Assembly (NCBI GenBank): GCA_902826065.1 | Contig: CADEDM010000006.1 | Location: 836 to 64,835 of the forward strand | DNA: 64,000 nt | Origin: an uncultured Acidobacteriota bacterium | Lineage (GTDB): Bacteria > Acidobacteriota > Vicinamibacteria > Vicinamibacterales > UBA2999 | Direction of reading: 5' to 3' | In this document: positions 1 through 64,000 of the stretch, in pieces | Numbering within the stretch: position 1 is the first letter of the stretch | How the letters are laid out: every line of letters begins with the position of its first letter | The notes under the pieces: model-generated | What the model saw: only the letters and a program-made list of their open reading frames with translations | Told to the model about the DNA's origin: nothing | Databases searched by the model: none | Translations under genes and position numbers: made by a program

Positions 1-88
1 GTACGGATGAGGCTGCGTGCCCGTCTCCATCGGGGCTGGCATTGCGCCCGTGACGGGCGCATGATGAATCCAGAAAGCGAGGGACCGC

Positions 89-241
89 ATGCCCGAGCCC
101 ACGTCAGAGCCGCGCGCCAAGTGCGCGCATCCGAGCTGTGACTGTTCCGTGCCCGCGGGACAGAAGTACTGCAGCGACTACTGCAAGAAGGCGCCCGAGA
201 CCGAACTGCACTGCAACTGCATGCACCCCGGCTGCCGGTGA
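89..241 (+). CDS. small Cys/His-rich metal-binding protein, SmtA/BmtA-like bacterial metallothionein candidate (50 aa, absent from the supplied ORF track)
   Basis: Hand translation: MPEPTSEPRAKCAHPSCDCSVPAGQKYCSDYCKKAPETELHCNCMHPGCR*. It has 8 Cys and 3 His, spaced KCAxxxCxCxV ... YCSxxC ... CNCxHxGC as in cyanobacterial SmtA. GAGGGA lies 4 nt upstream of the ATG. Nearly all third codon positions are G/C. Confidence 0.6.
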   Translation: MPEPTSEPRAKCAHPSCDCSVPAGQKYCSDYCKKAPETELHCNCMHPGCR

Positions 242-470
242 CCCGTGAGCGTCCGGTGGTGTGGCCCGGGGCCCTGGCCAGGCTTCCGGCACTGCCGGTG
301 TGTCCGTGCATACGGTTGAGACGGTGACACTGTCGTTCTTGCCACGAGTGCGGACCTGATGGCGCACTCGAGGCACGTTCCGGCGCGAATGTAGGTCGCG
401 CCTTCCATAGTGACGGTGGCGACGGCCTTGCACCGCCACGATGGGCGCGAGCTTGCGCCAGGAGGTTGGC

Positions 471-1319
471 ATGCGTGTTCGTGTCCTGTTCGCAATCGCA
501 TCGGTGATCCTCGGTGCGGCCTGTTCCGGCGAGACCCCCGCGACGCCGCCGGCAGCCACGACGCCGGCGACACCGGGTACCGCCGCGGCGCCAGCCCCCG
601 CGGCCGCTCCGGCGGCTGCGCCCGACGTCGCCGCGCCCGTGACGTCGCCCGTGACGTCGACGTCGTCCGCCCCGGCGTCGGTCGCGGCGCCACGCCCGAC
701 GCCCGCCGCCACGTCATCGACGGAGGCACCTGCTTCGACGGCACCGGTGGCGACCCCGCCTGCCGCGGCGCCGGCCGCGCCGCCTGCACCCGAGTACCGC
801 GAGATCACGATTCCCACGGGGACACGTCTGTCGATCGAACTCCGCACCAGTCACGCGTCGAACACGAGTCGCGTCGAGGAATCCGTGCACGGCGTGCTGC
901 GCCGCGCCGTCACGGTCGACGGCGAGGAGCTGGTGCCCGCCGGCACCGGCGTCTCCGGGGCGGTCATCGAGGCCGCGGAGGCGGGACGCGTGAAGGGCCG
1001 CGCGCGCCTGGCCGTGCGCTTCACATCGATCGCCATCGACGAGGGCACGACGCGCATCTCGACCGATGCCATCGCCCGCGAAGCGGCCGGCACCAAGAAG
1101 GAAGACGCCACCAAGATCGGGATCGGCGCCGGCGCCGGGGCCGTGATCGGCGCGATCACCGGCGGGAAGAAGGGTGCCGTCGTCGGCGGCACGATCGGCG
1201 CGGGCGCCGGCACCGGCGTGGTGCTGGCGACGCGCGGTGACGAAGTGTCGCTCGACGCCGGGACGCTCGTGACCACGCAGTTGCGCGAGCCGCTGGTCGT
1301 GCGTCACCGCGTGCGCTGA
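471..1319 (+). CDS. secreted/lipoprotein-like protein with Ala/Pro-rich linker and C-terminal glycine-zipper segment
   Basis: GGAGG lies 5 nt before the ATG at 471. Signal peptide is MRVRVLFAIASVILGAAC. There is a long A/P/T low-complexity tract. Gly-zipper: GIGAGAGAVIGAITGGKKGAVVGGTIGAGAGTGVV. The ORF-track start at 441 is probably too far upstream. Confidence 0.7.
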   Translation: MRVRVLFAIASVILGAACSGETPATPPAATTPATPGTAAAPAPAAAPAAAPDVAAPVTSPVTSTSSAPASVAAPRPTPAATSSTEAPASTAPVATPPAAAPAAPPAPEYREITIPTGTRLSIELRTSHASNTSRVEESVHGVLRRAVTVDGEELVPAGTGVSGAVIEAAEAGRVKGRARLAVRFTSIAIDEGTTRISTDAIAREAAGTKKEDATKIGIGAGAGAVIGAITGGKKGAVVGGTIGAGAGTGVVLATRGDEVSLDAGTLVTTQLREPLVVRHRVR

Positions 1320-1512
1320 CTGACACGGTTGTCAGGTTCAATCCCGGGGACCGGCGTCGCCGCGACGCCTGCCCTCGGGCCGCCAGCCCCGGCGCGGCGT
1401 CTGCCGCTCGCCGTTTCTCCCGACAGCTCAATGAGTTCGCGCCGGTAACCGCCCGTTGCCGCGGCGCCGCCGCGCGCCCGTGTCACCACGCCCCGGCCGC
1501 CGGCGTCCAACC

Positions 1513-1552
1513 GACTGACCAGTCAGTACGGTAGAATGACTGGTCAGTCAGT
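1513..1552. promoter_or_regulatory. putative autoregulated promoter/operator of the TetR efflux operon
   Basis: Inverted repeat CTGACCAGTCA (1515-1525) / TGACTGGTCAG (1537-1547) flanks a TAGAAT -10-like hexamer (1532-1537) in otherwise GC-rich DNA. Confidence 0.5.
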
Positions 1553-2216
1553 GACCGCGATGCCAGCCCGCACCCCGACGCCTGCCGCCACCACCCGCGA
1601 AGACGTCCTCACCGCCTTCCGCCGCGATTCGCTGCTCGCCGCGGCCCGCCGTGTCTTCGGCGCCCGCGGCTTCGACGAGGCCACCGTCGACGCCATCGCC
1701 GCCGAGGCGCAGGTGGCCAAGGGCACGGTCTACCTGTATTTCCCGTCGAAGCTCGCGATCTACGAGGCGGCGTTCTCGTCCGGACTCGACGAGTTGACGA
1801 GACGCACCGATGCCCGCGTGCGCGAGGCCGCCACGCCGCGCGAGGCGATCCACGCCTTCATCGACGAGCGCGTCCAGTACTTCCAGGCGCATCCCGACTA
1901 CTTCAAGCTCTATGTCGTCGAGGTGGGCCGTCAGCTCACCGATCGCACGCCGCGCAAGAGCGGCTGCCGCGACGCCTTCGGCGCGCACACCCGAGTACTG
2001 CGCGACGTCCTCGCCCGCGCGGTCGCCAGCGGCGCCCTGCGCGACGTCGATCCGGCCGCGGCGGCGATGGCGGTGTTCGACATCACCCGTGGCCTCGTGG
2101 CGCGCCGGGTGCTGTCGCGGGCGCGTTCGGACGCCGCCGCCGAAGTGGCCTTTCTGACCGACCTCATGTGGACGGGGCTGTCGCCCACGTCCGTTCCCGC
2201 GGGATCTGCGCCATGA
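1536..2216 (+). CDS. TetR/AcrR family transcriptional repressor
   Basis: N-terminal HTH: FDEATVDAIAAEAQVAKGTVYLYFPSKLAIYEAAF. Its stop overlaps the next gene in ATGA. The true start may be GTG 1551 or ATG 1560, because ATG 1536 sits inside the -10-like box. Confidence 0.85.
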   Translation: MTGQSVTAMPARTPTPAATTREDVLTAFRRDSLLAAARRVFGARGFDEATVDAIAAEAQVAKGTVYLYFPSKLAIYEAAFSSGLDELTRRTDARVREAATPREAIHAFIDERVQYFQAHPDYFKLYVVEVGRQLTDRTPRKSGCRDAFGAHTRVLRDVLARAVASGALRDVDPAAAAMAVFDITRGLVARRVLSRARSDAAAEVAFLTDLMWTGLSPTSVPAGSAP

Positions 2217-3604
2217 CTCATCGACTCACCGGGCCGCTCACCGCCGCGCTTCTCGCGATGGCGACGGCCGCGTTCGCTCAGAGCGAGACTGGCGCGACGC
2301 TGCCGGCGCCGTTCCGCGGCAGCGTGCCGCAGGGGCAGGCCACGGCCACGCCTCTGCCGCTCGGCATGCGCGAGACGATGGACCGCGCCCTGCAGTTCAA
2401 TCTCGGGCTGTTGCTGCAGGAAGAAGCAGCCGGCGCGGCGCACGGGGCGCGCTGGCGCGCGCTCTCGGACCTGCTGCCGCGCGTGTCGGGGACGATGACC
2501 GCCCGCCGGCAGGTCATCAACCTCGAGGCCTTCGGTTTTCCCGCCCCGGATCCGATCGTCGGCCCGTTCAACACCGTCGACGCGCGCATCGGCGTGTCGC
2601 AGCCGGTGATCGATCTGCGCGCGCTGCATGACGCACGGGCGGCGAGCTACACCGAGCGCGCTGCGACCGCCGGCGTGAAGTCGGCCCGCGAACTGGTGGT
2701 CCTGGTCTCCGTGAACCTGTATCTCGAGGCCGTGACGGCGGCCAGCCGCGTCGAGGTGGTCAAGGCGCAGCAGGAGACCGCCGCGGCCCTGGCGTCGCAG
2801 GCGCGCGATCTCAAGGCGTCGGGGCTGGTGGCCGGCATCGACGTCGTGCGCGCCGATGTCGAGGTGCAGCGATTGCGGCAGCGTCGCGTGGCGGCCGACA
2901 ACGCCTCGGCGCGAGCGCTGCTGCACCTGGGGCGCGCCATCGGCCTGCCGCCCGGTCAGGCGATCACGCTCACGGACGCGATGCCCTACGCGCCGCTCGC
3001 CGGCCTGTCGGTCGACCAGGCGATCGCCGACGCCTACGCCCATCGGCCGGACTACGAGGCCGCCAAGGATCGCGTGTCGGCCGCCGAGGCGGCGGCCCGC
3101 GGCGCAACGGCGGAACTGCTGCCGACACTCAGGTTCGACGCCGACTACGGCACCATCGGCCAGACCTGGGGCACGGCGCATCCGACCTACGCCATCGCCG
3201 CCACCGTGCGGGTGCCGATCTTCGAAGGGGGCCGCGCGCAGGCCCGCCGCATGGAGACCACTGCGGCGCTGCGGCAGCGGCGGGCCGAGCTCGACGACCT
3301 GAAGGGCCGCATCGATCTCGAGGTGCGCGAGGCGTTCCTCGACGTCGGCGCTGCCACCGAGGAGCTCGAGGCGGCGGATGCCACCGTGGCGCTCGCCACG
3401 CAGGCGCTCGAACAGTCCCGCGATCGCTTCGCGGCCGGCGTCACCAACAACCTGGAAGTCACCGAGGCGCAGGAGGCGATGGCCGAGGCCGCCGACGCCC
3501 GACTCGACGTGCTCTATCGGCACAACCTGGCGAAGGCCGCGCTGGCGCGGGCCGTCGGCACGGCGGAACAGGCCGTGACGACCTATCTCGGAGGGAACAA
3601 GTAA
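2213..3604 (+). CDS. TolC-family outer membrane efflux protein
   Basis: Signal peptide MTHRLTGPLTAALLAMATAAFAQ, then two OEP-type repeats with coiled Ala/Leu/Glu-rich helices. It sits in an operon with HlyD and MFS genes and has an ATGA overlap with the TetR stop. Confidence 0.85.
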   Translation: MTHRLTGPLTAALLAMATAAFAQSETGATLPAPFRGSVPQGQATATPLPLGMRETMDRALQFNLGLLLQEEAAGAAHGARWRALSDLLPRVSGTMTARRQVINLEAFGFPAPDPIVGPFNTVDARIGVSQPVIDLRALHDARAASYTERAATAGVKSARELVVLVSVNLYLEAVTAASRVEVVKAQQETAAALASQARDLKASGLVAGIDVVRADVEVQRLRQRRVAADNASARALLHLGRAIGLPPGQAITLTDAMPYAPLAGLSVDQAIADAYAHRPDYEAAKDRVSAAEAAARGATAELLPTLRFDADYGTIGQTWGTAHPTYAIAATVRVPIFEGGRAQARRMETTAALRQRRAELDDLKGRIDLEVREAFLDVGAATEELEAADATVALATQALEQSRDRFAAGVTNNLEVTEAQEAMAEAADARLDVLYRHNLAKAALARAVGTAEQAVTTYLGGNK

Positions 3605-4827
3605 TGGCTCTCGACGTTCGATCCTCGCGCGGCGTCGCGCGCTGGGTCGTGCTGGCTGCGGTCGTCATCGCGGTCGTGGCCGGCACGGTGGTATGGGCGC
3701 GCTCGGGCGCCGAGCGGACGGATGACGCGCAGATCGAGGGCCGCATCACGCCCATCGTCGCGCGCGTCGGCGGCACGATCATCACGATCGGCGTCACCGA
3801 CAACCAGTTCGTCGACGCCGGCACGGTGCTGTTCGAGATCGACCCGAAGGACTACGAGGTCGCCCTCGCCAAGGCCGAGGCCGAGCTGGCAGACGCCCAG
3901 GCCACGGCCCAGGCCGCCGGTACCGACGTGCCGATCGCGACGGTCACGGTCTCGAGCGACGTCCGCACGGCCGAGAGCGGCCTGACGGAGGCGCAGGCAG
4001 CGATTGCCGTCGCCGAGCGTCAGGTCGAGGCCGCTCACGCGCAGCGCTCGGCGGCCACGGCCCGCGAGCGGGAGCGCCAGGCGTCGGCCGCCAAGGCGGC
4101 GAAGGACGTCGAGCGTCTGAAGCCGCTCGTCGCCAAGGAGGAAGTGGCGCAGCAGCAGTACGACGCCGCCGTCGCCGCCGCCGATGCAGCGACCGCGGCC
4201 GTCGACGCCGCGAAGGCGGACGTCGCCGCCGAGATCAGTGCCGTCGCCGTGGCCGAGCAGCGGGCGGTGCAGGCGAAGTCGGCGGCGACGCGCGCCACTG
4301 CGGCCCTCGACGAGGCCCGTACGGCGCCCGAGCAGTTGCAGGGCACGCGGGCGCGCGCACTGGCCGCCGCGGCCCGCGTGAAGCAGGCCGAAGCCGCCGT
4401 GGCCCAGGCCCGGCTCGCGCTCGAGCGCACGGTGGTGAAGGCGCCGTCGGCCGGGGTGATCGGCCGCCGGGCGGTCGAAGTGGGGCAGAGCGTGCAGGCG
4501 TCGCAGCCGGCGATGGCGCTGGTGTCGCGAGACGACGTCTGGGTCGTGGCCAACTACAAGGAGACGCAGCTGGTCGACGTCGTGCCGGGGCAGGCTGCCA
4601 GCGTCGAGGTCGACGCCCTCGACGGCCGCGTGTTCACCGGCAAGGTCGACAGCATCGGCGCCGCCACCGGCGCCAAGTTCAGCCTGTTGCCGCCCGACAA
4701 CAGCACCGGCAACTTCGTGAAGGTGGTGCAGCGCGTGCCGGTGAAGATCCACCTCGACACCGGCCAGGACGCCGAGCACCGGCTGCGCCCGGGCCTGTCG
4801 GTCTTCGCCACCATCCGCACCCGCTAG
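3604..4827 (+). CDS. HlyD/EmrA-family membrane fusion (periplasmic adaptor) protein
   Basis: Single N-terminal TM, a biotinyl-lipoyl-like motif (ITPIVARVGGTIITIGV), a long Ala-rich coiled coil, and C-terminal VPVKIHLD. TAATG overlap with the tolC-like gene. Confidence 0.85.
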   Translation: MALDVRSSRGVARWVVLAAVVIAVVAGTVVWARSGAERTDDAQIEGRITPIVARVGGTIITIGVTDNQFVDAGTVLFEIDPKDYEVALAKAEAELADAQATAQAAGTDVPIATVTVSSDVRTAESGLTEAQAAIAVAERQVEAAHAQRSAATARERERQASAAKAAKDVERLKPLVAKEEVAQQQYDAAVAAADAATAAVDAAKADVAAEISAVAVAEQRAVQAKSAATRATAALDEARTAPEQLQGTRARALAAAARVKQAEAAVAQARLALERTVVKAPSAGVIGRRAVEVGQSVQASQPAMALVSRDDVWVVANYKETQLVDVVPGQAASVEVDALDGRVFTGKVDSIGAATGAKFSLLPPDNSTGNFVKVVQRVPVKIHLDTGQDAEHRLRPGLSVFATIRTR

Positions 4828-4833
4828 GACGTC

Positions 4834-6396
4834 GTGATGGACGCTCCGGCGCAACGCGTCGTCAATCCGTGGATCGTCGCGATCGCGGTCATGTTCGCGA
4901 CCTTCATGGAGGTGCTGGACACGACCGTGGTCAACGTGTCGCTGCCGCACATCGCCGGCAACCTCTCGGCGACGATCGACGAGTCGACCTGGGTGCTGAC
5001 CTCGTACCTCGTGGCCAACGCCATCGTGCTGCCGCTCACCGGCTGGCTGGCGTCCTACTTCGGACGCAAGCGGCTGCTGATGACGTCAGTGGCAGGCTTC
5101 ACGCTGTCGTCGCTGCTGTGCGGCCTGGCGCCGAACCTCGAATTGCTCGTGCTGTTCCGGCTGCTGCAGGGCTTCACCGGCGGCGCCATGCAGCCGCTGT
5201 CGCAGGCGGTGCTGCTCGAGGCGTTCCCGCCGGCCGAACGTGGCAAGGCGATGGGCTTCTGGGGCCTCGGCATCGTGGTGGCGCCGATCCTCGGCCCGGT
5301 GCTCGGCGGCTGGCTCACCGACACCTACAGCTGGCGCTGGGTCTTCTACATCAACCTGCCGGTCGGCCTGGCGTCGCTGGTGATGTCGTACCTGTTCATC
5401 TTCGACCCGCCGTACCTGCGGCGCGAGACCACCCGGATCGACTACTGGGGCATCGGCCTGCTGGCGCTGTGGGTGGGCACGCTGCAGCTGGCGCTCGATC
5501 TCGGCCAGCAGCGGGACTGGTTCTCGTCGCCGCTCATCACCACGCTGGTCGTGCTCTCGGGCGGCGGGCTGATCGCCTTCCTGGCGCGTGAGTGGCTGGC
5601 GAAGGAGCCGGTGATCGACCTGCGGGTGTTCAAGATCAGGAGCTATGCGACCGGCGTGTTCCTGATGACGACGCTCGGCTTCGTGCTCTATGGCAGCCTG
5701 GTGCTGCTGCCGATCATGCTGCAGACGCTGCTCGGCTATCCGTCGCTGCAGGCCGGGATTGCGATGGCGCCGCGCGGCATGGGCTCGCTCATCGGCATGC
5801 CGGTCGTCGGCATGATCGTGGGCAAGGTCGACGCCCGCAAGATGGTGGCGCTGGGGCTCGCCGTCGGCGCCGGGACGCTCTTCTGGCTCGGACAACTGAA
5901 CCTGAACGCCGGGTACTGGGACATCTTCTTCCCGCAGTTCGTCCAGGGCATCGGGTTGTCGCTGATCTTCGTGCCGCTCACCACCATCGCGATGGACCCG
6001 ATTCCGCGCGAGCGCATGGGCAACGCCACCAGTCTCTTCAGCCTGATGCGCAACCTCGGCGGCAGCATCGGGATCGCCGTCACCGGCACCCTGCTGACCC
6101 GCAAGCAGCACGCGTTCGGCCAGGTCCTGGGGGAGCACGTCACGCCGTACTCGGAGACGGCACGCACGACCTTCGAGGCGCTCCGCAACGGGTTCATGGC
6201 CAGCGGCACCGACGTCGTGACCGCGACGCAGAAGGCCTACGCGTCAATGGCCGGGCTGATTCAGCGGCAGGCGGCGATGGTGTCATTCGTCGAGGTGTTC
6301 CGGCTGCTCGGCGTGGTGTTCCTGCTGATGCTGCCGCTGGTGTTGCTGATGCGCCGGCCATCGGGCGGCCAGGGCGCGGCCGGCGCCGCGCACTGA
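4834..6396 (+). CDS. MFS drug:H+ antiporter, DHA2 (EmrB/QacA) family, 14-TM type
   Basis: Typical EmrB N-terminus NPWIVAIAVMFATFMEVLDTTVVNVSLPHIAG. Motif LPLTGWLASYFGRKR. Highly hydrophobic throughout. Begins with GTG-ATG. Confidence 0.9.
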   Translation: MMDAPAQRVVNPWIVAIAVMFATFMEVLDTTVVNVSLPHIAGNLSATIDESTWVLTSYLVANAIVLPLTGWLASYFGRKRLLMTSVAGFTLSSLLCGLAPNLELLVLFRLLQGFTGGAMQPLSQAVLLEAFPPAERGKAMGFWGLGIVVAPILGPVLGGWLTDTYSWRWVFYINLPVGLASLVMSYLFIFDPPYLRRETTRIDYWGIGLLALWVGTLQLALDLGQQRDWFSSPLITTLVVLSGGGLIAFLAREWLAKEPVIDLRVFKIRSYATGVFLMTTLGFVLYGSLVLLPIMLQTLLGYPSLQAGIAMAPRGMGSLIGMPVVGMIVGKVDARKMVALGLAVGAGTLFWLGQLNLNAGYWDIFFPQFVQGIGLSLIFVPLTTIAMDPIPRERMGNATSLFSLMRNLGGSIGIAVTGTLLTRKQHAFGQVLGEHVTPYSETARTTFEALRNGFMASGTDVVTATQKAYASMAGLIQRQAAMVSFVEVFRLLGVVFLLMLPLVLLMRRPSGGQGAAGAAH

Positions 6397-6464
6397 CGCC
6401 GGTCGGATTCCCTGTATTCTGGAAGCCGGCGGGCGCGCCCGGGGCGCCGGCCGTACGCCTTCAC

Positions 6465-8069
6465 GTGTCCACCCACCGCTCCGTGCCGCATTGGGCCGTG
6501 CTCGTCCTCGCGCTCGCCCTGCTGAACGCGGCGCTCACGATCGTCAACATCTGGCCCACGCCGTTCGTCCGCCTGAGCGGCGACGTGTCGCTCGAACTGG
6601 CGCTGGTGGCCGCGTTCCTGGCCCTGGTGTGGCGGGCGATCATGCCGCGGCGCGTGGCCGCGGTCCGGGTGCTGGCCGTGGCCTGGGTGGCCCTGCTCGT
6701 CGGTCGCTACGCCGACGTCACCGCGCAGTCGATGTGGGGCCGCCCGATCAACCTCTACTGGGACGTGCCGCACGTCCCGTCCGTCGGCGCGATGTTCTCG
6801 GCGGTCGCGCATCCGGCGCTGATTGCCGGCGTCCTCGCCGCGCTCGTGCTCGTGCCGGTGGTCCTCTACCTGCCGTTGCGATGGGCCTGGGGCCGCGTCA
6901 TCGATGCGCTGCCGATGGCGCCCGTGCGCCACGCGCTGGTCGGCGTCGCCGTGGCCGCGACGGCGGTGGGCGCGGCGCAGCGGCTCGGCGAGCCGGTGCC
7001 GCAATGGCCCGGCGTCGCCACCCCGGTCACGCTGGTGTGGGCGCGCCAGGCCGGGCAGGTGGCCTATGAGATGTCCGGCGCCGGCGTGCGCGCGCTGGGC
7101 GAGCCGCCGACGTTCGCGTCGACGTTCTCGGCCATCCGCGGCGCCGACGTGCTGCTGCTGTTCGTCGAGTCGTACGGCGCGGTGAGCTGGGAGCGGCCGG
7201 CCTTCGCGCAGGCGCTCGCTGCTTCGCGCGCGGAACTCGACGCCGCCATCACGGACACCGGACGCGGCGTGGTCTCGACGTGGCTCGACTCGCCGACCTT
7301 CGGCGGGGAGTCGTGGCTGGCGCACATCAGCCTGCTGTCGGGCACGGAGATCCGCGACGGCGGCGCCAACCTGCGCCTGATGGCGCAGCAGCGCGACACG
7401 CTCGTGAAGGCGTTCGGTCGCGAGGGCTGGCGCACGGTGGCGGTGATGCCGGGTATCCGCGGTGCGTGGCCGCAAGGCGCCTTCTACGGCTTCGACACCA
7501 TCATCGACGCCAACGCGATGCCGTACGAGGGGCCGTCGTTCGGCTGGTGGGACGTGACCGACCAGTACTGTCTGGCGCTGGTCGACCAGCGGGAAGTGGC
7601 GCCGGCCAACCGTCCGCCGGCGTTCATCGTGTTCCCGACGCTGAGCACGCACACGCCGTTCACGCCGACGCCGCCGTATCAGCCCGACTGGTCGCGGATG
7701 CTCACGGCCACGCCGTACGACCAGGCTGCCCTCGACGAGACGTGGGGCATCCAGCCCGACTGGCTCGACATGGGCCCCGATTACGTGCGGGCGTTGAACT
7801 ACGCCACCCGCACGTTCGCCGGCTACCTGCGACAGCGCGCCGGCCACGACCTGGTGCTCATCCTCATCGGCGATCACCAACCACCCGCGCTGGTGACCGG
7901 CGAGGGTGCGCCCTGGACCGTCCCCATGCACGTCATCACCTCGCGGACGGCGCTGCTCGACCGACTGGCGGCGCGCGGCTTCACGCGCGGGCTGAGGCCC
8001 ACCGGGCCGGTGCGGTCGAAGATGCACGCGGTGGTGCCGGCGCTGCTCGAGGCGTTCGGCGACGAGTGA
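6465..8069 (+). CDS. membrane-anchored alkaline-phosphatase-superfamily transferase (LtaS/OpgB phosphoglycerol-transferase-like sulfatase fold)
   Basis: About 5 N-terminal TM helices followed by a soluble domain with VLLLFVESYG, FPTLSTHTPF and LIGDHQPP motifs. There is no in-frame ATG near the first TM, so I chose GTG 6465 (GTG 6483 is an alternative). The upstream part of track ORF 5592..8069 overlaps emrB out of frame. Confidence 0.7.
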   Translation: MSTHRSVPHWAVLVLALALLNAALTIVNIWPTPFVRLSGDVSLELALVAAFLALVWRAIMPRRVAAVRVLAVAWVALLVGRYADVTAQSMWGRPINLYWDVPHVPSVGAMFSAVAHPALIAGVLAALVLVPVVLYLPLRWAWGRVIDALPMAPVRHALVGVAVAATAVGAAQRLGEPVPQWPGVATPVTLVWARQAGQVAYEMSGAGVRALGEPPTFASTFSAIRGADVLLLFVESYGAVSWERPAFAQALAASRAELDAAITDTGRGVVSTWLDSPTFGGESWLAHISLLSGTEIRDGGANLRLMAQQRDTLVKAFGREGWRTVAVMPGIRGAWPQGAFYGFDTIIDANAMPYEGPSFGWWDVTDQYCLALVDQREVAPANRPPAFIVFPTLSTHTPFTPTPPYQPDWSRMLTATPYDQAALDETWGIQPDWLDMGPDYVRALNYATRTFAGYLRQRAGHDLVLILIGDHQPPALVTGEGAPWTVPMHVITSRTALLDRLAARGFTRGLRPTGPVRSKMHAVVPALLEAFGDE

Positions 8070-8092
8070 TGATGACGGGCCCCGGACGCTAG

Positions 8093-9547
8093 ATGCTCTT
8101 CACCGCCCCGTCGTTCCTCTTCGTGTTCCTGCCGCTGGTACTGGCGCTGCACGTGGTGCCCCACGCGGCCTGGCGCAACTGGCTGCTGCTGGCGGCGAGC
8201 GTCGTGTTCTACGCCTCGGGCGCCGGCGCCTTCACCAGCCTGATCCTGACCTCGATCGCGGTGAACTACGTGGCCGCGCTCGCCATCGACCGGCACCGCG
8301 GACGTCCGGCTGGCCGCTGGCTGCTGCGCGCCACCGTGGCCGCCAACCTCGTGGTGCTGGCGGTGTTCAAGTACGCGGGGTTCCTCGGCGCGAACCTCAA
8401 TGCCGCCCTGAACGTGGCCGGCGGCACGCCGCTGCCGGTGCCCGACATCACCCTGCCGATCGGCATCTCGTTCTTCACCTTCCACGCCATCTCGTACGTC
8501 GTCGACGTGGCGCGCGGCGACGCGGTGGCGCAGAAGGGCCCGGTGGAAGCGGCGCTCTACCTGCTCCTGTTCCCGCAGCTGATCGCCGGGCCGATCATCC
8601 GCTACCGTGAGATCGCGGGACAGCTGTCACGCCGCCTGGTCACGACGGCCGATGTGGCGCTCGGCGCGCGCCGCTTCGTCGTCGGGCTCGCCAAGAAGAC
8701 GCTGGTCGCCAATACCGTGGCGGCGCCGGCCGACCAGCTCTTCGCCCTGCCGAGTGCCGAGCTCACGGCCGCCACCGCGTGGCTCGCGGTCGTCTGCTAC
8801 ACGCTGCAGATCTACTTCGATTTCTCCGGCTACTCGGACATGGCACTCGGCCTGGGGCGGATGTTCGGCTTCCGCTTCCCCGAGAACTTCCGCTATCCGT
8901 ACGTCGCCACCTCGGTGCAGGACTTCTGGCGCCGCTGGCACCTGTCGCTGTCGGCGTGGTTCCGCGACTACCTGTACGTGCCGCTGGGTGGCAACCGCGT
9001 CGCGCCGGTGCGCGTCTACGTGAACCTGGTCACGGTGTTCGCCTTGTGCGGGCTGTGGCACGGCGCGAGCTGGACGTTCGTGGTGTGGGGGCTGTATCAC
9101 GGCACGTTCCTGGTGCTGGAGCGCCTGGCGAGCCACGATCGGGCAGCGACGACGCCCGGCCCTCTGCGGATGGCCACGGGCCATGTCTACGCGCTCGTGG
9201 TCGTGATGGTCGGCTGGGTGTTCTTCCGCGCCGACTCGCTGGCCGGTGCGTTCGGCGTGCTCGCGGCGATGAGCGGGCTCGGCGGCGCCGTGCCGGCGCG
9301 GTTCGATGTGTGGTGGTACCTCACGCCCGAGGTCGCGCTGGCCATCGTGGCCGGCGCCATCGGCGCGATGCCGGTGGCGCCGCTGCTCGCGTCGCGACTC
9401 GCGCCGGCGTCGACGCCCGACCGGCCGGCGACGATGGGCGCACTGGCGTCGGCGGGGACCGTGGCGGTGGTCGGCGTGCTGCTGGTGGCCTCGCTGCTCC
9501 TGAGCGCGGCGGGCACCTACAGCCCGTTCATCTATTTCCGCTTCTGA
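8093..9547 (+). CDS. MBOAT-family membrane O-acyltransferase (AlgI/DltB-like)
   Basis: MLFTAPSFLFVFLPLV start, FFTFHAISYVVDV with the conserved His, and WRRWHLSLSAWFRDYLYVPLGGNR. Confidence 0.9.
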   Translation: MLFTAPSFLFVFLPLVLALHVVPHAAWRNWLLLAASVVFYASGAGAFTSLILTSIAVNYVAALAIDRHRGRPAGRWLLRATVAANLVVLAVFKYAGFLGANLNAALNVAGGTPLPVPDITLPIGISFFTFHAISYVVDVARGDAVAQKGPVEAALYLLLFPQLIAGPIIRYREIAGQLSRRLVTTADVALGARRFVVGLAKKTLVANTVAAPADQLFALPSAELTAATAWLAVVCYTLQIYFDFSGYSDMALGLGRMFGFRFPENFRYPYVATSVQDFWRRWHLSLSAWFRDYLYVPLGGNRVAPVRVYVNLVTVFALCGLWHGASWTFVVWGLYHGTFLVLERLASHDRAATTPGPLRMATGHVYALVVVMVGWVFFRADSLAGAFGVLAAMSGLGGAVPARFDVWWYLTPEVALAIVAGAIGAMPVAPLLASRLAPASTPDRPATMGALASAGTVAVVGVLLVASLLLSAAGTYSPFIYFRF

Positions 9548-9549
9548 CC

Positions 9550-10728
9550 ATGGCCGTGTCCACCGCGCGACCTACCCACGACTGGCGCCCGCAACCGTGG
9601 GCGGAGCGCGTCATCGCGACGCTGATGGTCGTGGCCTTGGCCGCCCCGGGCCTCGCTACGGCCGTGGGCCTCGGCCGCGATGCGCAGCGCGACGAGGCGC
9701 CCGCCCCGCAGGCCGGCGGCGTGCTGGCCTCGACTGCGGCGGCCTTCGACGGACGCTTCGCCTACCGGGCGTGGTTCGTCACCGCGCAGGCGCGACTGCG
9801 CGAGGCGCTCTTCGGCGTGTCGCCGCTGCCGACGGTCTGGCGCGGCCGCGACGGGTGGTGGTACCTCGCCGCCGATGGCGCCGTCGAGGACACGCTGAAC
9901 GAGTCGCCGTTGTCCGCGGCGGATCTCGAGGCCTGGTGCACCACGCTGCAACACACCTACGACTGGCTGCGCGGACGCGGCATCGCGTACGTGTTCGTGG
10001 TCGCGCCCGACAAGCCGACCATCTATCCCGAGCACCTGCCGGCGAGCCTGCACCCGCGCCCCGGCACCACCCGCACCGACCAGCTCGTGACGGCCTTGAC
10101 GACCCGCACCACGGTGCCGCTCATCGACCTGCGCCCGGTGCTGCTGGCCGCCAAGCACGACGGCCCGCTCTTCCATCTCACCGACACACACTGGAACGAC
10201 GTCGGCGCGGCGCTGGCTTATCGCCAGGTACTCGGCGCGCTGGCCGGCCGCGTGCCGGGCCTGGCGCCGGCGGCTGGCGACGACGCGTTCACGCTGACGC
10301 CCACCCCGCAGCCGGGCGGCGATCTGGCCTCGATGCTGGGCTTGTCGTCGGCGCTACCCGAGACCGAGCGGCGCCTGGTGCCGCGGCGTCCGCGGCGTGC
10401 CCGCACGATCGAGCCGCCGACCAGCGAGAAGGGCTTCGGCGTGCCGCGGATGGTCACCGTCGTCGATGACGCCACGCTGCCGCGCGCGGTCGTCTATCGC
10501 GACTCGTTCGGATCGGCGCTGATTCCGTTCCTGGCCGAGCACTTCCAGCGCATGGTGGTGCTGTGGGAGTACGACGTCGTGCCGGCAACCATCCGCGAAG
10601 AACGGCCGCAGGTCGTGATCCACGAGTGGGTCGGCCGGCGCCTGCACACACGCCTGCCCTACGACGCGATCGCGGCCGATGCGGCGGCGGCCGCCGACCT
10701 CACGCGTAGCGCGCTGGCGCGTCGATGA
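9550..10728 (+). CDS. AlgJ/AlgX-like SGNH-fold polysaccharide O-acetyltransferase partner
   Basis: N-terminal anchor VIATLMVVALAAPGLA. Catalytic-type LFHLTDTHWNDVGA (DxHW) and GGDLASMLGL motifs. Starts 2 nt after the MBOAT stop. The track ORF 8779..10728 is an out-of-frame extension over the MBOAT gene. Confidence 0.75.
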   Translation: MAVSTARPTHDWRPQPWAERVIATLMVVALAAPGLATAVGLGRDAQRDEAPAPQAGGVLASTAAAFDGRFAYRAWFVTAQARLREALFGVSPLPTVWRGRDGWWYLAADGAVEDTLNESPLSAADLEAWCTTLQHTYDWLRGRGIAYVFVVAPDKPTIYPEHLPASLHPRPGTTRTDQLVTALTTRTTVPLIDLRPVLLAAKHDGPLFHLTDTHWNDVGAALAYRQVLGALAGRVPGLAPAAGDDAFTLTPTPQPGGDLASMLGLSSALPETERRLVPRRPRRARTIEPPTSEKGFGVPRMVTVVDDATLPRAVVYRDSFGSALIPFLAEHFQRMVVLWEYDVVPATIREERPQVVIHEWVGRRLHTRLPYDAIAADAAAAADLTRSALARR

Positions 10729-11962
10729 GCACCAGCCGCTGCCGCAACTCGTCGTACTGGGGCCCGAGTGCCGCCCGCAGCGTCGCGACGTCGAGCCGGC
10801 CGGTGAGATCGGCCGCCACCGTCAGCGTCTCGGGCAGGTAGCGGCGGCAGGCGCCGAACTCGTCTTCGTATTCGGGCGTGGGAAAGCGCAGCGACAGCGT
10901 GGTGACGCCGTCGGCGACGCGCACCTGGTAGAGCGGATTCAGCGCCAGCGTGCCGGTGACGTCGATCGGCAGCGGGACGTCGACGCGGGCGAAGACCTCG
11001 GGCGTGCGGCTGGCGACGAGCGTCAGCGACGGCTCCGCCGTGAAGGCCTCGGGCGCCGTCGCCCGTGTGAGGTCGACGTGCCCGGCGAGCACACCCTCGA
11101 ACAGGTCGGCGTCGCGGAAGAGCCGCGGGGCGATCGGCGCGAACAGGTCGGCGTAGGCCACCGGCGAGAGCGTCATGCCGGCCGAGTGGTTCTCGCCCAG
11201 CGCGCTGTGCAGGTGGGGAAGCACCAGGGCGCCGCGGGTGTCGACGAGCCGCATCAGCTCCTCGGCCAGGGCCCGCCGGCGCCAGATGTACGGGAACGCG
11301 TCCGACAGCACGACCAGCGACGCGAACTCCCGCTGAAACGGCAACGGGTCGTTGGCGTCGGCGCACACCGCCTGCACGCCCGGTGCGGTGAAGCGCGTGG
11401 TCAACCACAGCTTCCAGAAGTAGACGTCGGCGACGACGGTGCGCGCTGCGCCGGGCCCGCCGCGCGTGCCGAGACCAGCGAGCAGCCGCGTGAGGTGCCC
11501 CGAGCCGCCGCAGACGTCGACGATCCAGCCGTCGGCCACGTGCGGTGCCTGCGCCAGCGCGCGCAGCACGCCCGACGCCGTCACGAACGTCGGATCCGAG
11601 AGGCGGTAGACGAAGTAGGTGCCCTCGGCGTCGTTGCACAACAGGTGGAGCGCTTCGCGGTAGGTCGCGGCATCGCCGCGCGCGACCAGCGCCTGGAACG
11701 CCGCACGCCGCGCGTCGTCGAGGTCGAGCATCACGTCGAGCGCGGCCTCGGCCCGGCCGGCCTCGATGGCGTTCATGGCAGCGCGAGCGCGGTCGTCGGC
11801 GATCATGACCGGGATGCCGGCGACGATCGGGTAGGCGCAACAGGGGCACCCGAGCACTGCGTACTCGAGGCCCGCTGGGCCGCGGACCGCCGTCGCCTCG
11901 TCGACGCTGAGCGGCGAGCCGCAGAACGGGCAGCGGAGCAGGGGCAGCAGGTCGTCGTGCAT
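10700..11962 (-). CDS. class I SAM-dependent methyltransferase with N-terminal Trm112-like C4 zinc ribbon
   Basis: MHDDLLPLLRCPFCGSPL...LGCPCCAYPIVAGIPVMI, then a SAM motif I, VDVCGGSGHLTRLL. The last gene of the minus-strand glycan operon. Confidence 0.75.
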   Translation of the reverse strand: MHDDLLPLLRCPFCGSPLSVDEATAVRGPAGLEYAVLGCPCCAYPIVAGIPVMIADDRARAAMNAIEAGRAEAALDVMLDLDDARRAAFQALVARGDAATYREALHLLCNDAEGTYFVYRLSDPTFVTASGVLRALAQAPHVADGWIVDVCGGSGHLTRLLAGLGTRGGPGAARTVVADVYFWKLWLTTRFTAPGVQAVCADANDPLPFQREFASLVVLSDAFPYIWRRRALAEELMRLVDTRGALVLPHLHSALGENHSAGMTLSPVAYADLFAPIAPRLFRDADLFEGVLAGHVDLTRATAPEAFTAEPSLTLVASRTPEVFARVDVPLPIDVTGTLALNPLYQVRVADGVTTLSLRFPTPEYEDEFGACRRYLPETLTVAADLTGRLDVATLRAALGPQYDELRQRLVLIDAPARYA

Positions 11963-11970
11963 GGTGTGGG

Positions 11971-12759
11971 TCACGCGCGCGGACGCGGGCCGGCGGACGG
12001 GACGCCGGCGAGCGCCTCGAGGAACGTCGGGCCGCCGTGGCTGCCGGGGGCCCGATGGAAGTGCTCGACGTCGAGCAGCGCCTCCACGGCGTCGTCGGTG
12101 ATCGCCGCGAAGGCGCTGGCCGAGAACTGCGAGTGGTGGGCACGGATGGCGGCCAGCTTGGTGCGGGCGTAGTGCCCGCACGGCACGACCAGCGTCGGCG
12201 GCGCGGCGGCGGCGCCGAACGCGTCGGGGTCGAGCAGCCCGGGCACGACCGGGCGCCCCGACGGATCGGCGGCGGCGACGCGTCGCATCTGGCCGGGCGG
12301 CATGGTGACGCAGTAGAGGGCCGGCGCCTCGTCGCCGAGCGCGGTCACCGCCGCGGCGGTGCGTTCCCAGACGGCGATGTGATCGGGATGCCAGTAGAGG
12401 CCGTCCTCGCCGAAGGTGATGACGATGGTGGCGCCAACGAGGCGGATGGCACGGGTGATGTCGGCGATCAGCGCATCGGCGTCGACCCACGGCAGCAGGC
12501 CGTCGGGATGGCTGCGCAGCATCGCGCACGGCGCGTCGAGCAGGCGCGCGGCGGCGAGGAACTCCTCGGCACGACGCCTCGACAGCGGCGTCAGCGTGCC
12601 GCTGTCGCTGTTCGCCCCGGCCTCGCCACGCGTCAGCGTCAGTACGGCGGTGCGAGCGCCCGACGCGCGGGCTCGCGCCAGCGTGGCGCCGCAGGCCAGC
12701 GACTCGTCGTCGGGATGTGCGACGACGACCAGCAGCGTCGGCGCCGCGGCGTCAGCCAC
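11971..12759 (-). CDS. PIG-L/LmbE-family N-acetylglucosaminyl deacetylase
   Basis: LLVVVAHPDDESLACG (the AHPDDE zinc motif) and HPDH further on. 8-nt overlap with the upstream GT4 gene. Confidence 0.85.
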   Translation of the reverse strand: MADAAAPTLLVVVAHPDDESLACGATLARARASGARTAVLTLTRGEAGANSDSGTLTPLSRRRAEEFLAAARLLDAPCAMLRSHPDGLLPWVDADALIADITRAIRLVGATIVITFGEDGLYWHPDHIAVWERTAAAVTALGDEAPALYCVTMPPGQMRRVAAADPSGRPVVPGLLDPDAFGAAAAPPTLVVPCGHYARTKLAAIRAHHSQFSASAFAAITDDAVEALLDVEHFHRAPGSHGGPTFLEALAGVPSAGPRPRA

Positions 12760-13801
12760 GCGCGGCTCCCGACGCCTGTGCGACCCGCCGGTAGACGGCC
12801 TCGTAGGCGGCGACCATGCGATCGAGGCCGAAGCGGGCGACGGCGGTGTCGCGGACGCGGCCGCGGTCGAGCGCGAGCACGCCGGCCAGGCCCTCGACCA
12901 GTGCCTCCTCGGATGCGAACACCCCGCCGGTGACCCCGTCCTCGACGATCTCGGCGACCGCGCCGATGTCGAGAGCCGCGCACGGCGTGCCGCAGGCCAT
13001 GGCCTCGGCCAGCACCAGGCCGAACGGCTCGGGCAACTGCACCGGGTAGAGCAGTGCGCGGGCGCCGCCGAGCAGCGCCACCTTGTCGGCGCCGACGACC
13101 TCCCCGAGGTAGCGGATCTGATCGCCGTCGACCAGCGGCGCCACGAACTCGCGGTAGTAGTCGTTCTCCTCGGCCGCCAGCAGCAGCCGCAGGCCGGCGC
13201 GGCGGGCCACGCCGATGGCCTGACGCGCGCCCTTGCCCTTGGTGAAGCGGCCGAGGAACAGCAGGTAGTCGTCGGGCACCGCCCGGAAGGTGTAGGCGGC
13301 CATGTCGATGGCGTGGTGCACCGTGTCGAGGACGTTCAGGCCCTCCATGCGCCGCGCCTGTTCGCCCGACACGGCCACGAACGGCGCCTCGGGATAGCGA
13401 CGCCAGATGGCGACCTCCTCGGGCTGCGGCGCATAGTGGACGGTGTGCAGCACCGGCGTCGTGACGAGCCGCGTGAACGGCAGCGACATCGGCCAGTACT
13501 CGCACTGGACGTGGATGACGTCGAACGACGCCGCCCGTTCGATCGCCGCGCCGACGTTCAGCATCTCGCACAACTCCCACGTCCACAGCGACGGGTCGTC
13601 GCGGTAGCCGATCGGGAAGGTCGCGTGCAGCCGGGCCGACGTCGTGGAGCTGCCGATGGCGAACAGCGTGACGTCGTGGCCGCGGGCCACCAGGCCCTCG
13701 ACCAGGTACGACGTCAGCGCCTCGATCGATCCGGACCGTGGCGGCGGCACAGACGTCGCCACCGGCGCGACCACCGCAATGCGCAGCGCGCCGCCGGTCA
13801 T
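12752..13801 (-). CDS. GT4-family (GT-B fold) glycosyltransferase
   Basis: LRIAVVAPVATSVPPPRSGSIE N-domain and a C-terminal EPFGLVLAEAMACGTPCAA (EX7E-type) motif. ATGA overlap with the upstream gene. Confidence 0.85.
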   Translation of the reverse strand: MTGGALRIAVVAPVATSVPPPRSGSIEALTSYLVEGLVARGHDVTLFAIGSSTTSARLHATFPIGYRDDPSLWTWELCEMLNVGAAIERAASFDVIHVQCEYWPMSLPFTRLVTTPVLHTVHYAPQPEEVAIWRRYPEAPFVAVSGEQARRMEGLNVLDTVHHAIDMAAYTFRAVPDDYLLFLGRFTKGKGARQAIGVARRAGLRLLLAAEENDYYREFVAPLVDGDQIRYLGEVVGADKVALLGGARALLYPVQLPEPFGLVLAEAMACGTPCAALDIGAVAEIVEDGVTGGVFASEEALVEGLAGVLALDRGRVRDTAVARFGLDRMVAAYEAVYRRVAQASGAARG

Positions 13802-14919
13802 GACAGGGCCGTTTCCAGGAACGGCGGCAGCACGCGCGATGCCTCGAACACGTCCCCGGCGATCTCGCGCGCCCGGCGGCGGTGACGGGCCTCGTCGGTG
13901 GCGATCGTCTCGAGCCCGGCCAGCGCCTGGTCCGGCGTCGAGAACGGCAGCAGGCCCTCCCCGTGCGGCAGATGGGCCGACCAGCCGGTGTCCTGCACGA
14001 GCGCCGGGCGTCCGGCCGAGAGATAGCACTGGGTGCGATCGCTGAACCAGCCCGAGCGATGCGCGACGTAGGCGTGCTTGGCCACGCCGAACTCGCCCCG
14101 CGAGCCCTGCAGGTAGGCGCGGTAGTCCCACAGATGGCGCGACACGCCCATGCCGTCCACCGTCGTCCAGCCGTGCTCGCGCAGGAAGTCCTGCGGGCCG
14201 TTCACGGCCAGTTCGATGGCGTGCGGACTGCGTTTCGCGACGTCGAGGAACTTCATGAACTCGATGTTCTTGTTGCCGTCGACGTCGGCGAAGCTCTCGA
14301 TCTTCCACGTCATCACGGTGGTGAAGCGGCTCGCCGGCAGGTCGTCCGGCGTCGCCCACGCGGCCGTGACCACGGGCTGCCAGGTCTTGTGCCACGTGAA
14401 GCCGGCCGTGGGCACGTCCGACGCCGGCGTGCCGATGTTCGCGCCGAAGGTGAAGAGGTGGTGGAAGCGGCGGAAGAAGTCGACGTACGACGGGTCGCCC
14501 TTCATGAGGGCGAGCTGCGTGAAGACGGGATCGGTGTCGACGAACACGGCGCGCGGAATCTTCGCGTACTCGTCGCGCCAGAACCACGACCCGCCGGAGA
14601 GATTGATGAACAGGTCGGCGTCGGCGGCGAACGCCTGCAGCCGCTGGCGCGGCGCGCCGTGATAGGTGCCGTCCCAGTTGACGAACGTCCAGCGGTCGCC
14701 GAGGCCGAACGGGGCCAGGGCGGCGTGGATGTAGCGCGTGCCGTAGCCCGGGTCCTTCGAGATCGTGTTCTCGACCGGGTCGTAGATGCACTCGCCGGTG
14801 TCCTCGACGTAGAAGACGTCGTGGCCCAGGGCCCGCAGGCCCAGCAAGTACATGAGTGAGCACCACGTGACGCCCCCGAACGGGTAGCGCGCGATGATGC
14901 CGGCGACGAGGATCTTCAC
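13798..14919 (-). CDS. putative glycosyltransferase, CgeB-like (Glyco_trans_1_2-type C-terminal domain)
   Basis: MKILVAGIIARYPFGGVTWCSLMYLLGLRALGHDVFYVED start and C-terminal SDRTQCYLSAGRPALVQDTG...GEGLLPF. Family assignment is from memory of similar GT-associated proteins. Confidence 0.55.
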   Translation of the reverse strand: MKILVAGIIARYPFGGVTWCSLMYLLGLRALGHDVFYVEDTGECIYDPVENTISKDPGYGTRYIHAALAPFGLGDRWTFVNWDGTYHGAPRQRLQAFAADADLFINLSGGSWFWRDEYAKIPRAVFVDTDPVFTQLALMKGDPSYVDFFRRFHHLFTFGANIGTPASDVPTAGFTWHKTWQPVVTAAWATPDDLPASRFTTVMTWKIESFADVDGNKNIEFMKFLDVAKRSPHAIELAVNGPQDFLREHGWTTVDGMGVSRHLWDYRAYLQGSRGEFGVAKHAYVAHRSGWFSDRTQCYLSAGRPALVQDTGWSAHLPHGEGLLPFSTPDQALAGLETIATDEARHRRRAREIAGDVFEASRVLPPFLETALS

Positions 14920-14932
14920 GGACGGCCCGGGC

Positions 14933-16749
<1,817 letters not shown>

Positions 16750-16753
<4 letters not shown>

Positions 16754-19629
16754 GCGCGCCTCTTGAGCGGATCCCGTTTCGGCGGCGTCGGCGCCGGCGT
16801 CACCCGCGGCCGCTTGGTGGGCTGCGGCGCCACGGCCAGCGGGCGCGTCACCATCGGCGGCGGCGCCGCGCTCTGGATGATCGGATGGCGCGCCGGAAGC
16901 GGCGATGGGACCGGGCGATCCTGCAGCAGCGAGATGCCGCTCACCGTGGCGCTCACGGCCAGCACCGCCGCGGTGACCGCCTGGCCCTTCTGCAGCGGCC
17001 GCGACGGCTGCCAGCGCAGGCGTGCCCGTGCCGGCCCGGCCAGCGACAGGAACCCGGCCTGCGCGCCGACGCGCATCAGCGCCTGGTCGAGCACGGCCAG
17101 GCTGCGCAGCGCCTGCCAGCACGCACGCAGAATCAGGCCGCCGGCGAGCACCACGGCCGCGAGGCTGGCGGTGGGCCAGCGCAGCGCGATGGCGGCGCTG
17201 GTCGCCGCGACGAGCGCGGCGGCGAGAATGAGCGCCCGCACCAGCCCGTGCACGTTGGGTTGCAGCCGCGCCCCGATGCGGCACAAGCAGCGTCCGCGCT
17301 CGTGCTCTTCCACCAGCGTCCGTACGTGCAGCCAGCCCCAGCGGCCAACCGAGAGGCTCAGGTCGCGATCGCCGTTCCAGCCGTCGTCGATGTGCACGCG
17401 CCGCGTCGGCCGCACCGCGCGCAGGCTCGCCGCCAGGGCGCTGAGCAGCGTCGTGGAGGCCAGCCACGACTCGCTCCAGAACGTCCACTCGACGGTGCCA
17501 CCGAGCTGCACGCGCACCGAGGCCAGCAGGCTCCGGATCGAGCTGGCCGAGGCCCGCCACGGCACGCCGGTGACGTGCGGCGAGTCGCCGACGTCGGGTG
17601 GCGAGGCCCAGCCCCGCAGGCGGCCGTAGACGCGTGCGATCGGCTGCAGCAGGTGCAGCCAGGCGATCAGCAGGCGGTACTGCAGCCGGCTGCGCCACGC
17701 CGAGCGGTGACGGATCGGGCCCAGGCTCGACAGATCGGTCCGCAGCGCGAACGACACGCAGCGTCCCACCGTCGTCACCCAGCCGAGCAGGCCGGCGGCG
17801 AGCAGCAGGGCCGTGGCGTCGCCGGGCCGCACGGTCAGCCCGACCAGGCCGGCCAGCACGAGCAGCGTCGACGCGATCATCCACACCGGCGCGTGCGGCA
17901 GGAACTGCACCGGATGCGACTCGGTGCGATAGACCGACGGGAACGGCGCCGTGCCCCAGAGCCCGGTGTTGACGCGCCGGCCCGAAAGCGAGCGGACGAA
18001 CGGCAGCGGGCTGTAGATGTGGCCGCGCCACAGCATCTGCCCGCCGACGAATTTCTCCGGGTGATGCGCCTCGAGCCAGGTCTCACCTTCGCCGTAGCCG
18101 ACCTGCTGGCGCCAGTAGGCCCTCACCGACGCACGGTGGTGGTGCCACACGAGCGCCGCCGGCGCGAAGCCGATGCGCTGGCCCTTCGCCTGCAGCCGCC
18201 AGCAGATGTCGACGTCGTCGCCGGCGCGCAGGTAGACCGGGTTGAAGCCGCCGATGGTGCGCAGCGCGTCGCGGCGGAACGCCATGTTGCAGCCGGGCAC
18301 GTGTTCGGCGATGCGATCGTCGAGCAGCACGTGGGTCGGACCGCCGGGTGCGCGCGCGACCGACTGGGCGATCCACGGATCGTCGGGCGGAACGACGTTG
18401 GGGCCGCCGGAGCCGACCACGTCCGTCCGCAGCATCGGCTGCACGAGGTAAGTGAGCCAGTCTTCGTCGACGCGCACATCGGCGTCGGTGTAGGCCACGA
18501 TCTCGCCGTCGGCATGGGCGAGACCGACGTTGCGGGCCGCCGAGAGGCCGGCGTTCGCCTGGCTCACGACGCGTACGAACGGATAGCGCGCGGCGATGGC
18601 CGCGGTGGCGTCTTTGGAGCCGTCGTCGACGACGATCACCTCGTACCGCGGATAGGTGAGCGTCTGCAGCGAGCGCAGGCAGTCGTCGAGGGTGTCGGCG
18701 GCGTTGTAGGCGCAGACCACCACCGAGACCAGCGGCCACGTCGCCCGTTCGTCCTCGACGAACGGCGCCTGCTGGAAGACGCGCGACACCGTGGCGAGGG
18801 CCGGCTTCGGACGCCGTTCGTGATCCACGAGTCCGAACGCCCAGTCGTCGACGTCGTGTCCGCCGCGCCACCACTCGTCGGTCCACGCGAACGCAATCGC
18901 GCCGGCGGCCCCTTCGCGGAACGCCGTCTGCACCTGCGCCGCGGTGAGTCGCGCCTGGCCGTCGAGCCCCTCGCGGATGCTGTCAGCGCCGGCCTCGGCG
19001 AGCAACAGCGGCCGGACGCCGGCGACGTGCTGCAGGCGGCCGAGATACGCGCGTAGGTCGGCCTCGTGATGCAGGTAGACGTTGAACGCGCAGACGTCGA
19101 AGCAGTCCAGATCGAGATACTCGGTCGGCGGGAAGTTGGCGTAGGCGAGCAGCGCCGCGGGCGCCGCCGACTTCGACTCCGCGTACAACGATCGCAGGAA
19201 GCGCTCGACGCGCGCCGGACCGTGCCAACGGACGACGCCGGGCGGGATCTCGTTGCCCACCGCGAACAGCAGCGCCGCCGGATGGCCGGCCATGCGCGCG
19301 ACCTCGGCCGCGACGTCGCGCCGGACGCGGCGCGTGAGCGCGGCGTCGTCGAGGAACGCGACGTGCTGCGTCCATGGGATGCCGGCCATGACGCGCAGCC
19401 CGTGCTGCGCCGCCAGATCCAGCACGGCCGTGGGCGGCCGCGTGTAGGTGCGAACCGTGTTGAGGCCGGCGGCGGCCATCGCGGCGAAGTCGCTCGCCAC
19501 GCGATCCAGCGACGGGAACTGCGAGCCGGTGGCGTCGGGGGCGAACGTGCCGTAGGTGACGCCCTTTACGAGGAAGCGCCGGCCGTCGACCTCGAGGAAC
19601 TTCCCGGAGATACGGGGTGCAATGGACAT
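16750..19629 (-). CDS. fusion protein: N-terminal clan GH-A TIM-barrel glycosidase-like domain + GT2 processive-type glycosyltransferase + C-terminal multi-TM region and Pro-rich tail
   Basis: GH-A hallmarks are FAVGNEIPP (acid/base NE) and LLLAEAGADS (nucleophile E). GT2 hallmarks are VSVVVCAYNAADTL, VVDDGSKD, YTDADV, GCNMAFRR, DDVD and WRQQVGYGEG. About 5-6 TM helices follow residue 610. I chose the start at MSIAPRISGKFLEVDG; alternatives are 19659 and 19728. Confidence 0.8.
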
Positions 19630-19644
19630 GCGGCTGAGTGAACG

Positions 19645-19682
19645 CGGAGAGAATTCCATTCTAGCGCTTGCAGCTAGGATGC
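19645..19682. promoter_or_regulatory. AT-rich divergent control region with two short inverted repeats
   Basis: AGAATtccATTCT and CTAGCgcttgcaGCTAG lie between the GT2 fusion gene and the phosphoesterase gene. The AT-rich island contrasts with the flanking GC-rich DNA. Confidence 0.35.
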
Positions 19683-19726
19683 CAACGTGTCGGGGCGGAT
19701 TATGCTTGCGCCCGCGAATGTCACGC

Positions 19727-21472
19727 ATGAAAGGCCGTTCTCATCCCCCGCCGGGTGTGTATTTCTTCACCGCCCTGGGTGGCGTGCTGCTCGCCGTGTG
19801 GGTAGCAGCCCAGCCGTCGCCATTGACGACGCTGTCGATCGTCGGCACCACCGACCTCCACGGCTACGTTTTCCCGCGCGACGGCGCCGGCGGCGTGGTG
19901 CTGCTCGGGGGCTATCTGGCGCGGCTGCGCGCCGCACGCCTCGCGGACCGCGGCGGCGTCGTACTGGTCGACGCCGGGGATACCTGGCTCGGCGGTGTCG
20001 AGGCCAACATGTCCGAGGGCGCGGTCGTCGTCGACGCCTACAACGCGCTCGGCTACACGGCCGCGGCGGTGGGCAATCACGACCTCGAGTTCGGCGCGGT
20101 CGACCCGTGGTGGGCGCGTCCCGGTGAACCGGCGGACCTGCGCGGCGCACTCAAGGCCCGAGCGCACCAGGCCCGCTTCCCGTTCCTCGCCGCCAACCTC
20201 GTCGACGTCGCGACCGGGCAGCCGGTGAACTGGCCGAACGTCCGCCGTTCGGCGCTGGTGGAGATCGCGGGCGTGCGCGTGGGCCTCGTCGGCGTGATGA
20301 CGCTCGACGCGTTGTCGATGACGCTGGCGCCGAACGTCGTCGGGCTGACGACCTCGCCTCTGGCGCCGGCGATCGAACACGAGGCGACGTCCCTCCGTGG
20401 CCGCGGCGCGCAGGTGGTGGTGGTCGTGGCGCATGCCGGCGGCTGGTGCAGCGGGTTCGCCGCGCCTGACGACGTATCGACGTGCGACGCGTCATCCGAG
20501 ATCTTCGAGGTCGCTCGCGCGCTTCCCGCCGGCCTCGTCGACGCGATCGCGGCCGGTCACACGCACGAGGCGATCGCGCACCGCGTCGCCGGGATTCCCA
20601 TCGCGCAGGCGTGGTCGTGGGGCCGCGCCTTCAGCCGCATCGACCTGCAGGTGGATCGCGCGACCGGCAGGGTCGCGGGGGCGCGGGTCTTCCCGCCGCA
20701 GGATCTCTGCGCGTGGCGCGACACCCGCACCGGCCGCTGCGCGCCGGCCCCGGGGCCCGACACCGCGGCCGCGGAGTACGAGGGCGGCGTGGTGACGCCG
20801 GACGCGGCGGTGACGCAGGCAATGGCGCCGGCACTCGCGCGCATCCGGGCCGTGCGCGACACGGTGCTCGGGCCGGCGCTGGACGCGCCGGTCGGGCGCG
20901 GGCCGGGGGACGGCGACTCGCCGCTGGGCAACGTGTTCGCCGACGCGATCCGGTCGGCGGTGCCTGGCGCCGCCGCGGCGCTGAGCTACGGCGCGGGCCC
21001 CGGCGGCTTGCGCGCCGACCTGCGCTCCGGTCCCGTGACCGTCGGCGCCGTCTACGACGCGTTTCCGTACGACAACCGCATCGAGGTTCGCCGCCTGACC
21101 GGCGCGGAGCTCACGCGTCTCGTCGGCGATCACATGGCGCGGCCGCGCTTCCGCTCGCGGGCGCTGGGCCTGTCGGGCCTGCGGGTGGCCGTCAGCTGCG
21201 TCGACGGACGCGACCACGTGACCTTGTCGAACGCCACCGGACAGGTGCTGCCGGACGACGTCCCCCTGGTCGTGGCGATGACGGACTTTCTCGGCAGTCG
21301 CGTACGGGCCTTGAAGCTCGGCGCCGAGGTGCCGCTGCCCGAGGCGCCGCTGTTGCGTGACGCGGCGGCGACGTGGATTCGCAGCCAGCGCGGCGCGGAC
21401 CTGACGGGCGTCACCGCGGCGCCGCGCTGGAGCCGCGCCCCCGGCGCGCCGGCGTCCTGCACCACGCCTTGA
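19727..21472 (+). CDS. secreted bifunctional metallophosphoesterase/5'-nucleotidase (UshA-like)
   Basis: Signal/anchor GVYFFTALGGVLLAVWVAA. Calcineurin-like motifs GTTDLHG, DAGDTWLGG, VGNHDLEFG, VVAHAG and AAGHTHE. A C-terminal 5'-nucleotidase substrate domain. ATG 19718 is an alternative start. Confidence 0.8.
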   Translation: MKGRSHPPPGVYFFTALGGVLLAVWVAAQPSPLTTLSIVGTTDLHGYVFPRDGAGGVVLLGGYLARLRAARLADRGGVVLVDAGDTWLGGVEANMSEGAVVVDAYNALGYTAAAVGNHDLEFGAVDPWWARPGEPADLRGALKARAHQARFPFLAANLVDVATGQPVNWPNVRRSALVEIAGVRVGLVGVMTLDALSMTLAPNVVGLTTSPLAPAIEHEATSLRGRGAQVVVVVAHAGGWCSGFAAPDDVSTCDASSEIFEVARALPAGLVDAIAAGHTHEAIAHRVAGIPIAQAWSWGRAFSRIDLQVDRATGRVAGARVFPPQDLCAWRDTRTGRCAPAPGPDTAAAEYEGGVVTPDAAVTQAMAPALARIRAVRDTVLGPALDAPVGRGPGDGDSPLGNVFADAIRSAVPGAAAALSYGAGPGGLRADLRSGPVTVGAVYDAFPYDNRIEVRRLTGAELTRLVGDHMARPRFRSRALGLSGLRVAVSCVDGRDHVTLSNATGQVLPDDVPLVVAMTDFLGSRVRALKLGAEVPLPEAPLLRDAAATWIRSQRGADLTGVTAAPRWSRAPGAPASCTTP

Positions 21473-21477
21473 CGGCG

Positions 21478-22392
21478 TCAGCGATTGCCCGGGCGCCGTG
21501 CGATGACGAGGCGGTAGCGGACGAGTCCTCGAGCATAGAGCCGCTCGAGGTGCAGGCCGCCGAGGATCGCCTCATGCAGCACCCGGGCCGGCGTCCGCGT
21601 CGCCATCGGCGCGACCGCCCGCGTGGCGAGGAGTCGCAGTGCCAGGCTGATCGCCGCGCGGCGCGGCACCGACGCGGTGAGGTCGGCGTCGAGCACGACG
21701 GTCAGCCCGGCCTGTGCCAGTGCGGCGTCGACCGCGCCGGTCGATGCGACATGCGGCGCGTGCCATCCGCGACGGAACCCGGCGAGATCGGTGTCGTTGT
21801 CGGCCACGCCGTCAGCGGGCATGTCGTCGACGACGACCAGGCGTCCCTGCGGACGCAGCCGGGCGGCGAGCCGGCCGATGGTCGCCGCGGGATCCGGCGC
21901 GTGCGCCAGCGACTCGATCGCCACGATGACGTCCGCGCCTGCGGGCAGCAGGTCGTCGAGCGGGCCGTCGTAGTCGCGCACGGCGAATCGGCAGGCCGCG
22001 TCGACGCCGCGCCGTGCCGCCTCCGCGGTGGCGCGCGCCGCCTGCTCGGGGCTCAGCGTGAGGCCAATCGCGCGGCCGCCGAGGTGCGCATGCAGGAAGA
22101 ACGCCGTGCCGCCGAGGCCGCAGCCGGCATCGAGCACCAGCGGGCCATCGCCGGTGGCGTCCACGCCAACAGGGTGGGTCGCCGTGGCACCCAGGCCCGC
22201 GAGCAGATGCGCGTGCAGCACGTCACCGGACACCTCGCCCGATGCACTCCGCAGACGGCGGTGCACGGTGAGCGTACGCTGGCCGGTGTCGTGCCCGATC
22301 CAGCGCATCGCGTCCTGGAAGCGCGACAGCCACGCGTAGTACCGGGGGACATCCGTCGACGGCGGACGCGCGGAGACAGGACCGGCGGTCAC
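21478..22392 (-). CDS. class I SAM-dependent methyltransferase
   Basis: SAM motif LVLDAGCGLGGTAFFL and post-I LTLSPEQ. Lies 7 nt downstream of the reductase gene. Confidence 0.75.
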   Translation of the reverse strand: MTAGPVSARPPSTDVPRYYAWLSRFQDAMRWIGHDTGQRTLTVHRRLRSASGEVSGDVLHAHLLAGLGATATHPVGVDATGDGPLVLDAGCGLGGTAFFLHAHLGGRAIGLTLSPEQAARATAEAARRGVDAACRFAVRDYDGPLDDLLPAGADVIVAIESLAHAPDPAATIGRLAARLRPQGRLVVVDDMPADGVADNDTDLAGFRRGWHAPHVASTGAVDAALAQAGLTVVLDADLTASVPRRAAISLALRLLATRAVAPMATRTPARVLHEAILGGLHLERLYARGLVRYRLVIARRPGNR

Positions 22393-22399
22393 GCCGCCC

Positions 22400-23410
22400 T
22401 CAACGCAGCAGGCCGCTGACGCGCACCAGCGTGCGGCCGGTGACGCGGCGCGCGGTATAGCCGTCGAAGGCGCCGGCGAGATCGCGCAGATCGACGCTAC
22501 GCTGCGCGATCGCCTCGATCATGGCGGACGAGACGTCGATGGCCAGCCGGGCCCAGGCCACGGTCCGCCGATCGGCTGGACACCACGTGGAGTGGATGCC
22601 GAGCAGGTTCACGCCGCGCAGGATGAAGGGCATCACCGTCGTCTGCAGCGCGTGGCTCGCCGCCAGGCCGACCGACGCCACGTTGCCCAGCGGCAGCGTC
22701 GAGGCGCACAGCCACGCGAGGACGTCGCCGCCGACGTTGTCGACGGCACCGGCCCACCGCGCCGACTCGAGCGGGCGCGATGTCGGAGGCATGTCGCCCG
22801 CGGCCAGCACGTCGTGCGCGCCCAGGGCCGTGAGATACGGCCCGGCGTCGGGTTTGCCGGTGATCGCGCTCACGCGGTAGCCGCGTGCGGCGAGCATCGC
22901 GACGGCGAAACTGCCGACGCCTCCGGTGGCGCCGGTCACGGCCACGGGCCCCAGGTCCGAGCGGAGCCCGTTGTGCTCCATGCGCTCGATCGCCAGGGCG
23001 GCGGTGAATCCCGCAGTGCCGATGGCCATGGCGTCACGCAGGCTGAGTGGCGCCGGCACGCGCACGATCCAGTCGCCCTGCACGTAGGCGCGCTCGGCGA
23101 ATCCGCCGTCGTGCTCTTCGCCCAGGCCGCAGCCCACCACTACGGCGGCGTCTCCCGGCGAGAAGCGCGGGTCGTTCGACGCCTCGACGATGCCGGCGAC
23201 GTCGATGCCGGCGGTCAGCGGGAAGCGGCGCATGATGCGGCCGGCGCCGGTGGCCGCCAGCGCGTCCTTGTAGTTGATCCCCGACCAGGCCACGGCGAGC
23301 GCGACCTCGCCGGGCGCCAGCGACGCGGCCGCGCGCACCGGCAGGGCCTCGAGTCGCGCCTGCACCCGGCCGGCGTCCTGATGGCAGCGAAGGGCGAGGA
23401 ACGTGGACAT
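22400..23410 (-). CDS. MDR-family NADPH:quinone/acrylyl-CoA reductase (YhdH/AcuI-type)
   Basis: SGINYKDALAATG, the PLTAGIDVAGIV motif and the GATGGVGSFAVAML Rossmann motif. I chose the start at MSTFLALR; the track ORF extends upstream through R/P-rich sequence. Confidence 0.8.
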   Translation of the reverse strand: MSTFLALRCHQDAGRVQARLEALPVRAAASLAPGEVALAVAWSGINYKDALAATGAGRIMRRFPLTAGIDVAGIVEASNDPRFSPGDAAVVVGCGLGEEHDGGFAERAYVQGDWIVRVPAPLSLRDAMAIGTAGFTAALAIERMEHNGLRSDLGPVAVTGATGGVGSFAVAMLAARGYRVSAITGKPDAGPYLTALGAHDVLAAGDMPPTSRPLESARWAGAVDNVGGDVLAWLCASTLPLGNVASVGLAASHALQTTVMPFILRGVNLLGIHSTWCPADRRTVAWARLAIDVSSAMIEAIAQRSVDLRDLAGAFDGYTARRVTGRTLVRVSGLLR

Positions 23411-23621
23411 CGACCGGCCGATTCTGTCATAGCGTCTCGACGCTGCCGGCACCTCGCTGGGCCGCCGCCACCACATCGCCGCGCCGAGACATCTGTCAGG
23501 GCATGGACGCCATCCCGATACTGGAAGCGGAGCGGCTGAACGCGGCCGCCCGACTGTTGCGGCCCAGTGGTGACCTCGATCGCACGGACGCACAGCGCCG
23601 CGTTCGCGGACTCACGGCCCG

Positions 23622-24458
23622 CTAGCGCACGACCGACGTGCGCAGGCGCGTGATGGCCCCGGGCACCGCCGACGGTCCCTGCACGAACGCGCCGCCGGTG
23701 GCCGACGCGAGCTCGTCGAGACTGCGGCGCTTGAGCGTGCGCAGATCCACATCCGCCGCGAGATTCGCCGGTGGCGGGTCCGCCGCCAGCAGGCCGGGGT
23801 CTCGCGCGTCGAATGCCATGACCGGCGTCTGTGTCGCCTGCGCCGCAGCGATGACCTCGGCCACGAGCGTCCGTACCGCGTCACGCTCGGGCCCCATGCG
23901 CACGAGCGGCGGACCGAGCGTCGGTGCGTCGCCGAGTTGATCGGCAGCGACCGCCACGCCCTCACTGACGATCACGAGCACGGTGCGGCCGCGAGGGTCG
24001 ACCGTGGCGTCGAGCCAGTCGCGCAGCGTCGTCAGCGCCACCGTCGCCCGATAGATGACCTCGCGGCCAGCACCGGGAGGGCGAGGGGCGAGCCACGACT
24101 GGACGACGTCGTCGTCGCGCAGGCCTTTGCCCGTGATGCGCGTGATGGCGTCGAGCTGTCGCGGGCGGTCGATAAGGGTCTTGCCCTCGAGGCCCGACGG
24201 CCCGTCGGAACGCATGGCGACGGCGTCACCGTAGGCGTCGATCCCGTCCAGCAGGCGGCGCACCGCGGTGCGGATGGTCCCCGTGCGGACGAACCGCAGG
24301 TGCAGGTCGTCGATGAACACGAGCCATCGCACCCCTGGCGGACCCGTCTGTGTCGCGGTGGACGACGCTTCGGCCGCGACCACGCGCCGGGCGCCCGCCG
24401 TCGGCGATCGGGCAAGCACGACCGCGACGAGGGCCATCGCCGTGAACGACGTCCGCAT
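23622..24458 (-). CDS. secreted VWFA-related protein with degenerate MIDAS
   Basis: Signal peptide MRTSFTAMALVAVVLA. Strand pattern WLVFIDDLHLRF ... TVLVIVSEGV ... PVMAFDARD ... ATGGAFV matches the VWA-like layout of the 56455 protein, but DxSxS is replaced by DDLHL. Confidence 0.6.
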   Translation of the reverse strand: MRTSFTAMALVAVVLARSPTAGARRVVAAEASSTATQTGPPGVRWLVFIDDLHLRFVRTGTIRTAVRRLLDGIDAYGDAVAMRSDGPSGLEGKTLIDRPRQLDAITRITGKGLRDDDVVQSWLAPRPPGAGREVIYRATVALTTLRDWLDATVDPRGRTVLVIVSEGVAVAADQLGDAPTLGPPLVRMGPERDAVRTLVAEVIAAAQATQTPVMAFDARDPGLLAADPPPANLAADVDLRTLKRRSLDELASATGGAFVQGPSAVPGAITRLRTSVVR

Positions 24459-24532
24459 GTCGGGTGGTCAGACGGCAGGACGCGCCGTCCGGCCGGGACG
24501 CGGCCCGGCGTTCGTCGCCGGCCGGCGGCGGG

Positions 24533-24538
24533 TATCAT
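24533..24538 (+). promoter_or_regulatory. -10-like hexamer TATCAT upstream of the peroxidase gene
   Basis: An isolated AT-rich hexamer in GC-rich intergenic DNA, 18 nt before ATG 24557. Confidence 0.3.
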
Positions 24539-24556
24539 GCCGCCGGGTCTGTCCCT

Positions 24557-25654
24557 ATGTCCGCGCGAATCGCCGCCGCTGCCGTGCTGCTGACCGCGTT
24601 CGTGCTGATCGCCGCGGGCTGCGTTGTCGGGCCGTCGCGGACCGCTCTCGAGCGCGACAACCCGGTGCGCCCGCTGACCGCGCCGCCGTTGGGGATGGAG
24701 GAGTTCTTCGCCGAGGCGCCGCAGCAGCCGGATCCGGCGCGCGCGCGGCTGGGGCGATGGCTGTTCTACGACGCGCGCCTGTCGGCCGATGGCACCGTGT
24801 CGTGCGCCACGTGTCACCGCCCGGATCACGCCTTCTCCGAGCCGCTCGCCGTGTCGGTCGGCGTCGGCGGCCGCACCGGACGCCGCAAGGCGATGAGCAT
24901 CGTGAACCTGGCCGCGCGCACGACGCTGGTCGACACGCCGGAGCTCGAGCGCTCGCACGCGTTCTTCTGGGACGGCCGTGTCGTCGGCCTCGATGCGCAG
25001 GTGCTGCGCCCGCTCGCCGATCCGACGGAGATGGCGATGCAACTCCCGGCGGCGGTGGCACGGCTCGACGGAATCCGCGGCTACCGCCAGTACTTCCGCG
25101 ACGCCTTCGGCACGGCGACGATCTCGCCCGACCGGGTGGGCGCGGCCATCGCCGACTACGTCCGCACGCTCCGCAGCGGCGGCTCCGCCTACGACCGCTG
25201 GGCAGCCGGGGACGCGTCGGCGATGTCGGTCGCCGCCCAGCGCGGCAGCGACATCTTCTTCTTCCGCGGCAACTGCGCGTCGTGTCACGCCGGCTTCAAT
25301 TTCTCCGACGGCCGCTACTCCAACCTCGGGATCGGATGGGACGCCGCCGCGGGCACGTTTCGCGACGACGGACGGCTCGCCGTCACCGGCAATCCGGCCG
25401 ACCGCGGCCGCTTCAAGACGCCCGCGTTGCGCGACGTCACGCGCCACGCCCCCTACATGCACGACGGATCGCTGGCGACGCTGCGTGACGTGGTGGCGTT
25501 CTACGGCCGCGGCGGCACCCCGAACCCCTGGCGCACGCAGCGGCTCAGGCCGTTGGGGCTCACCGCGCAGGACATCGACGACCTGATCGCGTTCCTCGAG
25601 GCGCTCGACAGCGATCGGGTCGCGGACGTGGCGCCGCGCGTGTTCCCGCAGTAA
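24557..25654 (+). CDS. di-haem cytochrome c peroxidase (CCP/MauG family)
   Basis: Two CxxCH motifs (CATCHRP, CASCHAG) and FKTPALRDVTRHAPYMHDGSLATLRDVVAFY. Signal/lipoprotein-like start MSARIAAAAVLLTAFVLIAAGC. Confidence 0.9.
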   Translation: MSARIAAAAVLLTAFVLIAAGCVVGPSRTALERDNPVRPLTAPPLGMEEFFAEAPQQPDPARARLGRWLFYDARLSADGTVSCATCHRPDHAFSEPLAVSVGVGGRTGRRKAMSIVNLAARTTLVDTPELERSHAFFWDGRVVGLDAQVLRPLADPTEMAMQLPAAVARLDGIRGYRQYFRDAFGTATISPDRVGAAIADYVRTLRSGGSAYDRWAAGDASAMSVAAQRGSDIFFFRGNCASCHAGFNFSDGRYSNLGIGWDAAAGTFRDDGRLAVTGNPADRGRFKTPALRDVTRHAPYMHDGSLATLRDVVAFYGRGGTPNPWRTQRLRPLGLTAQDIDDLIAFLEALDSDRVADVAPRVFPQ

Positions 25655-25669
25655 CGGCGCGAGGCGCCG
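25655..25669. terminator. short hairpin exactly filling the gap between convergent genes
   Basis: CGGCGC-gag-GCGCCG lies between the peroxidase stop and the folA stop. There is no U-tract. Confidence 0.3.
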
Positions 25670-26161
25670 TCAGCGCCGTTCGAGCGTGACGAAGCTCACG
25701 GCGTGCGCGTTCCGCTCGTCGGCCGGGCGCGACTCGCGCGCAACTTCGCGCCACGCGGCGGGATCGAGGGCGGGGAAGTGCGTGTCGCCGTCGACCTCGG
25801 CGTGCACCTCCGTGAGGTGGATGCGGCGGGCCCGCGGCAGGGCGGCCGCGTAGATCTCACCGCCGCCGATCACCATGGCCTCCGCGGCATCGCCGCACGC
25901 GTCCAGCGCCTCGTCGAGCGAGTGCACCACGGTGATGCCTGTGGCGCGAAAGGCGCGGTCGCGCGTGACCACGACGTTCGTGCGTCCAGGCAGTGGCCGG
26001 CCGATCGACGCGAACGTCTTGCGGCCCATCACGACCGGCTTGCCCATCGTGACGCGCTTGAAGTGCGCCAGGTCCGCGGGCAAGTGCCACGGCATCCGGT
26101 TGTCGCGGCCGATGACCCTGCCATCGGCCATCGCCACCATCAGCGTGACGACCGGCGTCAC
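25670..26161 (-). CDS. folA: dihydrofolate reductase
   Basis: [45 protein letters not shown] and VIGGGEIY. The GTG start forms a GTGA overlap with the thyA stop. Confidence 0.9.
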
Positions 26162-26952
26162 ACTGCGACCGGCGCCTTGATGGCGGGATGACTCTGATAG
26201 CCCACGACCGCGACATCCTCGAACGCGTAGTCGAACAGCGTCGGCGGCCGGCGGGCGAGGTGCAGCGTCGGCAACGGCAACGGCGCGCGGGTGAGCTGCA
26301 GGTCCACCTGCTCGAGGTGGTTGGTGTAGAGGTGGCAGTCTCCACCGGTCCAGACGAAGTCGCCGACCTCGAGGTCGCACTGTTGCGCGACCATGTGCGT
26401 GAGCAGTGCGTACGACGCGATGTTGAACGGCACGCCGAGGAAGAGATCCGCCGAGCGTTGATAGAGCTGGCACGACAGCCGGCCCTCGGCCACGAAGAAC
26501 TGGAACAGCGCGTGGCAGGGCAGCAGCGCCATGCGATCGAGGTCGGCGACGTTCCAGGCCGAGACCAGGATGCGCCGCGAGTCGGGCGTGGTGCGCAGTT
26601 GCTCGACGACGCGGGCGATCTGGTCGATGTGACGGCCGTCGGGCGCCGGCCACGAGCGCCACTGGTAACCGTAGACCGGGCCGAGCTCGCCGCTGGCGTC
26701 GGCCCACTCGTCCCAGATGGTCACGCCGTGTTCGCGCAAGTAGCGCGTGTTGGTCTCGCCGCGCAGGAACCAGAGCAGCTCGTGGACGATGCTCTTCAGG
26801 TGCAGCTTCTTGGTGGTGACCATCGGGAAGCCGGCCCCGAGATCGAACCGCAGCTGGTGCCCGAACACGGCCAGGGTGCCCGTCCCCGTGCGGTCGGTCT
26901 TGCGCACGCCGTGGGTGCGCACGTGGCGCAGCAGATCGAGGTAGGACTGCAC
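26158..26952 (-). CDS. thyA: thymidylate synthase
   Basis: [42 protein letters not shown] (catalytic Cys) and [16 protein letters not shown]. Confidence 0.97.
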
Positions 26953-26995
26953 GACGGTTCCGACCGGAGATTGTACCGCGCGGCGGCCGCGCGCG

Positions 26996-27943
26996 TCAGG
27001 CGCGGACCGTCAGCGTCTCGCCGATGGCCCGGATGCCGAGGCGGCCCTGTTCCGCGTCGAGCATCCGCACCGCGCGTTCGATCGGATCCATCACCGGCTC
27101 GCGGCTCAACTTGAACGACTGGTGGTGCACCGGCACGATGAGGCGCGCGCCGGCGGCATCGGCCATGGCGATGGCCTGCTCGGGCGTGCAGTGATTCGAG
27201 ATCCAGGGGTCGTAGGCGCCGATCGGCATGACCGCGGCCTCGAAGGGACCGAAGGCGCGATGGTCGCGGAACACGCGCGTCTCGGCGGTGTCGCCGCCAA
27301 TCAGCAGCCGTCGGCCCTCGCGTTCCACCACCCAGCCGCCGTAGCCGCGCCAGTCGTCGCGGCCGAGCCGGGCGCCCCAGTGGCGCACCTCGAGTGCGCG
27401 GACGCGCGCCTCGCCGTGCGGGGTCGAGACCGTGACCGTCTCGTTCCAGCGGAGTTCGTGCACGGCCGCGTAGGCTCGCCGCGGCAGCAGGTCGGCGGTG
27501 CCGGCGGACATCACGGCCGTTGGCCGGCCGCGGACGGCGGCGAGCGACGGCGTGTCGAGGTGATCGAAATGCGCGTGCGACACCAGGACCAGGTCGACGT
27601 CCGGCAACGCGTCGGGTTCGAGCGCGCAGCGCACCAGGCGCTTCGGCCCCAGGCTGCCGACGGCGAGGTCGACGCCGATGCGATCGAACAGCACGGGATC
27701 GGTCAGGATGCGCAGCCCGTAGAAGTTCACGAGCACCGTGGCGTGCCCCAGCCACGCCATCGTGATCGCATTCGGCTCCCACGTGTGAGGCGTGGGACGG
27801 AACGGCGCCGGCGGCACGTCGCGCCCGATTTCCTGCACTCGTTCCCTGAGGAATCGGGCCGCCCACGACGACGAGAGGCTGGTCCATAGGCCCGCCCCGG
27901 CAAGCGTGCCGGTGGTCAGGACGGTCCGGCGGCTGACGGGCAT
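26996..27943 (-). CDS. TAT-exported MBL-fold metallo-hydrolase
   Basis: Twin-arginine signal [20 protein letters not shown]. Metal motif [12 protein letters not shown]. Confidence 0.8.
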
Positions 27944-28004
27944 TCACTCAATCTGACTCCACCGGCGGGCGATTCGTTCCGGCCGGCGCCACGCCAGATC
28001 GCCC

Positions 28005-28029
28005 TTGGAGTCATTCCAGTATTTGATCT

Positions 28030-28032
<3 letters not shown>
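28005..28032 (+). promoter_or_regulatory. AT-rich promoter/operator abutting the Fur-family start codon
   Basis: TTGGAGTCATTCCAGTATTTGATCTATG is the most AT-rich stretch of this intergenic region. TGGAGTCA is the inverted partner of TGACTCCA at 27954-27961. Confidence 0.35.
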
Positions 28033-30748
<2,716 letters not shown>

Positions 30749-30878
30749 CCATCGCGTTCGGGCCGGCGGCGACCGTCGGCCCGGACTCGATCCCGCGCGC
30801 GTGCCTGCACCACCGCTGGGTGGTGGCCGATACTCCGGACGACGCGTCCTGACGACGCGCCCGCACCCGGAGGAGCCC

Positions 30879-31712
30879 GTGATTGCACGCGCGTTCACGG
30901 CGGCCCTGGCGGCCGCCGCTCTCTCTCTTGCCAGTGCGGCGCCGGCCGCGGCGCAGGTCGTCGGCACCTTCAGCTGGCAGACGCAGCCGTACTGCAACGT
31001 CATCACCGTCACCGTCATCCAGCAGGGCGCGGCGTTTCAACTGACGGGCCTCGACAACCAGTGCGGCGGCGCGGCGTCGCCCGTGACCGGCACGGCGATC
31101 TTCTCCGGCGGCACCGTGCAGATGGGGATCGCGGTCGCGCTGGCGAACGGACGGGCCGTGAACCTGTCCACGTCCATCAGCCTCGGCACGCTTTCGGGCA
31201 CGTGGACCGACGACGCCAGCCTGGCCGGCACGTTCGTGTTCAACGGCAGCGGCGCCGGCGGAGGCGTGCGTCCCGCGCCGTCGACCGTGCGCACCGACAC
31301 CTACTTCCCCCAGGCTGTCACCTGGGAACAGCCATCGCTCTTCGTCTCGTCGTTCATCAACGAGTGCGTCCACAACACCACCGCCAACTCCGTGTTCGCG
31401 TTGATTCCGATCATGATGCCGGCCGGCAGCCGGCTGCTCTCGGTCGACACCATGGTGCTCGACGGCGCCGGCCCGACCACCTACAGCGTCGCCGTCCGCA
31501 AGATCACCTACTCGCCCTCGGGCGTGAGCGGGGCGAACGTGTTCTCGAGTGGCACGCTCGGTGCCGGGTCCGGTTTCGTGCATGCCGTCTACACGCCGGC
31601 CACGCCAGAGATTTCCACCCCACAGACGAACTATTACGTCCGGGTCGGAGGTTTCGGCAACAGCGCCAACGGGTTCTGTTCCGTGACCGTGACCTACGAT
31701 CCCCATCCGTAG
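30879..31712 (+). CDS. secreted protein, paralogue 1 of a 3-member family with a conserved PYCNV/QCG N-terminal module
   Basis: GGAGGAG precedes GTG 30879. Signal peptide ends AAPAAAQ. N-module: FSWQTQPYCNVITVTV...LDNQCGG...LSGTWTD...GTFVFNG. The C-terminal domain is unique to this copy. Confidence 0.7.
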   Translation: MIARAFTAALAAAALSLASAAPAAAQVVGTFSWQTQPYCNVITVTVIQQGAAFQLTGLDNQCGGAASPVTGTAIFSGGTVQMGIAVALANGRAVNLSTSISLGTLSGTWTDDASLAGTFVFNGSGAGGGVRPAPSTVRTDTYFPQAVTWEQPSLFVSSFINECVHNTTANSVFALIPIMMPAGSRLLSVDTMVLDGAGPTTYSVAVRKITYSPSGVSGANVFSSGTLGAGSGFVHAVYTPATPEISTPQTNYYVRVGGFGNSANGFCSVTVTYDPHP

Positions 31713-31767
31713 GCCGCGGCGGATCCCCGGCGATCGGTCCGCGTTGCGGGCGGTGGCCCGCCTTCGA

Positions 31768-31773
31768 TAGACT
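31768..31773 (+). promoter_or_regulatory. -10-like hexamer TAGACT
   Basis: One of three exact TAGACT hexamers in intergenic DNA. Lies 36 nt upstream of ATG 31810 and is preceded by the small hairpin GCGGGC-ggtg-GCCCGC (31746-31761). Confidence 0.3.
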
Positions 31774-31809
31774 GGGCGGCGCCGATCCGGCACTACGAGG
31801 TACCAATCA

Positions 31810-32271
31810 ATGCGACTGCGAATCGTTTCCATCTGCGCGGCGGCCATCGTGGCCGTGCTCGCCTCTGCCGCGCCCAGCCAGGCTCAGGCCGAGCTGCGCG
31901 CCGGGGTGTGGGACAACTCCACCAACCCCAACAACGTGATGACCTACGAGGCCATCTCCAACGGCAAGGGCAGCAAGCTCGTTGTCAGCAACCCGAGCAA
32001 GCCGGGCGACGAGTGGAGCTACGAGACGATGTTCGACGGCGTGTTCCGTCCGGTCAAGGGCCAGGAAGGCTCCGAGACCGCGGTCGAGCTGATCAACGGC
32101 AATGCCAAGAGCATCCGCATCCTCAACAAGCGCAACGGCCAGGTCTACCAGGTCGTCATCAACACGCTGAACGAGGACAACACCGTCATCAGCAACGAGT
32201 ACATCCGCCTCGACAAGGACGGCAAGATCACGGGCGTCACGCACGTGATTTACAACAAGCGCAAGAAGTAG
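31810..32271 (+). CDS. small secreted Asn/Lys-rich protein of unknown function
   Basis: Signal peptide MRLRIVSICAAAIVAVLASAAPSQAQA. GAGGT RBS. Locally lower G+C, but third codon positions are still mostly G/C. Confidence 0.7.
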   Translation: MRLRIVSICAAAIVAVLASAAPSQAQAELRAGVWDNSTNPNNVMTYEAISNGKGSKLVVSNPSKPGDEWSYETMFDGVFRPVKGQEGSETAVELINGNAKSIRILNKRNGQVYQVVINTLNEDNTVISNEYIRLDKDGKITGVTHVIYNKRKK

Positions 32272-32295
32272 CGCGCCCTCCCCGCCACGGGTTCG

Positions 32296-32332
32296 CAACG
32301 GCCGCCGGTGATCCGGCGGCCGTTGGCTTTTT
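32296..32332 (+). terminator. canonical rho-independent terminator
   Basis: 13-bp perfect stem CAACGGCCGCCGG-tgat-CCGGCGGCCGTTG followed by GCTTTTT. Confidence 0.8.
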
Positions 32333-32355
32333 CAGGGCGACGTGGCGCGCGACGC

Positions 32356-33246
32356 TCAGTGCGTCATCGCGTACATCAGGATGTTGATGCCGGCCGCGTA
32401 GGCGTCGGGCGAGAAGCGGAAGAAGTAGTCGTGGTCCTCGCCTTCCCGCTCCCACGGATCGGGCAGGTCGGTGTTGTGCACCATCACCACCATCAGCCGT
32501 CCCCTGGCGTCGGCGATGCCGCGGACGGTCGGTGGCGCCGCCTCGTCGTTCCAGCGCTCGATGGTGTCGCCGCCGCTGCGCCGCCACGTCTGGATCGAGG
32601 CCATCTGCGGGATGCGCTCGACGTTGAAGAACGTCTGCCAGATCGGGTGTCCGGGCGGCATCAGGTCGACGATCGGGAACTGGCCCGGCGGCAGGGCGCG
32701 CGCGATCTCCGCGTCGAACTGTTCCCGCGCGTAGGTGCCGTGATAGTCGGAGACCAGCAGGAATCCGCCCTTGAGCAGGTAGTCGCGCACCCGCGGAATC
32801 TCCGCGTCGTTGAGGCGGATGGTGCCGGCGTCCTCCATCAGCACGAACGGGCATTGGAACAGCGCGTCGTCGGTGAGGCGCACGACCACCGCGTCTGGCA
32901 TCTCCTGCTCGCCGCCGGCCCAGTGCGTCATCCGCACCTGCACCTTGGTGAGCTCGGCGAGGCGGATGCTGAAGTTGATGTCGGCGCCGGGATAGTCGGT
33001 GGCCCAGCCCTGCTTCTCGCGGCGATTGCTGGTGAACATCGCGCGGCAGAAATTGAAGCCGCCGGTGAAGCTGTCGGGCGCGGGGAAGCGCGGCGGGGTG
33101 CGGCCGTAGTAGCCGCCCCAGAGCAGCTGGGCGCTCGCCGCGGCGAGACCGAGTCCGCACACCGCCAGCGCGACGAGCGCCGCCGTCACCAGCCGCCGTC
33201 GTGGCGGCACGAGGGCATACCACCTCCGCGCCATGGCTGGCTCCAT
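32356..33246 (-). CDS. DUF4159-like exported protein
   Basis: N-terminal anchor LVTAALVALAVCGLGLAAA, then GGFNFCRAMFTSNRREKQGWATDYPGADINFSIRL and the FLLVSDYHG pattern, recalled from the DUF4159 family. Confidence 0.55.
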   Translation of the reverse strand: MEPAMARRWYALVPPRRRLVTAALVALAVCGLGLAAASAQLLWGGYYGRTPPRFPAPDSFTGGFNFCRAMFTSNRREKQGWATDYPGADINFSIRLAELTKVQVRMTHWAGGEQEMPDAVVVRLTDDALFQCPFVLMEDAGTIRLNDAEIPRVRDYLLKGGFLLVSDYHGTYAREQFDAEIARALPPGQFPIVDLMPPGHPIWQTFFNVERIPQMASIQTWRRSGGDTIERWNDEAAPPTVRGIADARGRLMVVMVHNTDLPDPWEREGEDHDYFFRFSPDAYAAGINILMYAMTH

Positions 33247-33284
33247 CCTAGCCGCGATTCGTGCCGACGCGGCGGCCTCGCGGC

Positions 33285-34145
33285 TCAGCGGGCGCTGAGA
33301 CGCGCGATCCAGGCGCGGGCGACCTCGAGTACGAACTCCTGGCAGGCCCGGGCACTCTGTCCATCGTAGGCGCCGGCATTGGTGATGTTGTTCGACAGCA
33401 CGCGGATGCCGAGGAACGGCACCTGGCTCATGCCGGCCACCTGCGCCACCGCCGCCGTCTCCATCTCCTCGACGCTGGTGCCGTACTCGTCATGCAACCG
33501 CTTGATGCGATCCAGCTCGCTGTTCCACATGTCGCTCGAGCCGATCACGCCCTCGACCACCCGACCGGCGCGATAGCGATCCTTCACGCGCGCGGCGGCC
33601 TCGAGCAGCGTGCCGTCGGCGGGGAAGCGGCGCATCACCCAGGCGTTCGGATCCTGCCCGGCGCTGCCCTCGGTGCGGATGAGGTCCATGGGACGCCAGC
33701 TCGCGAAGTCGCTGCCCTCGCCGAGGCCCCGCGCGCCGGTCCGGAAGGCGCCGATGTTCACCGAGGCGGTGCCGATGACGATGTCCTTCACCTGCAGCGC
33801 CGGGTCGTGGCCACCGGCCGTGCCCTGGTTGAGGATGGCGCCCGGGTGGAAGCGCGCGATGGCGATCGCGGTGGCCGCCGCGGCGTTGGTCATGCCCTTC
33901 TGCGTCTTCGAGACGACCACCGGGTAGCCGTCGAGCGTGCCGGCCCAGAACGTGTAGCCCTGCACCTGCTGCTCGGCGGGACCGGTGAGCGCGGCCACGA
34001 GCGCATCGGTCTCGATCGGCATAGCGCCCTGGAGGACGAGCGGATCGCGCGCCGCGCCCGGCCGGGCGCAGCCGGCCGCCGCGACGGCGACACCTAGCGA
34101 CACGGCAAGGCAGACTCTCGACAGGCGGTGCGGTCCGAAACGCAT
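33285..34145 (-). CDS. exported (lipoprotein-type) MTA/SAH nucleosidase-family purine nucleosidase
   Basis: Lipobox-like VAVAAAGC. PNP_UDP_1 motifs GMTNAAAATAIAI, NQGTAGG and VEEMETAAVAQVA. Confidence 0.75.
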   Translation of the reverse strand: MRFGPHRLSRVCLAVSLGVAVAAAGCARPGAARDPLVLQGAMPIETDALVAALTGPAEQQVQGYTFWAGTLDGYPVVVSKTQKGMTNAAAATAIAIARFHPGAILNQGTAGGHDPALQVKDIVIGTASVNIGAFRTGARGLGEGSDFASWRPMDLIRTEGSAGQDPNAWVMRRFPADGTLLEAAARVKDRYRAGRVVEGVIGSSDMWNSELDRIKRLHDEYGTSVEEMETAAVAQVAGMSQVPFLGIRVLSNNITNAGAYDGQSARACQEFVLEVARAWIARLSAR

Positions 34146-34153
34146 GGTGCGCG

Positions 34154-34165
34154 GATGGTACCATC
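34154..34165. promoter_or_regulatory. perfect 12-bp palindrome GATGGTACCATC centred in a 29-bp divergent intergenic gap
   Basis: Read directly from the sequence. Lies between the start codons at 34145 (-) and 34175 (+). Confidence 0.45.
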
Positions 34166-34174
34166 GGCCCTCGC

Positions 34175-35449
34175 ATGAGCGCGCCGCGATCCTCCTGGTA
34201 CGCCGACGTCGTCGGCGGTGTCACCACCTTCTTCACCATGGCGTACATCGTCGTGGTCAACCCCGGCATCCTGGCCACGCCGGGCACCGGCATGCCGTTC
34301 TCGGGCGTGCTCACCGCCACGGTCTTCGTCGCCTGCGCGATGACGCTGCTGATGGGCGTGTACGCCAGGCTGCCCTTCGCGGTCGCGCCCGGTATGGGGC
34401 TCAACGCGTTCTTCGCGTTCACGCTGATCCTCCAGCATCAGATCCCGTGGCCGACGGCGCTGGGCATCGTGTTCTGGGCCGGCGTGCTGTTCCTGCTGGT
34501 CTCGGTGACGCCGCTGCGCGAGCACGTCGCGATGGCGATCCCGGCGTCACTCCGGGCGGCCGCCGCAGGCGGCATCGGCCTGCTGCTGACGTTCCTCGGC
34601 CTGCGGAATGCCGGCATCGTCGTCGGCGATCCGGCGACGCTCGTGCGGATGGGCGTGCTCGACCACAAGGCCGCCTTCCTGCTGCTCGGCCTCCTGGTGG
34701 CGGTGTTCATGACGCGGCGCCGGAATCCGCTGGCGTTCCTCAGCGCCATCGGCGCCGTCTCGGGGCTGGCGTGGGGCCTGGGTTTCGAGCGGCCGCCGGC
34801 GGCGATCGTCAGCCTGCCCGACTTCTCGTCGACGTTCCTCGCGCTCGACGTGTGGGGCGCATTGCAGATCGCGCTGCTGCCGTCGATCGTCGCGATCCTC
34901 TTCACCGACCTCTTCGACTCGCTGTCGACCTTCATCGGCGTGGCCACGGCGTCGGGCCTGACGGAGCGCGATGGCCGTCCGTTGAACCTGCGCAAGGGCC
35001 TGATCGTCGACGCCATCGCCACGGCGTCGGCCGGCCTGGCCGGCTCGTCGCCGGGCACCGCCTACGTCGAGAGCATCGCCGGCATTCGCATGGGCGGGCG
35101 CACCGGACGCGCCTCGGTGATCACGGCGCTGTGCTTCGTGCCGTGCTTCTTCCTCGGCCCGCTGGTTGCCGCCGTGCCCGGCTATGCCACGGCCGCGGTG
35201 CTGGTGCTGGTGGGCGTGTCGATGTTCCAGGCCGTGCTGAGCGTGGACTTCTCGGCAATCGAGGACGCCCTGCCGGCGTTCGTCACCTTCGTCTTGATCC
35301 CGCTGACGCTGTCGATCACACAGGGCATCCTGTGGGGGTTCCTGCTGCACGCCCTGCTCTATGCCGCGGTCGGGCGGGCGAAGGACGTCGGCGGGACGCT
35401 CTGGGTGCTGGCCGTGCTGTCGGGCGGGCTCCTCGTGCTCGGACACTAG
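34175..35449 (+). CDS. NCS2/AzgA-family purine (adenine/guanine/hypoxanthine) permease
   Basis: GGVTTFFTMAYIVVVNPGILA, about 12 TM, and the SPGTAYVESIAGI motif. Confidence 0.85.
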   Translation: MSAPRSSWYADVVGGVTTFFTMAYIVVVNPGILATPGTGMPFSGVLTATVFVACAMTLLMGVYARLPFAVAPGMGLNAFFAFTLILQHQIPWPTALGIVFWAGVLFLLVSVTPLREHVAMAIPASLRAAAAGGIGLLLTFLGLRNAGIVVGDPATLVRMGVLDHKAAFLLLGLLVAVFMTRRRNPLAFLSAIGAVSGLAWGLGFERPPAAIVSLPDFSSTFLALDVWGALQIALLPSIVAILFTDLFDSLSTFIGVATASGLTERDGRPLNLRKGLIVDAIATASAGLAGSSPGTAYVESIAGIRMGGRTGRASVITALCFVPCFFLGPLVAAVPGYATAAVLVLVGVSMFQAVLSVDFSAIEDALPAFVTFVLIPLTLSITQGILWGFLLHALLYAAVGRAKDVGGTLWVLAVLSGGLLVLGH

Positions 35450-35477
35450 CCGCTCGGCCGCCGCGGCTCATCTCGCG

Positions 35478-35483
35478 TAGACT
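35478..35483 (+). promoter_or_regulatory. -10-like hexamer TAGACT
   Basis: Exact GTAGACT lies 55 nt upstream of ATG 35539. Confidence 0.3.
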
Positions 35484-35538
35484 GCGCCTCAGCCGCCCGG
35501 CTGCTCTCCGGCGCCGGGGCGTTATCCGGAGACCCTGC

Positions 35539-36996
35539 ATGCGTTCGACGACCCGCGCCACGCTCGCCTTCACCATCGCCCTCGGCCTGGGCGTTCCCGC
35601 CGCGCACGCGCGACAGGCGGCGCCGGCGCCGATCGACTGGCTGGGCCGCGTCGCGGCGCCCGGCCTGCCCTCGGCCGAGCGGCCGTTCGGCACGCTGCGG
35701 GAGCAGGCGGCGATGCAGCAGGCGTGGCTGCAGAAGCGGCTCGACACGTTCCTGCCGGCGTTGATGCGCAAGCACGGCATCGACCTGTGGGTCGTGCCGA
35801 TGCGCGAGTACAACGAAGACCCGGTGTTCTCGTCGATCACCGCCCCCGAGACCTTCGCCGCGCGCCGCCGCACCATCTACGTGTTCTTCGATCGCTGCGC
35901 GGCCGCCGGCACGTCGCCGGGGCCGTCGTGCATCGAGCGCATCGCGCTGGGCGGCACCTCGCAGGGCGGCGTGTTCGACGCTCGGACGTCGGCCATCGCC
36001 GTGAACCAGGCGGTCGGCGGCCGCAACGCCGAGTTGTGGGGCGACGAGCAGTGGAAGCTGCTGGTGCAGGTCGTCGGCGAGCGCAAGCCGAAGGTGATCG
36101 GCATCAACCGCTCGCGCGTGTTCGCCTTCAACGACGGGCTGTCGAGCGGCGAGCTCGAGGGCATGAGCGAGGCCCTCGGCCCGATGTGGGCCAAGACCCT
36201 CAAGAATGCCGAGGCGTTGCCGCTCGAGCTGATCGCGTCGCGCCTGCCCGAGGAAGAGGCGTTCTTCGCGAAGATGAACGCGCTCGTGTGGCAGCTCTCG
36301 GAGACGATGTTCTCCGACAGGGTCATCGTGCCGGGGAAGACGCGCACCAGTGACCTCGTCTGGTGGTGGCGCCAGCGCGTGAACGACCTGGGCATGGGCA
36401 CGTGGTTCCAGCCCAGCGTGAACGTGCAGCGCCAGGGCGCGACCGGGCGCGACCTCGGCGACGATCCGGTGATCCAGCCCGGCGACGTCCTGCACTCGGA
36501 CCTGGGGATCACGGTGGCGCGACTCAACACCGACACCCAGCATCTCGCCTACGTGCTGAAGCCCGGTGAGACCGACGCCCCGGCCGGGCTGAAGCACGCC
36601 CTCGCCAACGCGAACACGATGCAGGACATCTCGCTGGAGGAAATTCGTCCCGGCCGCACCGGCAACGAGGCGCTCGGCTCGGTGCTGTCGCGCATGAAGG
36701 CGAAGGGCATCACCGGCACCATGTACACCCACCCGATCGGGATGCACGGCCACGGCGCCGGGCCGCTCGTGGGGCTGTGGGACTACCAGGACGGCGTGCC
36801 CGGCCGCGGCGACGCCACGGTGATCCCGTCGATGTGGTTCTCGATCGAGCTGCAGGCCACCACGCCGGTCGCCGAGTGGGGCGGCCAGCCGGTGCAGATG
36901 GCACAGGAAGAGGACATGATCATCGACGCCGCCGGCAAGGTGCGCTGGGCGCACAAGCGGCAGGATCGGCTGTTCCTGGTGCGCGGCGCGCGTTGA
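35539..36996 (+). CDS. secreted M24-family metallopeptidase (Xaa-Pro peptidase/creatinase fold)
   Basis: Signal peptide MRSTTRATLAFTIALGLGVPAAHA. C-terminal pita-bread motifs HSDLGITV, HPIGMHGHGAGP and FSIELQ. The track ORF 33985..36996 is an over-extension across the permease gene. Confidence 0.75.
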   Translation: MRSTTRATLAFTIALGLGVPAAHARQAAPAPIDWLGRVAAPGLPSAERPFGTLREQAAMQQAWLQKRLDTFLPALMRKHGIDLWVVPMREYNEDPVFSSITAPETFAARRRTIYVFFDRCAAAGTSPGPSCIERIALGGTSQGGVFDARTSAIAVNQAVGGRNAELWGDEQWKLLVQVVGERKPKVIGINRSRVFAFNDGLSSGELEGMSEALGPMWAKTLKNAEALPLELIASRLPEEEAFFAKMNALVWQLSETMFSDRVIVPGKTRTSDLVWWWRQRVNDLGMGTWFQPSVNVQRQGATGRDLGDDPVIQPGDVLHSDLGITVARLNTDTQHLAYVLKPGETDAPAGLKHALANANTMQDISLEEIRPGRTGNEALGSVLSRMKAKGITGTMYTHPIGMHGHGAGPLVGLWDYQDGVPGRGDATVIPSMWFSIELQATTPVAEWGGQPVQMAQEEDMIIDAAGKVRWAHKRQDRLFLVRGAR

Positions 36997-37027
36997 GCGG
37001 GCGCACCTCGGAGCGCGAGAGGACACC

Positions 37028-38191
37028 ATGCGTGCAGTGACCAGGCGGACGTTCGTGGAGACGCTCGGGGCGACGGCGGGTCTCGGCGCCCTGACGACGG
37101 CGTCGGCTCCTGCGGCGTCGTCGGCGGCGCCAGGGGACGGCGAGGCGGACCGTGCCGTCTACCTCGCGGGCGACGGGATCGAACTCGCGCCGGCGGCGTA
37201 CGCGTCGCTGCTGCAGCGCCTCACCGCGGACCGCGAGGTGGCGGAGGACAACTATCTCCTGGGCGGGGAGGTCGAGGCGTTCGAGCGTGAGTGGGCCACG
37301 CTGCTGGGCAAGGAGACGGCCGTCTTCATGCCATCCGGAACGCTGGCCAACCAGCTCGCGTTGCGCGCCCTGGCCGGTGAGAAGCGGCGCGTCATCGTGC
37401 CCGAGATGAGCCACATCTACAACGACACCGGCGATGCCTGCCAGACGCTGTCGGCGCTCACGCTCCTGCCCCTGGCTGCGAACGCGGCGACGTTCACGGT
37501 GAAGGACGTCGAGGCCGTGCTGTCTCGCACCGCCGGCGGACGCGTCTCGGCCCCCGTGGGCGCGCTGGTCATCGAGAGCCCGATTCGGCGCCTGTCGGGG
37601 CAGATGTTCGACTGGGCCGAAGCGCAGCGCGTCTGCGCGTTCGCGCGCGAGAAGGGAATCGGTACGCATCTCGACGGCGCCCGGCTGTTCATCGCCTCGG
37701 CCTACACGGGCGTCTCGCCGCGCGACTACGCGGCGCCGTTCGACACCGTCTACGTGTCGTTGTGGAAGTACTTCAACGCCGGTCAGGGCGCGATCCTGGC
37801 CGGACCGAAGCGCCTGCTCGCCGACATGTTCCACGCGCGCCGGATGTTCGGCGGCAACCTCGCGGTGGGCTGGCCGGCCGCGCTCGTGAGCCGGCACTAC
37901 CAGGACGGCTTCGTCGATCGCCTGAAGGCGGCGGTGCGCGCGTCCGAGCATCTCTACGCCGGCCTGGCGCGCCATCCACGCGTCGCCATCGAGCGCATTC
38001 CGAACGGCACGAACCTGACGCGCCTCACGCTGCACGGCGACGCGGCGACGGCCAGAGCGCGCCTGCGCGACGCCGGCATCCGGATGCCGGCGCCGTCGGC
38101 CCAGGGCCAGGTGACGCTGGGCGTGAACGAGACGTGGACCCGGCGCACCGGGGCGGAGTTGCTGACGGCGTTCGAGCAGGCGTTGGCGTGA
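37028..38191 (+). CDS. TAT-exported PLP-dependent threonine-aldolase-like (beta-eliminating lyase fold) enzyme
   Basis: Twin-arginine signal MRAVTRRTFVETLGATAGLGAL. GGEVEAFEREWATLLGKETAVFMPSGTLANQLALRAL. The Lys-containing segment VYVSLWKYF. Confidence 0.7.
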   Translation: MRAVTRRTFVETLGATAGLGALTTASAPAASSAAPGDGEADRAVYLAGDGIELAPAAYASLLQRLTADREVAEDNYLLGGEVEAFEREWATLLGKETAVFMPSGTLANQLALRALAGEKRRVIVPEMSHIYNDTGDACQTLSALTLLPLAANAATFTVKDVEAVLSRTAGGRVSAPVGALVIESPIRRLSGQMFDWAEAQRVCAFAREKGIGTHLDGARLFIASAYTGVSPRDYAAPFDTVYVSLWKYFNAGQGAILAGPKRLLADMFHARRMFGGNLAVGWPAALVSRHYQDGFVDRLKAAVRASEHLYAGLARHPRVAIERIPNGTNLTRLTLHGDAATARARLRDAGIRMPAPSAQGQVTLGVNETWTRRTGAELLTAFEQALA

Positions 38192-38201
38192 TGCTCGCGC
38201 G

Positions 38202-39206
38202 TCAGGCGCGGAGCAGCGCCGTCATGATCAGGGCCGAGGCCGCCGTGGCCGCAGCCGCGGCCGCTACGGCCAGGCGATCAGAGACCGGCGGTGACCAACC
38301 GCGGGCGCGCAGCACGTAGCGCAGGCCCAGGGCGGCGTGGACACCCACGGCCACGACGCTCAATGCGTAGTAGGGCGCGAGCCGCGCGCTCCACGGGTCG
38401 GTCAGCATGCTGTCGGCCGTGAGCCACTGCCAGTTGGTGTCGATGTCGCGCAGCCATCGCGCCCGCAGCGCCGCCGTGAGATGCGACAGGAAGAAGGCGG
38501 CCAGGTAGGCGCCCGACGCGACCTGCGCGGTGTGCCACCACGACCGCGTCCGTTCGACGTGGTCGCGCAGCAACCGCAGTCCGCTCAGCGTCTGGAACGC
38601 GACCGCGGCGAGCAGCACGAGCTCGACGCCCGGCGCACGATAGACGGTTCGCAGCGCGGACATCACGGCGATGTGTCGCTCGCCGCCGGCGAGGGCCGCG
38701 AGATGGTTGGTGAGGTGCGCCAGCGCGAACACCGTGATGATGGCGGCGCTGCACCCATGCGCGAACGCCAGTCTCGCCGGCCGGGGCCGCGCCGCGCGCG
38801 CCGTCTGGCCGCCGGTCGTCGCGACGACCGTCAGCGTGAGCCACAGGAGGATCCAGACAGCGAGGCCGTGCAGCGGCACCGTCGTCTGGAAGTCCAGCAG
38901 ACCGCCGAGCCACGAGTAGAGCGGCGGCGCAGCGACGACGGCGAGCGCGACGGCGCGGGCCCGTGGGGACGCCGGTCCCAACGCGTGCGCGGCGGTCACA
39001 CCGATCGCCGGCACCGCCAGTGCCATCGCGAGGAACAGGGGTGAGATCGCCGGGCCGGCCCAGATGATCGCGGGGTAGACCAGCGCCGCCAGCGGTGGCG
39101 CCGCCAGCGTCAGCCGGGACACGGCGGCCGGATCTCGCACGTGGAGAGCGTAGGCTGGCGCCGGAGGGACGGGAAGGGCCAATGGCGCGGCCATGCATTG
39201 CGCCAT
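38202..39206 (-). CDS. polytopic integral membrane protein of unknown function (about 8 TM, conserved-looking His in the C-terminal helices)
   Basis: Strongly hydrophobic with regular TM spacing. The competing + strand ORF is Arg-rich nonsense. Confidence 0.6.
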   Translation of the reverse strand: MAQCMAAPLALPVPPAPAYALHVRDPAAVSRLTLAAPPLAALVYPAIIWAGPAISPLFLAMALAVPAIGVTAAHALGPASPRARAVALAVVAAPPLYSWLGGLLDFQTTVPLHGLAVWILLWLTLTVVATTGGQTARAARPRPARLAFAHGCSAAIITVFALAHLTNHLAALAGGERHIAVMSALRTVYRAPGVELVLLAAVAFQTLSGLRLLRDHVERTRSWWHTAQVASGAYLAAFFLSHLTAALRARWLRDIDTNWQWLTADSMLTDPWSARLAPYYALSVVAVGVHAALGLRYVLRARGWSPPVSDRLAVAAAAAATAASALIMTALLRA

Positions 39207-39266
39207 TGCGCCACGATGGTGGCTCGGAGACGACTTTGCCGCTAGTCCAGGCAGGAGTCGTCTGCC

Positions 39267-40100
39267 ATGCCGTTCTCACGTTCGCTCGCGGCCTTGCTGC
39301 TCACGTTCACGGTCGCTCCCATTGCCGGGGCGCAGGTCATCGGCCCGCTGCGCTGGCAACTCGCGCCGTACTGCAACGTGGTGACGATCACGGTGACGCC
39401 CTCTGGCGGGCAGTACGGATTGCAGGGTGTCGACGACCAGTGCGGCGCCGGTGCGGCGCCGTCCGGCGTCATCGGCCTGGCCTACCCCATGCCCTCCGGC
39501 GACGTCGGCATGAGCCTGACCACGGTGCTGGCCCCGTCAGCCACGCCGGTGCACACCGACGTGACGCTGAGCCTCGCCACCCTGCACGGCACGTGGCGCG
39601 ACAGCGTCGGCAACAGCGGCACGTTCGTGTTCGCGCCCGGCGCGGTCGCCGGCGGCAAACGGCCGGTATCGCCGGCGGGTCTTCGCCCCGGTAGCGTCAC
39701 GGCGTCGCACCTCGCCACCAATGCCGTCGGCACTCTCAATCTCGCCAACGGCGCCGTGTCGGCCAGCAAGATCGCCAACGACGGCATCAACGACAGCACG
39801 CTCATCGCGCCCGGGACGATCGAGCTGAGCGACCTGAACCAGCAGCTCAGCGTGGGCACCAACAGCACGTGGTCGATCCCGGCCGGAGGCTGCGTGGCGC
39901 GCCAGACGACCTCGTTCACCGAGACCGTGCAGGAGGGCGACCTGCTGCTGGCGCGCATCCAGACCGGCCCGCCCGGCGTGTTCACGCTGGCGGCGGTGGC
40001 CGGCGCCGATGGCCGGTTCGGCTACGTCGTCTGCAACCCGACCAACGCCGCGATCGTCAGCACGGGCATCGCGCTGTCGCTCAAGCGCGTGCCGCGCTGA
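39267..40100 (+). CDS. secreted protein, paralogue 2 of the PYCNV/QCG family, with fibre-like repeats
   Basis: AGGAG RBS. Signal peptide ends PIAGAQ. N-module: LRWQLAPYCNVVTITV...VDDQCGA...LHGTWRD...GTFVFAP. Then about 10-residue repeats GSVTASHLATN/AVGTLNLANG/AVSASKIANDG. Confidence 0.75.
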   Translation: MPFSRSLAALLLTFTVAPIAGAQVIGPLRWQLAPYCNVVTITVTPSGGQYGLQGVDDQCGAGAAPSGVIGLAYPMPSGDVGMSLTTVLAPSATPVHTDVTLSLATLHGTWRDSVGNSGTFVFAPGAVAGGKRPVSPAGLRPGSVTASHLATNAVGTLNLANGAVSASKIANDGINDSTLIAPGTIELSDLNQQLSVGTNSTWSIPAGGCVARQTTSFTETVQEGDLLLARIQTGPPGVFTLAAVAGADGRFGYVVCNPTNAAIVSTGIALSLKRVPR

Positions 40101-40146
40101 GCGATCGTCGTGCCGGGCAGGCCGGCGTGACCGGATGCCGGAGCAC

Positions 40147-41709
40147 CTACGTCCGCATCGCGCGCGCGTGCAGCGATTCCAGCGCCTGCCAGCCGGCGGA
40201 GACGGCGCCTTCCTGCCAGTCGGGCAGCGAGCGTGGCGCGGTGGCCGCCGAGCCGATGAGGATGCGGTTCTCGACCTTCGAGATCTGCTCGCGCAACGCC
40301 GCGCCACGCACCGTGGCGTAGCCGCCAAGGCTGTACTGCACGCGGCGCCAGTAGACGGCGTAGGCGCTCTCGAACTCGTCGCGGATCTGCGGGTGCACCT
40401 TGCTGGCGTGCATCAGCACGTGCTCGACGCGGGCCGCGATCGGCCGGGTGCTGAGGTCGCTGATCGGGCCGTTCGAATAGAGGCCGAGCAGCACGCCCTT
40501 CTTCGCGAAGTAGTCGTTCGACGGATACGAGAACTCGCCGATCGGCAGGTTCGAGTAGAGGTGGCCGCCGAAGATCTGGTCGTCTTCTTCCCAGAACCGG
40601 CGCTTCATCGACATGCCGATCTTGGCGCTGTCGCTGTAAGTGACGCGCTTCACGGCCTGCATCATCGTGTCCGACAGCGCGATGTCGAGGCCGCTCAGCA
40701 CCGACAGCGGCACGCACGCGACCACGAAGTCGCCCTTCATCTCGACGGGCGTATCGGCACCGGTGTCGCGATACCGCACCGTCACGCCGTCCTCGTCCTG
40801 ATGCACCGACTGGATCTCGGCGTTGAAGGTCAGCCGCTGCGGGCCGAGGGCGCGCTGGAACGCCTTGCAGATCTGGTCCATGCCACCCACCGGCTGGAAC
40901 ATCGGCGCCGCCATGGTGCCTTCCATCGGCGGCACGGAGCGGAGGCGGTTGCCGAAGCCGGCTTCGAGCAGCCGGGTCAGCGCGATCGGATCGCCTTCGC
41001 CGCGATCGGCGAACGCCTTGTAGGTACGCGTGGTCGAATCCAGGTAGCCCTGACGGATGAGGAACTCCGTCAGCCGCTTCTGGTCGTCGGCGGTCAGCGC
41101 GGCATCGAGCTGGTGCGCATCGACGGCTTTCACGAGCAGCTCGTTGATGTGGCCGGTGAGGTCGGCCTTCACCTCGCGCATCCGGATGCGCTTGCCGGCG
41201 AGCTGACCGGCTGCGGCGCCCTCGCCGTAGAAATAGTTGGCGTCGGAGTCGTTGAGGAAGACCTCGAGCGGCACGCCGAGCTCGCGGCAATACCCCAGCA
41301 CGCCTTCGTGCGAGTGCGGGATGCGCCACGCGCCGGCGTTGACGTAGAGGCCGTCGTCCCAGGTGCAGGTCTGACGCTCGCCGTCGATCTCGCTGTGCGT
41401 GTCGCCCTTGCGCACGCTCCACACGATGCCGCCGACGCGGCTCCGCGCCTCCAGGACGTGGACGTCGTAGCCGAGCTTGTTCAGCTCATAGGCCACGACC
41501 AGCCCGGAGGTGCCGGCGCCCAGCACCAGCACGCGGTTCTTCGCCGGACGGCCCGACAACACCGGCCGCGGACCGGCCGGCGCGGCCATCAGATCCCACG
41601 CGTTCATGGCCGACATCACGAGGGACGACCCGCCGATGGTGCCGAGACGATGGAGGAACGCCCGGCGGCTGGACGCGCCGGCAAGACCGAACGGAAGCGT
41701 TGAGGTCAT
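40147..41709 (-). CDS. TAT-exported flavin-containing amine oxidase family protein
   Basis: Consensus twin-arginine ASSRRAFLHRLG. FAD fingerprint VLVLGAGTSGLVVAYELNKLGYDVHVLEARSRVGG. Confidence 0.85.
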   Translation of the reverse strand: MTSTLPFGLAGASSRRAFLHRLGTIGGSSLVMSAMNAWDLMAAPAGPRPVLSGRPAKNRVLVLGAGTSGLVVAYELNKLGYDVHVLEARSRVGGIVWSVRKGDTHSEIDGERQTCTWDDGLYVNAGAWRIPHSHEGVLGYCRELGVPLEVFLNDSDANYFYGEGAAAGQLAGKRIRMREVKADLTGHINELLVKAVDAHQLDAALTADDQKRLTEFLIRQGYLDSTTRTYKAFADRGEGDPIALTRLLEAGFGNRLRSVPPMEGTMAAPMFQPVGGMDQICKAFQRALGPQRLTFNAEIQSVHQDEDGVTVRYRDTGADTPVEMKGDFVVACVPLSVLSGLDIALSDTMMQAVKRVTYSDSAKIGMSMKRRFWEEDDQIFGGHLYSNLPIGEFSYPSNDYFAKKGVLLGLYSNGPISDLSTRPIAARVEHVLMHASKVHPQIRDEFESAYAVYWRRVQYSLGGYATVRGAALREQISKVENRILIGSAATAPRSLPDWQEGAVSAGWQALESLHARAMRT

Positions 41710-41810
41710 GGGATGTATGCGCCGCCGGATGGGATGTCATCCGATTCGCGTATCCAATGTTCTCACACTTGCGGCCGGCCGGCTTAGGACCGGAGTCTTG
41801 GCGCTCGTGC

Positions 41811-42641
41811 CTACTCGGTAGGCCGGCGCGGCGTCTTGCGGAGGTGCCCGTACATCAGCTCCTCGGCGAACTCGACGCACTTGTATTCCATCAGCTGCGC
41901 GTTGGCCTCGCGGCGCCGGTAGAGCGGCATCGACATCGTCCAGGCGCGCGAGTAGACCTTCGGATCGTCGATGGTCGCCTGGTACTGCAGCGTGTTGGCG
42001 TCGAGCGCGGTGTAGCGCTCGGTCACCTTCAGCGCGTCGCTGTGGTAATTGCCGGCGCGGTCGAACCACGTCTCTTCCATGTGGTCGACGACGTCGACGA
42101 CCAGCGTCTCGCCGTCCCAGCGGCCTACCGACCAACCCATCCAGGCCGGTGCCGGGCTCTTCTCCTGGCTGTTCATCCGGATCATCCGGCTGGCGCTGGC
42201 GAACTCGTAGGTCATCAGGACGTTGTCGGCCGACTGCACGATCTGGAACGGGAACGGCTGGTAGGTCGCCCGCGGGATCCCGGGCATGAAGCACTTCACC
42301 TCGGGGTCCAGCGTGGTCCACGACGCGGCGTTGGCCTGCTTTTTCGCCAGCGCCTCGGGCAGGTAGGGCAACGCGCCGCCTTCGACGACGCCGATGCCGG
42401 GCGGCACGCTGAACGCGGCGCCCAGCTGGAACATCGGGCCCGACTTGGCCGGGTGCGCCTCGATGTCCCAGTTGGCCGTGTTGTTCGCCTGCCAGATGCC
42501 GCTGAGATCGGGCGCGCCGTCCGGCGTGCGCGGGGCGCGATAGGCCGCCGGGGCCGCTGGCGGCGGCGCCGAACAGGCGGCCACGAGCAGGCTCACGACC
42601 GCGACCCCGGCGGCGCGGGTGACCGTGCGCGCCGCTGTCAC
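41811..42641 (-). CDS. lipoprotein of an uncharacterised family (paralogue of 43162..44208)
   Basis: The GTG start forms a GTGA overlap with the DUF6152 stop. Lipobox LLVAAC. Motifs shared with the paralogue: PDLSGIW, CFMPGIPR, GRWDGETLVVD, LKVTERYT, IDDPKVY, YKCVE. Confidence 0.7.
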   Translation of the reverse strand: MTAARTVTRAAGVAVVSLLVAACSAPPPAAPAAYRAPRTPDGAPDLSGIWQANNTANWDIEAHPAKSGPMFQLGAAFSVPPGIGVVEGGALPYLPEALAKKQANAASWTTLDPEVKCFMPGIPRATYQPFPFQIVQSADNVLMTYEFASASRMIRMNSQEKSPAPAWMGWSVGRWDGETLVVDVVDHMEETWFDRAGNYHSDALKVTERYTALDANTLQYQATIDDPKVYSRAWTMSMPLYRRREANAQLMEYKCVEFAEELMYGHLRKTPRRPTE

Positions 42642-43078
42642 TGACCGGGCCTCTTGCCGTCGCGCGGGTCCTTGCCATCCCGCGGCGCCCCGGTACCCGA
42701 CGAGCCCATGAACAGCGTGCGGCCATCGGGGAAGGTGATGTCGCGGCCGTTGGCCTTGAGGCTGCCGTCCTTCGCCTTGTAGCCGGCGACGACGATCTGG
42801 GTGCCGATCTTCACCGAGTCTCGGGTGATGCCGCCGCGCTGCAGGGTGTTGGGCGTGCCGCCCTCGACCATCCAGACGTCCTTCTTGCCGTCGGGCCGCG
42901 GGACCTCCATGTGGATCCAGGCGTGGGGATTGATCCACTCCACCTTCACGATCGGTCCCTTCAGCGTGACCGGCGCCTTGGCGTCGAACTCTGCGGAAAA
43001 CGCATGGTGCGCCCGCCCCGGGGCCGTCGCCGTGGCCAGGAACAGGCCCAGCGCGGCGAGCCGAATTACTCGTGCCAT
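42638..43078 (-). CDS. DUF6152-family secreted protein
   Basis: GAGGAGG RBS. Signal peptide MARVIRLAALGLFLATATAPGRA, then HHAFSAEFD...GPIVKVEWINPHAWI, which matches the remembered DUF6152 signature HHSFAxFD...W.NPH.W. Confidence 0.75.
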   Translation of the reverse strand: MARVIRLAALGLFLATATAPGRAHHAFSAEFDAKAPVTLKGPIVKVEWINPHAWIHMEVPRPDGKKDVWMVEGGTPNTLQRGGITRDSVKIGTQIVVAGYKAKDGSLKANGRDITFPDGRTLFMGSSGTGAPRDGKDPRDGKRPGQ

Positions 43079-43161
43079 TCCACGCCTCCTCGAAACGTGC
43101 GGAGCATAACACTTGCCGGAGGTCTGGACGGCCGGGCCCGACTGGGCGCACACTACGCCGC

Positions 43162-44208
43162 ATGAGACAGCTGCCATTCGCCGTCGTGGTTGCCGTTGTC
43201 GCGGGTTCGTGGCTCGTAGGGCCGATCGGGGCACGGCAGTCGGCGCCCGCCGCCCAGCCAGGCGCCGCGGCGCCCGCCGGCTGGACGGTGCCGCGCACCG
43301 CCGACGGCAAGCCCGACCTGCAGGGCGTCTGGGGCAACAACAGCGTGACGCCCATGACGCGCCCGACGCAGTGGAAGGACAAGGTGTCGCTCACGGACGC
43401 CGAGGTCAACGAGCTGAAGCAGTACGCGCAGCAGTTCGTCGATCAGGGGGGCGATGCCATCTTCGGCAACTTCGTCCAGCAGATGCTCGACGCGAAGGAC
43501 AAGGGCGCCTTCAAGCAGGTGTCGTACGACCCGACCACCGGCAACTACAACCAGTTCTGGATGGCCGATCGTGAGTGGGACAATCGCTCCTCGCTCATCG
43601 TCGACCCGCCCGAGGGCCAGTTCCCGCCGATGACGCCGGCCGGCATCGCCCGCCGCGACGCGCGCCTGGCCGCCGCGAAGGCCAGCACGCGCGGTCCGTC
43701 AGACGGCCCCGAGGACCGCCCGCTTTCGGAGCGCTGCATCTCCTACGGCGCGCCGCGCATCGGCGCCAACTACAACAGCTACGTCCAGATCCTGCAGTCG
43801 CCGAAGACCGTGGTGCTGATGCAGGAGATGATTCACGACGCGCGCGTGGTCGACATGACCGGCACGGCGCACCTGCCGAAGACCATCCGCCAGCTCCACG
43901 GCGACCCCCGCGGCCGCTGGGAGGGCGACACGCTGGTCGTCGAGACGACCAACTACGTCAACGGCTTCCAGGGCTCGACCAACGACGTCACGCTCACCGA
44001 GCGCTATACGCGGGTGAGCCCGGACTTCATCGAGTGGAAGGTCACGGTCGACGACCCCGCCACGTGGACCACGCCGTACACGTTCATGATCCGGCTGAAG
44101 AAGACCGACGGCCTGATCTACGAGTACGCCTGCCACGAAGGCAACTACGCCATGACCGGCATCCTCGCGGGTGCGCGCCGCGAAGAGAAGGCCGGCGGCA
44201 AGCGCTAG
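43162..44208 (+). CDS. secreted protein, larger paralogue of the 41811..42641 lipoprotein family
   Basis: Signal peptide MRQLPFAVVVAVVAGSWLVGPIGA. Family motifs: PDLQGVWG, CISYGAPR, GRWEGDTLVVETT, VTLTERYT, VDDPATW, YEYACHEGN. Confidence 0.75.
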   Translation: MRQLPFAVVVAVVAGSWLVGPIGARQSAPAAQPGAAAPAGWTVPRTADGKPDLQGVWGNNSVTPMTRPTQWKDKVSLTDAEVNELKQYAQQFVDQGGDAIFGNFVQQMLDAKDKGAFKQVSYDPTTGNYNQFWMADREWDNRSSLIVDPPEGQFPPMTPAGIARRDARLAAAKASTRGPSDGPEDRPLSERCISYGAPRIGANYNSYVQILQSPKTVVLMQEMIHDARVVDMTGTAHLPKTIRQLHGDPRGRWEGDTLVVETTNYVNGFQGSTNDVTLTERYTRVSPDFIEWKVTVDDPATWTTPYTFMIRLKKTDGLIYEYACHEGNYAMTGILAGARREEKAGGKR

Positions 44209-45686
44209 GCGGCGACGATCTGCGGCACCAGCGTGCCGTAGACGTCGGTCAGCCGCATGTCGCGGCCGTTGAACCGGTAGGTCAGCTTCGTGTGGTCGAG
44301 TCCGAGCAGGTGCAGCACCGTGGCGTGCAGGTCGTGGTACGAGATCGGCTGCTCGAGCGCCTTGTACCCGAAGTCGTCGCTCGCGCCGATCACCTGCCCG
44401 CCCTTGATGCCGGCGCCGGCCATCAGCACCGTCTGCGTCCCCGGATTGTGATCGCGTCCGACGCCGCGCTGTGAGATCGGCATGCGCCCGAACTCGGAGT
44501 GCATGATCACGAGCGTCGAATCGAGCAGTCCGCGCGCCTTCAGGTCGCGCAGCAGCGCCGCAGCCGGCCGGTCGGTCTCGGCTGCGTGCTGCGTGTGGTT
44601 CGCCTTCACGTCGCCGTGCGCGTCCCAGGTGTCGACGTTCTGGTTGCCGACGCCGCCCGAGTAGATCTGCACGAAGCGCACCCCACGTTCCACCAGTCGC
44701 CGCGCCATCAGGCACTGCCGCCCGAACGGCTCGGTGACCTTCTCGTCGAGCCCGTAGAGCGCGCGCGTCGCGTCCGACTCCCCGGCGAGGTCGATGGCGC
44801 TCGGCGCGCAGCCCTGCATGCGGTAGGCGAGCTCGTATGACGAGATGCGCGCCGCCAGCTCCGAGTTGCCCGGGTATTTCTGCATGTCGAGTTCGTTGAG
44901 CTTCGCCAGCGTGTCGAGGCGCAGCCGCTGGTCCTCGGCCGAGATGCCGGCCGGCGGCTTGAGGTCGACGATGGGATCACCGGTCGAGCGGAACAGCGTG
45001 CCCTGGAAGGCCGCGGGCATGTAGCCGGCGCTCCAGTCGTTGGGCCCGCCCAGCGGTCCGCCGCGCGCGTCGGTCATCACGACGTAGGCCGGCAGGCTCG
45101 ACGACACCGAGCCCAGCCCGTAGGTGACCCAGGCGCCGACGCTCGGGAAGCCCAGGTTGATCTGGCCCGTCTGCATCTCGTAGGTGCCCTGCACGTGGTC
45201 GTTCGAACGGCCGTAGACCGAGCGCAGGAACGCGATCTCGTCGACGTGCTGGCTGAGGAACGGGAAGATCTCCGAGATCTCGATGCCGCTCTGGCCGTGC
45301 TGCTTGAACGCGAACGGGCTGGGCATCAGCGGGCCGGGCGAGCCCTGGCGCACGATGACGTCGCCCTTCACCTTGTCGTCGATCGGCTGGCCGGCGTACT
45401 TCATCAGCGCCGGCTTCGGATCGAAGGTGTCCATCTGGCTCCAGCCGCCGCCCATGAACAGGGAGATCACGCTGGTGGCGCGCGGCGCGAAGTGCGGCGC
45501 CCTGGGCGCGTACGGATTCGATCCGACGGCGGCGGCGCTGCACGCGTCCTGCTGCGCCAGGGCGGTCGTCGACAGCAGCCCCTCGCGATCGAGCAGCCAG
45601 GCGAGCGCGAGGCCGCTGATGCCGCCGCCCGACGAGAACAGGAACTCGCGCCGATCCCAGAAGTTCTTGCTGCAGCGGTGCGACAC
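44205..45686 (-). CDS. DUF1501-family TAT-exported sulfatase-fold protein
   Basis: WDRREFLFSSGGGISGLALAWLL twin-arginine signal. Sulfatase-like core (MGGGWSQMDTFDPKP, HSEFGR). Lies directly downstream of a PSD1 gene. Confidence 0.85.
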   Translation of the reverse strand: MSHRCSKNFWDRREFLFSSGGGISGLALAWLLDREGLLSTTALAQQDACSAAAVGSNPYAPRAPHFAPRATSVISLFMGGGWSQMDTFDPKPALMKYAGQPIDDKVKGDVIVRQGSPGPLMPSPFAFKQHGQSGIEISEIFPFLSQHVDEIAFLRSVYGRSNDHVQGTYEMQTGQINLGFPSVGAWVTYGLGSVSSSLPAYVVMTDARGGPLGGPNDWSAGYMPAAFQGTLFRSTGDPIVDLKPPAGISAEDQRLRLDTLAKLNELDMQKYPGNSELAARISSYELAYRMQGCAPSAIDLAGESDATRALYGLDEKVTEPFGRQCLMARRLVERGVRFVQIYSGGVGNQNVDTWDAHGDVKANHTQHAAETDRPAAALLRDLKARGLLDSTLVIMHSEFGRMPISQRGVGRDHNPGTQTVLMAGAGIKGGQVIGASDDFGYKALEQPISYHDLHATVLHLLGLDHTKLTYRFNGRDMRLTDVYGTLVPQIVAA

Positions 45687-45689
45687 GGC

Positions 45690-48389
45690 TCACCTCAGGT
45701 AGAGGAACTCGTCGAGATTCAGCAGCACGTGCGTGAACGCCGCGAGCGACTGCCGGCGCACGAGGAAGCGGGCCACGTCGCGCTCCGCCGCCACCGGCCC
45801 TCGTCCGAGGGCGATGCGATACGCGAGATCGATCTGGGCGTCGGGTTCGCCGGAAACCGCGGCGACGCGCGCCGCCAGGCGGTCGGCCTGCGCCAGGACG
45901 AACGGGTTGTTGAGCAGCGTCAGCGCCTGCGTCGGCACCGTCGAGACGTTGCGCGCGCCGGCGACGACGTTCATGTCGGGATGGTCGAAGGTGTCGAACA
46001 TCGGATAGGGCAGGGAACGGCGGCGGTAGACGTAGACGCCACGCCGCCACGCCGCCGGCCCCTCGGGCGTGTTCTCCCACTTGCCGCGGAACTGCCCCTG
46101 GAGGATGTCCTTCGGCATGAACGGGAAGATCGGCTCGCCGCCCACCGCCCGGTTCAGGTTGCCGCCGGCGACCAGCATGCTGTCGCGCACGATCTCGGCC
46201 TCGAGCCGCTGCGGACGGAAGCGCCACAGGTAGCGGTTCTCGGGATCGCGGGTCGCGTTGTCGTCGCTCGCGAAGCTCGAGGCCATCTGGTAGGCCTCCG
46301 ACAACATCATCTCCTTCTGGATCGGCTTCAGCCGCCAGCCCTGGTTCACGAGTTCGATCGCCAGCCAGTCGAGCAACTGCGGATGCGTGGGCGTGTCGCC
46401 CATCTTCCCGAAGTTCTCGAGTGTGCTGACGATGCCGCGGCCGAAGTGCTTCTGCCACAGGCGATTCACGATCACCCGCGCCGTGAGCGGATGGTCCGGC
46501 GAGGTGATCCACTTCGCCAGCGCCAGGCGACGGCCGGAGGTGCGGCCGTCGGGTCGCGGAATCGCGGTGGGCGGCGTGCCGGCCGTCGCCACGCCGACGA
46601 AGCCCGGCGCCATCTGCGGCCCGTGGCTCTCGACGTCGCCGCGGATCAGGAAGTACGACGGCGGCGTCTCGTAGCGCCCCGGGCCCTTGTGCAGGTAGCT
46701 GCCCGGGAATGGCGGCGGGATACGGCACTTCGGGCAACTGACGACCTCGTCGCCTTCGCCGAGCGGCGAGAAGCGATGGTCGCCGTCGGTGACGATCTCG
46801 GCCATCGGCAGCGGCGCTGGTCGTGCCTTCTCGACCGCGGCGAGGTCCGCGAGCAGGCCCTTTTTCGCGGCGAGGTCGCCGGGTGACAACGCCGCGTCGA
46901 TCTGCGCGGCCGGCGCGTTCACCGCCTCGAACACCTGGATGGCGAGCAACCGCTCGCCAGGCGTGCGGTCGGCCTCGGGTTTTGCCGCGGCTTGATAGAT
47001 CGCGTCGGGGAAGCGTGCCTTGATCAAGGCCAGCTCGATGCGGTCGCGCTGCGGCTTCTCGATGGCCGCGATCTTCGTGCGCAATGCATCACGCCGTGCG
47101 TTCAGCGCTTCCTGCGTCGCGAGGTAGGCGTCGGCCTCCGCCGGCGGCGCCAGCGGCACCTCGGTCTCGACGTAGCCGAAGATCGACGCCTGCAGGGCGT
47201 AGTAGTCCTTCTGCCGGATCGGATCGAACTTGTGGTCATGGCAGCGTGCACAGCCGACCGTGAGCCCCATCGTGCCCTTGCCGATGGCGCTCAGCACGTC
47301 GTCCAGGTAGTCGAAGCGGCGCTCCGGGTTGTCCTTCTCGCGGAACAGGACGCGCGGGCCGGCGCGCAGGAACCCGGTGGCGATCAGGCTGTCGAACGTG
47401 CGGTCGTCGACTTCGTCACCGGCGATCTGCTCGGTCAGGAAGACGTCGTACGGCTTGTCGTCGTTGAAGGCGCGGATGACGTAGTCGCGATAGCGCCACG
47501 CATTCGGGCGGTGCACGTCGTACTCGAACCCGCCCGAGTCCGCGTAGCGGGCCACGTCGAGCCAATGGCGGCCGTAGCGCTCGCCGTAGTGCGGTGAGGC
47601 GAGCAACTGATCGACGAGCCGCTCCCAGGCATCGGGCCGATCGTCGGCGACGAAGCGATCGACTTCGTCGGGCGAAGGCGGCAGACCGAGAAGATCGAGA
47701 TACGCCCGCCGCACCAGCGTGGCCCGGTCGGCACGCGGCGCCGCCCGCAGGCCTCGCGCCGATCGCTCGGCGTCGAGGAAGCGATCGATGACGCTGGTCA
47801 GGCCCGCCCGTGCGGGCGCCGGCGGCACCGTCTGCACCGGCCGCGTGAACGCCCAGCGTCCACGCTCCTCGGCGGTGAGCGGCCGCTCTTCGATTTCGGC
47901 GCTGGCGGCCGCGGCGGCGGCGGCGGTGGTGGCGGCTGCGGCCAGTCCCGCGGGCCAGGTGGCGCCGCCGTCGATCCAGCGCTTCATCGCCGCGACCTCG
48001 GCCGGCGTCAGCGGCGCGCCGCGCATCGGCATCGCCGGGACGTCGAGGCCGGCGGCCAGGCGGTACATCCGGCTCTGCTCGGCATTGCCGGGCACCAGCG
48101 CGGGCCCCTTCGCGCCGCCGTCGATCGCGGCCTCGCGCGTGCGCAGGTCGAGTTTCGAGAGCCTCAGCTTCTCGCCGTGGCAGCCCAGGCACTTGCCCAC
48201 GAGCAGGGCGTGGATCTCCGGATCGGCGGGGACCGGGGCCTGGGCCGAGAGCGCCGGAAGAACGGCCGAGAGACGAATCAGGGCGAGGCCGCCGAGGGCC
48301 AGACCGAGCGGAGCCGAGGCGACCAACCGTCGTGGCACTCCACACCTCCGTCCGAGGTTCGCGGGCCGGGCAGATCGAAGCGGGCTCAC
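45690..48389 (-). CDS. PSD1/PSCyt-type protein (planctomycete cytochrome c domain + DUF1549 + DUF1553)
   Basis: CLGCHGEKLRLSKLDLRT N-terminal CxxCH and a second GCARCHDHKFDP. Size and order are typical of DUF1549/DUF1553 proteins. The start is uncertain (GTG at 48389). Confidence 0.8.
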   Translation of the reverse strand: MSPLRSARPANLGRRCGVPRRLVASAPLGLALGGLALIRLSAVLPALSAQAPVPADPEIHALLVGKCLGCHGEKLRLSKLDLRTREAAIDGGAKGPALVPGNAEQSRMYRLAAGLDVPAMPMRGAPLTPAEVAAMKRWIDGGATWPAGLAAAATTAAAAAAASAEIEERPLTAEERGRWAFTRPVQTVPPAPARAGLTSVIDRFLDAERSARGLRAAPRADRATLVRRAYLDLLGLPPSPDEVDRFVADDRPDAWERLVDQLLASPHYGERYGRHWLDVARYADSGGFEYDVHRPNAWRYRDYVIRAFNDDKPYDVFLTEQIAGDEVDDRTFDSLIATGFLRAGPRVLFREKDNPERRFDYLDDVLSAIGKGTMGLTVGCARCHDHKFDPIRQKDYYALQASIFGYVETEVPLAPPAEADAYLATQEALNARRDALRTKIAAIEKPQRDRIELALIKARFPDAIYQAAAKPEADRTPGERLLAIQVFEAVNAPAAQIDAALSPGDLAAKKGLLADLAAVEKARPAPLPMAEIVTDGDHRFSPLGEGDEVVSCPKCRIPPPFPGSYLHKGPGRYETPPSYFLIRGDVESHGPQMAPGFVGVATAGTPPTAIPRPDGRTSGRRLALAKWITSPDHPLTARVIVNRLWQKHFGRGIVSTLENFGKMGDTPTHPQLLDWLAIELVNQGWRLKPIQKEMMLSEAYQMASSFASDDNATRDPENRYLWRFRPQRLEAEIVRDSMLVAGGNLNRAVGGEPIFPFMPKDILQGQFRGKWENTPEGPAAWRRGVYVYRRRSLPYPMFDTFDHPDMNVVAGARNVSTVPTQALTLLNNPFVLAQADRLAARVAAVSGEPDAQIDLAYRIALGRGPVAAERDVARFLVRRQSLAAFTHVLLNLDEFLYLR

Positions 48390-48483
48390 TCTACCGCAGC
48401 CAGGGCGCCACGACCAGACCGTCGACGCCGTGGCCGTGGCTTCGCCCGAGGCGTCACGGCCTGAGCCGTGCTGTCCTGGCGCG

Positions 48484-49485
48484 TCAGTGCAGTCGGGCCA
48501 CGTAGAAGCCCGTGACCGCCCCGTCGCTCGCAGTGAACGATGCGCCGGTGTTGTTCAGAATGCGAACACCGACGACGTCGCCGGCGGCCAGCGCGAGGAC
48601 GGCCGTCGCCGACTGCGACTCGAACACCGCCGCCGCGTCCTGGCACTCGCCGACTTCCGCCACGCCGTTGAGAAAGATGACCACGCAGCGATTCCCGGGC
48701 GCACCGCCGTTGGGCAGGAGTCCGACCGCCGCCGACACCATGTACGTGCCCGCCGACGGTACGGAGTACTCGCCCGTCGCGGGGTCGTAGCTGCCGCCGC
48801 CGACGTTGGTCAGGGACCCCCAGCCGGTGATCGATGTCGTACCAGGGCCGAGGGTCTGATCGGCCAGCGACGCCGATCTGAAGCGGACGTCGGCGCGGAT
48901 CGGCACGCAGGTCACGCCGCCGCTGGTGAGCACGGCGCTGATGGCGGAGCCGGCGCCGCACGCGCCCGAGACACGAAGCTGCACCTGGCTGGCGAGGACT
49001 TCGGTGGCGCCCACGGATCCCCCTGCGAGTTCGACCTGCGTGATCGTGCCTGGGGCCACGCTGCTCGGCGGCAGCGGACGCACCGGCAGGCCGGCAACGG
49101 TCTGGAAGAAGGCGAACGTGCCGCCGTGCCCGATGCTGTCGAGCCACGTGCCATGACCAGTGGCCGGACTCACGACCGCCGACACGTGCACGGCCTTCGC
49201 CCACGGCGTCACGATGCTGAAGTTCATCGTGAAGCTGCCGTCGGCGTTCGGCGAGGCGATGCCGACCACGCTCGCCTTTTTGACTGCACCGCATTGATCT
49301 TCGGTGCCGTCGAGTCTGAACCCGGCCGGCGTGTTGGTCAGGGTCAGCGTGACGACGTTGCAGTAGGGCAGCATCTGCCACGGCACGGGGCCCAGGATGG
49401 TCTGCGCAGCGGCGTCGCGGCCCGCGCAGATTACCAACAGCACCAAGCCGAGCCGTGCTGACGTCACCGTGCAGAATCTGGCCAT
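48484..49485 (-). CDS. secreted protein, paralogue 3 of the PYCNV/QCG family, with C-terminal C1q/TNF-like globular domain
   Basis: GGAGGAG RBS. Signal peptide ends RDAAAQ. N-module: VPWQMLPYCNVVTLTL...TEDQCGA...GHGTWLD...GTFAFF. The C-terminus aligns by eye with C1q heads (YDPATGEYSVPSAGTYMVSA, LALAAGDVVGVRI, VTGFYVARL). Confidence 0.75.
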   Translation of the reverse strand: MARFCTVTSARLGLVLLVICAGRDAAAQTILGPVPWQMLPYCNVVTLTLTNTPAGFRLDGTEDQCGAVKKASVVGIASPNADGSFTMNFSIVTPWAKAVHVSAVVSPATGHGTWLDSIGHGGTFAFFQTVAGLPVRPLPPSSVAPGTITQVELAGGSVGATEVLASQVQLRVSGACGAGSAISAVLTSGGVTCVPIRADVRFRSASLADQTLGPGTTSITGWGSLTNVGGGSYDPATGEYSVPSAGTYMVSAAVGLLPNGGAPGNRCVVIFLNGVAEVGECQDAAAVFESQSATAVLALAAGDVVGVRILNNTGASFTASDGAVTGFYVARLH

Positions 49486-49612
49486 GACTCCTCCAGTCGG
49501 GATCCGAAGCGTCCAGAGTGTACGCGTGCCGGCTGACTGACCCCGCCAGCTCGCCGCTACCGGCGAGGACAGGTGGCGAGGCGAGGCAGGTCCGGCGCCC
49601 GATGCGGAGACG

Positions 49613-49618
49613 TAGACT
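49613..49618 (+). promoter_or_regulatory. -10-like hexamer TAGACT placed for a leaderless transcript
   Basis: The GTAGACT hexamer ends 6 nt before the A of ATG 49625. There is no Shine-Dalgarno sequence in between. Confidence 0.4.
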
Positions 49619-49624
49619 AGCCGC

Positions 49625-51304
49625 ATGCGCCTGCTCGTTCTCGCGCTTGCGGCTGCGCTCTCGGGCCAGGGCGGTCGCCCGGCCGGTCCGCTGATCGTCG
49701 TGATCGACGGCGACAGCGCTGTCGCGGCGCCGGAAGACACGGCGCGGCGACGCGTGGCGCTGCTCGAACAACTGGACCCCGGCGCCGTCGCGAAGTACTA
49801 CGAGCTCACCGCCAGTGGCATCCACCCGGTGGCACCCACCGACGCGGCGTCGTTCCGCCGCACCGTGTTCACCGTGACGCCGCCGAGCTACTCGGGCGTG
49901 AAGGTCACGTTCTCCGAGAGCACCGAGATCCTGCGTGGCAACGAGGCGGTGCGCGAGGCCGTCATCGCGCGCGAGTGCTCGAGCGGCTGCGGCGGGCGCG
50001 TGCGCGCGGCGGTCGAGGCCGAGGTCAAGCGCACCGAGGGAGAGAGTGCCCGCAAGCTCCAGCATCTCGCCGCGCAGGCGACGTCGTGGCGCGGAGCCCG
50101 GGTGGTCCTGGTGACCTCCGGATGGCCGACGCGTGACGAGGCCCGCGTGCGTCTCGACCGCGCGCTCGCGCCGCTGCGTGAGCACGCCGTGTCGCTGACC
50201 GTCGTGCACGTGCCGTCACGCGAGCCCTATCGGGGCCTCGTGCGTGATGCCAGCGAGAGCCTGGCGGCCCGGCTGCCGGCGCGCTACGCGACGCTGGCCG
50301 GCGACGCCGACGTGTCCGCGGCGGCGACCCTCGTCGGCGTCGCCTCTCCGGCGCAGACGACCGCCGCGATCACGACGTCCGCGGGAGCATCAGCGTCCTT
50401 CGCCCTTGGAGCGACGCCTGGTCCGGAGAGTCCCGCGCAGGCCGTCGGGCCATCGACATCGCCGGCGGCCGACCCACCGGTCGCTGCGCCGGCCAACGAC
50501 GACGCGACGCTGCGCCGGGCCGCCGCCTACGTCGCCCGCTTCGAGCGGACGTTCACCGAAGTGGTCTGGCACGAGCGGTACGAGCAGGAAGTGCGCGTGT
50601 GGCAACGGTTCTCGAGTTCCGGCGAGACGCGATGGAACCTCGACGGCCGTCGCACGCTGGAGTCAGAGCTCTACTTCGCGTGGCTGCCGAAGGACGGGAC
50701 GTGGATCGCGGTGCGCGATGTGATGGCGGTCGACGGCAAGGCGCGGCCGGCCGGCGACCGCCGCCTGGCCGCCCTGGCGGCGCGCGGCTCCGTGTCCGTG
50801 CTGGAGCTGCGGGAGTTGGCGCGCGAGAACGGACGCTTCAACATCGGCACCATCGTCCGCACGTTCAACGAGCCCACGCTGGCGCTGCTGTTCCTCACCG
50901 AACGCCACCGTGCCCGCGTGGCGTGGTCGCGCAAGGGCCAGCGGCGCGCCGACGGGCGCGTCGTGGCGACGTATGCGTTCACCGAGCAGGGACGTCCGAC
51001 GCTGATTCGCAGCGGCGACCGCGACATGCCCGTGCGCGGGACGTTCGACCTCGACAGCGCCACCGGCGAAGTGCTGGCCAGCACCATCGAGTTATCCGAA
51101 CCGCTGGCCATCGGCGAAGCCCTGCCGACCCTCACCGGACGGATGGCCGTGGACTACCGGCCGCACGTCGCGTTCGACGTGCTGGTGCCGGGCGAGATGC
51201 GAGAGTCCTACAGTGCCCACCGCTCGGAAGAGGTGACCGCGACGGCCATCTATTCGGACTTCCGGCGCTTCTGGACGACGGCCCGCCTGATCCTGACCCC
51301 GTAG
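49625..51304 (+). CDS. secreted two-domain protein of unknown function (degenerate VWA-like N-domain, A/P/S/T linker, unknown C-domain)
   Basis: Signal peptide MRLLVLALAAALSG. Strand pattern LIVVIDGDSAV ... RVVLVTSGWPTRDE ... SLTVVHV. A low-complexity linker near residues 235-290. The C-domain is rich in W/Y/E/R. Confidence 0.6.
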   Translation: MRLLVLALAAALSGQGGRPAGPLIVVIDGDSAVAAPEDTARRRVALLEQLDPGAVAKYYELTASGIHPVAPTDAASFRRTVFTVTPPSYSGVKVTFSESTEILRGNEAVREAVIARECSSGCGGRVRAAVEAEVKRTEGESARKLQHLAAQATSWRGARVVLVTSGWPTRDEARVRLDRALAPLREHAVSLTVVHVPSREPYRGLVRDASESLAARLPARYATLAGDADVSAAATLVGVASPAQTTAAITTSAGASASFALGATPGPESPAQAVGPSTSPAADPPVAAPANDDATLRRAAAYVARFERTFTEVVWHERYEQEVRVWQRFSSSGETRWNLDGRRTLESELYFAWLPKDGTWIAVRDVMAVDGKARPAGDRRLAALAARGSVSVLELRELARENGRFNIGTIVRTFNEPTLALLFLTERHRARVAWSRKGQRRADGRVVATYAFTEQGRPTLIRSGDRDMPVRGTFDLDSATGEVLASTIELSEPLAIGEALPTLTGRMAVDYRPHVAFDVLVPGEMRESYSAHRSEEVTATAIYSDFRRFWTTARLILTP

Positions 51305-51434
51305 CGGAGGTGCCCGAAGACGCGGCCGCGGAAGCGCCGTGACGGGCGCGCGCGGCGTGCACTCGTCACGCCGTTGGTCACGTCCAACTGCGGAAAGCAC
51401 CGTCTTCCACCCGGCCGCCCGATGGCCCGGAGCG

Positions 51435-51440
51435 TATGAA
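51435..51440 (+). promoter_or_regulatory. -10-like hexamer TATGAA 5 nt before the ATG
   Basis: An AT-rich hexamer immediately upstream of the permease start. Possibly a leaderless arrangement. Confidence 0.25.
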
Positions 51441-51445
51441 GGGCC

Positions 51446-53857
<2,412 letters not shown>

Positions 53858-53960
53858 CGGCGGCGACATCGTCGGCGGCTCTCGCGGTTCGCGGCACGTG
53901 TCGCACGGAGGCGCCCCACGCGCCGCCAGCCGATCGTTGCGCCCCGCGGAGAGCCGATGC

Positions 53961-53966
53961 TATAGT
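53961..53966 (+). promoter_or_regulatory. -10-like hexamer TATAGT upstream of tRNA-Lys
   Basis: The only AT-rich hexamer in the 190-nt spacer, 84 nt upstream of the mature tRNA 5' end. Confidence 0.3.
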
Positions 53967-54049
53967 CTGGGTTTGCCAGTCGCGTCGCGGCGCCCGCCGT
54001 ACGCGACCAGCGAGCGTCCGGTGGCGCCCCGCGCCGCCAGCACTCCTCT

Positions 54050-54125
54050 GGGCCCGTAGCTCAACTGGCAGAGCAGCAGACTCTTAATCTGTTGGTTGAA
54101 GGTTCGATTCCTTCCGGGCTCACCA
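54050..54125 (+). tRNA. tRNA-Lys: tRNA-Lys (anticodon CTT), CCA encoded
   Basis: Folded by hand. Acceptor GGGCCCG/CGGGCTC (one G-U pair), D arm GCTC/GAGC, anticodon stem GCAGA/TCTGT with loop CTCTTAA, T arm GAAGG-TTCGATT-CCTTC, discriminator A + CCA. 76 nt. Confidence 0.95.
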
Positions 54126-54164
54126 CTCACCGCCGGCATCCGACCTGCTAGCCGACGCGGCCCG

Positions 54165-54386
54165 TCATGCGAGGCGTCCGTTCGCATCCGGCCCGGGGGC
54201 GGCCCCTGCCTCGTTCCCATCCACCGCCATGACCTTCCCCTCGGCGACTTCGATGCGCGCGAGGACGGTGCACGGCCTCTTGCCCTCCACCCGCGGGACA
54301 CACCCGCGCGCGAGTTGCTTCGCGCGCATGGCTGCGACCACGACGAAGTGGAAAGTCCCGTTCGGGGGCGCACTCACTGGAACCAT
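54165..54386 (-). CDS. rpoZ: DNA-directed RNA polymerase omega subunit-like protein
   Basis: FHFVVVAAMRAKQLARG...TVLARIEVAEGKV resembles the omega/Rpb6 core (N-x-F-x-L-V-x-x-A-x-x-R-A-x-Q-L ... A-L-x-E-I-x-x-G-K). High GC3. The real start may be GTG 54377, forming a GTGA overlap with the upstream ORF. Confidence 0.6.
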   Translation of the reverse strand: MVPVSAPPNGTFHFVVVAAMRAKQLARGCVPRVEGKRPCTVLARIEVAEGKVMAVDGNEAGAAPGPDANGRLA

Positions 54387-54622
54387 CCGAAAGACGGCCG
54401 CAGGATGCCGGCGACGGCCGCGGCGGCGACGGCCATGATCCCCGCCGTCTGCAGGCGATCGCGCCTGACGGAGTCGTGCCCCCGGTCGCGCGCCTGCCCG
54501 ACCGACCAGTGCATGTCGATGCCCGCATCGTGGCGGAGCGCCTCGCGCGTGAGGCTGATGATCGGCGGTGGCATGACGCCTGACGGCAACGCCGGCGACA
54601 CGGATGACTGCGCGATGGACAT
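54374..54622 (-). CDS. small (82 aa) tail-anchored membrane protein of unknown function
   Basis: GGGGAGGG RBS 4 nt before the ATG. Over 90% G/C at third positions (counted by hand). C-terminal hydrophobic helix GIMAVAAAAVAGIL. Confidence 0.55.
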   Translation of the reverse strand: MSIAQSSVSPALPSGVMPPPIISLTREALRHDAGIDMHWSVGQARDRGHDSVRRDRLQTAGIMAVAAAAVAGILRPSFGWFQ

Positions 54623-54767
54623 GTGACCCTCCCCGGAAACGGGCTTTGGTGAGGGCCAGGGCGGGAACCGCCTCAGAGCTCAGAAAAGCAGACGCCGTGA
54701 GTATACCGCCGTACCTCCGCCGGGCTCGGCAAATGGACGCGCGGGAACGGCCGGCGCGCCCCGCGCG

Positions 54768-56270
54768 CTACGGGCACGCCAGCGGAGTGACGCGGCCGTC
54801 GCTGGCCACCGGGTCCCAGCGATAGAGATAGGCGGCGCGTCCGGGCAGTCGCGACACAGCCCCGCACCGGCGATCGGGACCGGGGTCGATGCCGAAGATC
54901 ACCGCGTCGTCGAGCAGCGCGCCGTTGCGGGCCAGATCTTCCGCCGCCATCGATCGCCGCGTGCCCACGCGTCCGGCGATCAGGACGAGCGCGCCATTGA
55001 GGCCCAGTGCCGACGCCTGCATGAACGGATTCATGCGCTCCCGGATGACGCCGCGTTCGATCATCGCGTGGACCACGAACGCCATCGGCATCAGGGTGAT
55101 GCTGGCGGTGAGCCACTTGAACATCGTCCGGTCGCCTGCCGGGAGCGTGGCGAAGTCCGCGGTGCGAAACACCTGCGCGGTCACGAAGATGACAAGGAAC
55201 AGGAACACCTCGTAGTGGAAGCGCGCGCCGTACTGATTGCCGCCGCGTTCCATGTAGAAGAACAACATCGACGCCATGACGGCGGGCAGCCAGGTGAAGG
55301 GGCCGCGCCGTGCTGCGGACGGCGCGCGGCGCAGGTAGACGACGTAGGCCGCGATCAGCACGGGCGGTGTCCACAGCAGGTGCCGGACGACGTGGCTGGC
55401 CATGATGTCCACGCCGCGCAGCACGAACCCGTCGGCGAACCAGCGCGACCTGGTGACGTCGGTCGTCGTGAGCTGCCACGCGACGCCCGTGAGCACGATG
55501 TTGTAGGCCATCAGGCCGACCGCCCACGGCAGGCCGCCCAGCGCCACCAGCGCCAGCGTGCGCGCGCGGGCCACGCCCGGTCGCAGCAGCCACGCCACCA
55601 CGGGCACGGCGCAGATCGCGCCCGTGAAGTACCGCGTCAGCACGGCCCACCCGATGAGCGCACCGAGCAGCAGCGGCACCCACGCCGGCCGGCGATCCTC
55701 GCGGGCCGCGAGGCAGGCCGCAGCGAGGACCAGCGCGCCGCACAGCGGATGCGAGAAGTACGACGCGGCGTTGAACGCGAAGAACGGCGAGGCCGCCAGG
55801 ACGAGGGCCGCGAGGGCGCCCGCCGGCGCGCCGTAGAGCTGTGAGCCCAGCGTCCACACGAGCGCCAGCGTGGCGGCGCCAAGGAGGGGATTCACCAGCC
55901 ACGCCGGGATGCCGGCGAACATCGCGAGCGCCAGCGCCAGCGGCCATCCCGGCGGGAACGTCCCGAACGTCCGGCCGCTCTGCAGGCCGATGTAGTTCAG
56001 GTCGAAGAGCTCCGGCGAGGGCGGGGCAGGCCACCACAACCGGCCGGCGCTCAGCGTGCGCGCCTGGAAGAGATACATGTACTCATCGCCGGAGTTCGGG
56101 AAGCCGAGCAGGATGCGCTGGTTGAGGAGCGCCAGTCCCGCGACGACGAGCGGGCCGCCGAGCGCCGCGACGAGCAGGCGATGGCCATCGAGCCACCCGG
56201 CGAGCCACAGACTTCGGGCGTAGAGGCGTGCCCAGGGTCCGTGGCGATGGGGCTGGTGAGGCTCGGTCAT
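54768..56270 (-). CDS. GT-C fold membrane glycosyltransferase (ArnT/PMT-like, GT39/GT83-type)
   Basis: About 11-12 TM helices. The first periplasmic loop carries NSGDEYMYLFQARTL (a DE-type GT-C motif). Confidence 0.7.
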   Translation of the reverse strand: MTEPHQPHRHGPWARLYARSLWLAGWLDGHRLLVAALGGPLVVAGLALLNQRILLGFPNSGDEYMYLFQARTLSAGRLWWPAPPSPELFDLNYIGLQSGRTFGTFPPGWPLALALAMFAGIPAWLVNPLLGAATLALVWTLGSQLYGAPAGALAALVLAASPFFAFNAASYFSHPLCGALVLAAACLAAREDRRPAWVPLLLGALIGWAVLTRYFTGAICAVPVVAWLLRPGVARARTLALVALGGLPWAVGLMAYNIVLTGVAWQLTTTDVTRSRWFADGFVLRGVDIMASHVVRHLLWTPPVLIAAYVVYLRRAPSAARRGPFTWLPAVMASMLFFYMERGGNQYGARFHYEVFLFLVIFVTAQVFRTADFATLPAGDRTMFKWLTASITLMPMAFVVHAMIERGVIRERMNPFMQASALGLNGALVLIAGRVGTRRSMAAEDLARNGALLDDAVIFGIDPGPDRRCGAVSRLPGRAAYLYRWDPVASDGRVTPLACP

Positions 56271-56454
56271 GCGTGCGAGTCGTGAGGCCCTCGTCTTGTG
56301 CCGTGTCGCCGTGGGTCACGCTGAGGCCGCTCGCCGACGTTGGCGGCATCCCACGAGCCGACGTCCATGCCGAGCGCGAGACCGACGCGGCGCAAGGCCC
56401 GTGCATCCTATCAGCACTGCATCCGTCCTGCTCGTGACCGCAATCGATCGCGTG

Positions 56455-57324
56455 TCAGGGCACGTCGTAGCCCCGGCGGGTGTGGACCGTGCCGCGTACG
56501 CCCTTCAGCCGCACGTCCACGCTGTGCCAGCCGCGACGTTCTACCCCCTGAGCCGTATAGGTCAGCACGTAGCGATGACGGTACTCGTCGAGGATCCGCA
56601 CGAACGCGTCTTCCATCGGGCGCCGGGCATCCACGGGGAAGACCCGGCCGCCGGTCTCCGCGGCGAGGTCCTGCAGATCCCGCATGGCCTGGCGGCCTCC
56701 GGGACTGCGCGAGAACCGCACCGCGTCGTAGCCGGCGACGACCGGGTAGATCACGACATCGGCGCGCGTCGCCATCTCCAGGGCCTGCGCCTGACTGAGC
56801 CAGCTCGCCGAGTCGAGGCCGTCGGTGAGCAGGACCATCAGCGCCGGCCGCGGATCCGCGCCCGCCAGGAGCAGGCTGGCGAACACGGCATCGTGCAGGG
56901 CGGTCGAGCCGCCGAGGGGCAACAGATCGGGATGCAGCACGCCGCTGGGGGGTGTCAGCAGGCGCACGTGGTGTGCGAATCCCACCACGGTCAGGCGGTC
57001 CCTCTCGGTCAACCGCGCCAGCAGCGCATTGGCTGCGGTCACCAGGCGCTGCAGTGGCGCGCCCTGCACGCTGCCCGAGAGGTCGAGCACCACCACGACG
57101 TGCGCGGCGTCCGTCGTGGCCACGGAGTCGACCCGCTGCACGACGCCGTTGTCGCGCACCTCGAAGTGCTCGGCGGTGAGACCGGCTCGCGGCAGGCGCC
57201 CGTCGAGGGCGAGGACGTCGAGGCGCACGCCGCTGGTCGACGCCGTGAACTGCGCGGCGCCGCCGGTCGACGACGCCACGGCGAGCAGCGCGAGCAGCGC
57301 CCCAGCGCCGGCGTGTCTAGTCAT
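56455..57324 (-). CDS. secreted VWFA-related protein (acidobacterial TIGR03436-like) with intact MIDAS
   Basis: Signal peptide ends GGAAQ. FEVRDNGVVQRV, VVVVLDLSGSV (DxSGS), STALHDAV, LLTDGLDSAS, ETGGRVF and a C-terminal GWHSVDVRLK...RRGY. Confidence 0.8.
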   Translation of the reverse strand: MTRHAGAGALLALLAVASSTGGAAQFTASTSGVRLDVLALDGRLPRAGLTAEHFEVRDNGVVQRVDSVATTDAAHVVVVLDLSGSVQGAPLQRLVTAANALLARLTERDRLTVVGFAHHVRLLTPPSGVLHPDLLPLGGSTALHDAVFASLLLAGADPRPALMVLLTDGLDSASWLSQAQALEMATRADVVIYPVVAGYDAVRFSRSPGGRQAMRDLQDLAAETGGRVFPVDARRPMEDAFVRILDEYRHRYVLTYTAQGVERRGWHSVDVRLKGVRGTVHTRRGYDVP

Positions 57325-58510
57325 GCGGCGTCTCGGCGGGGCCGCTCACGCGGGCGCGCAGCTGGCGCACGGTGGGATCGACGAGCCACTCGAGGCCCAT
57401 GGGATACGCCGGCCACGGATCGTCCGCAGCGGGTTCGCGCGACAGGCACTCCTGGACGGTTCCTCGCGCCTCCCCCTGGCGCCCGGCCTTCACCAGCGCG
57501 TGGGCCAGCGCCAGACAGCCGCTCTGCCAGCGTTCGTGCGCCGTGCGCGCGGCGCGGAAGTGGCCCACCGCCTCGTCGTACCGACGTTGCGCGTCCGCAG
57601 CCTGGCCCCTCGTGAGCGCGAGCAGGTACGCCAGGCGTCCTGGCGGGGCCTCGACGGCGAGGTGCGTCCGCGCGGCGTCGAAGGCGCCGAGCCGCACGAA
57701 GACCCGCGCCAGGCGCACCCGCGCTTCGGCGTCGGCGGGTTGCAGCACCAGCGCGCGTTCATAGCTGCGTGCGGCGCGCTGCAGCGCCGTCCGCGAGGCC
57801 ATGGTGGCATCCGGCGGCAGGCCCGCCAGCACTCTGGCCCTGTCGAAGACGGCGATCGGCGAGCCCAGGGTCTCCAGGATCGAACCATCGATGACGTGGA
57901 ACACGGCCTGGTCGCTGAATTCGTCCAGGGCCTGCCTGACGACCCGGCTCGCTTCCGCCAGGGCGCCTCGACGCTGGAAGTGGGTCGCGGCGATCAGCCA
58001 CCAGTCCTGCCGGAAGCGCGTGACCTCGAGCCGGGCCGCCGCATCGACGCTGGTGTCGCGACTCCAGGGCGTGTAGCGCGAAGGCGCCAGCGCGCGGAAG
58101 GCCGTCTCTGCGATGCGGACGTGCCTGTCACGCTCGGACTGGCGGCCGGGTGGCAAGGCAATCGCCGCCTCCAGATGCAGCGCCGCCGTGGCGCGAAGCT
58201 GCTGCAGGTAGAGACGTGCCGGTGCGCCGTCGACGACCTTGGCCGCCCGGTTGGCGGCGACGGCGCTCTCGTACTGCCTCGTCCGCTCGCGCAGGATCTC
58301 GACGGCATTCGCCTCGAGGTCGGTCGCGCGAAGGCGTACGAGGTCCACGATCGCCGTCACGTTGTCGCCGCCGAGGTAGCGCTCGACGAGACGCAGGTAC
58401 TCACCGTCGGTCTGCGGTTGTCGCGCCATCGCGGCTGCGACGCTCGACAGCACGATCGCCAATCCCAGGACGGCACGAAGACGGGACTGCGGCACAGCCA
58501 TGGCCGGCAA
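57317..58510 (-). CDS. secreted all-helical TPR-like protein
   Basis: Signal peptide LGLAIVLSSVAAAMA. Repeated A/L/R/Y helical pairs (for example RYDEAVGHFRAARTAHERW, CLALAHALVKAGRQGEA). 8-nt overlap with the VWA gene. Confidence 0.6.
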   Translation of the reverse strand: MPAMAVPQSRLRAVLGLAIVLSSVAAAMARQPQTDGEYLRLVERYLGGDNVTAIVDLVRLRATDLEANAVEILRERTRQYESAVAANRAAKVVDGAPARLYLQQLRATAALHLEAAIALPPGRQSERDRHVRIAETAFRALAPSRYTPWSRDTSVDAAARLEVTRFRQDWWLIAATHFQRRGALAEASRVVRQALDEFSDQAVFHVIDGSILETLGSPIAVFDRARVLAGLPPDATMASRTALQRAARSYERALVLQPADAEARVRLARVFVRLGAFDAARTHLAVEAPPGRLAYLLALTRGQAADAQRRYDEAVGHFRAARTAHERWQSGCLALAHALVKAGRQGEARGTVQECLSREPAADDPWPAYPMGLEWLVDPTVRQLRARVSGPAETPHD

Positions 58511-58657
58511 CCAGGGTCAGTAGCGGGCGCTCGCCAGGCAGCGTCAGTGCCACCTGCCCGGACAGTGTAGCCGTGCAGCGCCGGTTCGCGCGCCTCGCCT
58601 CACGAGCGACGCCGTTCGACCGGGCATGAGGCGATCCGCCTCGACGACTGACGCTCG

Positions 58658-59110
58658 CTACGGGCGCTGGGGCCCGGTTGCGTCGGCGCTGCGTTCTGCG
58701 TCCTTGATGGGGCCGAGCGCCCGCAGCACGGCGAAGTTGGCGAGGCTCAGCACCACGGCGATGTCGTAGTTGCGATACGCGACCGCGGCACCCACGGCCG
58801 CGGTGGTCCAGATGCTTGCCGCCGTCGCCGTGCCTTTCACGCTGTCGCCGGTCTTCAGGATGGCGCCACTGCCGATGAAGCCGATGCCGGCCAGCAGGCC
58901 CTGCCACACGCGCGACTCGGCATCCACCGACGCGCCGAACGAGCTGCGCGCGGCGATCAGGAAGCCGCAGGTCGCGATCGACACCAGCGTGAAGGTCCGC
59001 AGGCCGGCCGTCCGCTCCCGCGTCTCGCGATCCCAGGCGATCGGCAGCGCGAGCAGGAAGGCGATGGCGAGCTGCCAGACGTGCTGGCCGATCTGGGCGA
59101 CGTCCTGCAT
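58658..59110 (-). CDS. mgtC: MgtC/SapB-family membrane protein
   Basis: LAIAFLLALPIAWDRE...AGLRTFTLVSIATCGF...GIGFIGSGAILK...GTATAASIWTTAAVGAAVA. Confidence 0.8.
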   Translation of the reverse strand: MQDVAQIGQHVWQLAIAFLLALPIAWDRETRERTAGLRTFTLVSIATCGFLIAARSSFGASVDAESRVWQGLLAGIGFIGSGAILKTGDSVKGTATAASIWTTAAVGAAVAYRNYDIAVVLSLANFAVLRALGPIKDAERSADATGPQRP

Positions 59111-59334
59111 CGTGGGTCGCCACGCGCAGTGCAACCCGACTGCCACATCGACGGTATCCGCCGTACCGCAGAAGTCGGCTCGGGAGCCTGTTGGCGGCGC
59201 GACGCGCACCCGCGGTTCACAGACACCATGTCAGGCGTTACCCACATGTGGCATCGGCGTGCCCGCTGCGCGGATCGCGGGACGGTGAGTCCCGGGCATC
59301 CGCCTTGCAGTGGCTCGAGCGGCAGAGGTGTCCG

Positions 59335-60546
59335 ATGCGATGTTCTACCAGATCCTGGGCGCTCCCACTCGCGGTCGTCGTGACGATGGCGGTGACGGAT
59401 GCGGCCCAGGGACAGACTGTCCGACCCGTCAGTGATGCAGAGGCGTCGAGTGTCCACGACGTCCGCCGGCTCGGCGGATCGACGGCACTGGCCGGCGCGC
59501 GCGTGAGCAACGTCGCCGCGCTGCGCCGCCTGTCGACCGATCCCGCCTTGGCCCGCCGTGTGCGGGCGGCGTTCGACGATGCCGGCATGCCGGCGCTCGC
59601 CGACAGCGTGCTCAATACACTGTCGACGACACAGACCACGTACTCGGGAGCCGCGTGCGTCGACGCCACGCCGCAGCCTGGCAGTGTCATCGAATGCGAC
59701 GTCCGACCCGGTCAGACGCTGCAGTGGATGGCCTTCCGCCGCGGCAGCCAGACGACGGTCCTGCGCAATGTGCGTTGGGCCGGGCGTGCCCCCTTCCGCG
59801 CCTACCTCTTCACGGTGAACGACGCCGGCCGCACGCACACCTTCGTGGTGCCCGTGGAATGCGGCAACGTCTCGCTGCTGCGTAGCGCCGATGCGCCGGT
59901 CGCCGCCGCCATCGTGCCGCCCCCGCCCGCACCGGAACCTGCGCCCGCCCCGGCGCCGCCCCCTCCACCACCGCCACCGCCACCGCCGCCGCCACCCGTG
60001 GCCGCGCCCGAGCCGGCCGCCGCAGCCGAGGTGCAGGTACCGCCGCCCGCGCCCGCTCCCGTGGCGTCACCGATCCGCTTCTTCATGGACGGCGCGTTCG
60101 GCAAGGAACGCCGCTCGCGTCCGCTCGATGACGACGCGTTGCTGCCGGCCGCTGACGGCGAGTTCGCGCAGTGCACCCCGCTGCTGGGCGTGAAGATCGG
60201 CGTGGGCCGCCGCTTCAGCAACGACTGGGAGCTCGCCGGCACGGTCGGCGTGGCGTTCAGCCTGGTCGACGAGGACGAGAAGGTGCGCGAGCACGCGCTG
60301 TTCGTCGAGGCCGAGGCCAACAAGTGGTTCGGCAACCGCGCCTTCGTCGGCGGCGGCGTCGGGCTGTGGGACCTCACCCGCAGCGACACGCTGACGCCGA
60401 CCCTGATGGTGCACGCCGGACTGCCGCTGGCACCCAACGTGCGCTTCCCGATCTACTTCCTGATCGAGGCCCGCTCGTTCCTCGACGGCATCGACGACTT
60501 CGACAACAACTACCAGTTCTGGGGCGGCCTCCGCGTGCGGTTCTAG
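59335..60546 (+). CDS. outer-membrane protein: N-terminal globular domain, Pro/Ala-rich spacer, small C-terminal beta-barrel ending in Phe
   Basis: Signal peptide MRCSTRSWALPLAVVVTMAVTDAAQG. A 14-Pro run. C-terminal amphipathic strands ending GGLRVRF*, an OMP-type terminal signature. Confidence 0.7.
   Translation: MRCSTRSWALPLAVVVTMAVTDAAQGQTVRPVSDAEASSVHDVRRLGGSTALAGARVSNVAALRRLSTDPALARRVRAAFDDAGMPALADSVLNTLSTTQTTYSGAACVDATPQPGSVIECDVRPGQTLQWMAFRRGSQTTVLRNVRWAGRAPFRAYLFTVNDAGRTHTFVVPVECGNVSLLRSADAPVAAAIVPPPPAPEPAPAPAPPPPPPPPPPPPPPVAAPEPAAAAEVQVPPPAPAPVASPIRFFMDGAFGKERRSRPLDDDALLPAADGEFAQCTPLLGVKIGVGRRFSNDWELAGTVGVAFSLVDEDEKVREHALFVEAEANKWFGNRAFVGGGVGLWDLTRSDTLTPTLMVHAGLPLAPNVRFPIYFLIEARSFLDGIDDFDNNYQFWGGLRVRF
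59956..59997 (+). repeat. 14 consecutive proline codons (CCG/CCA/CCC/CCT) inside a larger P/A-rich linker (about 59911-60063)
   Basis: Read directly: ccg ccc cct cca cca ccg cca ccg cca ccg ccg ccg cca ccc. Confidence 0.95.
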
Positions 60547-60570
60547 CGGACGGCGCGGCAGGACGGCAAC

Positions 60571-60598
60571 GAGGCCGGTGCCGTGAGGCACCGGCCTC
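60571..60598 (+). terminator. strong stem-loop downstream of the OMP gene (no U-tract)
   Basis: 12-bp perfect stem GAGGCCGGTGCC-gtga-GGCACCGGCCTC, 25 nt after the stop codon. Confidence 0.55.
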
Positions 60599-60678
60599 TG
60601 CGCGTACGGAGCGCACACGTCTCTTTCGCGTCGTGGACCGCGACGGGCTGGCACACACCTTGAAGCGACCAATCGATC

Positions 60679-61731
60679 ATGAGCACGTCGACGCCTCACC
60701 GCCTGACGCGGCTGCGCCATGCGTCCGACCACGTCCCCGGGATCGCGCGCGTAGCCCTGCGCAGTGGCCGCGCCACGTACCGGCGGCCCGACGGCAGCGT
60801 GGTGCGCGATCGCCGCGAATTGGATCGCATTCGCGCGCTGGCCATTCCGCCGGCGTGGAAGGACGTCTGGATCTCGCCCTGGCCCAACGGGCACATCCAG
60901 GCCACGGGACGCGACGCCCGCGGCCGCAAGCAGCATCGCTATCACGCGTCGTGGACCGCCAGGCGTGACGACGCGAAGTACGCGCGGCTGGTGGAGTTCG
61001 GCCGCGCCCTGCCGCGCCTTCGCCGGCGCGTGAGCCGCGACCTGCGCGCCCCGGGCCTCTCACATCGCAAGGTGGTCGCGCTCGTCGCCCGCCTGCTCGA
61101 TGTGTCGCTGATTCGCGTGGGCAACGACGAATACGCCCGCGACAACCACTCGTTCGGGTTGACGACGCTGCGCGATCGCCACGTCACGGTGCGGGGGCGC
61201 ACGGTGCGGTTCAAGTTCGCCGGCAAGAGCGGCAAGACCCACGACATCGAGGTCAACGACCGGCGCCTGGCGCGGCTGGTGAAGCAGTGCCAGGAGCTGC
61301 CGGGCAGCCGCCTGTTCCAGTATGTCGACGACGACGGACGCGTCTGCGACCTCACGTCGTCGGATGTCAACGACTACCTCCGCGGCGTCATGGGCGAGGC
61401 GTTCACGGCGAAGGACTTCCGCACGTGGGCCGGCACGGTCCTGGCCGCCCGTGCGCTGACGGAGACGGCGCACGACCCCGAACACGAACCAACAAGGCAG
61501 GATGTCGTTCGCGCCGTCGACACGGTGGCGCAGGCGCTCGGCAACACGCGGGCGATTTCGCGCAAGAGCTACATTCACCCGGTCGTCATCGATGCCTACC
61601 TCGGAGGCACGCTGGCCTCGTCGCTCAAGGTGCGACCGAGGGGTGGCCACGTCGCACGGCGGCGGATCGAGACCGCGGTGCTCGCGCTGCTGCAGCGTCG
61701 CCGCGGCGCCACGACCAGGCGCGCGGCCTGA
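60679..61731 (+). CDS. type IB DNA topoisomerase (bacterial/poxvirus-like)
   Basis: LAIPPAWKDVWISPWPNGHIQATGRDARGRKQHRYH hallmark, DFRTWAGT, and C-terminal SRKSYIHP with the catalytic Tyr. Confidence 0.9.
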   Translation: MSTSTPHRLTRLRHASDHVPGIARVALRSGRATYRRPDGSVVRDRRELDRIRALAIPPAWKDVWISPWPNGHIQATGRDARGRKQHRYHASWTARRDDAKYARLVEFGRALPRLRRRVSRDLRAPGLSHRKVVALVARLLDVSLIRVGNDEYARDNHSFGLTTLRDRHVTVRGRTVRFKFAGKSGKTHDIEVNDRRLARLVKQCQELPGSRLFQYVDDDGRVCDLTSSDVNDYLRGVMGEAFTAKDFRTWAGTVLAARALTETAHDPEHEPTRQDVVRAVDTVAQALGNTRAISRKSYIHPVVIDAYLGGTLASSLKVRPRGGHVARRRIETAVLALLQRRRGATTRRAA

Positions 61732-61771
61732 CCGTGTCGGCGCACCGCGACGACCGGCGTGTCAGGTCGCG

Positions 61772-62680
61772 CTAGATCAGCGTCGCCTGGCCCGGCACTG
61801 GATCGAGCACCGTCTGGATCACTTGTTCGGGCTCGTCGGACGCCGGAGTCGCCACGCGCCCGTCAGTCACGAACGCCAGCACGTCCGCGATCACCTGCGC
61901 CTTGTGCGACGCCAGCAACCCGTGCGGCGCGGTGTCGTACTCGACCAGCTGACTGCCGGCGATGGCCGCGGCGGCGCGGCGTCCGGTGGCGGCGATGGGC
62001 ACCGTCTTGTCGGCAGTGCCGTGCAGGATCAACGTGGGCACGCTGATCGCGGCGACGTCGGCGCTGAAGTCGGTGGTGGCGAACGCGCGGGCGCACGCCA
62101 GGGTGGGGTGCAGGCCGGCCTGCATGGCGATCGCGCACGACCAGCTGATGACCTCGTCGCTGACCGGCTGCGAGATCATGCCCATGCCGTAGAAGTCGCG
62201 GAAGAACTTCGGCCAGAAGGCCGCCCGATCCCGTTCGATGGCGGCGGCCATCTCGTCGAAGACGTCCGGCGGCACTCCCTCGGGGTTGGCTGCCGACTTC
62301 ATCATGCCTGGCACCACGGCGGAGATGAACACGGCGCGGTCGACGCGCGTGCCCTGGCGACGCCGGAGGTAGCGCGCGACCTCGCCACCACCCATCGAGA
62401 AGCCCACCAGCGTCGCGCCATCTGCGCCCGTCGCGTCGAGCACCGCGCCGAGATCATCGGCCAGCGTGTCGTAGTCGTAGCCGCCCCAGGGCTGCCCCGA
62501 GCGGCCGAATCCGCGGCGGTCGTAGGCGATGGCCCGGAAGCCCGCGTCGGCAAGCGCCAGGGCCAGATCGTCGAACGTGTCCGACGACAGCGGCCAGCCG
62601 TGCAGCAGCACCACCGGGCGCCCCGACCCCCATTCCTTCACGTACAGCTCGGTTCCGTCTTCCGCGGTGATGAATGGCAT
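61772..62680 (-). CDS. alpha/beta hydrolase (non-haem haloperoxidase/arylesterase-like)
   Basis: MPFITAEDGTELYVKEWGSGRPVVLLHGWPLS, nucleophile elbow GFSMGG, and a C-terminal APHG region. Confidence 0.85.
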   Translation of the reverse strand: MPFITAEDGTELYVKEWGSGRPVVLLHGWPLSSDTFDDLALALADAGFRAIAYDRRGFGRSGQPWGGYDYDTLADDLGAVLDATGADGATLVGFSMGGGEVARYLRRRQGTRVDRAVFISAVVPGMMKSAANPEGVPPDVFDEMAAAIERDRAAFWPKFFRDFYGMGMISQPVSDEVISWSCAIAMQAGLHPTLACARAFATTDFSADVAAISVPTLILHGTADKTVPIAATGRRAAAAIAGSQLVEYDTAPHGLLASHKAQVIADVLAFVTDGRVATPASDEPEQVIQTVLDPVPGQATLI

Positions 62681-62791
62681 GGCGACGCCCTCGTGTGAGC
62701 AATGGATTGCCGACTGTGCGCGCCGGCGCTCACACGGACATCGCAGCCGGCCTGCGAGCCGGTTCGTTGCAGCGCTCGTGCCAGCGCCAGC

Positions 62792-63415
62792 TCAGCTCGG
62801 CAGGATGCCCCGGCGCAGAGCGATCGTGACGGCGTGAGTGCGGTCGTTGGCCGCCAGCTTCGCCATGATGCTCTTCATGTGCGACTTCACCGTCTCCTCG
62901 CTGATGGCGAGGCCGTCGGCGACGATCTTGTTCGCCTGGCCGGCGGCAACGCGTTGCAGCACGTCGACCTCGCGGGCGGTCAGCACGTCGTCGGCATGGT
63001 GCTGCGCCAACTCGACGGCGATGGCTTCCGGAATGTGGCGCCGGCCGGCGTGCACCGCGCGGATCGTCTCGAGCAGCTCCTTCCGCAGCATGCCCTTCAG
63101 CAGGTAGCCCGCGGCGCCGGCTCTGATGGCCCGCGACGCCAGCACGTCGCCCTCGTAGGTGGTCAGGACGATGATGCGGGCGTCGGGGAACTCGGCGCGG
63201 ATGGCGGCGATAGCCTCGATGCCGCCCATGCCCGGCATCTGCACGTCCATCAGCGTCACGTCCGGGCGGAGCGCCCGGTACTGCGCCACCGCGTCGATCC
63301 CGTTTGCGGCTTCGCCAGCGAGGGTCATGTCGTCCTGCCCGTGCAGCACCGCCGCGATCCCCTCGCGCAGCAGGGGATGATCGTCCACCGTCAGCACGCG
63401 GATCGGCGCGGTCAT
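62792..63415 (-). CDS. NarL/LuxR-family response regulator
   Basis: Receiver IRVLTVDDHPLLREG...DVTLMDVQMPGMGG and a C-terminal LTAREVDVLQRVAAGQANKIVADGLAISEETVKSHMKSIMAKL HTH. ATGA overlap with the kinase stop. Confidence 0.9.
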   Translation of the reverse strand: MTAPIRVLTVDDHPLLREGIAAVLHGQDDMTLAGEAANGIDAVAQYRALRPDVTLMDVQMPGMGGIEAIAAIRAEFPDARIIVLTTYEGDVLASRAIRAGAAGYLLKGMLRKELLETIRAVHAGRRHIPEAIAVELAQHHADDVLTAREVDVLQRVAAGQANKIVADGLAISEETVKSHMKSIMAKLAANDRTHAVTIALRRGILPS

Positions 63416-64000
63416 CGGCTGCTCCCGGACCACGCCCGCCGCAGCCAGGACCAGCGCGGCGTGGCGGCATCCGCGAACGCCGTCGCCGCCGGCACGCGGA
63501 GCTCGACTTCCGTGCCGGCCCCCGGCCGGCTCCAGACATGGAACTTCGCGCCGATGCGGGCGGCGCGCTCACGCATGCCGCGCAGCCCGTAGTGCTCGGC
63601 TCGGCCGGCCGTCAGCACGTCCTCCGGGATGCCGCGACCGTCGTCGCGGCAGCGTACCCGCAGCGCGTCGGCGCTGTAGGCGATCTCGGCCTCGACGCGA
63701 TGGCCGTGGCCGTGGCGCACGGCGTTCGTGAGGGCCTCACGCACGACCCAGAACGTCTCGTCCTGCACGATCGGATGCAGCGGGCGTGGATCGCCTTCGA
63801 CCGTCAGCATGAACCCGTGACCGGTGTCGGCAGTGAGCTCGTCGCCGGTGCGCGCGATGGCCTCGGGCAGGTCCGCCGCGACGTCGGCCGACCGCCGCAG
63901 ATCGCGCACCCGCGCCCGGCCCTCGGCGAGGACGTCGTCGGCGCGCGAGAGCGCGTCCTCCATCTGCACCGCCGCGGGATCGGCGGCCGGCAGTCGCGAC
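63412..64000 (-). CDS. sensor histidine kinase, HisKA_3/HATPase_c type (C-terminal part only; continues beyond the window)
   Basis: HATPase motifs REALTNAVRHG, DDGRGI and GLRGMRERAARIGA. The frame is open to the window edge. Confidence 0.8.
   Translation of the reverse strand, partial: SRLPAADPAAVQMEDALSRADDVLAEGRARVRDLRRSADVAADLPEAIARTGDELTADTGHGFMLTVEGDPRPLHPIVQDETFWVVREALTNAVRHGHGHRVEAEIAYSADALRVRCRDDGRGIPEDVLTAGRAEHYGLRGMRERAARIGAKFHVWSRPGAGTEVELRVPAATAFADAATPRWSWLRRAWSGSSR

Follow-up and report, generated by a model that had tools for sequence, protein, structure and literature searches.

A widespread bacterial protein family joins a clan GH-A-like barrel to a GT2 glycosyltransferase on the predicted cytoplasmic side of the membrane and is encoded beside an ABC exporter

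A single gene in the window (the whole 64,000-nucleotide stretch of Acidobacteriota DNA analysed here) encodes a polypeptide, referred to below as SYN, in which a clan GH-A-like barrel is joined directly to a GT2 catalytic domain and followed by C-terminal transmembrane (TM) helices. An earlier sequence-only reading of this DNA had called for a search for the distribution of the fusion, and the architecture turned up in no fewer than 595 species, drawn from over a dozen phyla that include Acidobacteriota, Bacteroidota, Cyanobacteria, Chloroflexota, Actinomycetota and Proteobacteria. The family probably builds, reshapes and exports a β-linked sugar chain. We infer, with a confidence that stops a little short of an even chance, that SYN is a bifunctional, cytoplasm-facing glycan synthase and processing enzyme working in an ABC-exporter-dependent pathway. 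No characterised member of the family, nor any paper on it, was found in the literature on GH and GT2 fusions, GH157, bacterial GH72, or cyclic glucans and ABC transporters.

The SYN reading frame can be extended to a farthest ATG at 19728, giving 992 aa (16750..19728, minus strand), but the start at 19629 yields 959 aa, which is the gene-call length of the 72%-identical homologue P0009, and the full-length homologues at 72-84% identity are equal in length to the window protein. The upstream start was rejected on the basis of these gene calls, and since the additional 33 codons hold no hydrophobic segment, the topology is the same for either start. The reading of the gene as one polypeptide of roughly 960 aa, beginning without a signal peptide or TM segment and running straight from a glycosidase-like domain into GT2, was thus borne out, and all the motifs quoted for it were located in the translated frame. 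A start further downstream, leaving the two domains as separate proteins, had been raised as a possible objection; the domains form one polypeptide in hundreds of species, and an artefactual fusion or frameshift was rejected for the same reason, the short 'stand-alone' matches in the representative search being truncated or frameshifted fragments. The features of SYN and its neighbours are collected in Table 1.

Table 1. Features of SYN and of the surrounding genes, in window positions
Feature	Position	Strand	Basis
SYN gene (GH-A-like / GT2 / TM fusion, 959 aa + stop)	16750..19629	-	Single ORF; Pfam GH2_C + GT2
Clan GH-A (β/α)8 barrel, aa ~5-290, without signal peptide	18760..19617	-	Pfam PF02836, phmmer, Foldseek, AF2 model
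Putative acid/base N126-E127 ('NE'), end of strand 4	19249..19254	-	Alignment A1; aligns with VINEPQ of LaGH157
Putative nucleophile E212, end of strand 7	18994..18996	-	Invariant in 48/48; aligns with mutated LaGH157 Glu
GT2 (GT-A fold) catalytic domain, aa ~298-530	18040..18738	-	Pfam PF00535, PF13641, PF13632; Foldseek GT2 enzymes and BcsA
TM hairpin 1 (TM1 ~576-600, TM2 ~605-630)	17740..17904	-	Kyte-Doolittle peaks 2.21, 1.66; model helices 581-600, 604-630; present in relatives
Cytoplasmic insert between hairpins	17257..17700	-	Model: long helix 644-674, disordered 677-703, small α/β domain 712-791
TM hairpin 2 (TM3 ~793-816, TM4 ~819-842/857); end of most family members	17059..17253	-	Hydropathy, alignment, model
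Clade-specific TM5 (aa 881-903) and Pro-rich basic tail (aa 904-959)	16753..16989	-	Kyte-Doolittle 1.97; pLDDT <50 except helix
ABC exporter, fused TMD-NBD half-transporter, 606 aa	14933..16753	-	Pfam ABC_membrane + ABC_tran
U373, 373-aa GT-B-fold glycosyltransferase	13798..14919	-	AF2 pLDDT 85.7, pTM 0.89; Foldseek
GT4, operon tail	12752-13801	-	Pfam
PIG-L/LmbE-type de-N-acetylase, operon tail	11971-12759	-	Pfam; weak NCBIfam MshB/BshB-like matches
420-aa methyltransferase-like protein, operon tail	10700-11962	-	Pfam
AlgX-like SGNH protein	~9530-10728	+	Pfam
MBOAT	8093-9547	+	Pfam
Membrane sulfatase-family transferase, 4 N-terminal TMs (estimate)	~6465-8069	+	Pfam

The assignment of the N-terminal domain to a clan GH-A-like fold, proposed from the sequence, was supported by profile, by sequence search against solved structures and by predicted fold. 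Pfam Glyco_hydro_2_C (PF02836) matched residues 7-237 at 35.0 bits (cut-off 21), and a match beginning at residue 7 leaves no room for the sugar-binding jelly-roll and Ig-like N-terminal domains of GH2, which are absent. In the AF2 model, residues 10-290 had pLDDT above 90 with strands and helices alternating, and the top Foldseek matches of this region were all GH-A barrels (GH157, GH2, GH5). The best of these was LaGH157 (E 1e-14, identity ~17%). In sequence, the barrel matched LaGH157 (9fz9) with a phmmer E of 2.3e-9, and a family profile reached 7e-21, closely followed by GH2 barrels (3.6e-15); the near-equal GH2 enzymes include a β-glucuronidase and a β-galacturonidase. The window protein had no match to Pfam GH72 (PF03198) at E <= 1, and 24 of 48 family members matched it at E <= 0.01, among them a Scytonema protein with a nearly full-length match at 48.8 bits (cut-off 25.9), above its own GH2_C score. 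No Pfam match to GH17 (PF00332) was found in the window protein or its relatives. Homology of the barrel to GH157, GH72 and GH2 is shown by these sequence comparisons, and it looks like a sister family of GH157 rather than a member of it.

The catalytic residues predicted for the barrel likewise held up on alignment. Within the motif FAVGNEIPP (aa 122-130), named as the site of the acid/base, E127 was present in all 48 sequences of alignment A1 and N126 in 47, and strand 119-126 of the model ends at this pair. Within LLLAEAGADS (aa 208-217), E212 was invariant, lies in model strand 208-213 and aligns with the glutamate of LaGH157 that was changed to alanine (E224A) in PDB 9g4n, crystallised with laminaritriose. 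Residues R60, N183, Y185 (or F) and W253 lie at the ends of strands, the arrangement of the 4/7 (GH-A) superfamily, and were likewise conserved across the 48 sequences down to 35% identity. Neither a profile result without relation to GH-A nor a misalignment of the catalytic residues, either of which could have overturned the assignment, was seen.

The GT2 domain was equally clear, with Glycos_transf_2 (PF00535) matching residues 302-459 at 120.7 bits (cut-off 23.3, E 8e-35) and every motif that had been claimed for it present (DDG at 335-337, DAD at 382-384, GCNMAFRR at 446-453, DDVD at 471-474 and WRQQVGYGEG at 506-515). Conservation in alignment A1 was 46-48 of 48 for D336, D382xD384, G470-D-D472 and Q508-Q-x-G-Y512, with D382-x-D384 itself retained throughout. 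The label 'synthase' applied in the sequence-only reading is not secured in the sense of synthase-dependent systems, given the lack of N-terminal TM helices, the QQxGY in place of QxxRW, and the ABC exporter partner.

[quoted passage not shown] The pTM of 0.81 for the whole-chain AF2 model (pLDDT 83.8) suggests that their relative arrangement is defined. Of the 'five to six' TM helices originally counted, five were recovered by hydropathy and in the model, whilst a sixth was not supported. The first four occur family-wide and, together with interface helices, might form a channel, whether as a single chain or in oligomeric form; TM5 is weaker and restricted to the window clade and to relatives with a C-terminal NHL propeller, this β-propeller occupying the position of the tail in relatives of ~1250 aa (NHL/TEN_NHL in P0021, P0029 and others). 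The proline-rich tail was found as described, with 17 prolines and 11 lysines and arginines in the 56 residues from ~904 to 959. The cytoplasmic insert between the hairpins contains 22 lysines and arginines and conserved QPxxR and W-DL / E-H positions, and had no Pfam match. The notion of a PilZ-like c-di-GMP domain between TM2 and TM3 arose from an RxxxR (R666-R670) and a D756-x-S, of which only R666, R670 and D756 are conserved; it was rejected, there being no Pfam PilZ match at E <= 1 and the spacing being wrong.

Next to SYN in the window lies the gene for an ABC exporter, the GTG start of which overlaps the SYN stop codon (GTGA). An exporter of this kind lies downstream of SYN on the same strand in 56 of 83 loci across many phyla, and in relative P0158 the two are naturally fused. 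Its NCBIfam matches were to MsbA_rel (416 bits, below cut-off) and also to PglK, with glucan exporter models scoring 341 bits (PRK13657, cut-off 733) and 257 bits (TIGR01192, cut-off 585), and an identification as the heterocyst polysaccharide exporter HepA was rejected at 340 bits against a cut-off of 725. It is a TMD-NBD exporter, and these scores do not bring it nearer to ChvA/NdvA than to MsbA or HepA. SYN loci also carry one to three novel GT-B glycosyltransferases, represented in the window by U373, which had no Pfam, NCBIfam or PDB sequence match; its structure model, built from an alignment of close homologues (A3), retrieved the GT4-like retaining glycosyltransferases tll1591, ManT, PimA and BshA in Foldseek. 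U373 was present in 50 of the 83 loci, often as two or three paralogues. The operon tail (10700..13801) was restricted to Vicinamibacterales-type loci, and the genes for the sulfatase-family, MBOAT and AlgX-like proteins (6465..10728), convergent to the SYN operon and conserved with it in the closest relatives only, likely modify an exported glycan, judging from their predicted families. Loci in other phyla contain LbH acetyltransferases, a DegT aminotransferase and NDP-sugar dehydratases, consistent with full assembly of the glycan inside the cell before export, and the UXS-like and amino-sugar genes present at some SYN loci point to a heteropolysaccharide more than to a plain glucan. Some SYN relatives bear the JGI label 'O-antigen biosynthesis protein', and relative P0144 has, as read from its sequence, an additional DPM1/GtrB-like GT2 domain at its N-terminus.

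Two known systems approach this arrangement. Cgs makes, cuts and cyclises β-1,2-glucan in the cytoplasm with a GH144-like domain, which together with a GH94 domain lies on the cytoplasmic face beside the glycosyltransferase, and the product is exported by the ABC transporter Cgt (PMC10901819). SYN shares with it a membrane-anchored glycosyltransferase with cytoplasmic GH-type domains and a TMD-NBD exporter of the same general type. However, Cgs, of ~2800 aa, is a GT84 rather than a GT2 enzyme, with (α/α)6 GH144-like and GH94 domains rather than a GH-A TIM barrel, none of GT84, GH144-like or GH94 was detected in the window SYN, and the SYN exporter falls below the ChvA/NdvA model cut-offs. In NdvB, the 'Orphan' BcsA-like synthase of cyclic β-1,3-glucan found in pseudomonads and Bradyrhizobium, a clan GH-A barrel (GH17) related to β-1,3-glucan transglycosylases forms the N-terminal part of a GT2-containing membrane polypeptide similar in size to SYN (the SYN family core being ~830-880 aa); NdvB has a signal peptide and a TM region between the domains, so that its barrel is predicted to be periplasmic, and its GT2 has been proposed to feed β-1,3-glucan to the fused GH17, which cleaves and cyclises it (PMC10237404). 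SYN may share this make-cleave-rejoin logic, but its barrel is GH157/GH72/GH2-like, its domains are joined directly without a signal peptide, it is partnered by an ABC exporter, and its TM helices are all C-terminal, whereas the NdvB GT2 has TM regions on both sides in the manner of BcsA. Membership of the NdvB family was ruled out by topology and GH family, and the pathway proposed for SYN resembles Cgs/Cgt and NdvB in logic, while SYN belongs to neither family. The same-side placement of a hydrolase-like barrel had been described as unexpected; the placement was confirmed, but the surprise was overstated, since Cgs has cytoplasmic GH-type domains and NdvB is itself a GH-A/GT2 fusion.

LaGH157 (PDB 9fz9, 9g5g, 9g4n), an endo-β-1,3-glucanase of 537 aa and the best match in both sequence and fold, aligns at the NE and the nucleophile glutamate, with residues ~4-282 alone matching the SYN barrel and the remainder having no counterpart. 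GH157 enzymes are active on linear β-1,3-glucan (PMC10229575, PMC10637969), and one of them, BcellWH2_01931, works at the cell surface as a degradative enzyme from a glucan utilisation locus (PMC10229575). The SYN barrel differs from the latter in being GT2-fused and, by prediction, cytoplasmic. The fungal β-1,3-glucanosyltransferases of GH72 (Gas/Gel/Phr; PF03198), the profile matched by half of the family, are retaining GH-A transglycosylases but are extracellular, GPI-anchored wall enzymes, in contrast to the predicted cytoplasmic location in SYN. The pairs BcsA/BcsZ, Pel/PelA, Psl/PslG and PgaC/PgaB similarly combine a synthase-motif GT2 with a glycosidase for the same polymer; there the glycosidase is secreted as a protein in its own right and the GT2 forms its own channel, whereas in SYN the barrel is fused and predicted cytoplasmic, and the partner is an ABC exporter.

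Inverting GT2 enzymes make β-linkages, and retaining GH-A enzymes act on β-linkages and can transglycosylate. A possible mechanism is that the GT2 domain, as an inverting enzyme with an α-linked NDP-sugar donor, anchored at the inner face by its two TM hairpins, would extend a β-linked chain, most likely β-1,3-gluco-configured, which the retaining GH-A barrel, rigidly packed on GT2, would cut, passing the intermediate to a sugar acceptor instead of water. Such transglycosylation could free the chain from a primer and/or branch, re-join or cyclise it; the co-encoded GT-B glycosyltransferases would decorate the product, perhaps with the GT4, PIG-L de-N-acetylase and methyltransferase-like protein in this window, and the MsbA/ChvA-like exporter, translationally coupled to SYN, would carry the finished glycan across the membrane, where in this organism the MBOAT/AlgX pair and the sulfatase-family transferase may modify it further. 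Of the three roles offered earlier for the barrel, transglycosylation appears the most likely and primer trimming and substrate binding less so, because the nearest characterised relatives are β-1,3-glucan enzymes (GH157, GH72, GH158). A specificity for β-1,3-glucan is only weakly supported, given the ~17% identity to LaGH157 and GH2 enzymes that score nearly as well. We infer, rather than observe, the chemistry (including the choice between transglycosylation and hydrolysis, and which sugar and linkage are involved), the carriage of the SYN product by this exporter and the free or lipid-linked state of the glycan.

Several of the same observations can be read differently. In an O-antigen/LLO-like, lipid-linked pathway, an unlikely alternative, GT2 would polymerise a backbone on an undecaprenyl-(pyro)phosphate-linked primer at the cytoplasmic face, the GT-B enzymes would supply the primer or attach side chains, the GH-A barrel would be an endo-acting chain-length regulator or terminator, and the exporter would be a PglK/MsbA-type flippase. 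The dehydratase, DegT and LbH genes of other phyla are typical of O-antigen and protein-glycosylation clusters, the exporter is closest to MsbA-related models and matches PglK too, and the JGI label and the extra GT2 domain of P0144 point in the same direction. However, no initiating polyprenyl-phosphate glycosyl-phosphate transferase, ligase or Wzz-like gene was seen among the conserved neighbour clusters, known ABC-dependent O-antigen systems have ABC-2 (Wzm/Wzt) transporters and non-hydrolytic chain terminators, and we know of no precedent for a cytoplasmic glycanase acting as a chain-length ruler.

It is improbable that SYN is a classical processive synthase with its own TM channel, possibly oligomeric, in which the barrel would truly hydrolyse, trimming or clearing chains that have stalled or making primers, in a BcsZ-like role inside the cell, and the exporter would serve a different substrate. 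The family does retain a GDD (470-472) in the TED position of synthase-type GT2s and QQxGY at the QxxRW position, the latter equivalence being drawn from the sequence, with G and Y standing in place of the R and W in 41-46 of the 48 members. The model also places an IF-like helix, two TM helices, a long helix and two further TM helices after the GT domain, similar to the C-terminal half of BcsA, and Foldseek aligned ~730 columns to BcsA, but the superposition was poor (rmsd ~26 Å, TM-score ~0.25). Further, N-terminal TM helices are, to our knowledge, present in all channel-forming GT2 synthases, whereas none precedes GT2 in any of the 48 SYN sequences; the linkage to the exporter through translational coupling, cross-phylum synteny and natural fusion is too tight for an unrelated transporter, and it would be futile for a synthase to be fused to a cytoplasmic hydrolase that degrades its product. 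That the barrel has lost its catalytic activity, or serves only to bind carbohydrate or as a scaffold, holding an acceptor or primer for GT2 or docking the exporter, is very improbable: its identity to characterised GHs is low (17-20%) and GH-like folds have in many cases become binding modules, but both catalytic glutamates are invariant and R60, N126, N183, Y185 and W253 are conserved across the 48 sequences, which is not expected of a non-catalytic module.

Accounts of bacterial glycan export usually distinguish three routes (Wzx/Wzy, ABC-2 transporter and synthase-dependent), and SYN fits none of them cleanly, having synthase-type motifs without N-terminal channel helices, a same-face GH-A barrel with intact catalytic residues, and an MsbA-like exporter. 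A broader and more speculative claim, which we regard as doubtful, is that SYN, the ABC exporter and the novel GT-B enzymes constitute an unrecognised and very widespread glycan route, in which one GT2/GH-A enzyme would polymerise, cut and re-join the chain in the cytoplasm into a cyclised or branched form and a type-IV-like ABC exporter would pump it out. If processing by SYN is as proposed, it would be a third independent solution to the synthesis of cyclic or processed β-glucan, beside Cgs and NdvB, and its barrel would be the first bacterial intracellular GH72/GH157 relative with a biosynthetic role, taking GH157/GH72-like enzymes beyond degradation and the remodelling of fungal walls into bacterial biosynthesis. 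The barrel could also serve as a useful transglycosylase in oligosaccharide synthesis, and the family is directly testable in cultured hosts such as Nibrella, Segetibacter, Scytonema, Nostoc and Litorilinea. Given the presence of the fusion in so many species, the SYN product could be a glycan that is common in the envelope or periplasm of soil and aquatic bacteria but has escaped recognition.

The protein of interest, a fusion of an N-terminal clan GH-A (beta/alpha)8 barrel, a GT2 glycosyltransferase domain and a membrane region (SYN), equals in length the called gene of a 72%-identical Acidobacteriota homologue when translated from the ATG at 19629, and the 33 additional upstream codons of its open reading frame contain no hydrophobic segment. 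Its nearest named relatives are Vicinamibacterales (Acidobacteriota) MAGs. In Pfam, residues 7-237 matched Glyco_hydro_2_C (GH2 TIM barrel; 35.0 bits, cut-off 21) and residues 302-459 matched Glycos_transf_2 (120.7 bits). The linker, at approximately aa 270-300, has two short helices. The NCBIfam GT2 matches were all below threshold (MftF-like, 171 versus 280 bits; EpsD; PgaC), and therefore no named equivalog is applicable. All of the motifs quoted in the sequence-only reading were found, each at its expected position. Several very long ORFs, of 723-1032 aa, lie antisense to the real genes or extend upstream of them in frame; such shadow ORFs are common in a genome with a high G+C content (~72% in the window), and antisense examples also gave false ‘conserved’ clusters when the loci were compared.

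Coordinates of the features of the window and of the SYN protein
Feature	Position	Strand	Remark
TetR regulator, outer-membrane efflux protein (OEP), HlyD-type membrane-fusion protein, MFS transporter	window 1536-6396	+	
Membrane sulfatase-family protein, MBOAT, AlgX-like SGNH protein	window ~6465-10728	+	converge on SYN operon
GT4, PIG-L/LmbE de-N-acetylase, 420-aa methyltransferase-like protein	window 10700-13801	-	clade-specific operon extension
373-aa protein (U373)	window 13798-14919	-	
Shadow ORF	window 14894-17629	+	
Shadow ORF	window 14933-18031	-	
Shadow ORF	window 16885-19056	+	
SYN open reading frame	window 16750-19728	-	stop at 16750
SYN from chosen start	window 16750-19629	-	959 aa
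5'-nucleotidase-like protein	window 19556-21472	+	divergent, directly upstream of SYN
Soluble N-terminal part	SYN first 575 residues		hydropathy and AlphaFold2
TM hairpin 1	SYN aa ~576-630		hydropathy and AlphaFold2
Arg-rich insert (22 K+R)	SYN aa 631-792		long helix, then disordered stretch, then small alpha/beta domain
Small cytoplasmic alpha/beta domain between both TM hairpins	SYN aa 644-791 (window 17257-17700)	-	
TM hairpin 2	SYN aa ~793-857		hydropathy and AlphaFold2
Fifth helix, weaker	SYN aa 881-903		hydropathy and AlphaFold2
Pro-rich basic tail	SYN C-terminus, after fifth helix		

An alignment of 48 family members, drawn from an exhaustive profile-free search, showed E127 and E212 of the barrel to be invariant and N126 to be present in 47, with further conservation of R60, N183, Y185 (or F), D251 and W253. 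The AlphaFold2 model places them where strands terminate on their C-terminal side, as in the 4/7 superfamily. The best solved relative was LaGH157 from Labilibaculum antarcticum, both by sequence (E 2.3e-9, or 7e-21 with the family profile) and by fold (Foldseek E 1e-14). VGNEIPP of SYN aligned with VINEPQ of LaGH157, and E212 with the Glu that the depositors had mutated (E224A, PDB entry 9g4n, crystallised with laminaritriose). The next-best matches were the barrels of GH2 beta-glucuronidase and beta-galacturonidase (3.6e-15), followed by GH158, also a beta-1,3-glucanase family (1.6e-9). Half of the family members matched Pfam GH72 (fungal beta-1,3-glucanosyltransferases), with a Scytonema member above the gathering score (48.8 versus 25.9 bits) and exceeding its own GH2_C score, while no family member matched GH17. 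The proposed GH-A relationship with aligned catalytic residues is thus borne out by Pfam, the LaGH157 match and the invariant glutamates; the barrel is concluded from these matches to be a putative distinct GH-A lineage between GH157, GH72 and GH2, and is very probably catalytic. GH157 comprises endo-beta-1,3-glucanases (PMC10637969), with activity assayed on linear beta-1,3-glucan (PMC10229575). The nearest characterised relatives of the barrel are biased towards beta-1,3-glucan, but with an identity of ~17% this substrate is only a lead.

The layout of SYN was concordant between hydropathy and the AlphaFold2 model (pLDDT 83.8, pTM 0.81). No hydrophobic segment preceded the barrel or separated it from GT2 in either SYN or 47 relatives (35-60% identity); every N-terminal extension in these relatives (2-59 residues) was hydrophilic. 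GT2 enzymes draw on nucleotide sugars, which requires the GT2 domain to lie in the cytoplasm; with no hydrophobic segment between the two domains, the same holds for the barrel, in agreement with the earlier proposal that both share the cytoplasmic side without a preceding TM segment. Most family members end directly after TM4; a fifth TM is present in the SYN clade and in ~1250-aa relatives. SYN’s basic Pro-rich tail may lie on either side of the membrane. In the small domain between the hairpins, QPxxRxxxR and W-DL / E-H are conserved positions, and the domain matched no family. Binding of c-di-GMP by this domain was considered, as RxxxR resembles half a PilZ signature, and set aside with nothing further to support it.

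The GT2 motifs D336, D382-x-D384, G470-D-D472 and Q508-Q-x-G-Y512 were conserved in 46-48 of the 48 aligned members. GDD presumably corresponds to the catalytic-base motif (T/G)ED of BcsA, PgaC and HAS, and QQxGY, in the helix immediately after the GT-A core, is taken as the counterpart of Q(Q/R)xRW in which Tyr substitutes for Trp. Foldseek retrieved BcsA chains, but global superposition was poor (rmsd ~26 A) and, in contrast to all channel-forming GT2 synthases known to us, SYN lacks a TM helix N-terminal of the GT domain. Synthase-type chemistry is therefore indicated, but a self-contained channel is doubtful.

The single-polypeptide architecture is not an accident of this contig, as it recurs in a large conserved family. 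With clustering at 50% identity, a barrel-only search returned 2828 clusters at a threshold of E <= 1e-3, of which 494 also passed E <= 1e-30; full-length members are mostly of 820-920 aa, with the barrel N-terminal. The short barrel matches that were inspected proved to be fragments, truncated or frameshifted, and not free-standing glycosidases. When one genome per species was scanned, relatives were encoded in at least 595 species, drawn from Acidobacteriota, Bacteroidota, Cyanobacteria, Chloroflexota, Nitrospirota, Gemmatimonadota, Actinomycetota, Proteobacteria, Chlorobium, Planctomycetota, Latescibacterota and others, and in the best 80 loci the match covers barrel, GT2 and TM region. Cultured strains include Nibrella, Segetibacter, Scytonema HK-05, Nostoc and Synechococcus 1G10. 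Variants were also observed: the ~1250-aa relatives (P0021, P0029-P0049 etc.), in which the fifth TM leads to a C-terminal NHL/TEN_NHL beta-propeller, and a 1062-aa relative (P0144) with an additional N-terminal DPM1/GtrB-like GT2 domain. In heterocystous cyanobacteria (locus L074, 9818-12004 and 12011-12598; also locus L071) the gene is split in two, the small cytoplasmic domain and TM3-4 forming a separate ~195-aa ORF, and is followed by two ABC half-transporter genes instead of one.

In the window, the GTG start of a 606-aa TMD-NBD ABC exporter overlaps the SYN stop (GTGA), and U373, GT4, the PIG-L-type de-N-acetylase and the methyltransferase-like protein follow on the same strand. Across 83 loci, tblastn recovered the exporter in 56 and U373 in 50. 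In every phylum both share the strand of SYN and, with few exceptions, lie downstream of it; contig ends account for many of the misses. ORF clustering of 44 diverse loci recovered the same core, along with a hexapeptide acetyltransferase pair in 11, and UXS-like NDP-sugar enzymes upstream in 12. One Chlorobium locus also has a DegT aminotransferase. One 1421-aa relative (P0158) is a natural fusion of SYN to the exporter. The exporter scored highest with MsbA-related models and also matched glucan exporter, HepA and PglK models, reaching the cut-off of none of these. U373 had no match in Pfam, NCBIfam or PDB sequences, with a few members weakly matching PF13524, but its fold was confidently predicted as a GT-B glycosyltransferase (pLDDT 85.7, pTM 0.89) resembling GT4-type retaining enzymes. 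Co-occurring with SYN across phyla, often as two or three tandem paralogs, U373 appears to represent an unclassified GT family.

The conserved unit is thus SYN, the exporter and GT-B enzymes, to which many lineages add cytoplasmic sugar-tailoring enzymes, and it fits assembly at the cytoplasmic face rather than co-synthetic translocation. Inverting GT2 enzymes form beta-linkages, and retaining GH-A barrels attack beta-linkages through a glycosyl-enzyme intermediate that can be transferred to a sugar instead of water. A possible explanation, tentatively preferred on the basis of homology, conservation and synteny, is that the complete glycan would be assembled at the cytoplasmic face, released, branched or cyclised by barrel transglycosylation, and then exported by the ATP-driven exporter. 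Transglycosylation is favoured because a cytoplasmic fusion in which a pure hydrolase undid the work of its synthase partner would serve no purpose, and because of the similarity to GH72 transglycosylases and the precedents of NdvB and Cgs. A beta-1,3-glucan product and cyclisation are each individually less likely than this reading as a whole. An O-antigen-like route through a lipid-linked glycan, in which the exporter would act as flippase and the barrel would control chain length, is an unlikely alternative reading of the same unit. A self-translocating synthase with the barrel as an internal trimming hydrolase is improbable. A non-catalytic binding module is very improbable given the invariant catalytic residues of the barrel.

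The remaining neighbours are more restricted, with the GT4, PIG-L, methyltransferase-like, MBOAT, AlgX and sulfatase-family genes limited to Vicinamibacterales-type loci among the 83. NCBIfam scores for the first three were all far below cut-offs. In the MshA/MshB, BshA/BshB and GlcNAc-PI pathways, alpha-GlcNAc is attached and then de-N-acetylated to GlcN, and the GT4/PIG-L pair recalls these. The sulfatase-family protein, which has four N-terminal TMs, was interpreted as LtaS/OpgB/EptA-like in architecture; it is syntenic with the SYN operon in the closest relatives, as are the MBOAT and AlgX-like genes, and the trio resembles a module that would add O-acyl groups and phospho-substituents to an exported glycan outside the cytoplasm. 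The 5'-nucleotidase-like gene (C-terminal domain match only) is syntenic only in the closest relatives (3/83 loci), and the genes at the start of the window, which have no connection with the glycan locus, form a tripartite efflux operon that is EmrAB-TolC-like.

Among known systems, the NdvB/‘Orphan’ proteins fuse a GH17 barrel to GT2 for cyclic beta-1,3-glucan, but a signal peptide precedes that barrel, TM helices lie between it and GT2, and it was modelled in the periplasm (PMC10237404); these family-defining features are absent from SYN. In Cgs, every soluble domain is cytoplasmic, a GH144-like cyclase and a GH94 phosphorylase among them, and the glucan is made in the cytoplasm and exported by the ABC transporter Cgt (PMC10901819), the same logic as SYN and its exporter but with unrelated folds. 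SYN may therefore be said, by analogy, to work like Cgs/Cgt and NdvB while belonging to neither, and it does differ, as the sequence-only reading had argued, from systems with separate periplasmic glycosidases (BcsZ, PslG, PelA, PgaB); that reading’s observation is confirmed and its overall interpretation supported, with the caveats given here. Searches of the literature, among them searches by PDB code and for GH157, turned up no paper on the family. The SYN family is a very widespread and uncharacterised variation on the theme of a glycosyltransferase fused to a glycan-processing glycosidase, new in having its GH-A barrel next to GT2 on the cytoplasmic side and in its conserved coupling to an MsbA-like exporter and apparently novel GT-B enzymes.

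Follow-up and report, generated by a model that had tools for sequence, protein, structure and literature searches.

Three genes in a stretch of 64,000 nucleotides from an uncultured, soil-type Vicinamibacterales bacterium (GenBank assembly GCA_902826065.1, contig CADEDM010000006.1; the window in what follows) encode true paralogues, p1, p2, and p3, that share a predicted N-terminal barrel domain. This domain (the N-module) and its Vicinamibacterales-wide expansion are previously undescribed, and our literature search found no published description of the N-module family in Acidobacteria. We favor, with moderate confidence, the interpretation that the three proteins are Sec-exported, probably trimeric mosaic fiber or adhesin proteins specific to Vicinamibacterales-type Acidobacteriota.

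Genes and Their Products

The original prediction placed three related genes in the window, and all three open reading frames were confirmed in place and strand. The p1 gene (30879..31712, + strand) encodes a 277-aa family member that lacks a stalk; it begins with GTG, and GGAGGAG lies 3 nt upstream. The p2 gene (39267..40100, + strand), also encoding 277 aa, is monocistronic, with both flanking genes on the opposite strand. The p3 gene (48484..49485, - strand) encodes 333 aa and has an ATG start with GGAGGAG 4 nt upstream. A Shine-Dalgarno-like GGAGG/AGGAG is present 4-12 nt upstream of the proposed start of each gene, and third-position GC in the called frame is very high (0.87-0.93).

Pairwise BLASTP with composition-based statistics gave 42% identity between p1 and p2 (E 6e-27), 37% between p1 and p3 (E 2e-18), and 40% between p2 and p3 (E 2e-30). 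The shared module of about 110 aa is therefore real, but its predicted gapless alignment did not hold; four indels of 1-2 residues are required. MAFFT alignment of the three N-modules has 34 invariant columns (W, C, Y, N, and P among them), which include every motif originally listed as conserved. A DNA word had also been reported as common to the genes, and TACTGCAACGT does occur exactly three times in the window, once per family gene, against a chance expectation of 0.01. No fourth family copy was found in the window by tblastn. Divergence sets in, as predicted, past the terminal R-P of the module, and the C-terminal parts of the three proteins are unrelated. Two orthologues of p1 (P0066 and P0067) have 86% identity to it across the full length.

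Signal peptides are a family-wide feature. Reading of the sequences gave n-, h-, and c-regions followed by the expected A-x-A|Q in all three proteins: MIARAFTAALAAAALSLASAAPAAA|Q in p1, MPFSRSLAALLLTFTVAPIAGA|Q in p2, and MARFCTVTSARLGLVLLVICAGRDAAA|Q in p3. The p1 signal peptide has 25 aa (30879..30953, + strand) and ends A-A-A|Q, with the N-module starting at residue 26. Signal peptidase I would cleave after A-x-A, and the conserved Gln would therefore be the first residue of the mature protein. The number of Cys residues is even in each mature domain, which fits oxidative folding outside the cytoplasm; together with the signal peptides, this agrees with the export originally proposed.

The Predicted N-Terminal Barrel

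The HMM envelope of the N-module covers residues 26-135 of p1 (30954..31283, + strand), 23-136 of p2 (39333..39674, + strand), and 28-140 of p3 (49066..49404, - strand). AlphaFold2 (AF2) modeled the p1 module as a barrel of eight beta-strands (pLDDT 92.6, pTM 0.83). Its two Cys residues, Cys14 and Cys37, are conserved without exception in further sets of 48 and 128 family members, and they probably form a disulfide bond. A beta-rich, disulfide-capable domain had been anticipated, and the model agrees with it. Other invariant residues include W8, Q9, P12, Y13, N15, W84, and D86. The mature N-terminus would be an up-and-down beta-barrel of about 105 residues, with PYCN, DDQCG, and GTWxDxxGxxGTF as its invariant motifs. 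From the predicted secondary-structure string, and assuming a simple meander, these motifs would lie in loops at one end of the barrel, opposite both chain termini, and the Cys pair would sit in adjacent loops of that motif-bearing end.

The prediction that the N-module falls outside known families was upheld, with no significant match in Pfam, NCBIfam, PHROGs, or PDB sequences. DUF6287 gave only sub-threshold matches, far under the cut-off, to a 13-residue GTW hairpin. Foldseek searches of PDB and BFVD returned generic eight-stranded barrels, none of them significant. The closest PDB folds are eight-stranded meander barrels (bradavidin, avidins, designed barrels, and lipocalins) at TM of about 0.55; the best result had E 0.022 and TM 0.56, and all matches had E>=0.02. 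No viral structure in BFVD resembles the barrel (best E 0.12). Calycin-type barrels (avidin/bradavidin, lipocalins, and FABPs) are like the predicted fold of the N-module in being eight-stranded, antiparallel, and of similar size, and the best TM values, to bradavidin and designed barrels, are 0.56-0.58. However, these likenesses are not significant (12-20% identity) and have no Pfam hit behind them. The N-module also differs from calycin-type barrels in where its GTW hairpin lies (strands 7-8) and in being fused to fibers instead of standing alone.

Stalks and Heads

The C-terminal parts of the three proteins are of different types. In p1, the N-module is followed by a rare head of about 142 aa (31284..31709, + strand) that has two Cys residues and is all-beta in the AF2 model, and whose only relatives are in P0066, P0067, and L004. 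AF2 of full-length p1 gave this head nine strands at low confidence (pLDDT 55-70). It has no family match, and Foldseek returned generic jelly-roll/CBM matches (CBMs, viral jelly rolls, Pgp3, and Ena) at TM <0.35. No stalk or trimer module was recognizable in p1.

The fiber-like repeats proposed for p2 are supported by a match of residues 137-186 to phrog_892 "tail fiber protein" (E 4.4e-7). This stalk (39675..39836, + strand) consists of tail-fiber-type repeats (..GSVTASHLATNAVGTLNLANGAVSASKIANDGI..) and leads to a small head with two Cys residues (39837..40097, + strand) that has relatives only in P0063, P0137, and P0222.

In p3, a neck (48874..49065, - strand) contains one fiber repeat and the Cys-bracketed motif VQLRVSGACGAGSAISAVLTSGGVTC, which is present in 34 of the 145 family representatives and also in fibers of other phyla that lack the N-module. 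The C1q-like head suggested for p3 (48487..48873, - strand) is a C1q/TNF-like domain, with residues 226-318 matching PF00386 (27.7 bits against a gathering score of 23.7). This head also matches C1q-like proteins in PDB (E 0.005-0.06) and phrog_15750 (E 2e-10). Collagen repeats were absent from p1, p2, and p3.

Distribution and Partner Domains of the Family

Homology searching extended the family well beyond the window, to 1,025 clusters (50% identity) at E<=1e-3 and 543 at E<=1e-30. The N-module always directly follows the signal peptide and begins near residue 22-30; the proteins that carry it range from 160 to 1531 aa. The clusters come almost exclusively from Vicinamibacterales (Acidobacteriota) MAGs, and nearly all of the 259 genomic matches lie in Vicinamibacterales/Acidobacteriota MAGs. 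Retrieved loci hold up to at least 15 N-modules per MAG, often in tandem arrays, and 33 of these loci carry at least two.

Partner domains were identified by Pfam in 128 representatives: Peptidase_S74 (PF13884) in 27, YadA_head in 11, Collagen in four, C1q in one, and BclA_C in one. S74, YadA head, collagen, C1q, and BclA_C modules are all trimer-forming. They fit the original idea of a constant base with a variable receptor-binding head. The C-terminal membrane anchor of YadA was not detected in these representatives or in p1, p2, or p3. Members bearing S74 carry the NCBI label "tail fiber domain-containing protein". Long members have SDxRxK and the VGIGTxxP capping-loop motif (the latter in P0135, P0108, and P0206); VGIGTxxP is absent from p1, p2, and p3. 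Of 59 p1-type relatives, 21 have HxH linkers (ARSDHDHD).

The proposed swapping of C-terminal heads is borne out at the scale of the family. Clustering of 249 family tails gave 53 different groups of heads, and each of the three N-module subtypes is combined with neck, HxH, and S74 modules, so heads have been shuffled among subtypes. Fibers of Myxococcales and others have the neck and S74 parts in common with the family, and their N-domain is of another, "LQGYL" type. This N-domain was considered as a relative of the barrel and rejected (hhalign probability 0.2% against the barrel profile). Judging from these sequences, the barrel foot appears to be lineage-specific, and the fiber parts extend beyond the lineage.

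Genomic Context

The family has a chromosomal, non-phage context. The window contains ordinary chromosomal genes, encoding Fur, ThyA, PNP, transporters, glycosyltransferases, and KatG (the last identified by reading its sequence rather than by the scan). Among about 30 other window proteins scanned, none was a sheath, tube, baseplate, capsid, or terminase protein, and neither phage nor eCIS genes were seen. Across 78 loci, only genes for an ECF sigma factor and for a Ser/Thr kinase recur beside family genes (about 22 of the 78); neither occurs in the window, and no conserved anchoring-partner gene was found. A small secreted ORF lies downstream of p1 but does not accompany the family in general. 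K-mer enrichment gave no convincing shared promoter motif upstream of family genes, and sigma-70 promoter scans were empty.

Comparison With Known Fiber Systems

Mosaic adhesive trimer (MAT) fibers are a protein superfamily of Bdellovibrio bacteriovorus, which uses MAT-type fibers in prey recognition (Caulton et al., 2024; PMC10769870). MAT proteins have a signal peptide and a conserved beta-rich N-domain of about 130 aa thought to bind a surface element, followed by a trimeric fiber with S74 or non-S74 tips, TNF/C1q-like tips among them (PMC10769870). By our comparison of layouts, this superfamily is the closest known design, and the protein class is not conceptually new. The claim of an undescribed secreted family stands for the N-terminal barrel; as a class, the proteins share the layout of MAT fibers (PMC10769870), and NCBI already gives S74-bearing members a tail-fiber label.

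The family described here resembles MAT proteins in its order of signal peptide, conserved beta-rich N-domain, and fiber with swappable tips, which in MAT is trimeric. Both have S74 and non-S74 subfamilies; p1, p2, and p3 are non-S74 and have three different heads. TNF/C1q-like tips are found in both, and long members of our family share the VGIGTxxP capping-loop motif and SDxxxK S74 site of MAT (PMC10769870), in which the capping loops belong to a trimeric beta-helix or beta-prism fiber and S74 is an autoproteolytic chaperone. Paralogue numbers are also alike, with 21 in strain HD100 (PMC10769870) and at least 15 in some MAGs here. In neither group does the N-domain have a homologue in PDB, and in both an anchoring role is presumed for it; PDB structures of MAT cover C-terminal fragments only. 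The groups differ in host phylum, since ours is Acidobacteriota, with no known predatory lifestyle, and MAT belongs to Bdellovibrionota. The N-domains, of about 110 aa here and about 130 aa in MAT, also differ in length and are analogous in layout. MAT proteins with named constructs have 843-1151 aa (PMC10769870), whereas p1, p2, and p3 have 277-333 aa and p1 is stalkless. No Bdellovibrio protein is among the best 120 homologues of the long S74-bearing member P0135, all of which are the same family or close fibers.

BclA of the Bacillus exosporium begins with a targeting region, continues as a stalk, and ends in a jelly-roll head that is trimeric. The layout of p3 parallels it, and the p3 head exceeds the Pfam C1q threshold. 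Unlike BclA, p3 has no collagen stalk (four of 128 relatives have collagen), its BclA_C score is under the cut-off (15.8 vs. 38 bits), and its N-terminus is a predicted folded barrel rather than a short targeting peptide. The host is diderm and not known to sporulate, unlike Bacillus. Trimeric autotransporter adhesins such as YadA have head repeats in common with the 11 YadA_head-bearing representatives, and both groups would be trimeric fiber adhesins. However, the conserved module here is N-terminal and of a soluble type, and an S74 chaperone, not a YadA-type anchor, forms the C-terminus of many members. In eCIS fibers, the N-terminus is a conserved baseplate anchor (eBAP1-5) and the receptor-binding domains vary, with C1q and S74 among them (PMC12923769). 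These and phage fibers resemble our family in joining a constant N-terminal attachment domain to shuffled C-terminal binding domains; they differ from it in that our family has signal peptides, no eCIS/phage locus in the window, and no counterpart of its barrel in BFVD.

Proposed Function and Alternative Explanations

In the mosaic fiber interpretation, the barrel would be a constant "foot" whose conserved face docks to a lineage-specific envelope component or to surface-sorting machinery. A Pro/Gly-rich hinge past the conserved R-P would join it to an exchangeable stalk and distal head, and the ligands of the heads would be, for example, glycans, particles, or other cells. The data above show the paralogy, the barrel fold prediction, its fixed N-terminal position, the repertoire of partner domains, head shuffling, multi-copy genomes, and a non-phage chromosomal setting; we infer trimerization, surface display, the disulfide, anchoring by the barrel, and binding of ligands by the heads. 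The fiber model has points against it as well. The p1 protein has no recognizable stalk or trimer module and its head is modeled at low confidence, no conserved anchoring-partner gene was found, and the calycin/avidin-like fold class is more usually tied to small-ligand binding than to anchoring.

The barrel could instead be an export or sorting tag, read by a dedicated outer-membrane translocation system that delivers varied fiber cargo to the surface or the medium, by a logic that would parallel the T9SS C-terminal domain or the Slam/T11SS cargo barrel domain. A large multi-copy family with diverse cargo, an N-module strictly fixed beside the signal peptide in every member, and the restriction of that module to one lineage while its cargo modules are common to other phyla would all suit such a tag. 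We nevertheless think it unlikely. No conserved transporter gene was seen beside family genes, no TbpB- or fHbp-type barrel is among the best 50 Foldseek matches, and such sorting domains, as far as known, are C-terminal; the tag also overlaps the anchoring model, from which it is inseparable by sequence alone. Quite unlikely is a barrel that is itself the functional unit and binds a small molecule, lipid, or sugar in a pocket like those of avidins or lipocalins, with C-terminal parts that merely oligomerize or localize the protein. The best structural neighbors are indeed ligand-binding eight-stranded barrels (bradavidin, avidins, FABPs, lipocalins, and nitrobindin), and W8, Q9, P12, Y13, N15, W84, and D86 would cluster in loops at one end if the meander is simple. 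However, every one of these structural matches is non-significant (E>=0.02, TM about 0.55), Pfam gave no avidin or lipocalin signal, and it is difficult to see why one constant binder should be attached to dozens of unrelated heads in each genome. Across characterized fiber systems, it is always the variable distal tip that sets specificity (PMC10769870; PMC12923769).

A far weaker candidate is that the family represents prophage, tailocin, or eCIS tail fibers with the N-module as a baseplate-attachment domain. The PHROG tail-fiber/minor-tail matches of p2 and p3, the S74 chaperone domains with their NCBI label, and the similar plan of eCIS fibers, with conserved N-terminal anchors (eBAP1-5) and swapped heads including C1q and S74 (PMC12923769), point toward it. 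Against it, all members have cleavable Sec signal peptides, and no viral structure is like the barrel (best BFVD E 0.12). Phage and eCIS fibers assemble in the cytoplasm. Furthermore, the roughly 30 other window proteins scanned are cellular, with sheath, tube, baseplate, capsid, and terminase absent, and tandem arrays bring the family to at least 15 copies in a genome, where its neighbors are ECF sigma and kinase genes and not those of phages. With a GC content of 71%, the genome contains many spurious long ORFs, which could suggest that high GC and an Ala/Gly/Thr-rich composition create the similarity artificially or that the ORFs are spurious. We give this practically no weight; it is refuted by E values of 1e-18 to 1e-30 despite composition correction, by more than 1,000 homologous clusters elsewhere, and by the confident AF2 fold, and the 34 invariant columns (W, C, Y, N, and P included) and the third-position GC of 0.87-0.93 in the called frame argue against it too.

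Returning to the mosaic fiber interpretation, a more speculative form of it is possible, and we offer it tentatively. The barrel may have no relationship to the N-domain of Bdellovibrio MAT fibers and would then define a previously unknown, Vicinamibacterales-specific surface-display system, in which a disulfide-stapled, calycin-like barrel is docked or sorted onto an envelope receptor particular to the lineage. With dozens of shuffled trimeric tips, each genome could provide programmable binding to soil polymers or other cells, and at least some arrays would be under ECF-sigma/Ser-Thr-kinase control.

Significance

Vicinamibacterales rank with the most abundant Acidobacteria of soils and are still poorly cultured. 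To our knowledge, almost nothing is known of how they interact with surfaces, polymers, or neighboring cells. The foot is compact, its fold is confidently predicted, and neither Pfam nor NCBIfam has an entry for it, so it is well suited to definition as a new domain family and to structural study. Should the barrel prove to be a portable module for anchoring or sorting, it could serve in surface display, and the mosaic adhesive trimer concept would then extend past predatory bacteria. The family pairs a single conserved foot with many fiber and head modules in shuffled combinations. With more than 1,000 clusters and up to at least 15 copies per genome, these proteins are likely a major part of Vicinamibacterales cell-surface biology.

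Three Divergent Paralogues in the Window

All three open reading frames of the original prediction are present: p1 (30879..31712, +, 277 aa), p2 (39267..40100, +, 277 aa), and p3 (48484..49485, -, 333 aa). Third-position GC in the called frames is 0.87-0.93 (window GC 71.4%), and a Shine-Dalgarno-like sequence precedes each proposed start. As had been proposed, each protein starts with a typical Sec signal peptide with an A-x-A end followed by Gln; a lipobox is absent from all three. Sequence comparison shows clear homology over the next ~110 residues (the N-module). BLASTP with composition correction gave E values of 6e-27 (p1-p2), 2e-18 (p1-p3), and 2e-30 (p2-p3) at 37-42% identity, and an artefact was excluded. 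MAFFT alignment has 34 invariant columns, which contain all of the motifs originally picked out by eye, but four indels of 1-2 residues are needed, so the alignment is not gapless as had been claimed. The reported 11-mer TACTGCAACGT was found three times, once per gene (0.01 expected). A fourth copy of the N-module was not found in the window by tblastn. Rather than recent duplicates, p1, p2, and p3 are old paralogues, one per subtype.

Predicted Fold of the N-Terminal Module

The N-module has no match in Pfam-A, NCBIfam, PHROGs, or, by profile search, PDB sequences, in agreement with the earlier failure to assign it to a known family. DUF6287, a 34-residue Pfam profile, gave sub-threshold matches in 14 of 48 members (12.6 bits vs. 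a cut-off of 26.3), and these span just a 13-residue GTW hairpin (GTWxDxxGN, N-module residues ~82-94). Membership of DUF6287 was therefore rejected; the hairpin is probably a recurrent beta-hairpin motif and not a sign of homology.

A confident AlphaFold2 model from the 48-sequence alignment (pLDDT 92.6, pTM 0.83) consists of eight strands plus a single short helical turn, which fits the beta-rich domain that had been expected. Foldseek matches in the PDB are all eight-stranded up-and-down barrels (designed barrels, bradavidin and other avidins, lipocalins, FABPs, and nitrobindin) with TM ~0.55 and no E value below 0.02; on this basis the modeled module is treated as a calycin-like meander barrel in fold class only. 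Nothing similar was found in the viral structure library (BFVD). If the topology is a simple meander, the DSSP string would place the invariant motifs in loops 1 (PYCN), 3 (DDQCG), and 7 (at the GTWxDxxGxxGTF turn), all at the end of the barrel that lies opposite the N- and C-termini. Both invariant Cys would then occupy adjacent loops there, so the disulfide suggested earlier is plausible as a prediction.

Variable C-Terminal Parts and Module Shuffling

Beyond the conserved R-P, the sequences part, as first described. In p1, a 142-aa all-beta domain follows at once, without a stalk; its model is weak (pLDDT 55-70) with generic jelly-roll matches only, and beyond p1 this head type was seen just in a pair of close orthologues and a single distant relative. 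In p2, a repeat stretch of ~50 aa that matches a tail-fibre family in PHROGs (E 4e-7) leads to a small head of a type found in three other proteins. In p3, a fibre repeat and a Cys-bracketed motif (VQLRVSGAC...GGVTC) precede the predicted C1q-like head, which scores 27.7 bits against a Pfam C1q gathering score of 23.7 and has counterparts in five other proteins. Trimerisation is well grounded for p3, given its C1q head, and plausible for p2; for p1, with its weak head model and generic matches, it is only possible.

A Pfam scan of 128 representatives of the family found the Peptidase_S74 intramolecular chaperone in 27, YadA_head repeats in 11, Collagen in four, and C1q and BclA_C in one each. 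Each of these partners is known as a component of obligate trimers. Both the S74 catalytic SDxRxK and the VGIGTxxP capping-loop motif occur in long members, an ARSDHDHD (HxH) linker is present in many relatives of the p1 type, and a VQxRVxGxC neck is common in the family. When 249 tails were clustered by their final 120 residues, 53 clusters formed, 30 of them singletons. N-modules of the p1-, p2-, and p3-like types are each joined to neck, HxH, and S74 modules; thus tails have been shuffled between barrel subtypes, as the idea of swapped heads had implied.

Family Size and Distribution

In an exhaustive profile search over 1.84 billion representatives, the N-module matched 1,025 clusters (50% identity) at E<=1e-3 and 543 at E<=1e-30. 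The proteins range from 160 to 1531 aa, and in every member the module starts at about residue 22-30, right behind the signal peptide. Scanning a single genome for each GTDB species gave 259 matching stretches; the 78 loci listed nearly all bear Vicinamibacterales, Acidobacteriota, or Acidobacteria MAG labels, and the few contigs with other taxon labels look mis-binned. Among the fetched loci, 135 distinct modules occur in 35 MAGs, with up to at least 15 in a single MAG; 33 loci have at least two modules, and same-strand tandem arrays reach four genes. The 1531-aa protein P0096 contains two complete family genes in one prediction, each with signal peptide, barrel, fibre, and S74; probably a frameshift or an error of gene calling has joined a tandem pair.

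Genomic Context

About 30 other window proteins were scanned, and every Pfam match indicates an ordinary chromosomal function (Fur-family regulator, thymidylate synthase, purine-nucleoside phosphorylase, permeases, amine oxidase, a PSCyt/DUF1549/DUF1553-DUF1501 pair, MacB-type permease, glycosyltransferases, and Topoisomerase IB); a few ORFs had no Pfam match. No phage, tailocin, or extracellular contractile injection system (eCIS) genes were found among them.

Immediately upstream of p1 lies what appears to be an oxidative-stress pair of the furA-katG type: a Fur-family regulator (PF01475; 28030..28524, +) directly precedes an ORF (28361..30748, +) that reads from its sequence as a catalase-peroxidase (KatG). 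An ORF 98 nt downstream of p1 (31810..32271, +) encodes a small, secreted, Lys-rich protein of 153 aa that has a signal peptide of its own; no Pfam family matched it, and it was not found beside other family members. The sole strong intrinsic terminator (32296..32325) follows this ORF, so the two genes may be bicistronic. The genes flanking p2 on both sides are on the opposite strand, including a divergent 334-aa multi-pass membrane protein (38202..39206, -) without a Pfam match. On the minus strand, p3 heads a run (44205..49485) that continues with a PSCyt1/DUF1549/DUF1553 protein (45690..48389) and a DUF1501 protein (44205..45686). A scan of 48200..49800 found no terminator-like site around the p3 end of the run, so co-transcription with these genes is possible. 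Divergent from p3 is a 559-aa protein (49625..51304, +) with no Pfam match.

Only two neighbours recur in related MAG loci (~22 of 78): an ECF sigma factor (PF07638) and a TPR-repeat Ser/Thr kinase. The sigma factor, with or without the kinase, adjoins tandem arrays, often directly upstream (e.g., L015:518-3859, L019:1711-2289, and L042:3242-3847), which suggests signal-dependent regulation of the arrays. Neither gene is in the window.

Interpretation and Comparison with Known Systems

The original finding is real and its interpretation essentially right: a constant base with a variable head is the best-supported reading, in the form of mosaic fibres. We consider it fairly probable that all three proteins are mosaic fibres or adhesins exported by the Sec route; the barrel would then serve as their constant foot, for anchoring or sorting, with the C-terminal parts as exchangeable binding tips. 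Two other roles for the barrel, an export or sorting tag and a binder of small ligands in its own right, remain as alternatives. Phage or eCIS fibres are a further candidate. eCIS tail fibres combine N-terminal baseplate anchors with heads that include C1q and S74 (PMC12923769), which is the same logic as in this family; however, they lack signal peptides and lie within eCIS loci, unlike p1, p2, and p3. A phage or eCIS origin is contradicted by these signal peptides and by the gene content around them in the window.

The closest described system to these exported mosaic fibres is the Bdellovibrio mosaic adhesive trimer (MAT) superfamily. Its 21 paralogues each have a signal peptide, a ~130-aa domain, beta-rich and conserved, directly after it, and a trimeric fibre ending in an S74 chaperone or a variable tip, some tips being TNF/C1q-like (PMC10769870). 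For the MAT N-domain, the PDB contains no homologue, and binding to a surface element is its presumed role (PMC10769870). The Vicinamibacterales family follows this design and has specific fibre motifs in common with it in its long members; its barrel holds the position of the MAT N-domain and is at most a possible homologue of it. The novelty lies in the barrel domain, which curated libraries do not contain, and in its large expansion, which is specific to the lineage; the principle of the architecture was already known.

In a homology search, fibres of Myxococcales and other lineages shared neck and S74 parts with the family but had a different N-terminal domain, which was rejected as a barrel homologue by profile-profile comparison (hhalign probability 0.2%). 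Six such proteins (P0242, P0269, P0287, P0326, P0330, and P0331; one labelled Myxococcales, the others without source label) have an 'LQGYL...' N-domain after the signal peptide and share the VQxRVxGxC neck, HxH motifs, or S74 domain; this N-domain may be the foot of other lineages. That the neck and S74 parts are shared and the N-domain is not supports an N-terminal foot matched to the lineage, with fibre parts that circulate more widely.

What the first reader, a model, noticed from the sequence alone, without database searches (positions are those of the whole stretch)
48487..48894. C1q/TNF-like globular head on a bacterial secreted protein (paralogue 3)
The last ~135 residues align by eye with metazoan C1q heads such as adiponectin. 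RFRSASL matches RSAFSVGL. GSYDPATGEYSVPSAGTYMVSAAV matches NHYDGSTGKFHCNIPGLYYFAYHI. VVIFLNGVAEV matches VSLFKKDKAML. SATAVLALAAGDVVGVRI matches ASGSVLLHLEVGDQVWLQV. AVTGFYVARL matches STFTGFLLY. C1q-like jelly-roll heads are trimeric recognition modules. In bacteria they are rare (the BclA-type exosporium fibres are the example I know). Here the head sits on the family-specific N-module plus a short fibre-like stretch, which supports the idea that the family is a set of trimeric binding proteins with exchangeable heads.
Basis: partly seen in the sequence, partly recalled or inferred. Interest (0 to 1): 0.65.

Follow-up and report, generated by a model that had tools for sequence, protein, structure and literature searches.

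The report
Bacterial secreted protein with C1q-type head
A soil/wastewater acidobacterium encodes a secreted three-part protein whose last ~135 residues really are a complement-C1q-type jelly-roll knob. It belongs to a large, unannotated, lineage-specific family that keeps one small N-terminal barrel and swaps the head, and its function is still untested.

Summary
Window 48487-49485 (-) encodes a 333-aa protein. Its C-terminus matches Pfam C1q above the curated cut-off and folds as a confident jelly-roll. That fold superposes on C1QL, Caprin-2 and C1q heads at TM 0.75-0.82. A profile of 15 related heads hits C1q structures at E=1e-13.

In front of the head are a signal peptide and a conserved 110-aa module. 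AlphaFold2 models that module (pLDDT 93.5) as an eight-stranded avidin-like barrel with no family assignment. A proline-rich hinge and a short stalk with a cysteine loop follow.

The N-module defines more than 1000 protein clusters. In genomes it was found almost only in Vicinamibacterales/Acidobacteriota, many copies per genome and often in tandem arrays. Its C-terminal partners vary: S74 chaperone, YadA-head repeats, C1q/BclA_C, collagen, Lcl_C, DUF7452. Most of these are known from trimeric fibres.

The two other paralogues in the window carry unrelated heads. So "one base, exchangeable heads" is supported, while trimerisation, ligand and location remain inferred.

C1q/TNF-like knobs on bacterial and phage fibres are already known (BclA, F-BclA, eCIS fibres, mycobacteriophage tail proteins). 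I therefore rate this a new architectural variant of a known kind, of moderate interest.

The parts
48484..49485 (-). Whole gene (paralogue 3): 333-aa precursor plus stop codon
   Evidence: ORF and translation. The start is fixed by the GGAGGAG RBS at 49489-49495 and by a 99%-identical 333-aa database protein, P0001. GC3 is 0.87, like neighbouring genes.
49405..49485 (-). Sec-type signal peptide, aa 1-27 (MARFCTVTSARLGLVLLVICAGRDAAA|Q)
   Evidence: It has a basic n-region, a hydrophobic core and an A-x-A site. In 47+144 homologues the conserved module starts at about residue 24-27, right after ..A-x-A-Q. The Cys at position 20 is not conserved and is not in a lipobox. This is read from the sequence; no signal-peptide predictor was run.
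49075..49404 (-). Family-defining N-module, aa 28-137: eight-stranded up-and-down beta-barrel with invariant Cys42/Cys65, the WQxxPYCN motif, and a GLPxRP end
   Evidence: AF2 model pLDDT 93.5, pTM 0.83, eight strands. Only weak fold matches to avidin/streptavidin/bradavidin (TM 0.55-0.65, E>=0.05). No Pfam, NCBIfam, PHROG or PADLOC family. The profile finds 1009 cluster representatives.
48907..49074 (-). Pro-rich hinge plus short stalk, aa 138-193, ending in a Cys176-Cys193 loop (QLRVSGACGAGSAISAVLTSGGVTC)
   Evidence: Residues 143-169 have pLDDT below 50 in the monomer model. The motif Q.R[VIL].G.C..G...C occurs in 30 of 145 family representatives. The equivalent, longer repeat stalk of paralogue 2 matches phage tail-fibre family phrog_892 at E=4e-7.
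48487..48906 (-). C1q-type globular head, aa 194-333 (Pfam match aa 226-318), with the Cys267/Cys281 pair
   Evidence: Pfam C1q above cut-off. Block pLDDT 77-94 (all but one block 84 or higher) with 10+ strands. Foldseek TM 0.75-0.82 to C1QL1/3, Caprin-2 C1q and C1q chain C. Head profile vs PDB E=1.4e-13.
39267..40100 (+). Paralogue 2 (277 aa): same signal peptide and N-module, 11-residue-repeat stalk, small unrelated C-terminal domain
   Evidence: tblastn 40% identity over 153 aa, E=4e-27. Translation. N-module HMM 149.8 bits. No similarity of its head to the C1q head. Stalk hits phrog_892.
30879..31712 (+). Paralogue 1 (about 277 aa from GTG 30879): same signal peptide and N-module, no stalk, unrelated ~140-aa C-terminal domain
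   Evidence: tblastn 37% identity over 110 aa, E=3e-14. Translation. N-module HMM 133.1 bits. No Pfam family. No similarity to the C1q head.

Best explanation
The gene encodes a Sec-exported, disulfide-containing, three-part binding protein. (1) After signal-peptide cleavage, the mature N-terminus is a compact eight-stranded beta-barrel that is the constant part of a large Vicinamibacterales-specific family. I infer that it is the shared base that docks every family member to one common partner or site in the cell envelope or matrix. (2) A proline-rich hinge and a short stalk with a Cys-bridged loop act as a spacer and probably as the trimerisation neck. (3) The C-terminal gC1q-type jelly-roll assembles, like all characterised C1q/TNF/BclA heads, into a trimeric knob whose exposed loops bind a ligand, most likely a glycan or another surface polymer. 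Paralogues carry other heads on the same base, so a cell has a repertoire of binding specificities. The logic matches phage receptor-binding proteins, eCIS tail fibres and Bacillus BclA-type fibrils: conserved attachment end, variable distal knob. Shown: domain boundaries, the C1q fold, the N-barrel fold, family size and taxonomy, head exchange, native codon usage, non-phage context. Inferred: secretion route beyond Sec, trimer state, docking role of the barrel, ligand.
For: - C1q family membership of the head by sequence and by predicted fold.
- A signal peptide followed immediately by the conserved module in essentially all homologues.
- Three conserved Cys pairs, one per module. This is typical of exported proteins.
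- The N-module is modelled with very high confidence as a self-contained barrel. It is always N-terminal in proteins of 133-1531 aa.
- The C-terminal partners are dominated by modules known from trimeric fibres: S74 intramolecular chaperone 26, YadA_head 12, C1q 6, BclA_C 2, collagen 3, Lcl_C 2, out of 144.
- Other stalk types are fused to the same head type (P0193, P0194).
- The base is conserved and the head diverges: mean identity among orthologues is 65% for the N-module, 47% for the stalk and 37% for the head.
- The low-confidence stalk in the monomer model is what one expects of a segment that folds only in an oligomer.
- The stalk and head share profiles with phage tail-fibre and minor-tail families. 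Solved phage receptor-binding and spike proteins (TM4 gp23, phi812 spike knob, cyanophage A4) are among the top structural matches.
- The published analogous architecture in eCIS fibres pairs a conserved N-terminal attachment domain with C1q or S74 ends (PMC12923769).
- Trimeric C1q-like tips are displayed on Bacillus ENA fibres with presumed adhesive roles (PMC12357932).
Against: - No oligomer prediction or experiment exists, and trimerisation is not demonstrated.
- A Sec signal only reaches the periplasm of a diderm. No secretion system, anchor or partner gene is linked to the gene in the window or in four other loci with C1q-type heads.
- Paralogue 1 has no stalk at all, so not every member need be a fibre.
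- The N-barrel resembles ligand-binding calycins/avidins only weakly. That would also fit a small-molecule-binding role rather than a docking role.
- No transcript evidence was found.
- No ligand can be deduced. The apex residues used by C1QL/C1q for Ca2+ are not conserved across the head alignment (my reading).
Confidence: 0.55

Rival explanations
1. It is a freely secreted soluble lectin/agglutinin or bacteriocin-like protein. The C1q head targets other cells or polymers. The N-terminal barrel is the active or cargo-binding part (for example a calycin/avidin-like small-ligand binder) rather than an anchor.
For: The N-module has the avidin/calycin topology. The mature N-terminus is free, with no lipobox, TM helix or sorting motif. 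The genes are solitary, without partner genes. Soluble bacterial TNF-like lectins exist (listed: PMC12914763).
Against: Fold matches to avidins are not significant (E>=0.05) and there is no Pfam avidin hit. Family partners such as the S74 chaperone, YadA-head repeats and collagen are typical of fibres attached to a particle or cell. The base is more conserved than the head, which fits a common docking partner.
Confidence: 0.22
2. It is a periplasmic or envelope-internal protein. The signal peptide takes it only across the inner membrane, and the C1q-like head binds a periplasmic polymer such as peptidoglycan or a glycan intermediate.
For: Only a Sec-type signal is visible and no outer-membrane export system is linked. 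In about a third of related loci the family sits beside an ECF sigma factor and a Ser/Thr kinase, a kind of regulator pair I associate, from general knowledge not checked here, with envelope signalling.
Against: Family members up to several hundred residues carry YadA-head repeats, collagen and self-cleaving S74 chaperones. These are modules known from extracellular fibres.
Confidence: 0.1
3. It is a tail fibre or receptor-binding protein of a prophage, tailocin or eCIS, or a remnant of one.
For: There are PHROG hits: phrog_15750 at E=2e-10 and phrog_737 minor tail protein at E=1e-3 for the head, and phrog_892 tail fibre for the paralogue 2 stalk. Phage receptor-binding proteins are among the top structural matches. 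eCIS fibres carry C1q and S74 ends.
Against: Every family member has a cleavable signal peptide, which virion and eCIS fibres lack. Nothing in the 64-kb window was identified as a phage or eCIS gene; the annotated genes are katG, thyA, PNP, permeases, PSCyt/DUF1501, MacB and topoisomerase IB, and several ORFs have no family. tblastn of the head against 50,697 phage genomes finds nothing. The N-module has no viral structural match. Codon usage is native.
Confidence: 0.05
4. The N-terminal eight-stranded barrel is an integral outer-membrane anchor of the OmpX/OmpA type that displays the stalk and head on the surface, as a kind of inverse autotransporter.
For: It has eight antiparallel strands with alternating hydrophobic and polar residues. 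YadA-head repeats occur in family members.
Against: The module is only 110 aa, and four of its strands are just 5-8 residues long, too short to span a membrane. The best structural matches are soluble avidins and designed soluble barrels, not outer-membrane proteins. It carries an invariant disulfide and charged loops.
Confidence: 0.05
5. The C1q resemblance is a chance or compositional artefact of a Gly/Ala/Val-rich high-GC protein.
For: The single-sequence PDB E-values are modest at 0.005-0.06.
Against: The Pfam score is above the curated cut-off. The family profile reaches E=1.4e-13 against C1q. The independent fold prediction matches gC1q at TM about 0.8 with 321 PDB hits at E<=1e-3, the 50 listed being C1q/TNF-type proteins plus three phage tail or spike proteins.
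Confidence: 0.01

Closest known systems
Metazoan gC1q domains (C1QL1-3, C1q A/B/C heads, EMILIN-1, Caprin-2; Pfam PF00386)
   Same: The sequence family is the same, with a score above the Pfam cut-off and profile E=1e-13. The jelly-roll is the same (TM 0.75-0.82). The core motif N-x-GGG-x-[YF]-x4-G-x-[YF]-x-V-P-x2-G-x-Y ... AGD-x-V ... F-x-V-x-R-L corresponds to the C1q signature. The head is C-terminal to a stalk.
   Different: There is no collagen Gly-X-Y stalk in this protein. There is a one-residue insertion in the signature and an extra Cys267-Cys281 pair. The gene is bacterial, with native high-GC codon usage. The C1QL/C1q Ca2+-site residues are not conserved in the family alignment (my reading). 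Identity to the structures is only 17-24%.
Bacillus BclA / F-BclA / L-BclA collagen-like fibrils with C1q/TNF-like C-terminal domains (PF18573; PMC12357932)
   Same: These are bacterial extracellular fibres with a conserved N-terminal docking element, a spacer and a trimeric TNF/C1q-like distal knob with a presumed adhesive role. Two of 144 family representatives match BclA_C and three carry collagen repeats.
   Different: This head scores only 15.8-19.4 bits on BclA_C against a cut-off of 38. There is no collagen stalk and no exosporium leader or ENA hook. The organism is a diderm acidobacterium, not a spore former. The N-terminal base is a folded barrel rather than a short peptide.
eCIS tail fibres with eBAP2 N-terminal baseplate-attachment domain and C1q or Peptidase_S74 C-termini (PMC12923769)
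   Same: The design rule is the same: a conserved N-terminal attachment domain combined with shuffled C-terminal receptor-binding modules. The same pair of modules, C1q and S74, occurs, and there are often several fibre genes per locus.
   Different: These proteins have signal peptides, are not in eCIS operons, and their N-module is an avidin-like barrel with no viral or eCIS structural match.
Phage proteins with C-terminal C1q/TNF-like domains: receptor-binding and spike proteins (TM4 gp23 9n6a, phi812 central spike knob 9eul) and a chain of the cyanophage A4 portal-tail complex (9k09); PHROG 737
   Same: They are equally strong structural matches to the head (E about 1e-7). There is a weak profile match to the C-terminus of the minor tail protein family.
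   Different: There is no sequence match in 50,697 phage genomes. The gene is a cellular, Sec-exported gene in a housekeeping neighbourhood.
Avidin/streptavidin/bradavidin barrels (calycin-like), compared with the N-module only
   Same: Both are eight-stranded up-and-down antiparallel barrels of about 110-120 residues.
   Different: E-values are 0.05 or worse, TM is 0.55-0.65, identity is 12-18%, and there is no Pfam avidin hit. This is a topological resemblance only.

Membership tests
C1q domain (Pfam PF00386, C1q/TNF superfamily) | Profile score above the curated gathering threshold | tested here: met
   27.7 bits for the whole protein and 30.6 bits for the head alone, against a cut-off of 23.7. 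The head-family profile hits C1q structures at E=1.4e-13.
C1q domain (Pfam PF00386, C1q/TNF superfamily) | Compact ten-strand jelly-roll beta-sandwich | tested here: met
   In the AF2 model, the 10-residue blocks over aa 200-333 have mean pLDDT 77-94 (all but one 84 or higher) and are all-beta. Foldseek gives TM 0.75-0.82 and rmsd 2.5-3.5 A to C1QL1/3, Caprin-2 C1q and C1q chain C. This is a prediction, not an experimental structure.
C1q domain (Pfam PF00386, C1q/TNF superfamily) | Conserved aromatic/glycine core signature (F-x5-[ND]-x4-[FYWL]-x6-F-x5-G-x-Y-x-F, recalled from PROSITE) | tested here: inconclusive
   The sequence reads N227-x5-Y-x6-Y-x5-G-x-Y-x-V. The order and most residues are kept, with one extra residue after N and F->Y/V replacements. 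The signature text is from memory, not from a tool.
C1q domain (Pfam PF00386, C1q/TNF superfamily) | Assembly into a trimeric head | not testable with these tools
   Only monomer prediction was available. The trimer is inferred from the family and from co-occurring trimeric modules.
Classical C1q/CTRP architecture | Collagen-like Gly-X-Y stalk N-terminal to the head | tested here: not met
   There is no Collagen hit in this protein. The stalk is a 56-residue non-collagen segment. Three of 144 family representatives do carry collagen repeats.
BclA_C (Pfam PF18573) | Profile score above the gathering threshold | tested here: not met
   15.8-19.4 bits against a cut-off of 38.
Phage / eCIS tail fibre | No signal peptide; encoded within a tail or eCIS gene cluster; N-terminal baseplate-attachment domain | tested here: not met
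   A signal peptide is present. Neighbours are housekeeping genes. There is no phage genome match. The N-module has no viral fold match.
Trimeric autotransporter adhesins | C-terminal YadA-type membrane anchor | tested here: not met
   No anchor domain was found in this protein or in the family census. Only YadA_head repeats occur, in 12 of 144 members.
Avidin family (N-module only) | Profile match and significant structural match | tested here: not met
   There is no Pfam hit at E<=10. The best Foldseek E-values are 0.06 (PDB) and 0.048 (BFVD).

The most novel reading that the evidence does not exclude
The WQxxPYCN barrel family could be a previously undescribed, Vicinamibacterales-specific cellular system for displaying interchangeable trimeric binding heads, in effect a chromosomal repertoire of 'receptor-binding proteins without a phage'. 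In this reading the avidin-like barrel is a universal plug for one envelope or matrix socket. The heads (C1q, S74-processed YadA-like, collagen/Lcl, DUF7452 and several unclassified folds) are shuffled between paralogues. Arrays of these genes are switched by adjacent ECF-sigma/Ser-Thr-kinase pairs. Together these would shape adhesion and floc or biofilm partner choice in soil and activated sludge.
Probability: 0.3. Interest if true: 0.6.

Novelty: new variant of a known kind. Interest (0 to 1): 0.42.

Why it matters
Vicinamibacteria are abundant soil and wastewater bacteria that are hardly studied experimentally. Almost nothing is known about their cell-surface biology.

This locus points to a family of more than 1000 sequence clusters that no domain database names. 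The family combines one constant, well-folded base with many different heads, most of them of trimeric-fibre type.

If the base is a docking plug, the family would be a cellular counterpart of phage and eCIS receptor-binding cassettes. It would also be a natural scaffold for displaying binding modules.

The finding adds a clear, deep-branching bacterial lineage of gC1q domains with native codon usage. That is relevant to the debate on whether bacterial C1q domains are recent acquisitions from animals (PMC12923769).

On its own, a C1q-type knob on a bacterial protein is not surprising any more.

Tried and rejected
- **Head-only homologue search.** A search with the single head sequence returned nothing, not even the 99%-identical P0001. 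I treat this as a limit of the word index, not as absence. The head profile then found five further proteins.
- **Phage genomes.** tblastn of the head against phage genomes gave no match.
- **Profile comparison of heads.** The C1q-head alignment was compared with the heads of paralogues 1 and 2 and of the common 298-aa form. None showed similarity (probabilities below 1%).
- **Family libraries.** NCBIfam and PADLOC gave no family for any paralogue.
- **Promoter and terminator scan around the gene.** Nothing was found, which is uninformative at 71% GC.
- **Neighbourhood comparison.** Four other loci with C1q-type heads share no conserved neighbour. There is no synteny between the window and any GTDB locus.
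- **RNA-seq runs.** None was available.
- **Literature.** A search for C1q plus Acidobacteria found nothing relevant.
- **Lipoprotein reading of Cys20.** Rejected. The residue before it is Ile, and the Cys is absent from the orthologues.
- **Recent transfer from an animal.** Rejected. The head's GC3 of 0.876 equals that of the rest of the gene and its neighbours. The head lineage is itself diverse within Acidobacteriota (24-60% identity).
Full report
**1. What is at the coordinates**

The finding's range, 48487-48894 on the minus strand, is the 3' end of an ORF whose real coding sequence is 48487-49485 (333 aa). The start is supported by a GGAGGAG ribosome-binding site three bases upstream of the ATG at 49485. 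It is also supported by a 99%-identical 333-aa database protein (P0001).

The gene has the composition of its surroundings: GC 0.69 and GC3 0.87, with GC3 0.876 for the head alone. For comparison, GC3 is 0.90 in the adjacent gene and 0.94 in katG.

**2. Is the C1q resemblance real?**

Yes.
- Pfam C1q (PF00386) scores 27.7 bits for the whole protein and 30.6 bits for the last 134 residues. The curated cut-off is 23.7. BclA_C scores 15.8-19.4 bits, below its cut-off of 38.
- phmmer against all PDB sequences returns only C1q-family chains (C1QL2 at E=0.005, C1QL1/3, EMILIN-1, C1q C chain).
- A profile of 15 related bacterial heads (alignment A4) hits single-chain C1q heads at E=1.4e-13, EMILIN-1 gC1q at 7.5e-8 and C1QL3 at 8.5e-8.
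- An AlphaFold2 model built on 17 homologues is all-beta from residue ~200 to the end. The 10-residue blocks there have mean pLDDT 77-94, and all but one are 84 or higher.
- Foldseek against the PDB gives 321 hits at E<=1e-3. The 50 listed are led by C1QL1/3, Caprin-2 C1q, C1q chain C, EDA, 4-1BBL, TWEAK and APRIL, with TM 0.75-0.82 for the gC1q domains. Three phage structures score equally well: the TM4 gp23 receptor-binding domain, the phi812 central spike knob, and a chain of the cyanophage A4 portal-tail complex.

**3. Anatomy of the whole protein**

- **Residues 1-27** form a Sec-type signal peptide ending A-A-A|Q. In the 47 close and 144 distant homologues the conserved module begins at about residue 24-27, directly after an A-x-A-Q site.
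- **Residues 28-137** are the family-defining module. It carries the WQxxPYCN motif, invariant Cys42 and Cys65, and a GLPxRP end. Modelled alone it gives pLDDT 93.5 and pTM 0.83 as an eight-stranded up-and-down barrel. Its only structural neighbours are avidin/streptavidin/bradavidin and designed soluble barrels, at non-significant E-values (0.05 or worse, TM 0.55-0.65) in both the PDB and the viral library. No Pfam, NCBIfam, PHROG or PADLOC model covers it.
- **Residues 138-193** are a proline-rich hinge and a short stalk that ends in a Cys176-Cys193 loop. Most of this segment has pLDDT below 50 in the monomer model. The same Cys-loop motif occurs in 30 of 145 family representatives.
- **Residues 194-333** are the C1q head, with a further Cys pair (267/281) that most related heads share.

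**4. The family**

The N-module profile finds 1009 representatives of 50%-identity clusters at E<=1e-3, and 860 at E<=1e-10. The module is always at the N-terminus, in proteins of 133-1531 aa.

A Pfam census of 144 of them gives Peptidase_S74 26, YadA_head 12, C1q 6, BclA_C 2, collagen 3, Lcl_C 2 and DUF7452 3 (examples). From established knowledge, the S74 intramolecular chaperone, collagen repeats, YadA-head repeats, C1q/BclA heads and the Legionella Lcl protein are all known from trimeric fibres.

The C1q head also occurs behind a different stalk type in P0193 and P0194.

In one genome per species (GTDB), 150 matches were confirmed. The 80 kept are nearly all Vicinamibacterales/Acidobacteriota MAGs, with several copies per genome. 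Many loci hold tandem arrays of two to five genes. Only four of these loci carry the C1q-type head. Note that the scan pattern was WQ[ML][QLA]PYCN, so more divergent members were not sampled.

Among orthologues of the window protein, the base is more conserved than the head. Mean identity is 65% for the N-module, 47% for the stalk and 37% for the head.

**5. The window's three paralogues**

- Paralogue 2 (39267-40100, +) has the same base, a stalk of 11-residue repeats that matches phage tail-fibre family phrog_892 (E=4e-7), and a small unrelated head.
- Paralogue 1 (30879-31712, +) has the base followed directly by an unrelated ~140-residue domain.
- The common 298-aa form found elsewhere also has an unrelated head.

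The three genes lie about 9 kb apart. The genes annotated around them are housekeeping genes: katG, thyA, purine-nucleoside phosphorylase, permeases, an amine oxidase, a PSCyt1/PSCyt2/PSD1-DUF1501 pair, a MacB-type permease and topoisomerase IB. None was identified as a phage, eCIS or secretion-system gene, though several ORFs have no family and not every ORF in the window was scanned.

The contig type is found in wastewater metagenomes. No RNA data were available.

**6. Mechanism**

The best-supported reading is a Sec-exported modular binding protein. Its constant N-terminal barrel is the shared base, and its C-terminal gC1q knob, presumably trimeric, is the ligand-binding end. Paralogues offer other heads on the same base.

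This copies the logic of phage receptor-binding proteins and of eCIS fibres. In eCIS fibres, a conserved N-terminal attachment domain is combined with C1q or S74 ends (PMC12923769). It also copies the logic of Bacillus BclA/F-BclA fibrils, which display trimeric C1q-like tips (PMC12357932).

The steps that are inferred rather than shown are trimerisation, passage across the outer membrane, the docking role of the barrel, and the ligand.

The rivals, with their evidence, are given in the Rival explanations section. They are a free soluble lectin or bacteriocin-like protein with a ligand-binding barrel, a periplasmic protein, a phage/eCIS fibre, an integral-membrane barrel anchor, and chance similarity. 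The phage and chance readings are effectively excluded.

**7. Comparison with what is known, and novelty**

The head is a member of the C1q domain family by sequence and predicted fold. It is not a BclA_C member by score. It lacks the collagen stalk of classical C1q/CTRP proteins.

C1q/TNF-like knobs on bacterial and phage fibres are documented, so the head alone is a new member of a known kind.

What does not appear in the libraries or papers searched is the architecture: signal peptide, avidin-like barrel, then variable stalk and head. Also unreported are its large, lineage-restricted expansion and its frequent tandem arrays next to ECF-sigma/Ser-Thr-kinase pairs.

I therefore rate it a new variant of a known kind, with moderate interest (0.42). 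The function remains untested.

Noticed in passing
L002 4942-14172; L004 3256-11393; also L009, L028, L039, L052, L055, L057, L065, L069, L075, L083 and others: In many Vicinamibacterales loci, the N-module genes form same-strand tandem arrays of 2-5, mostly the YadA_head + S74 type. These arrays sit directly beside an ECF sigma factor (PF07638) and a ~900-aa Ser/Thr protein kinase. tblastn finds the sigma factor in 28 and the kinase in 33 of 84 fetched loci (a few are duplicate copies of one region); neither is in the window.
   Followed up: partly
window 44205-48389 (-): A PSCyt1/PSCyt2/PSD1 (DUF1549/DUF1553) protein of 899 aa and a DUF1501 protein of 493 aa lie immediately downstream of the C1q-head gene on the same strand. 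The gap is 94 nt and no terminator was detected. Co-transcription is possible but was not tested, and the pairing is not conserved in other loci with C1q-type heads.
   Followed up: partly
window 49625-51304 (+): A 559-aa ORF with no Pfam family is transcribed divergently from the C1q-head gene, with a 139-nt intergenic region. The same arrangement is seen in the short Logan contig L001.
   Followed up: no
P0048 (1531 aa): This database protein is two complete family genes read through as one. Each has a signal peptide, N-module, 11-residue-repeat stalk, YadA-like repeats and an S74 chaperone. It is probably a frameshift or assembly join between tandem paralogues.
   Followed up: no
L011, L014, L043, L061, L081 (GTDB records CAZJBN01, CAYUAX01, CAZZGM01): MAGs titled 'uncultured Bifidobacteriaceae bacterium' carry N-module genes 47-61% identical to the query alignment. 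The taxonomic labels of these bins look wrong, or the bins are contaminated.
   Followed up: no
window 30879-31712 (+): Paralogue 1 has no stalk. A ~140-residue Cys-containing domain with no detectable family follows the barrel directly, so not all family members need be fibre-like.
   Followed up: partly
window 16750-19728 (-): A 992-aa ORF combines a glycoside hydrolase family 2 TIM-barrel domain with a family 2 glycosyltransferase domain. This is an unusual fusion.
   Followed up: no
window 60679-61731 (+): A bacterial type IB topoisomerase (Topoisom_I catalytic core plus Top1B_N_bact), which is sporadic in bacteria.
   Followed up: no
(tool behaviour): The single-sequence homologue search with the 141-aa head returned no hit at all, although a 99%-identical protein (P0001) is in the same database. 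Negative results from that tool with short queries should not be read as absence.
   Followed up: partly
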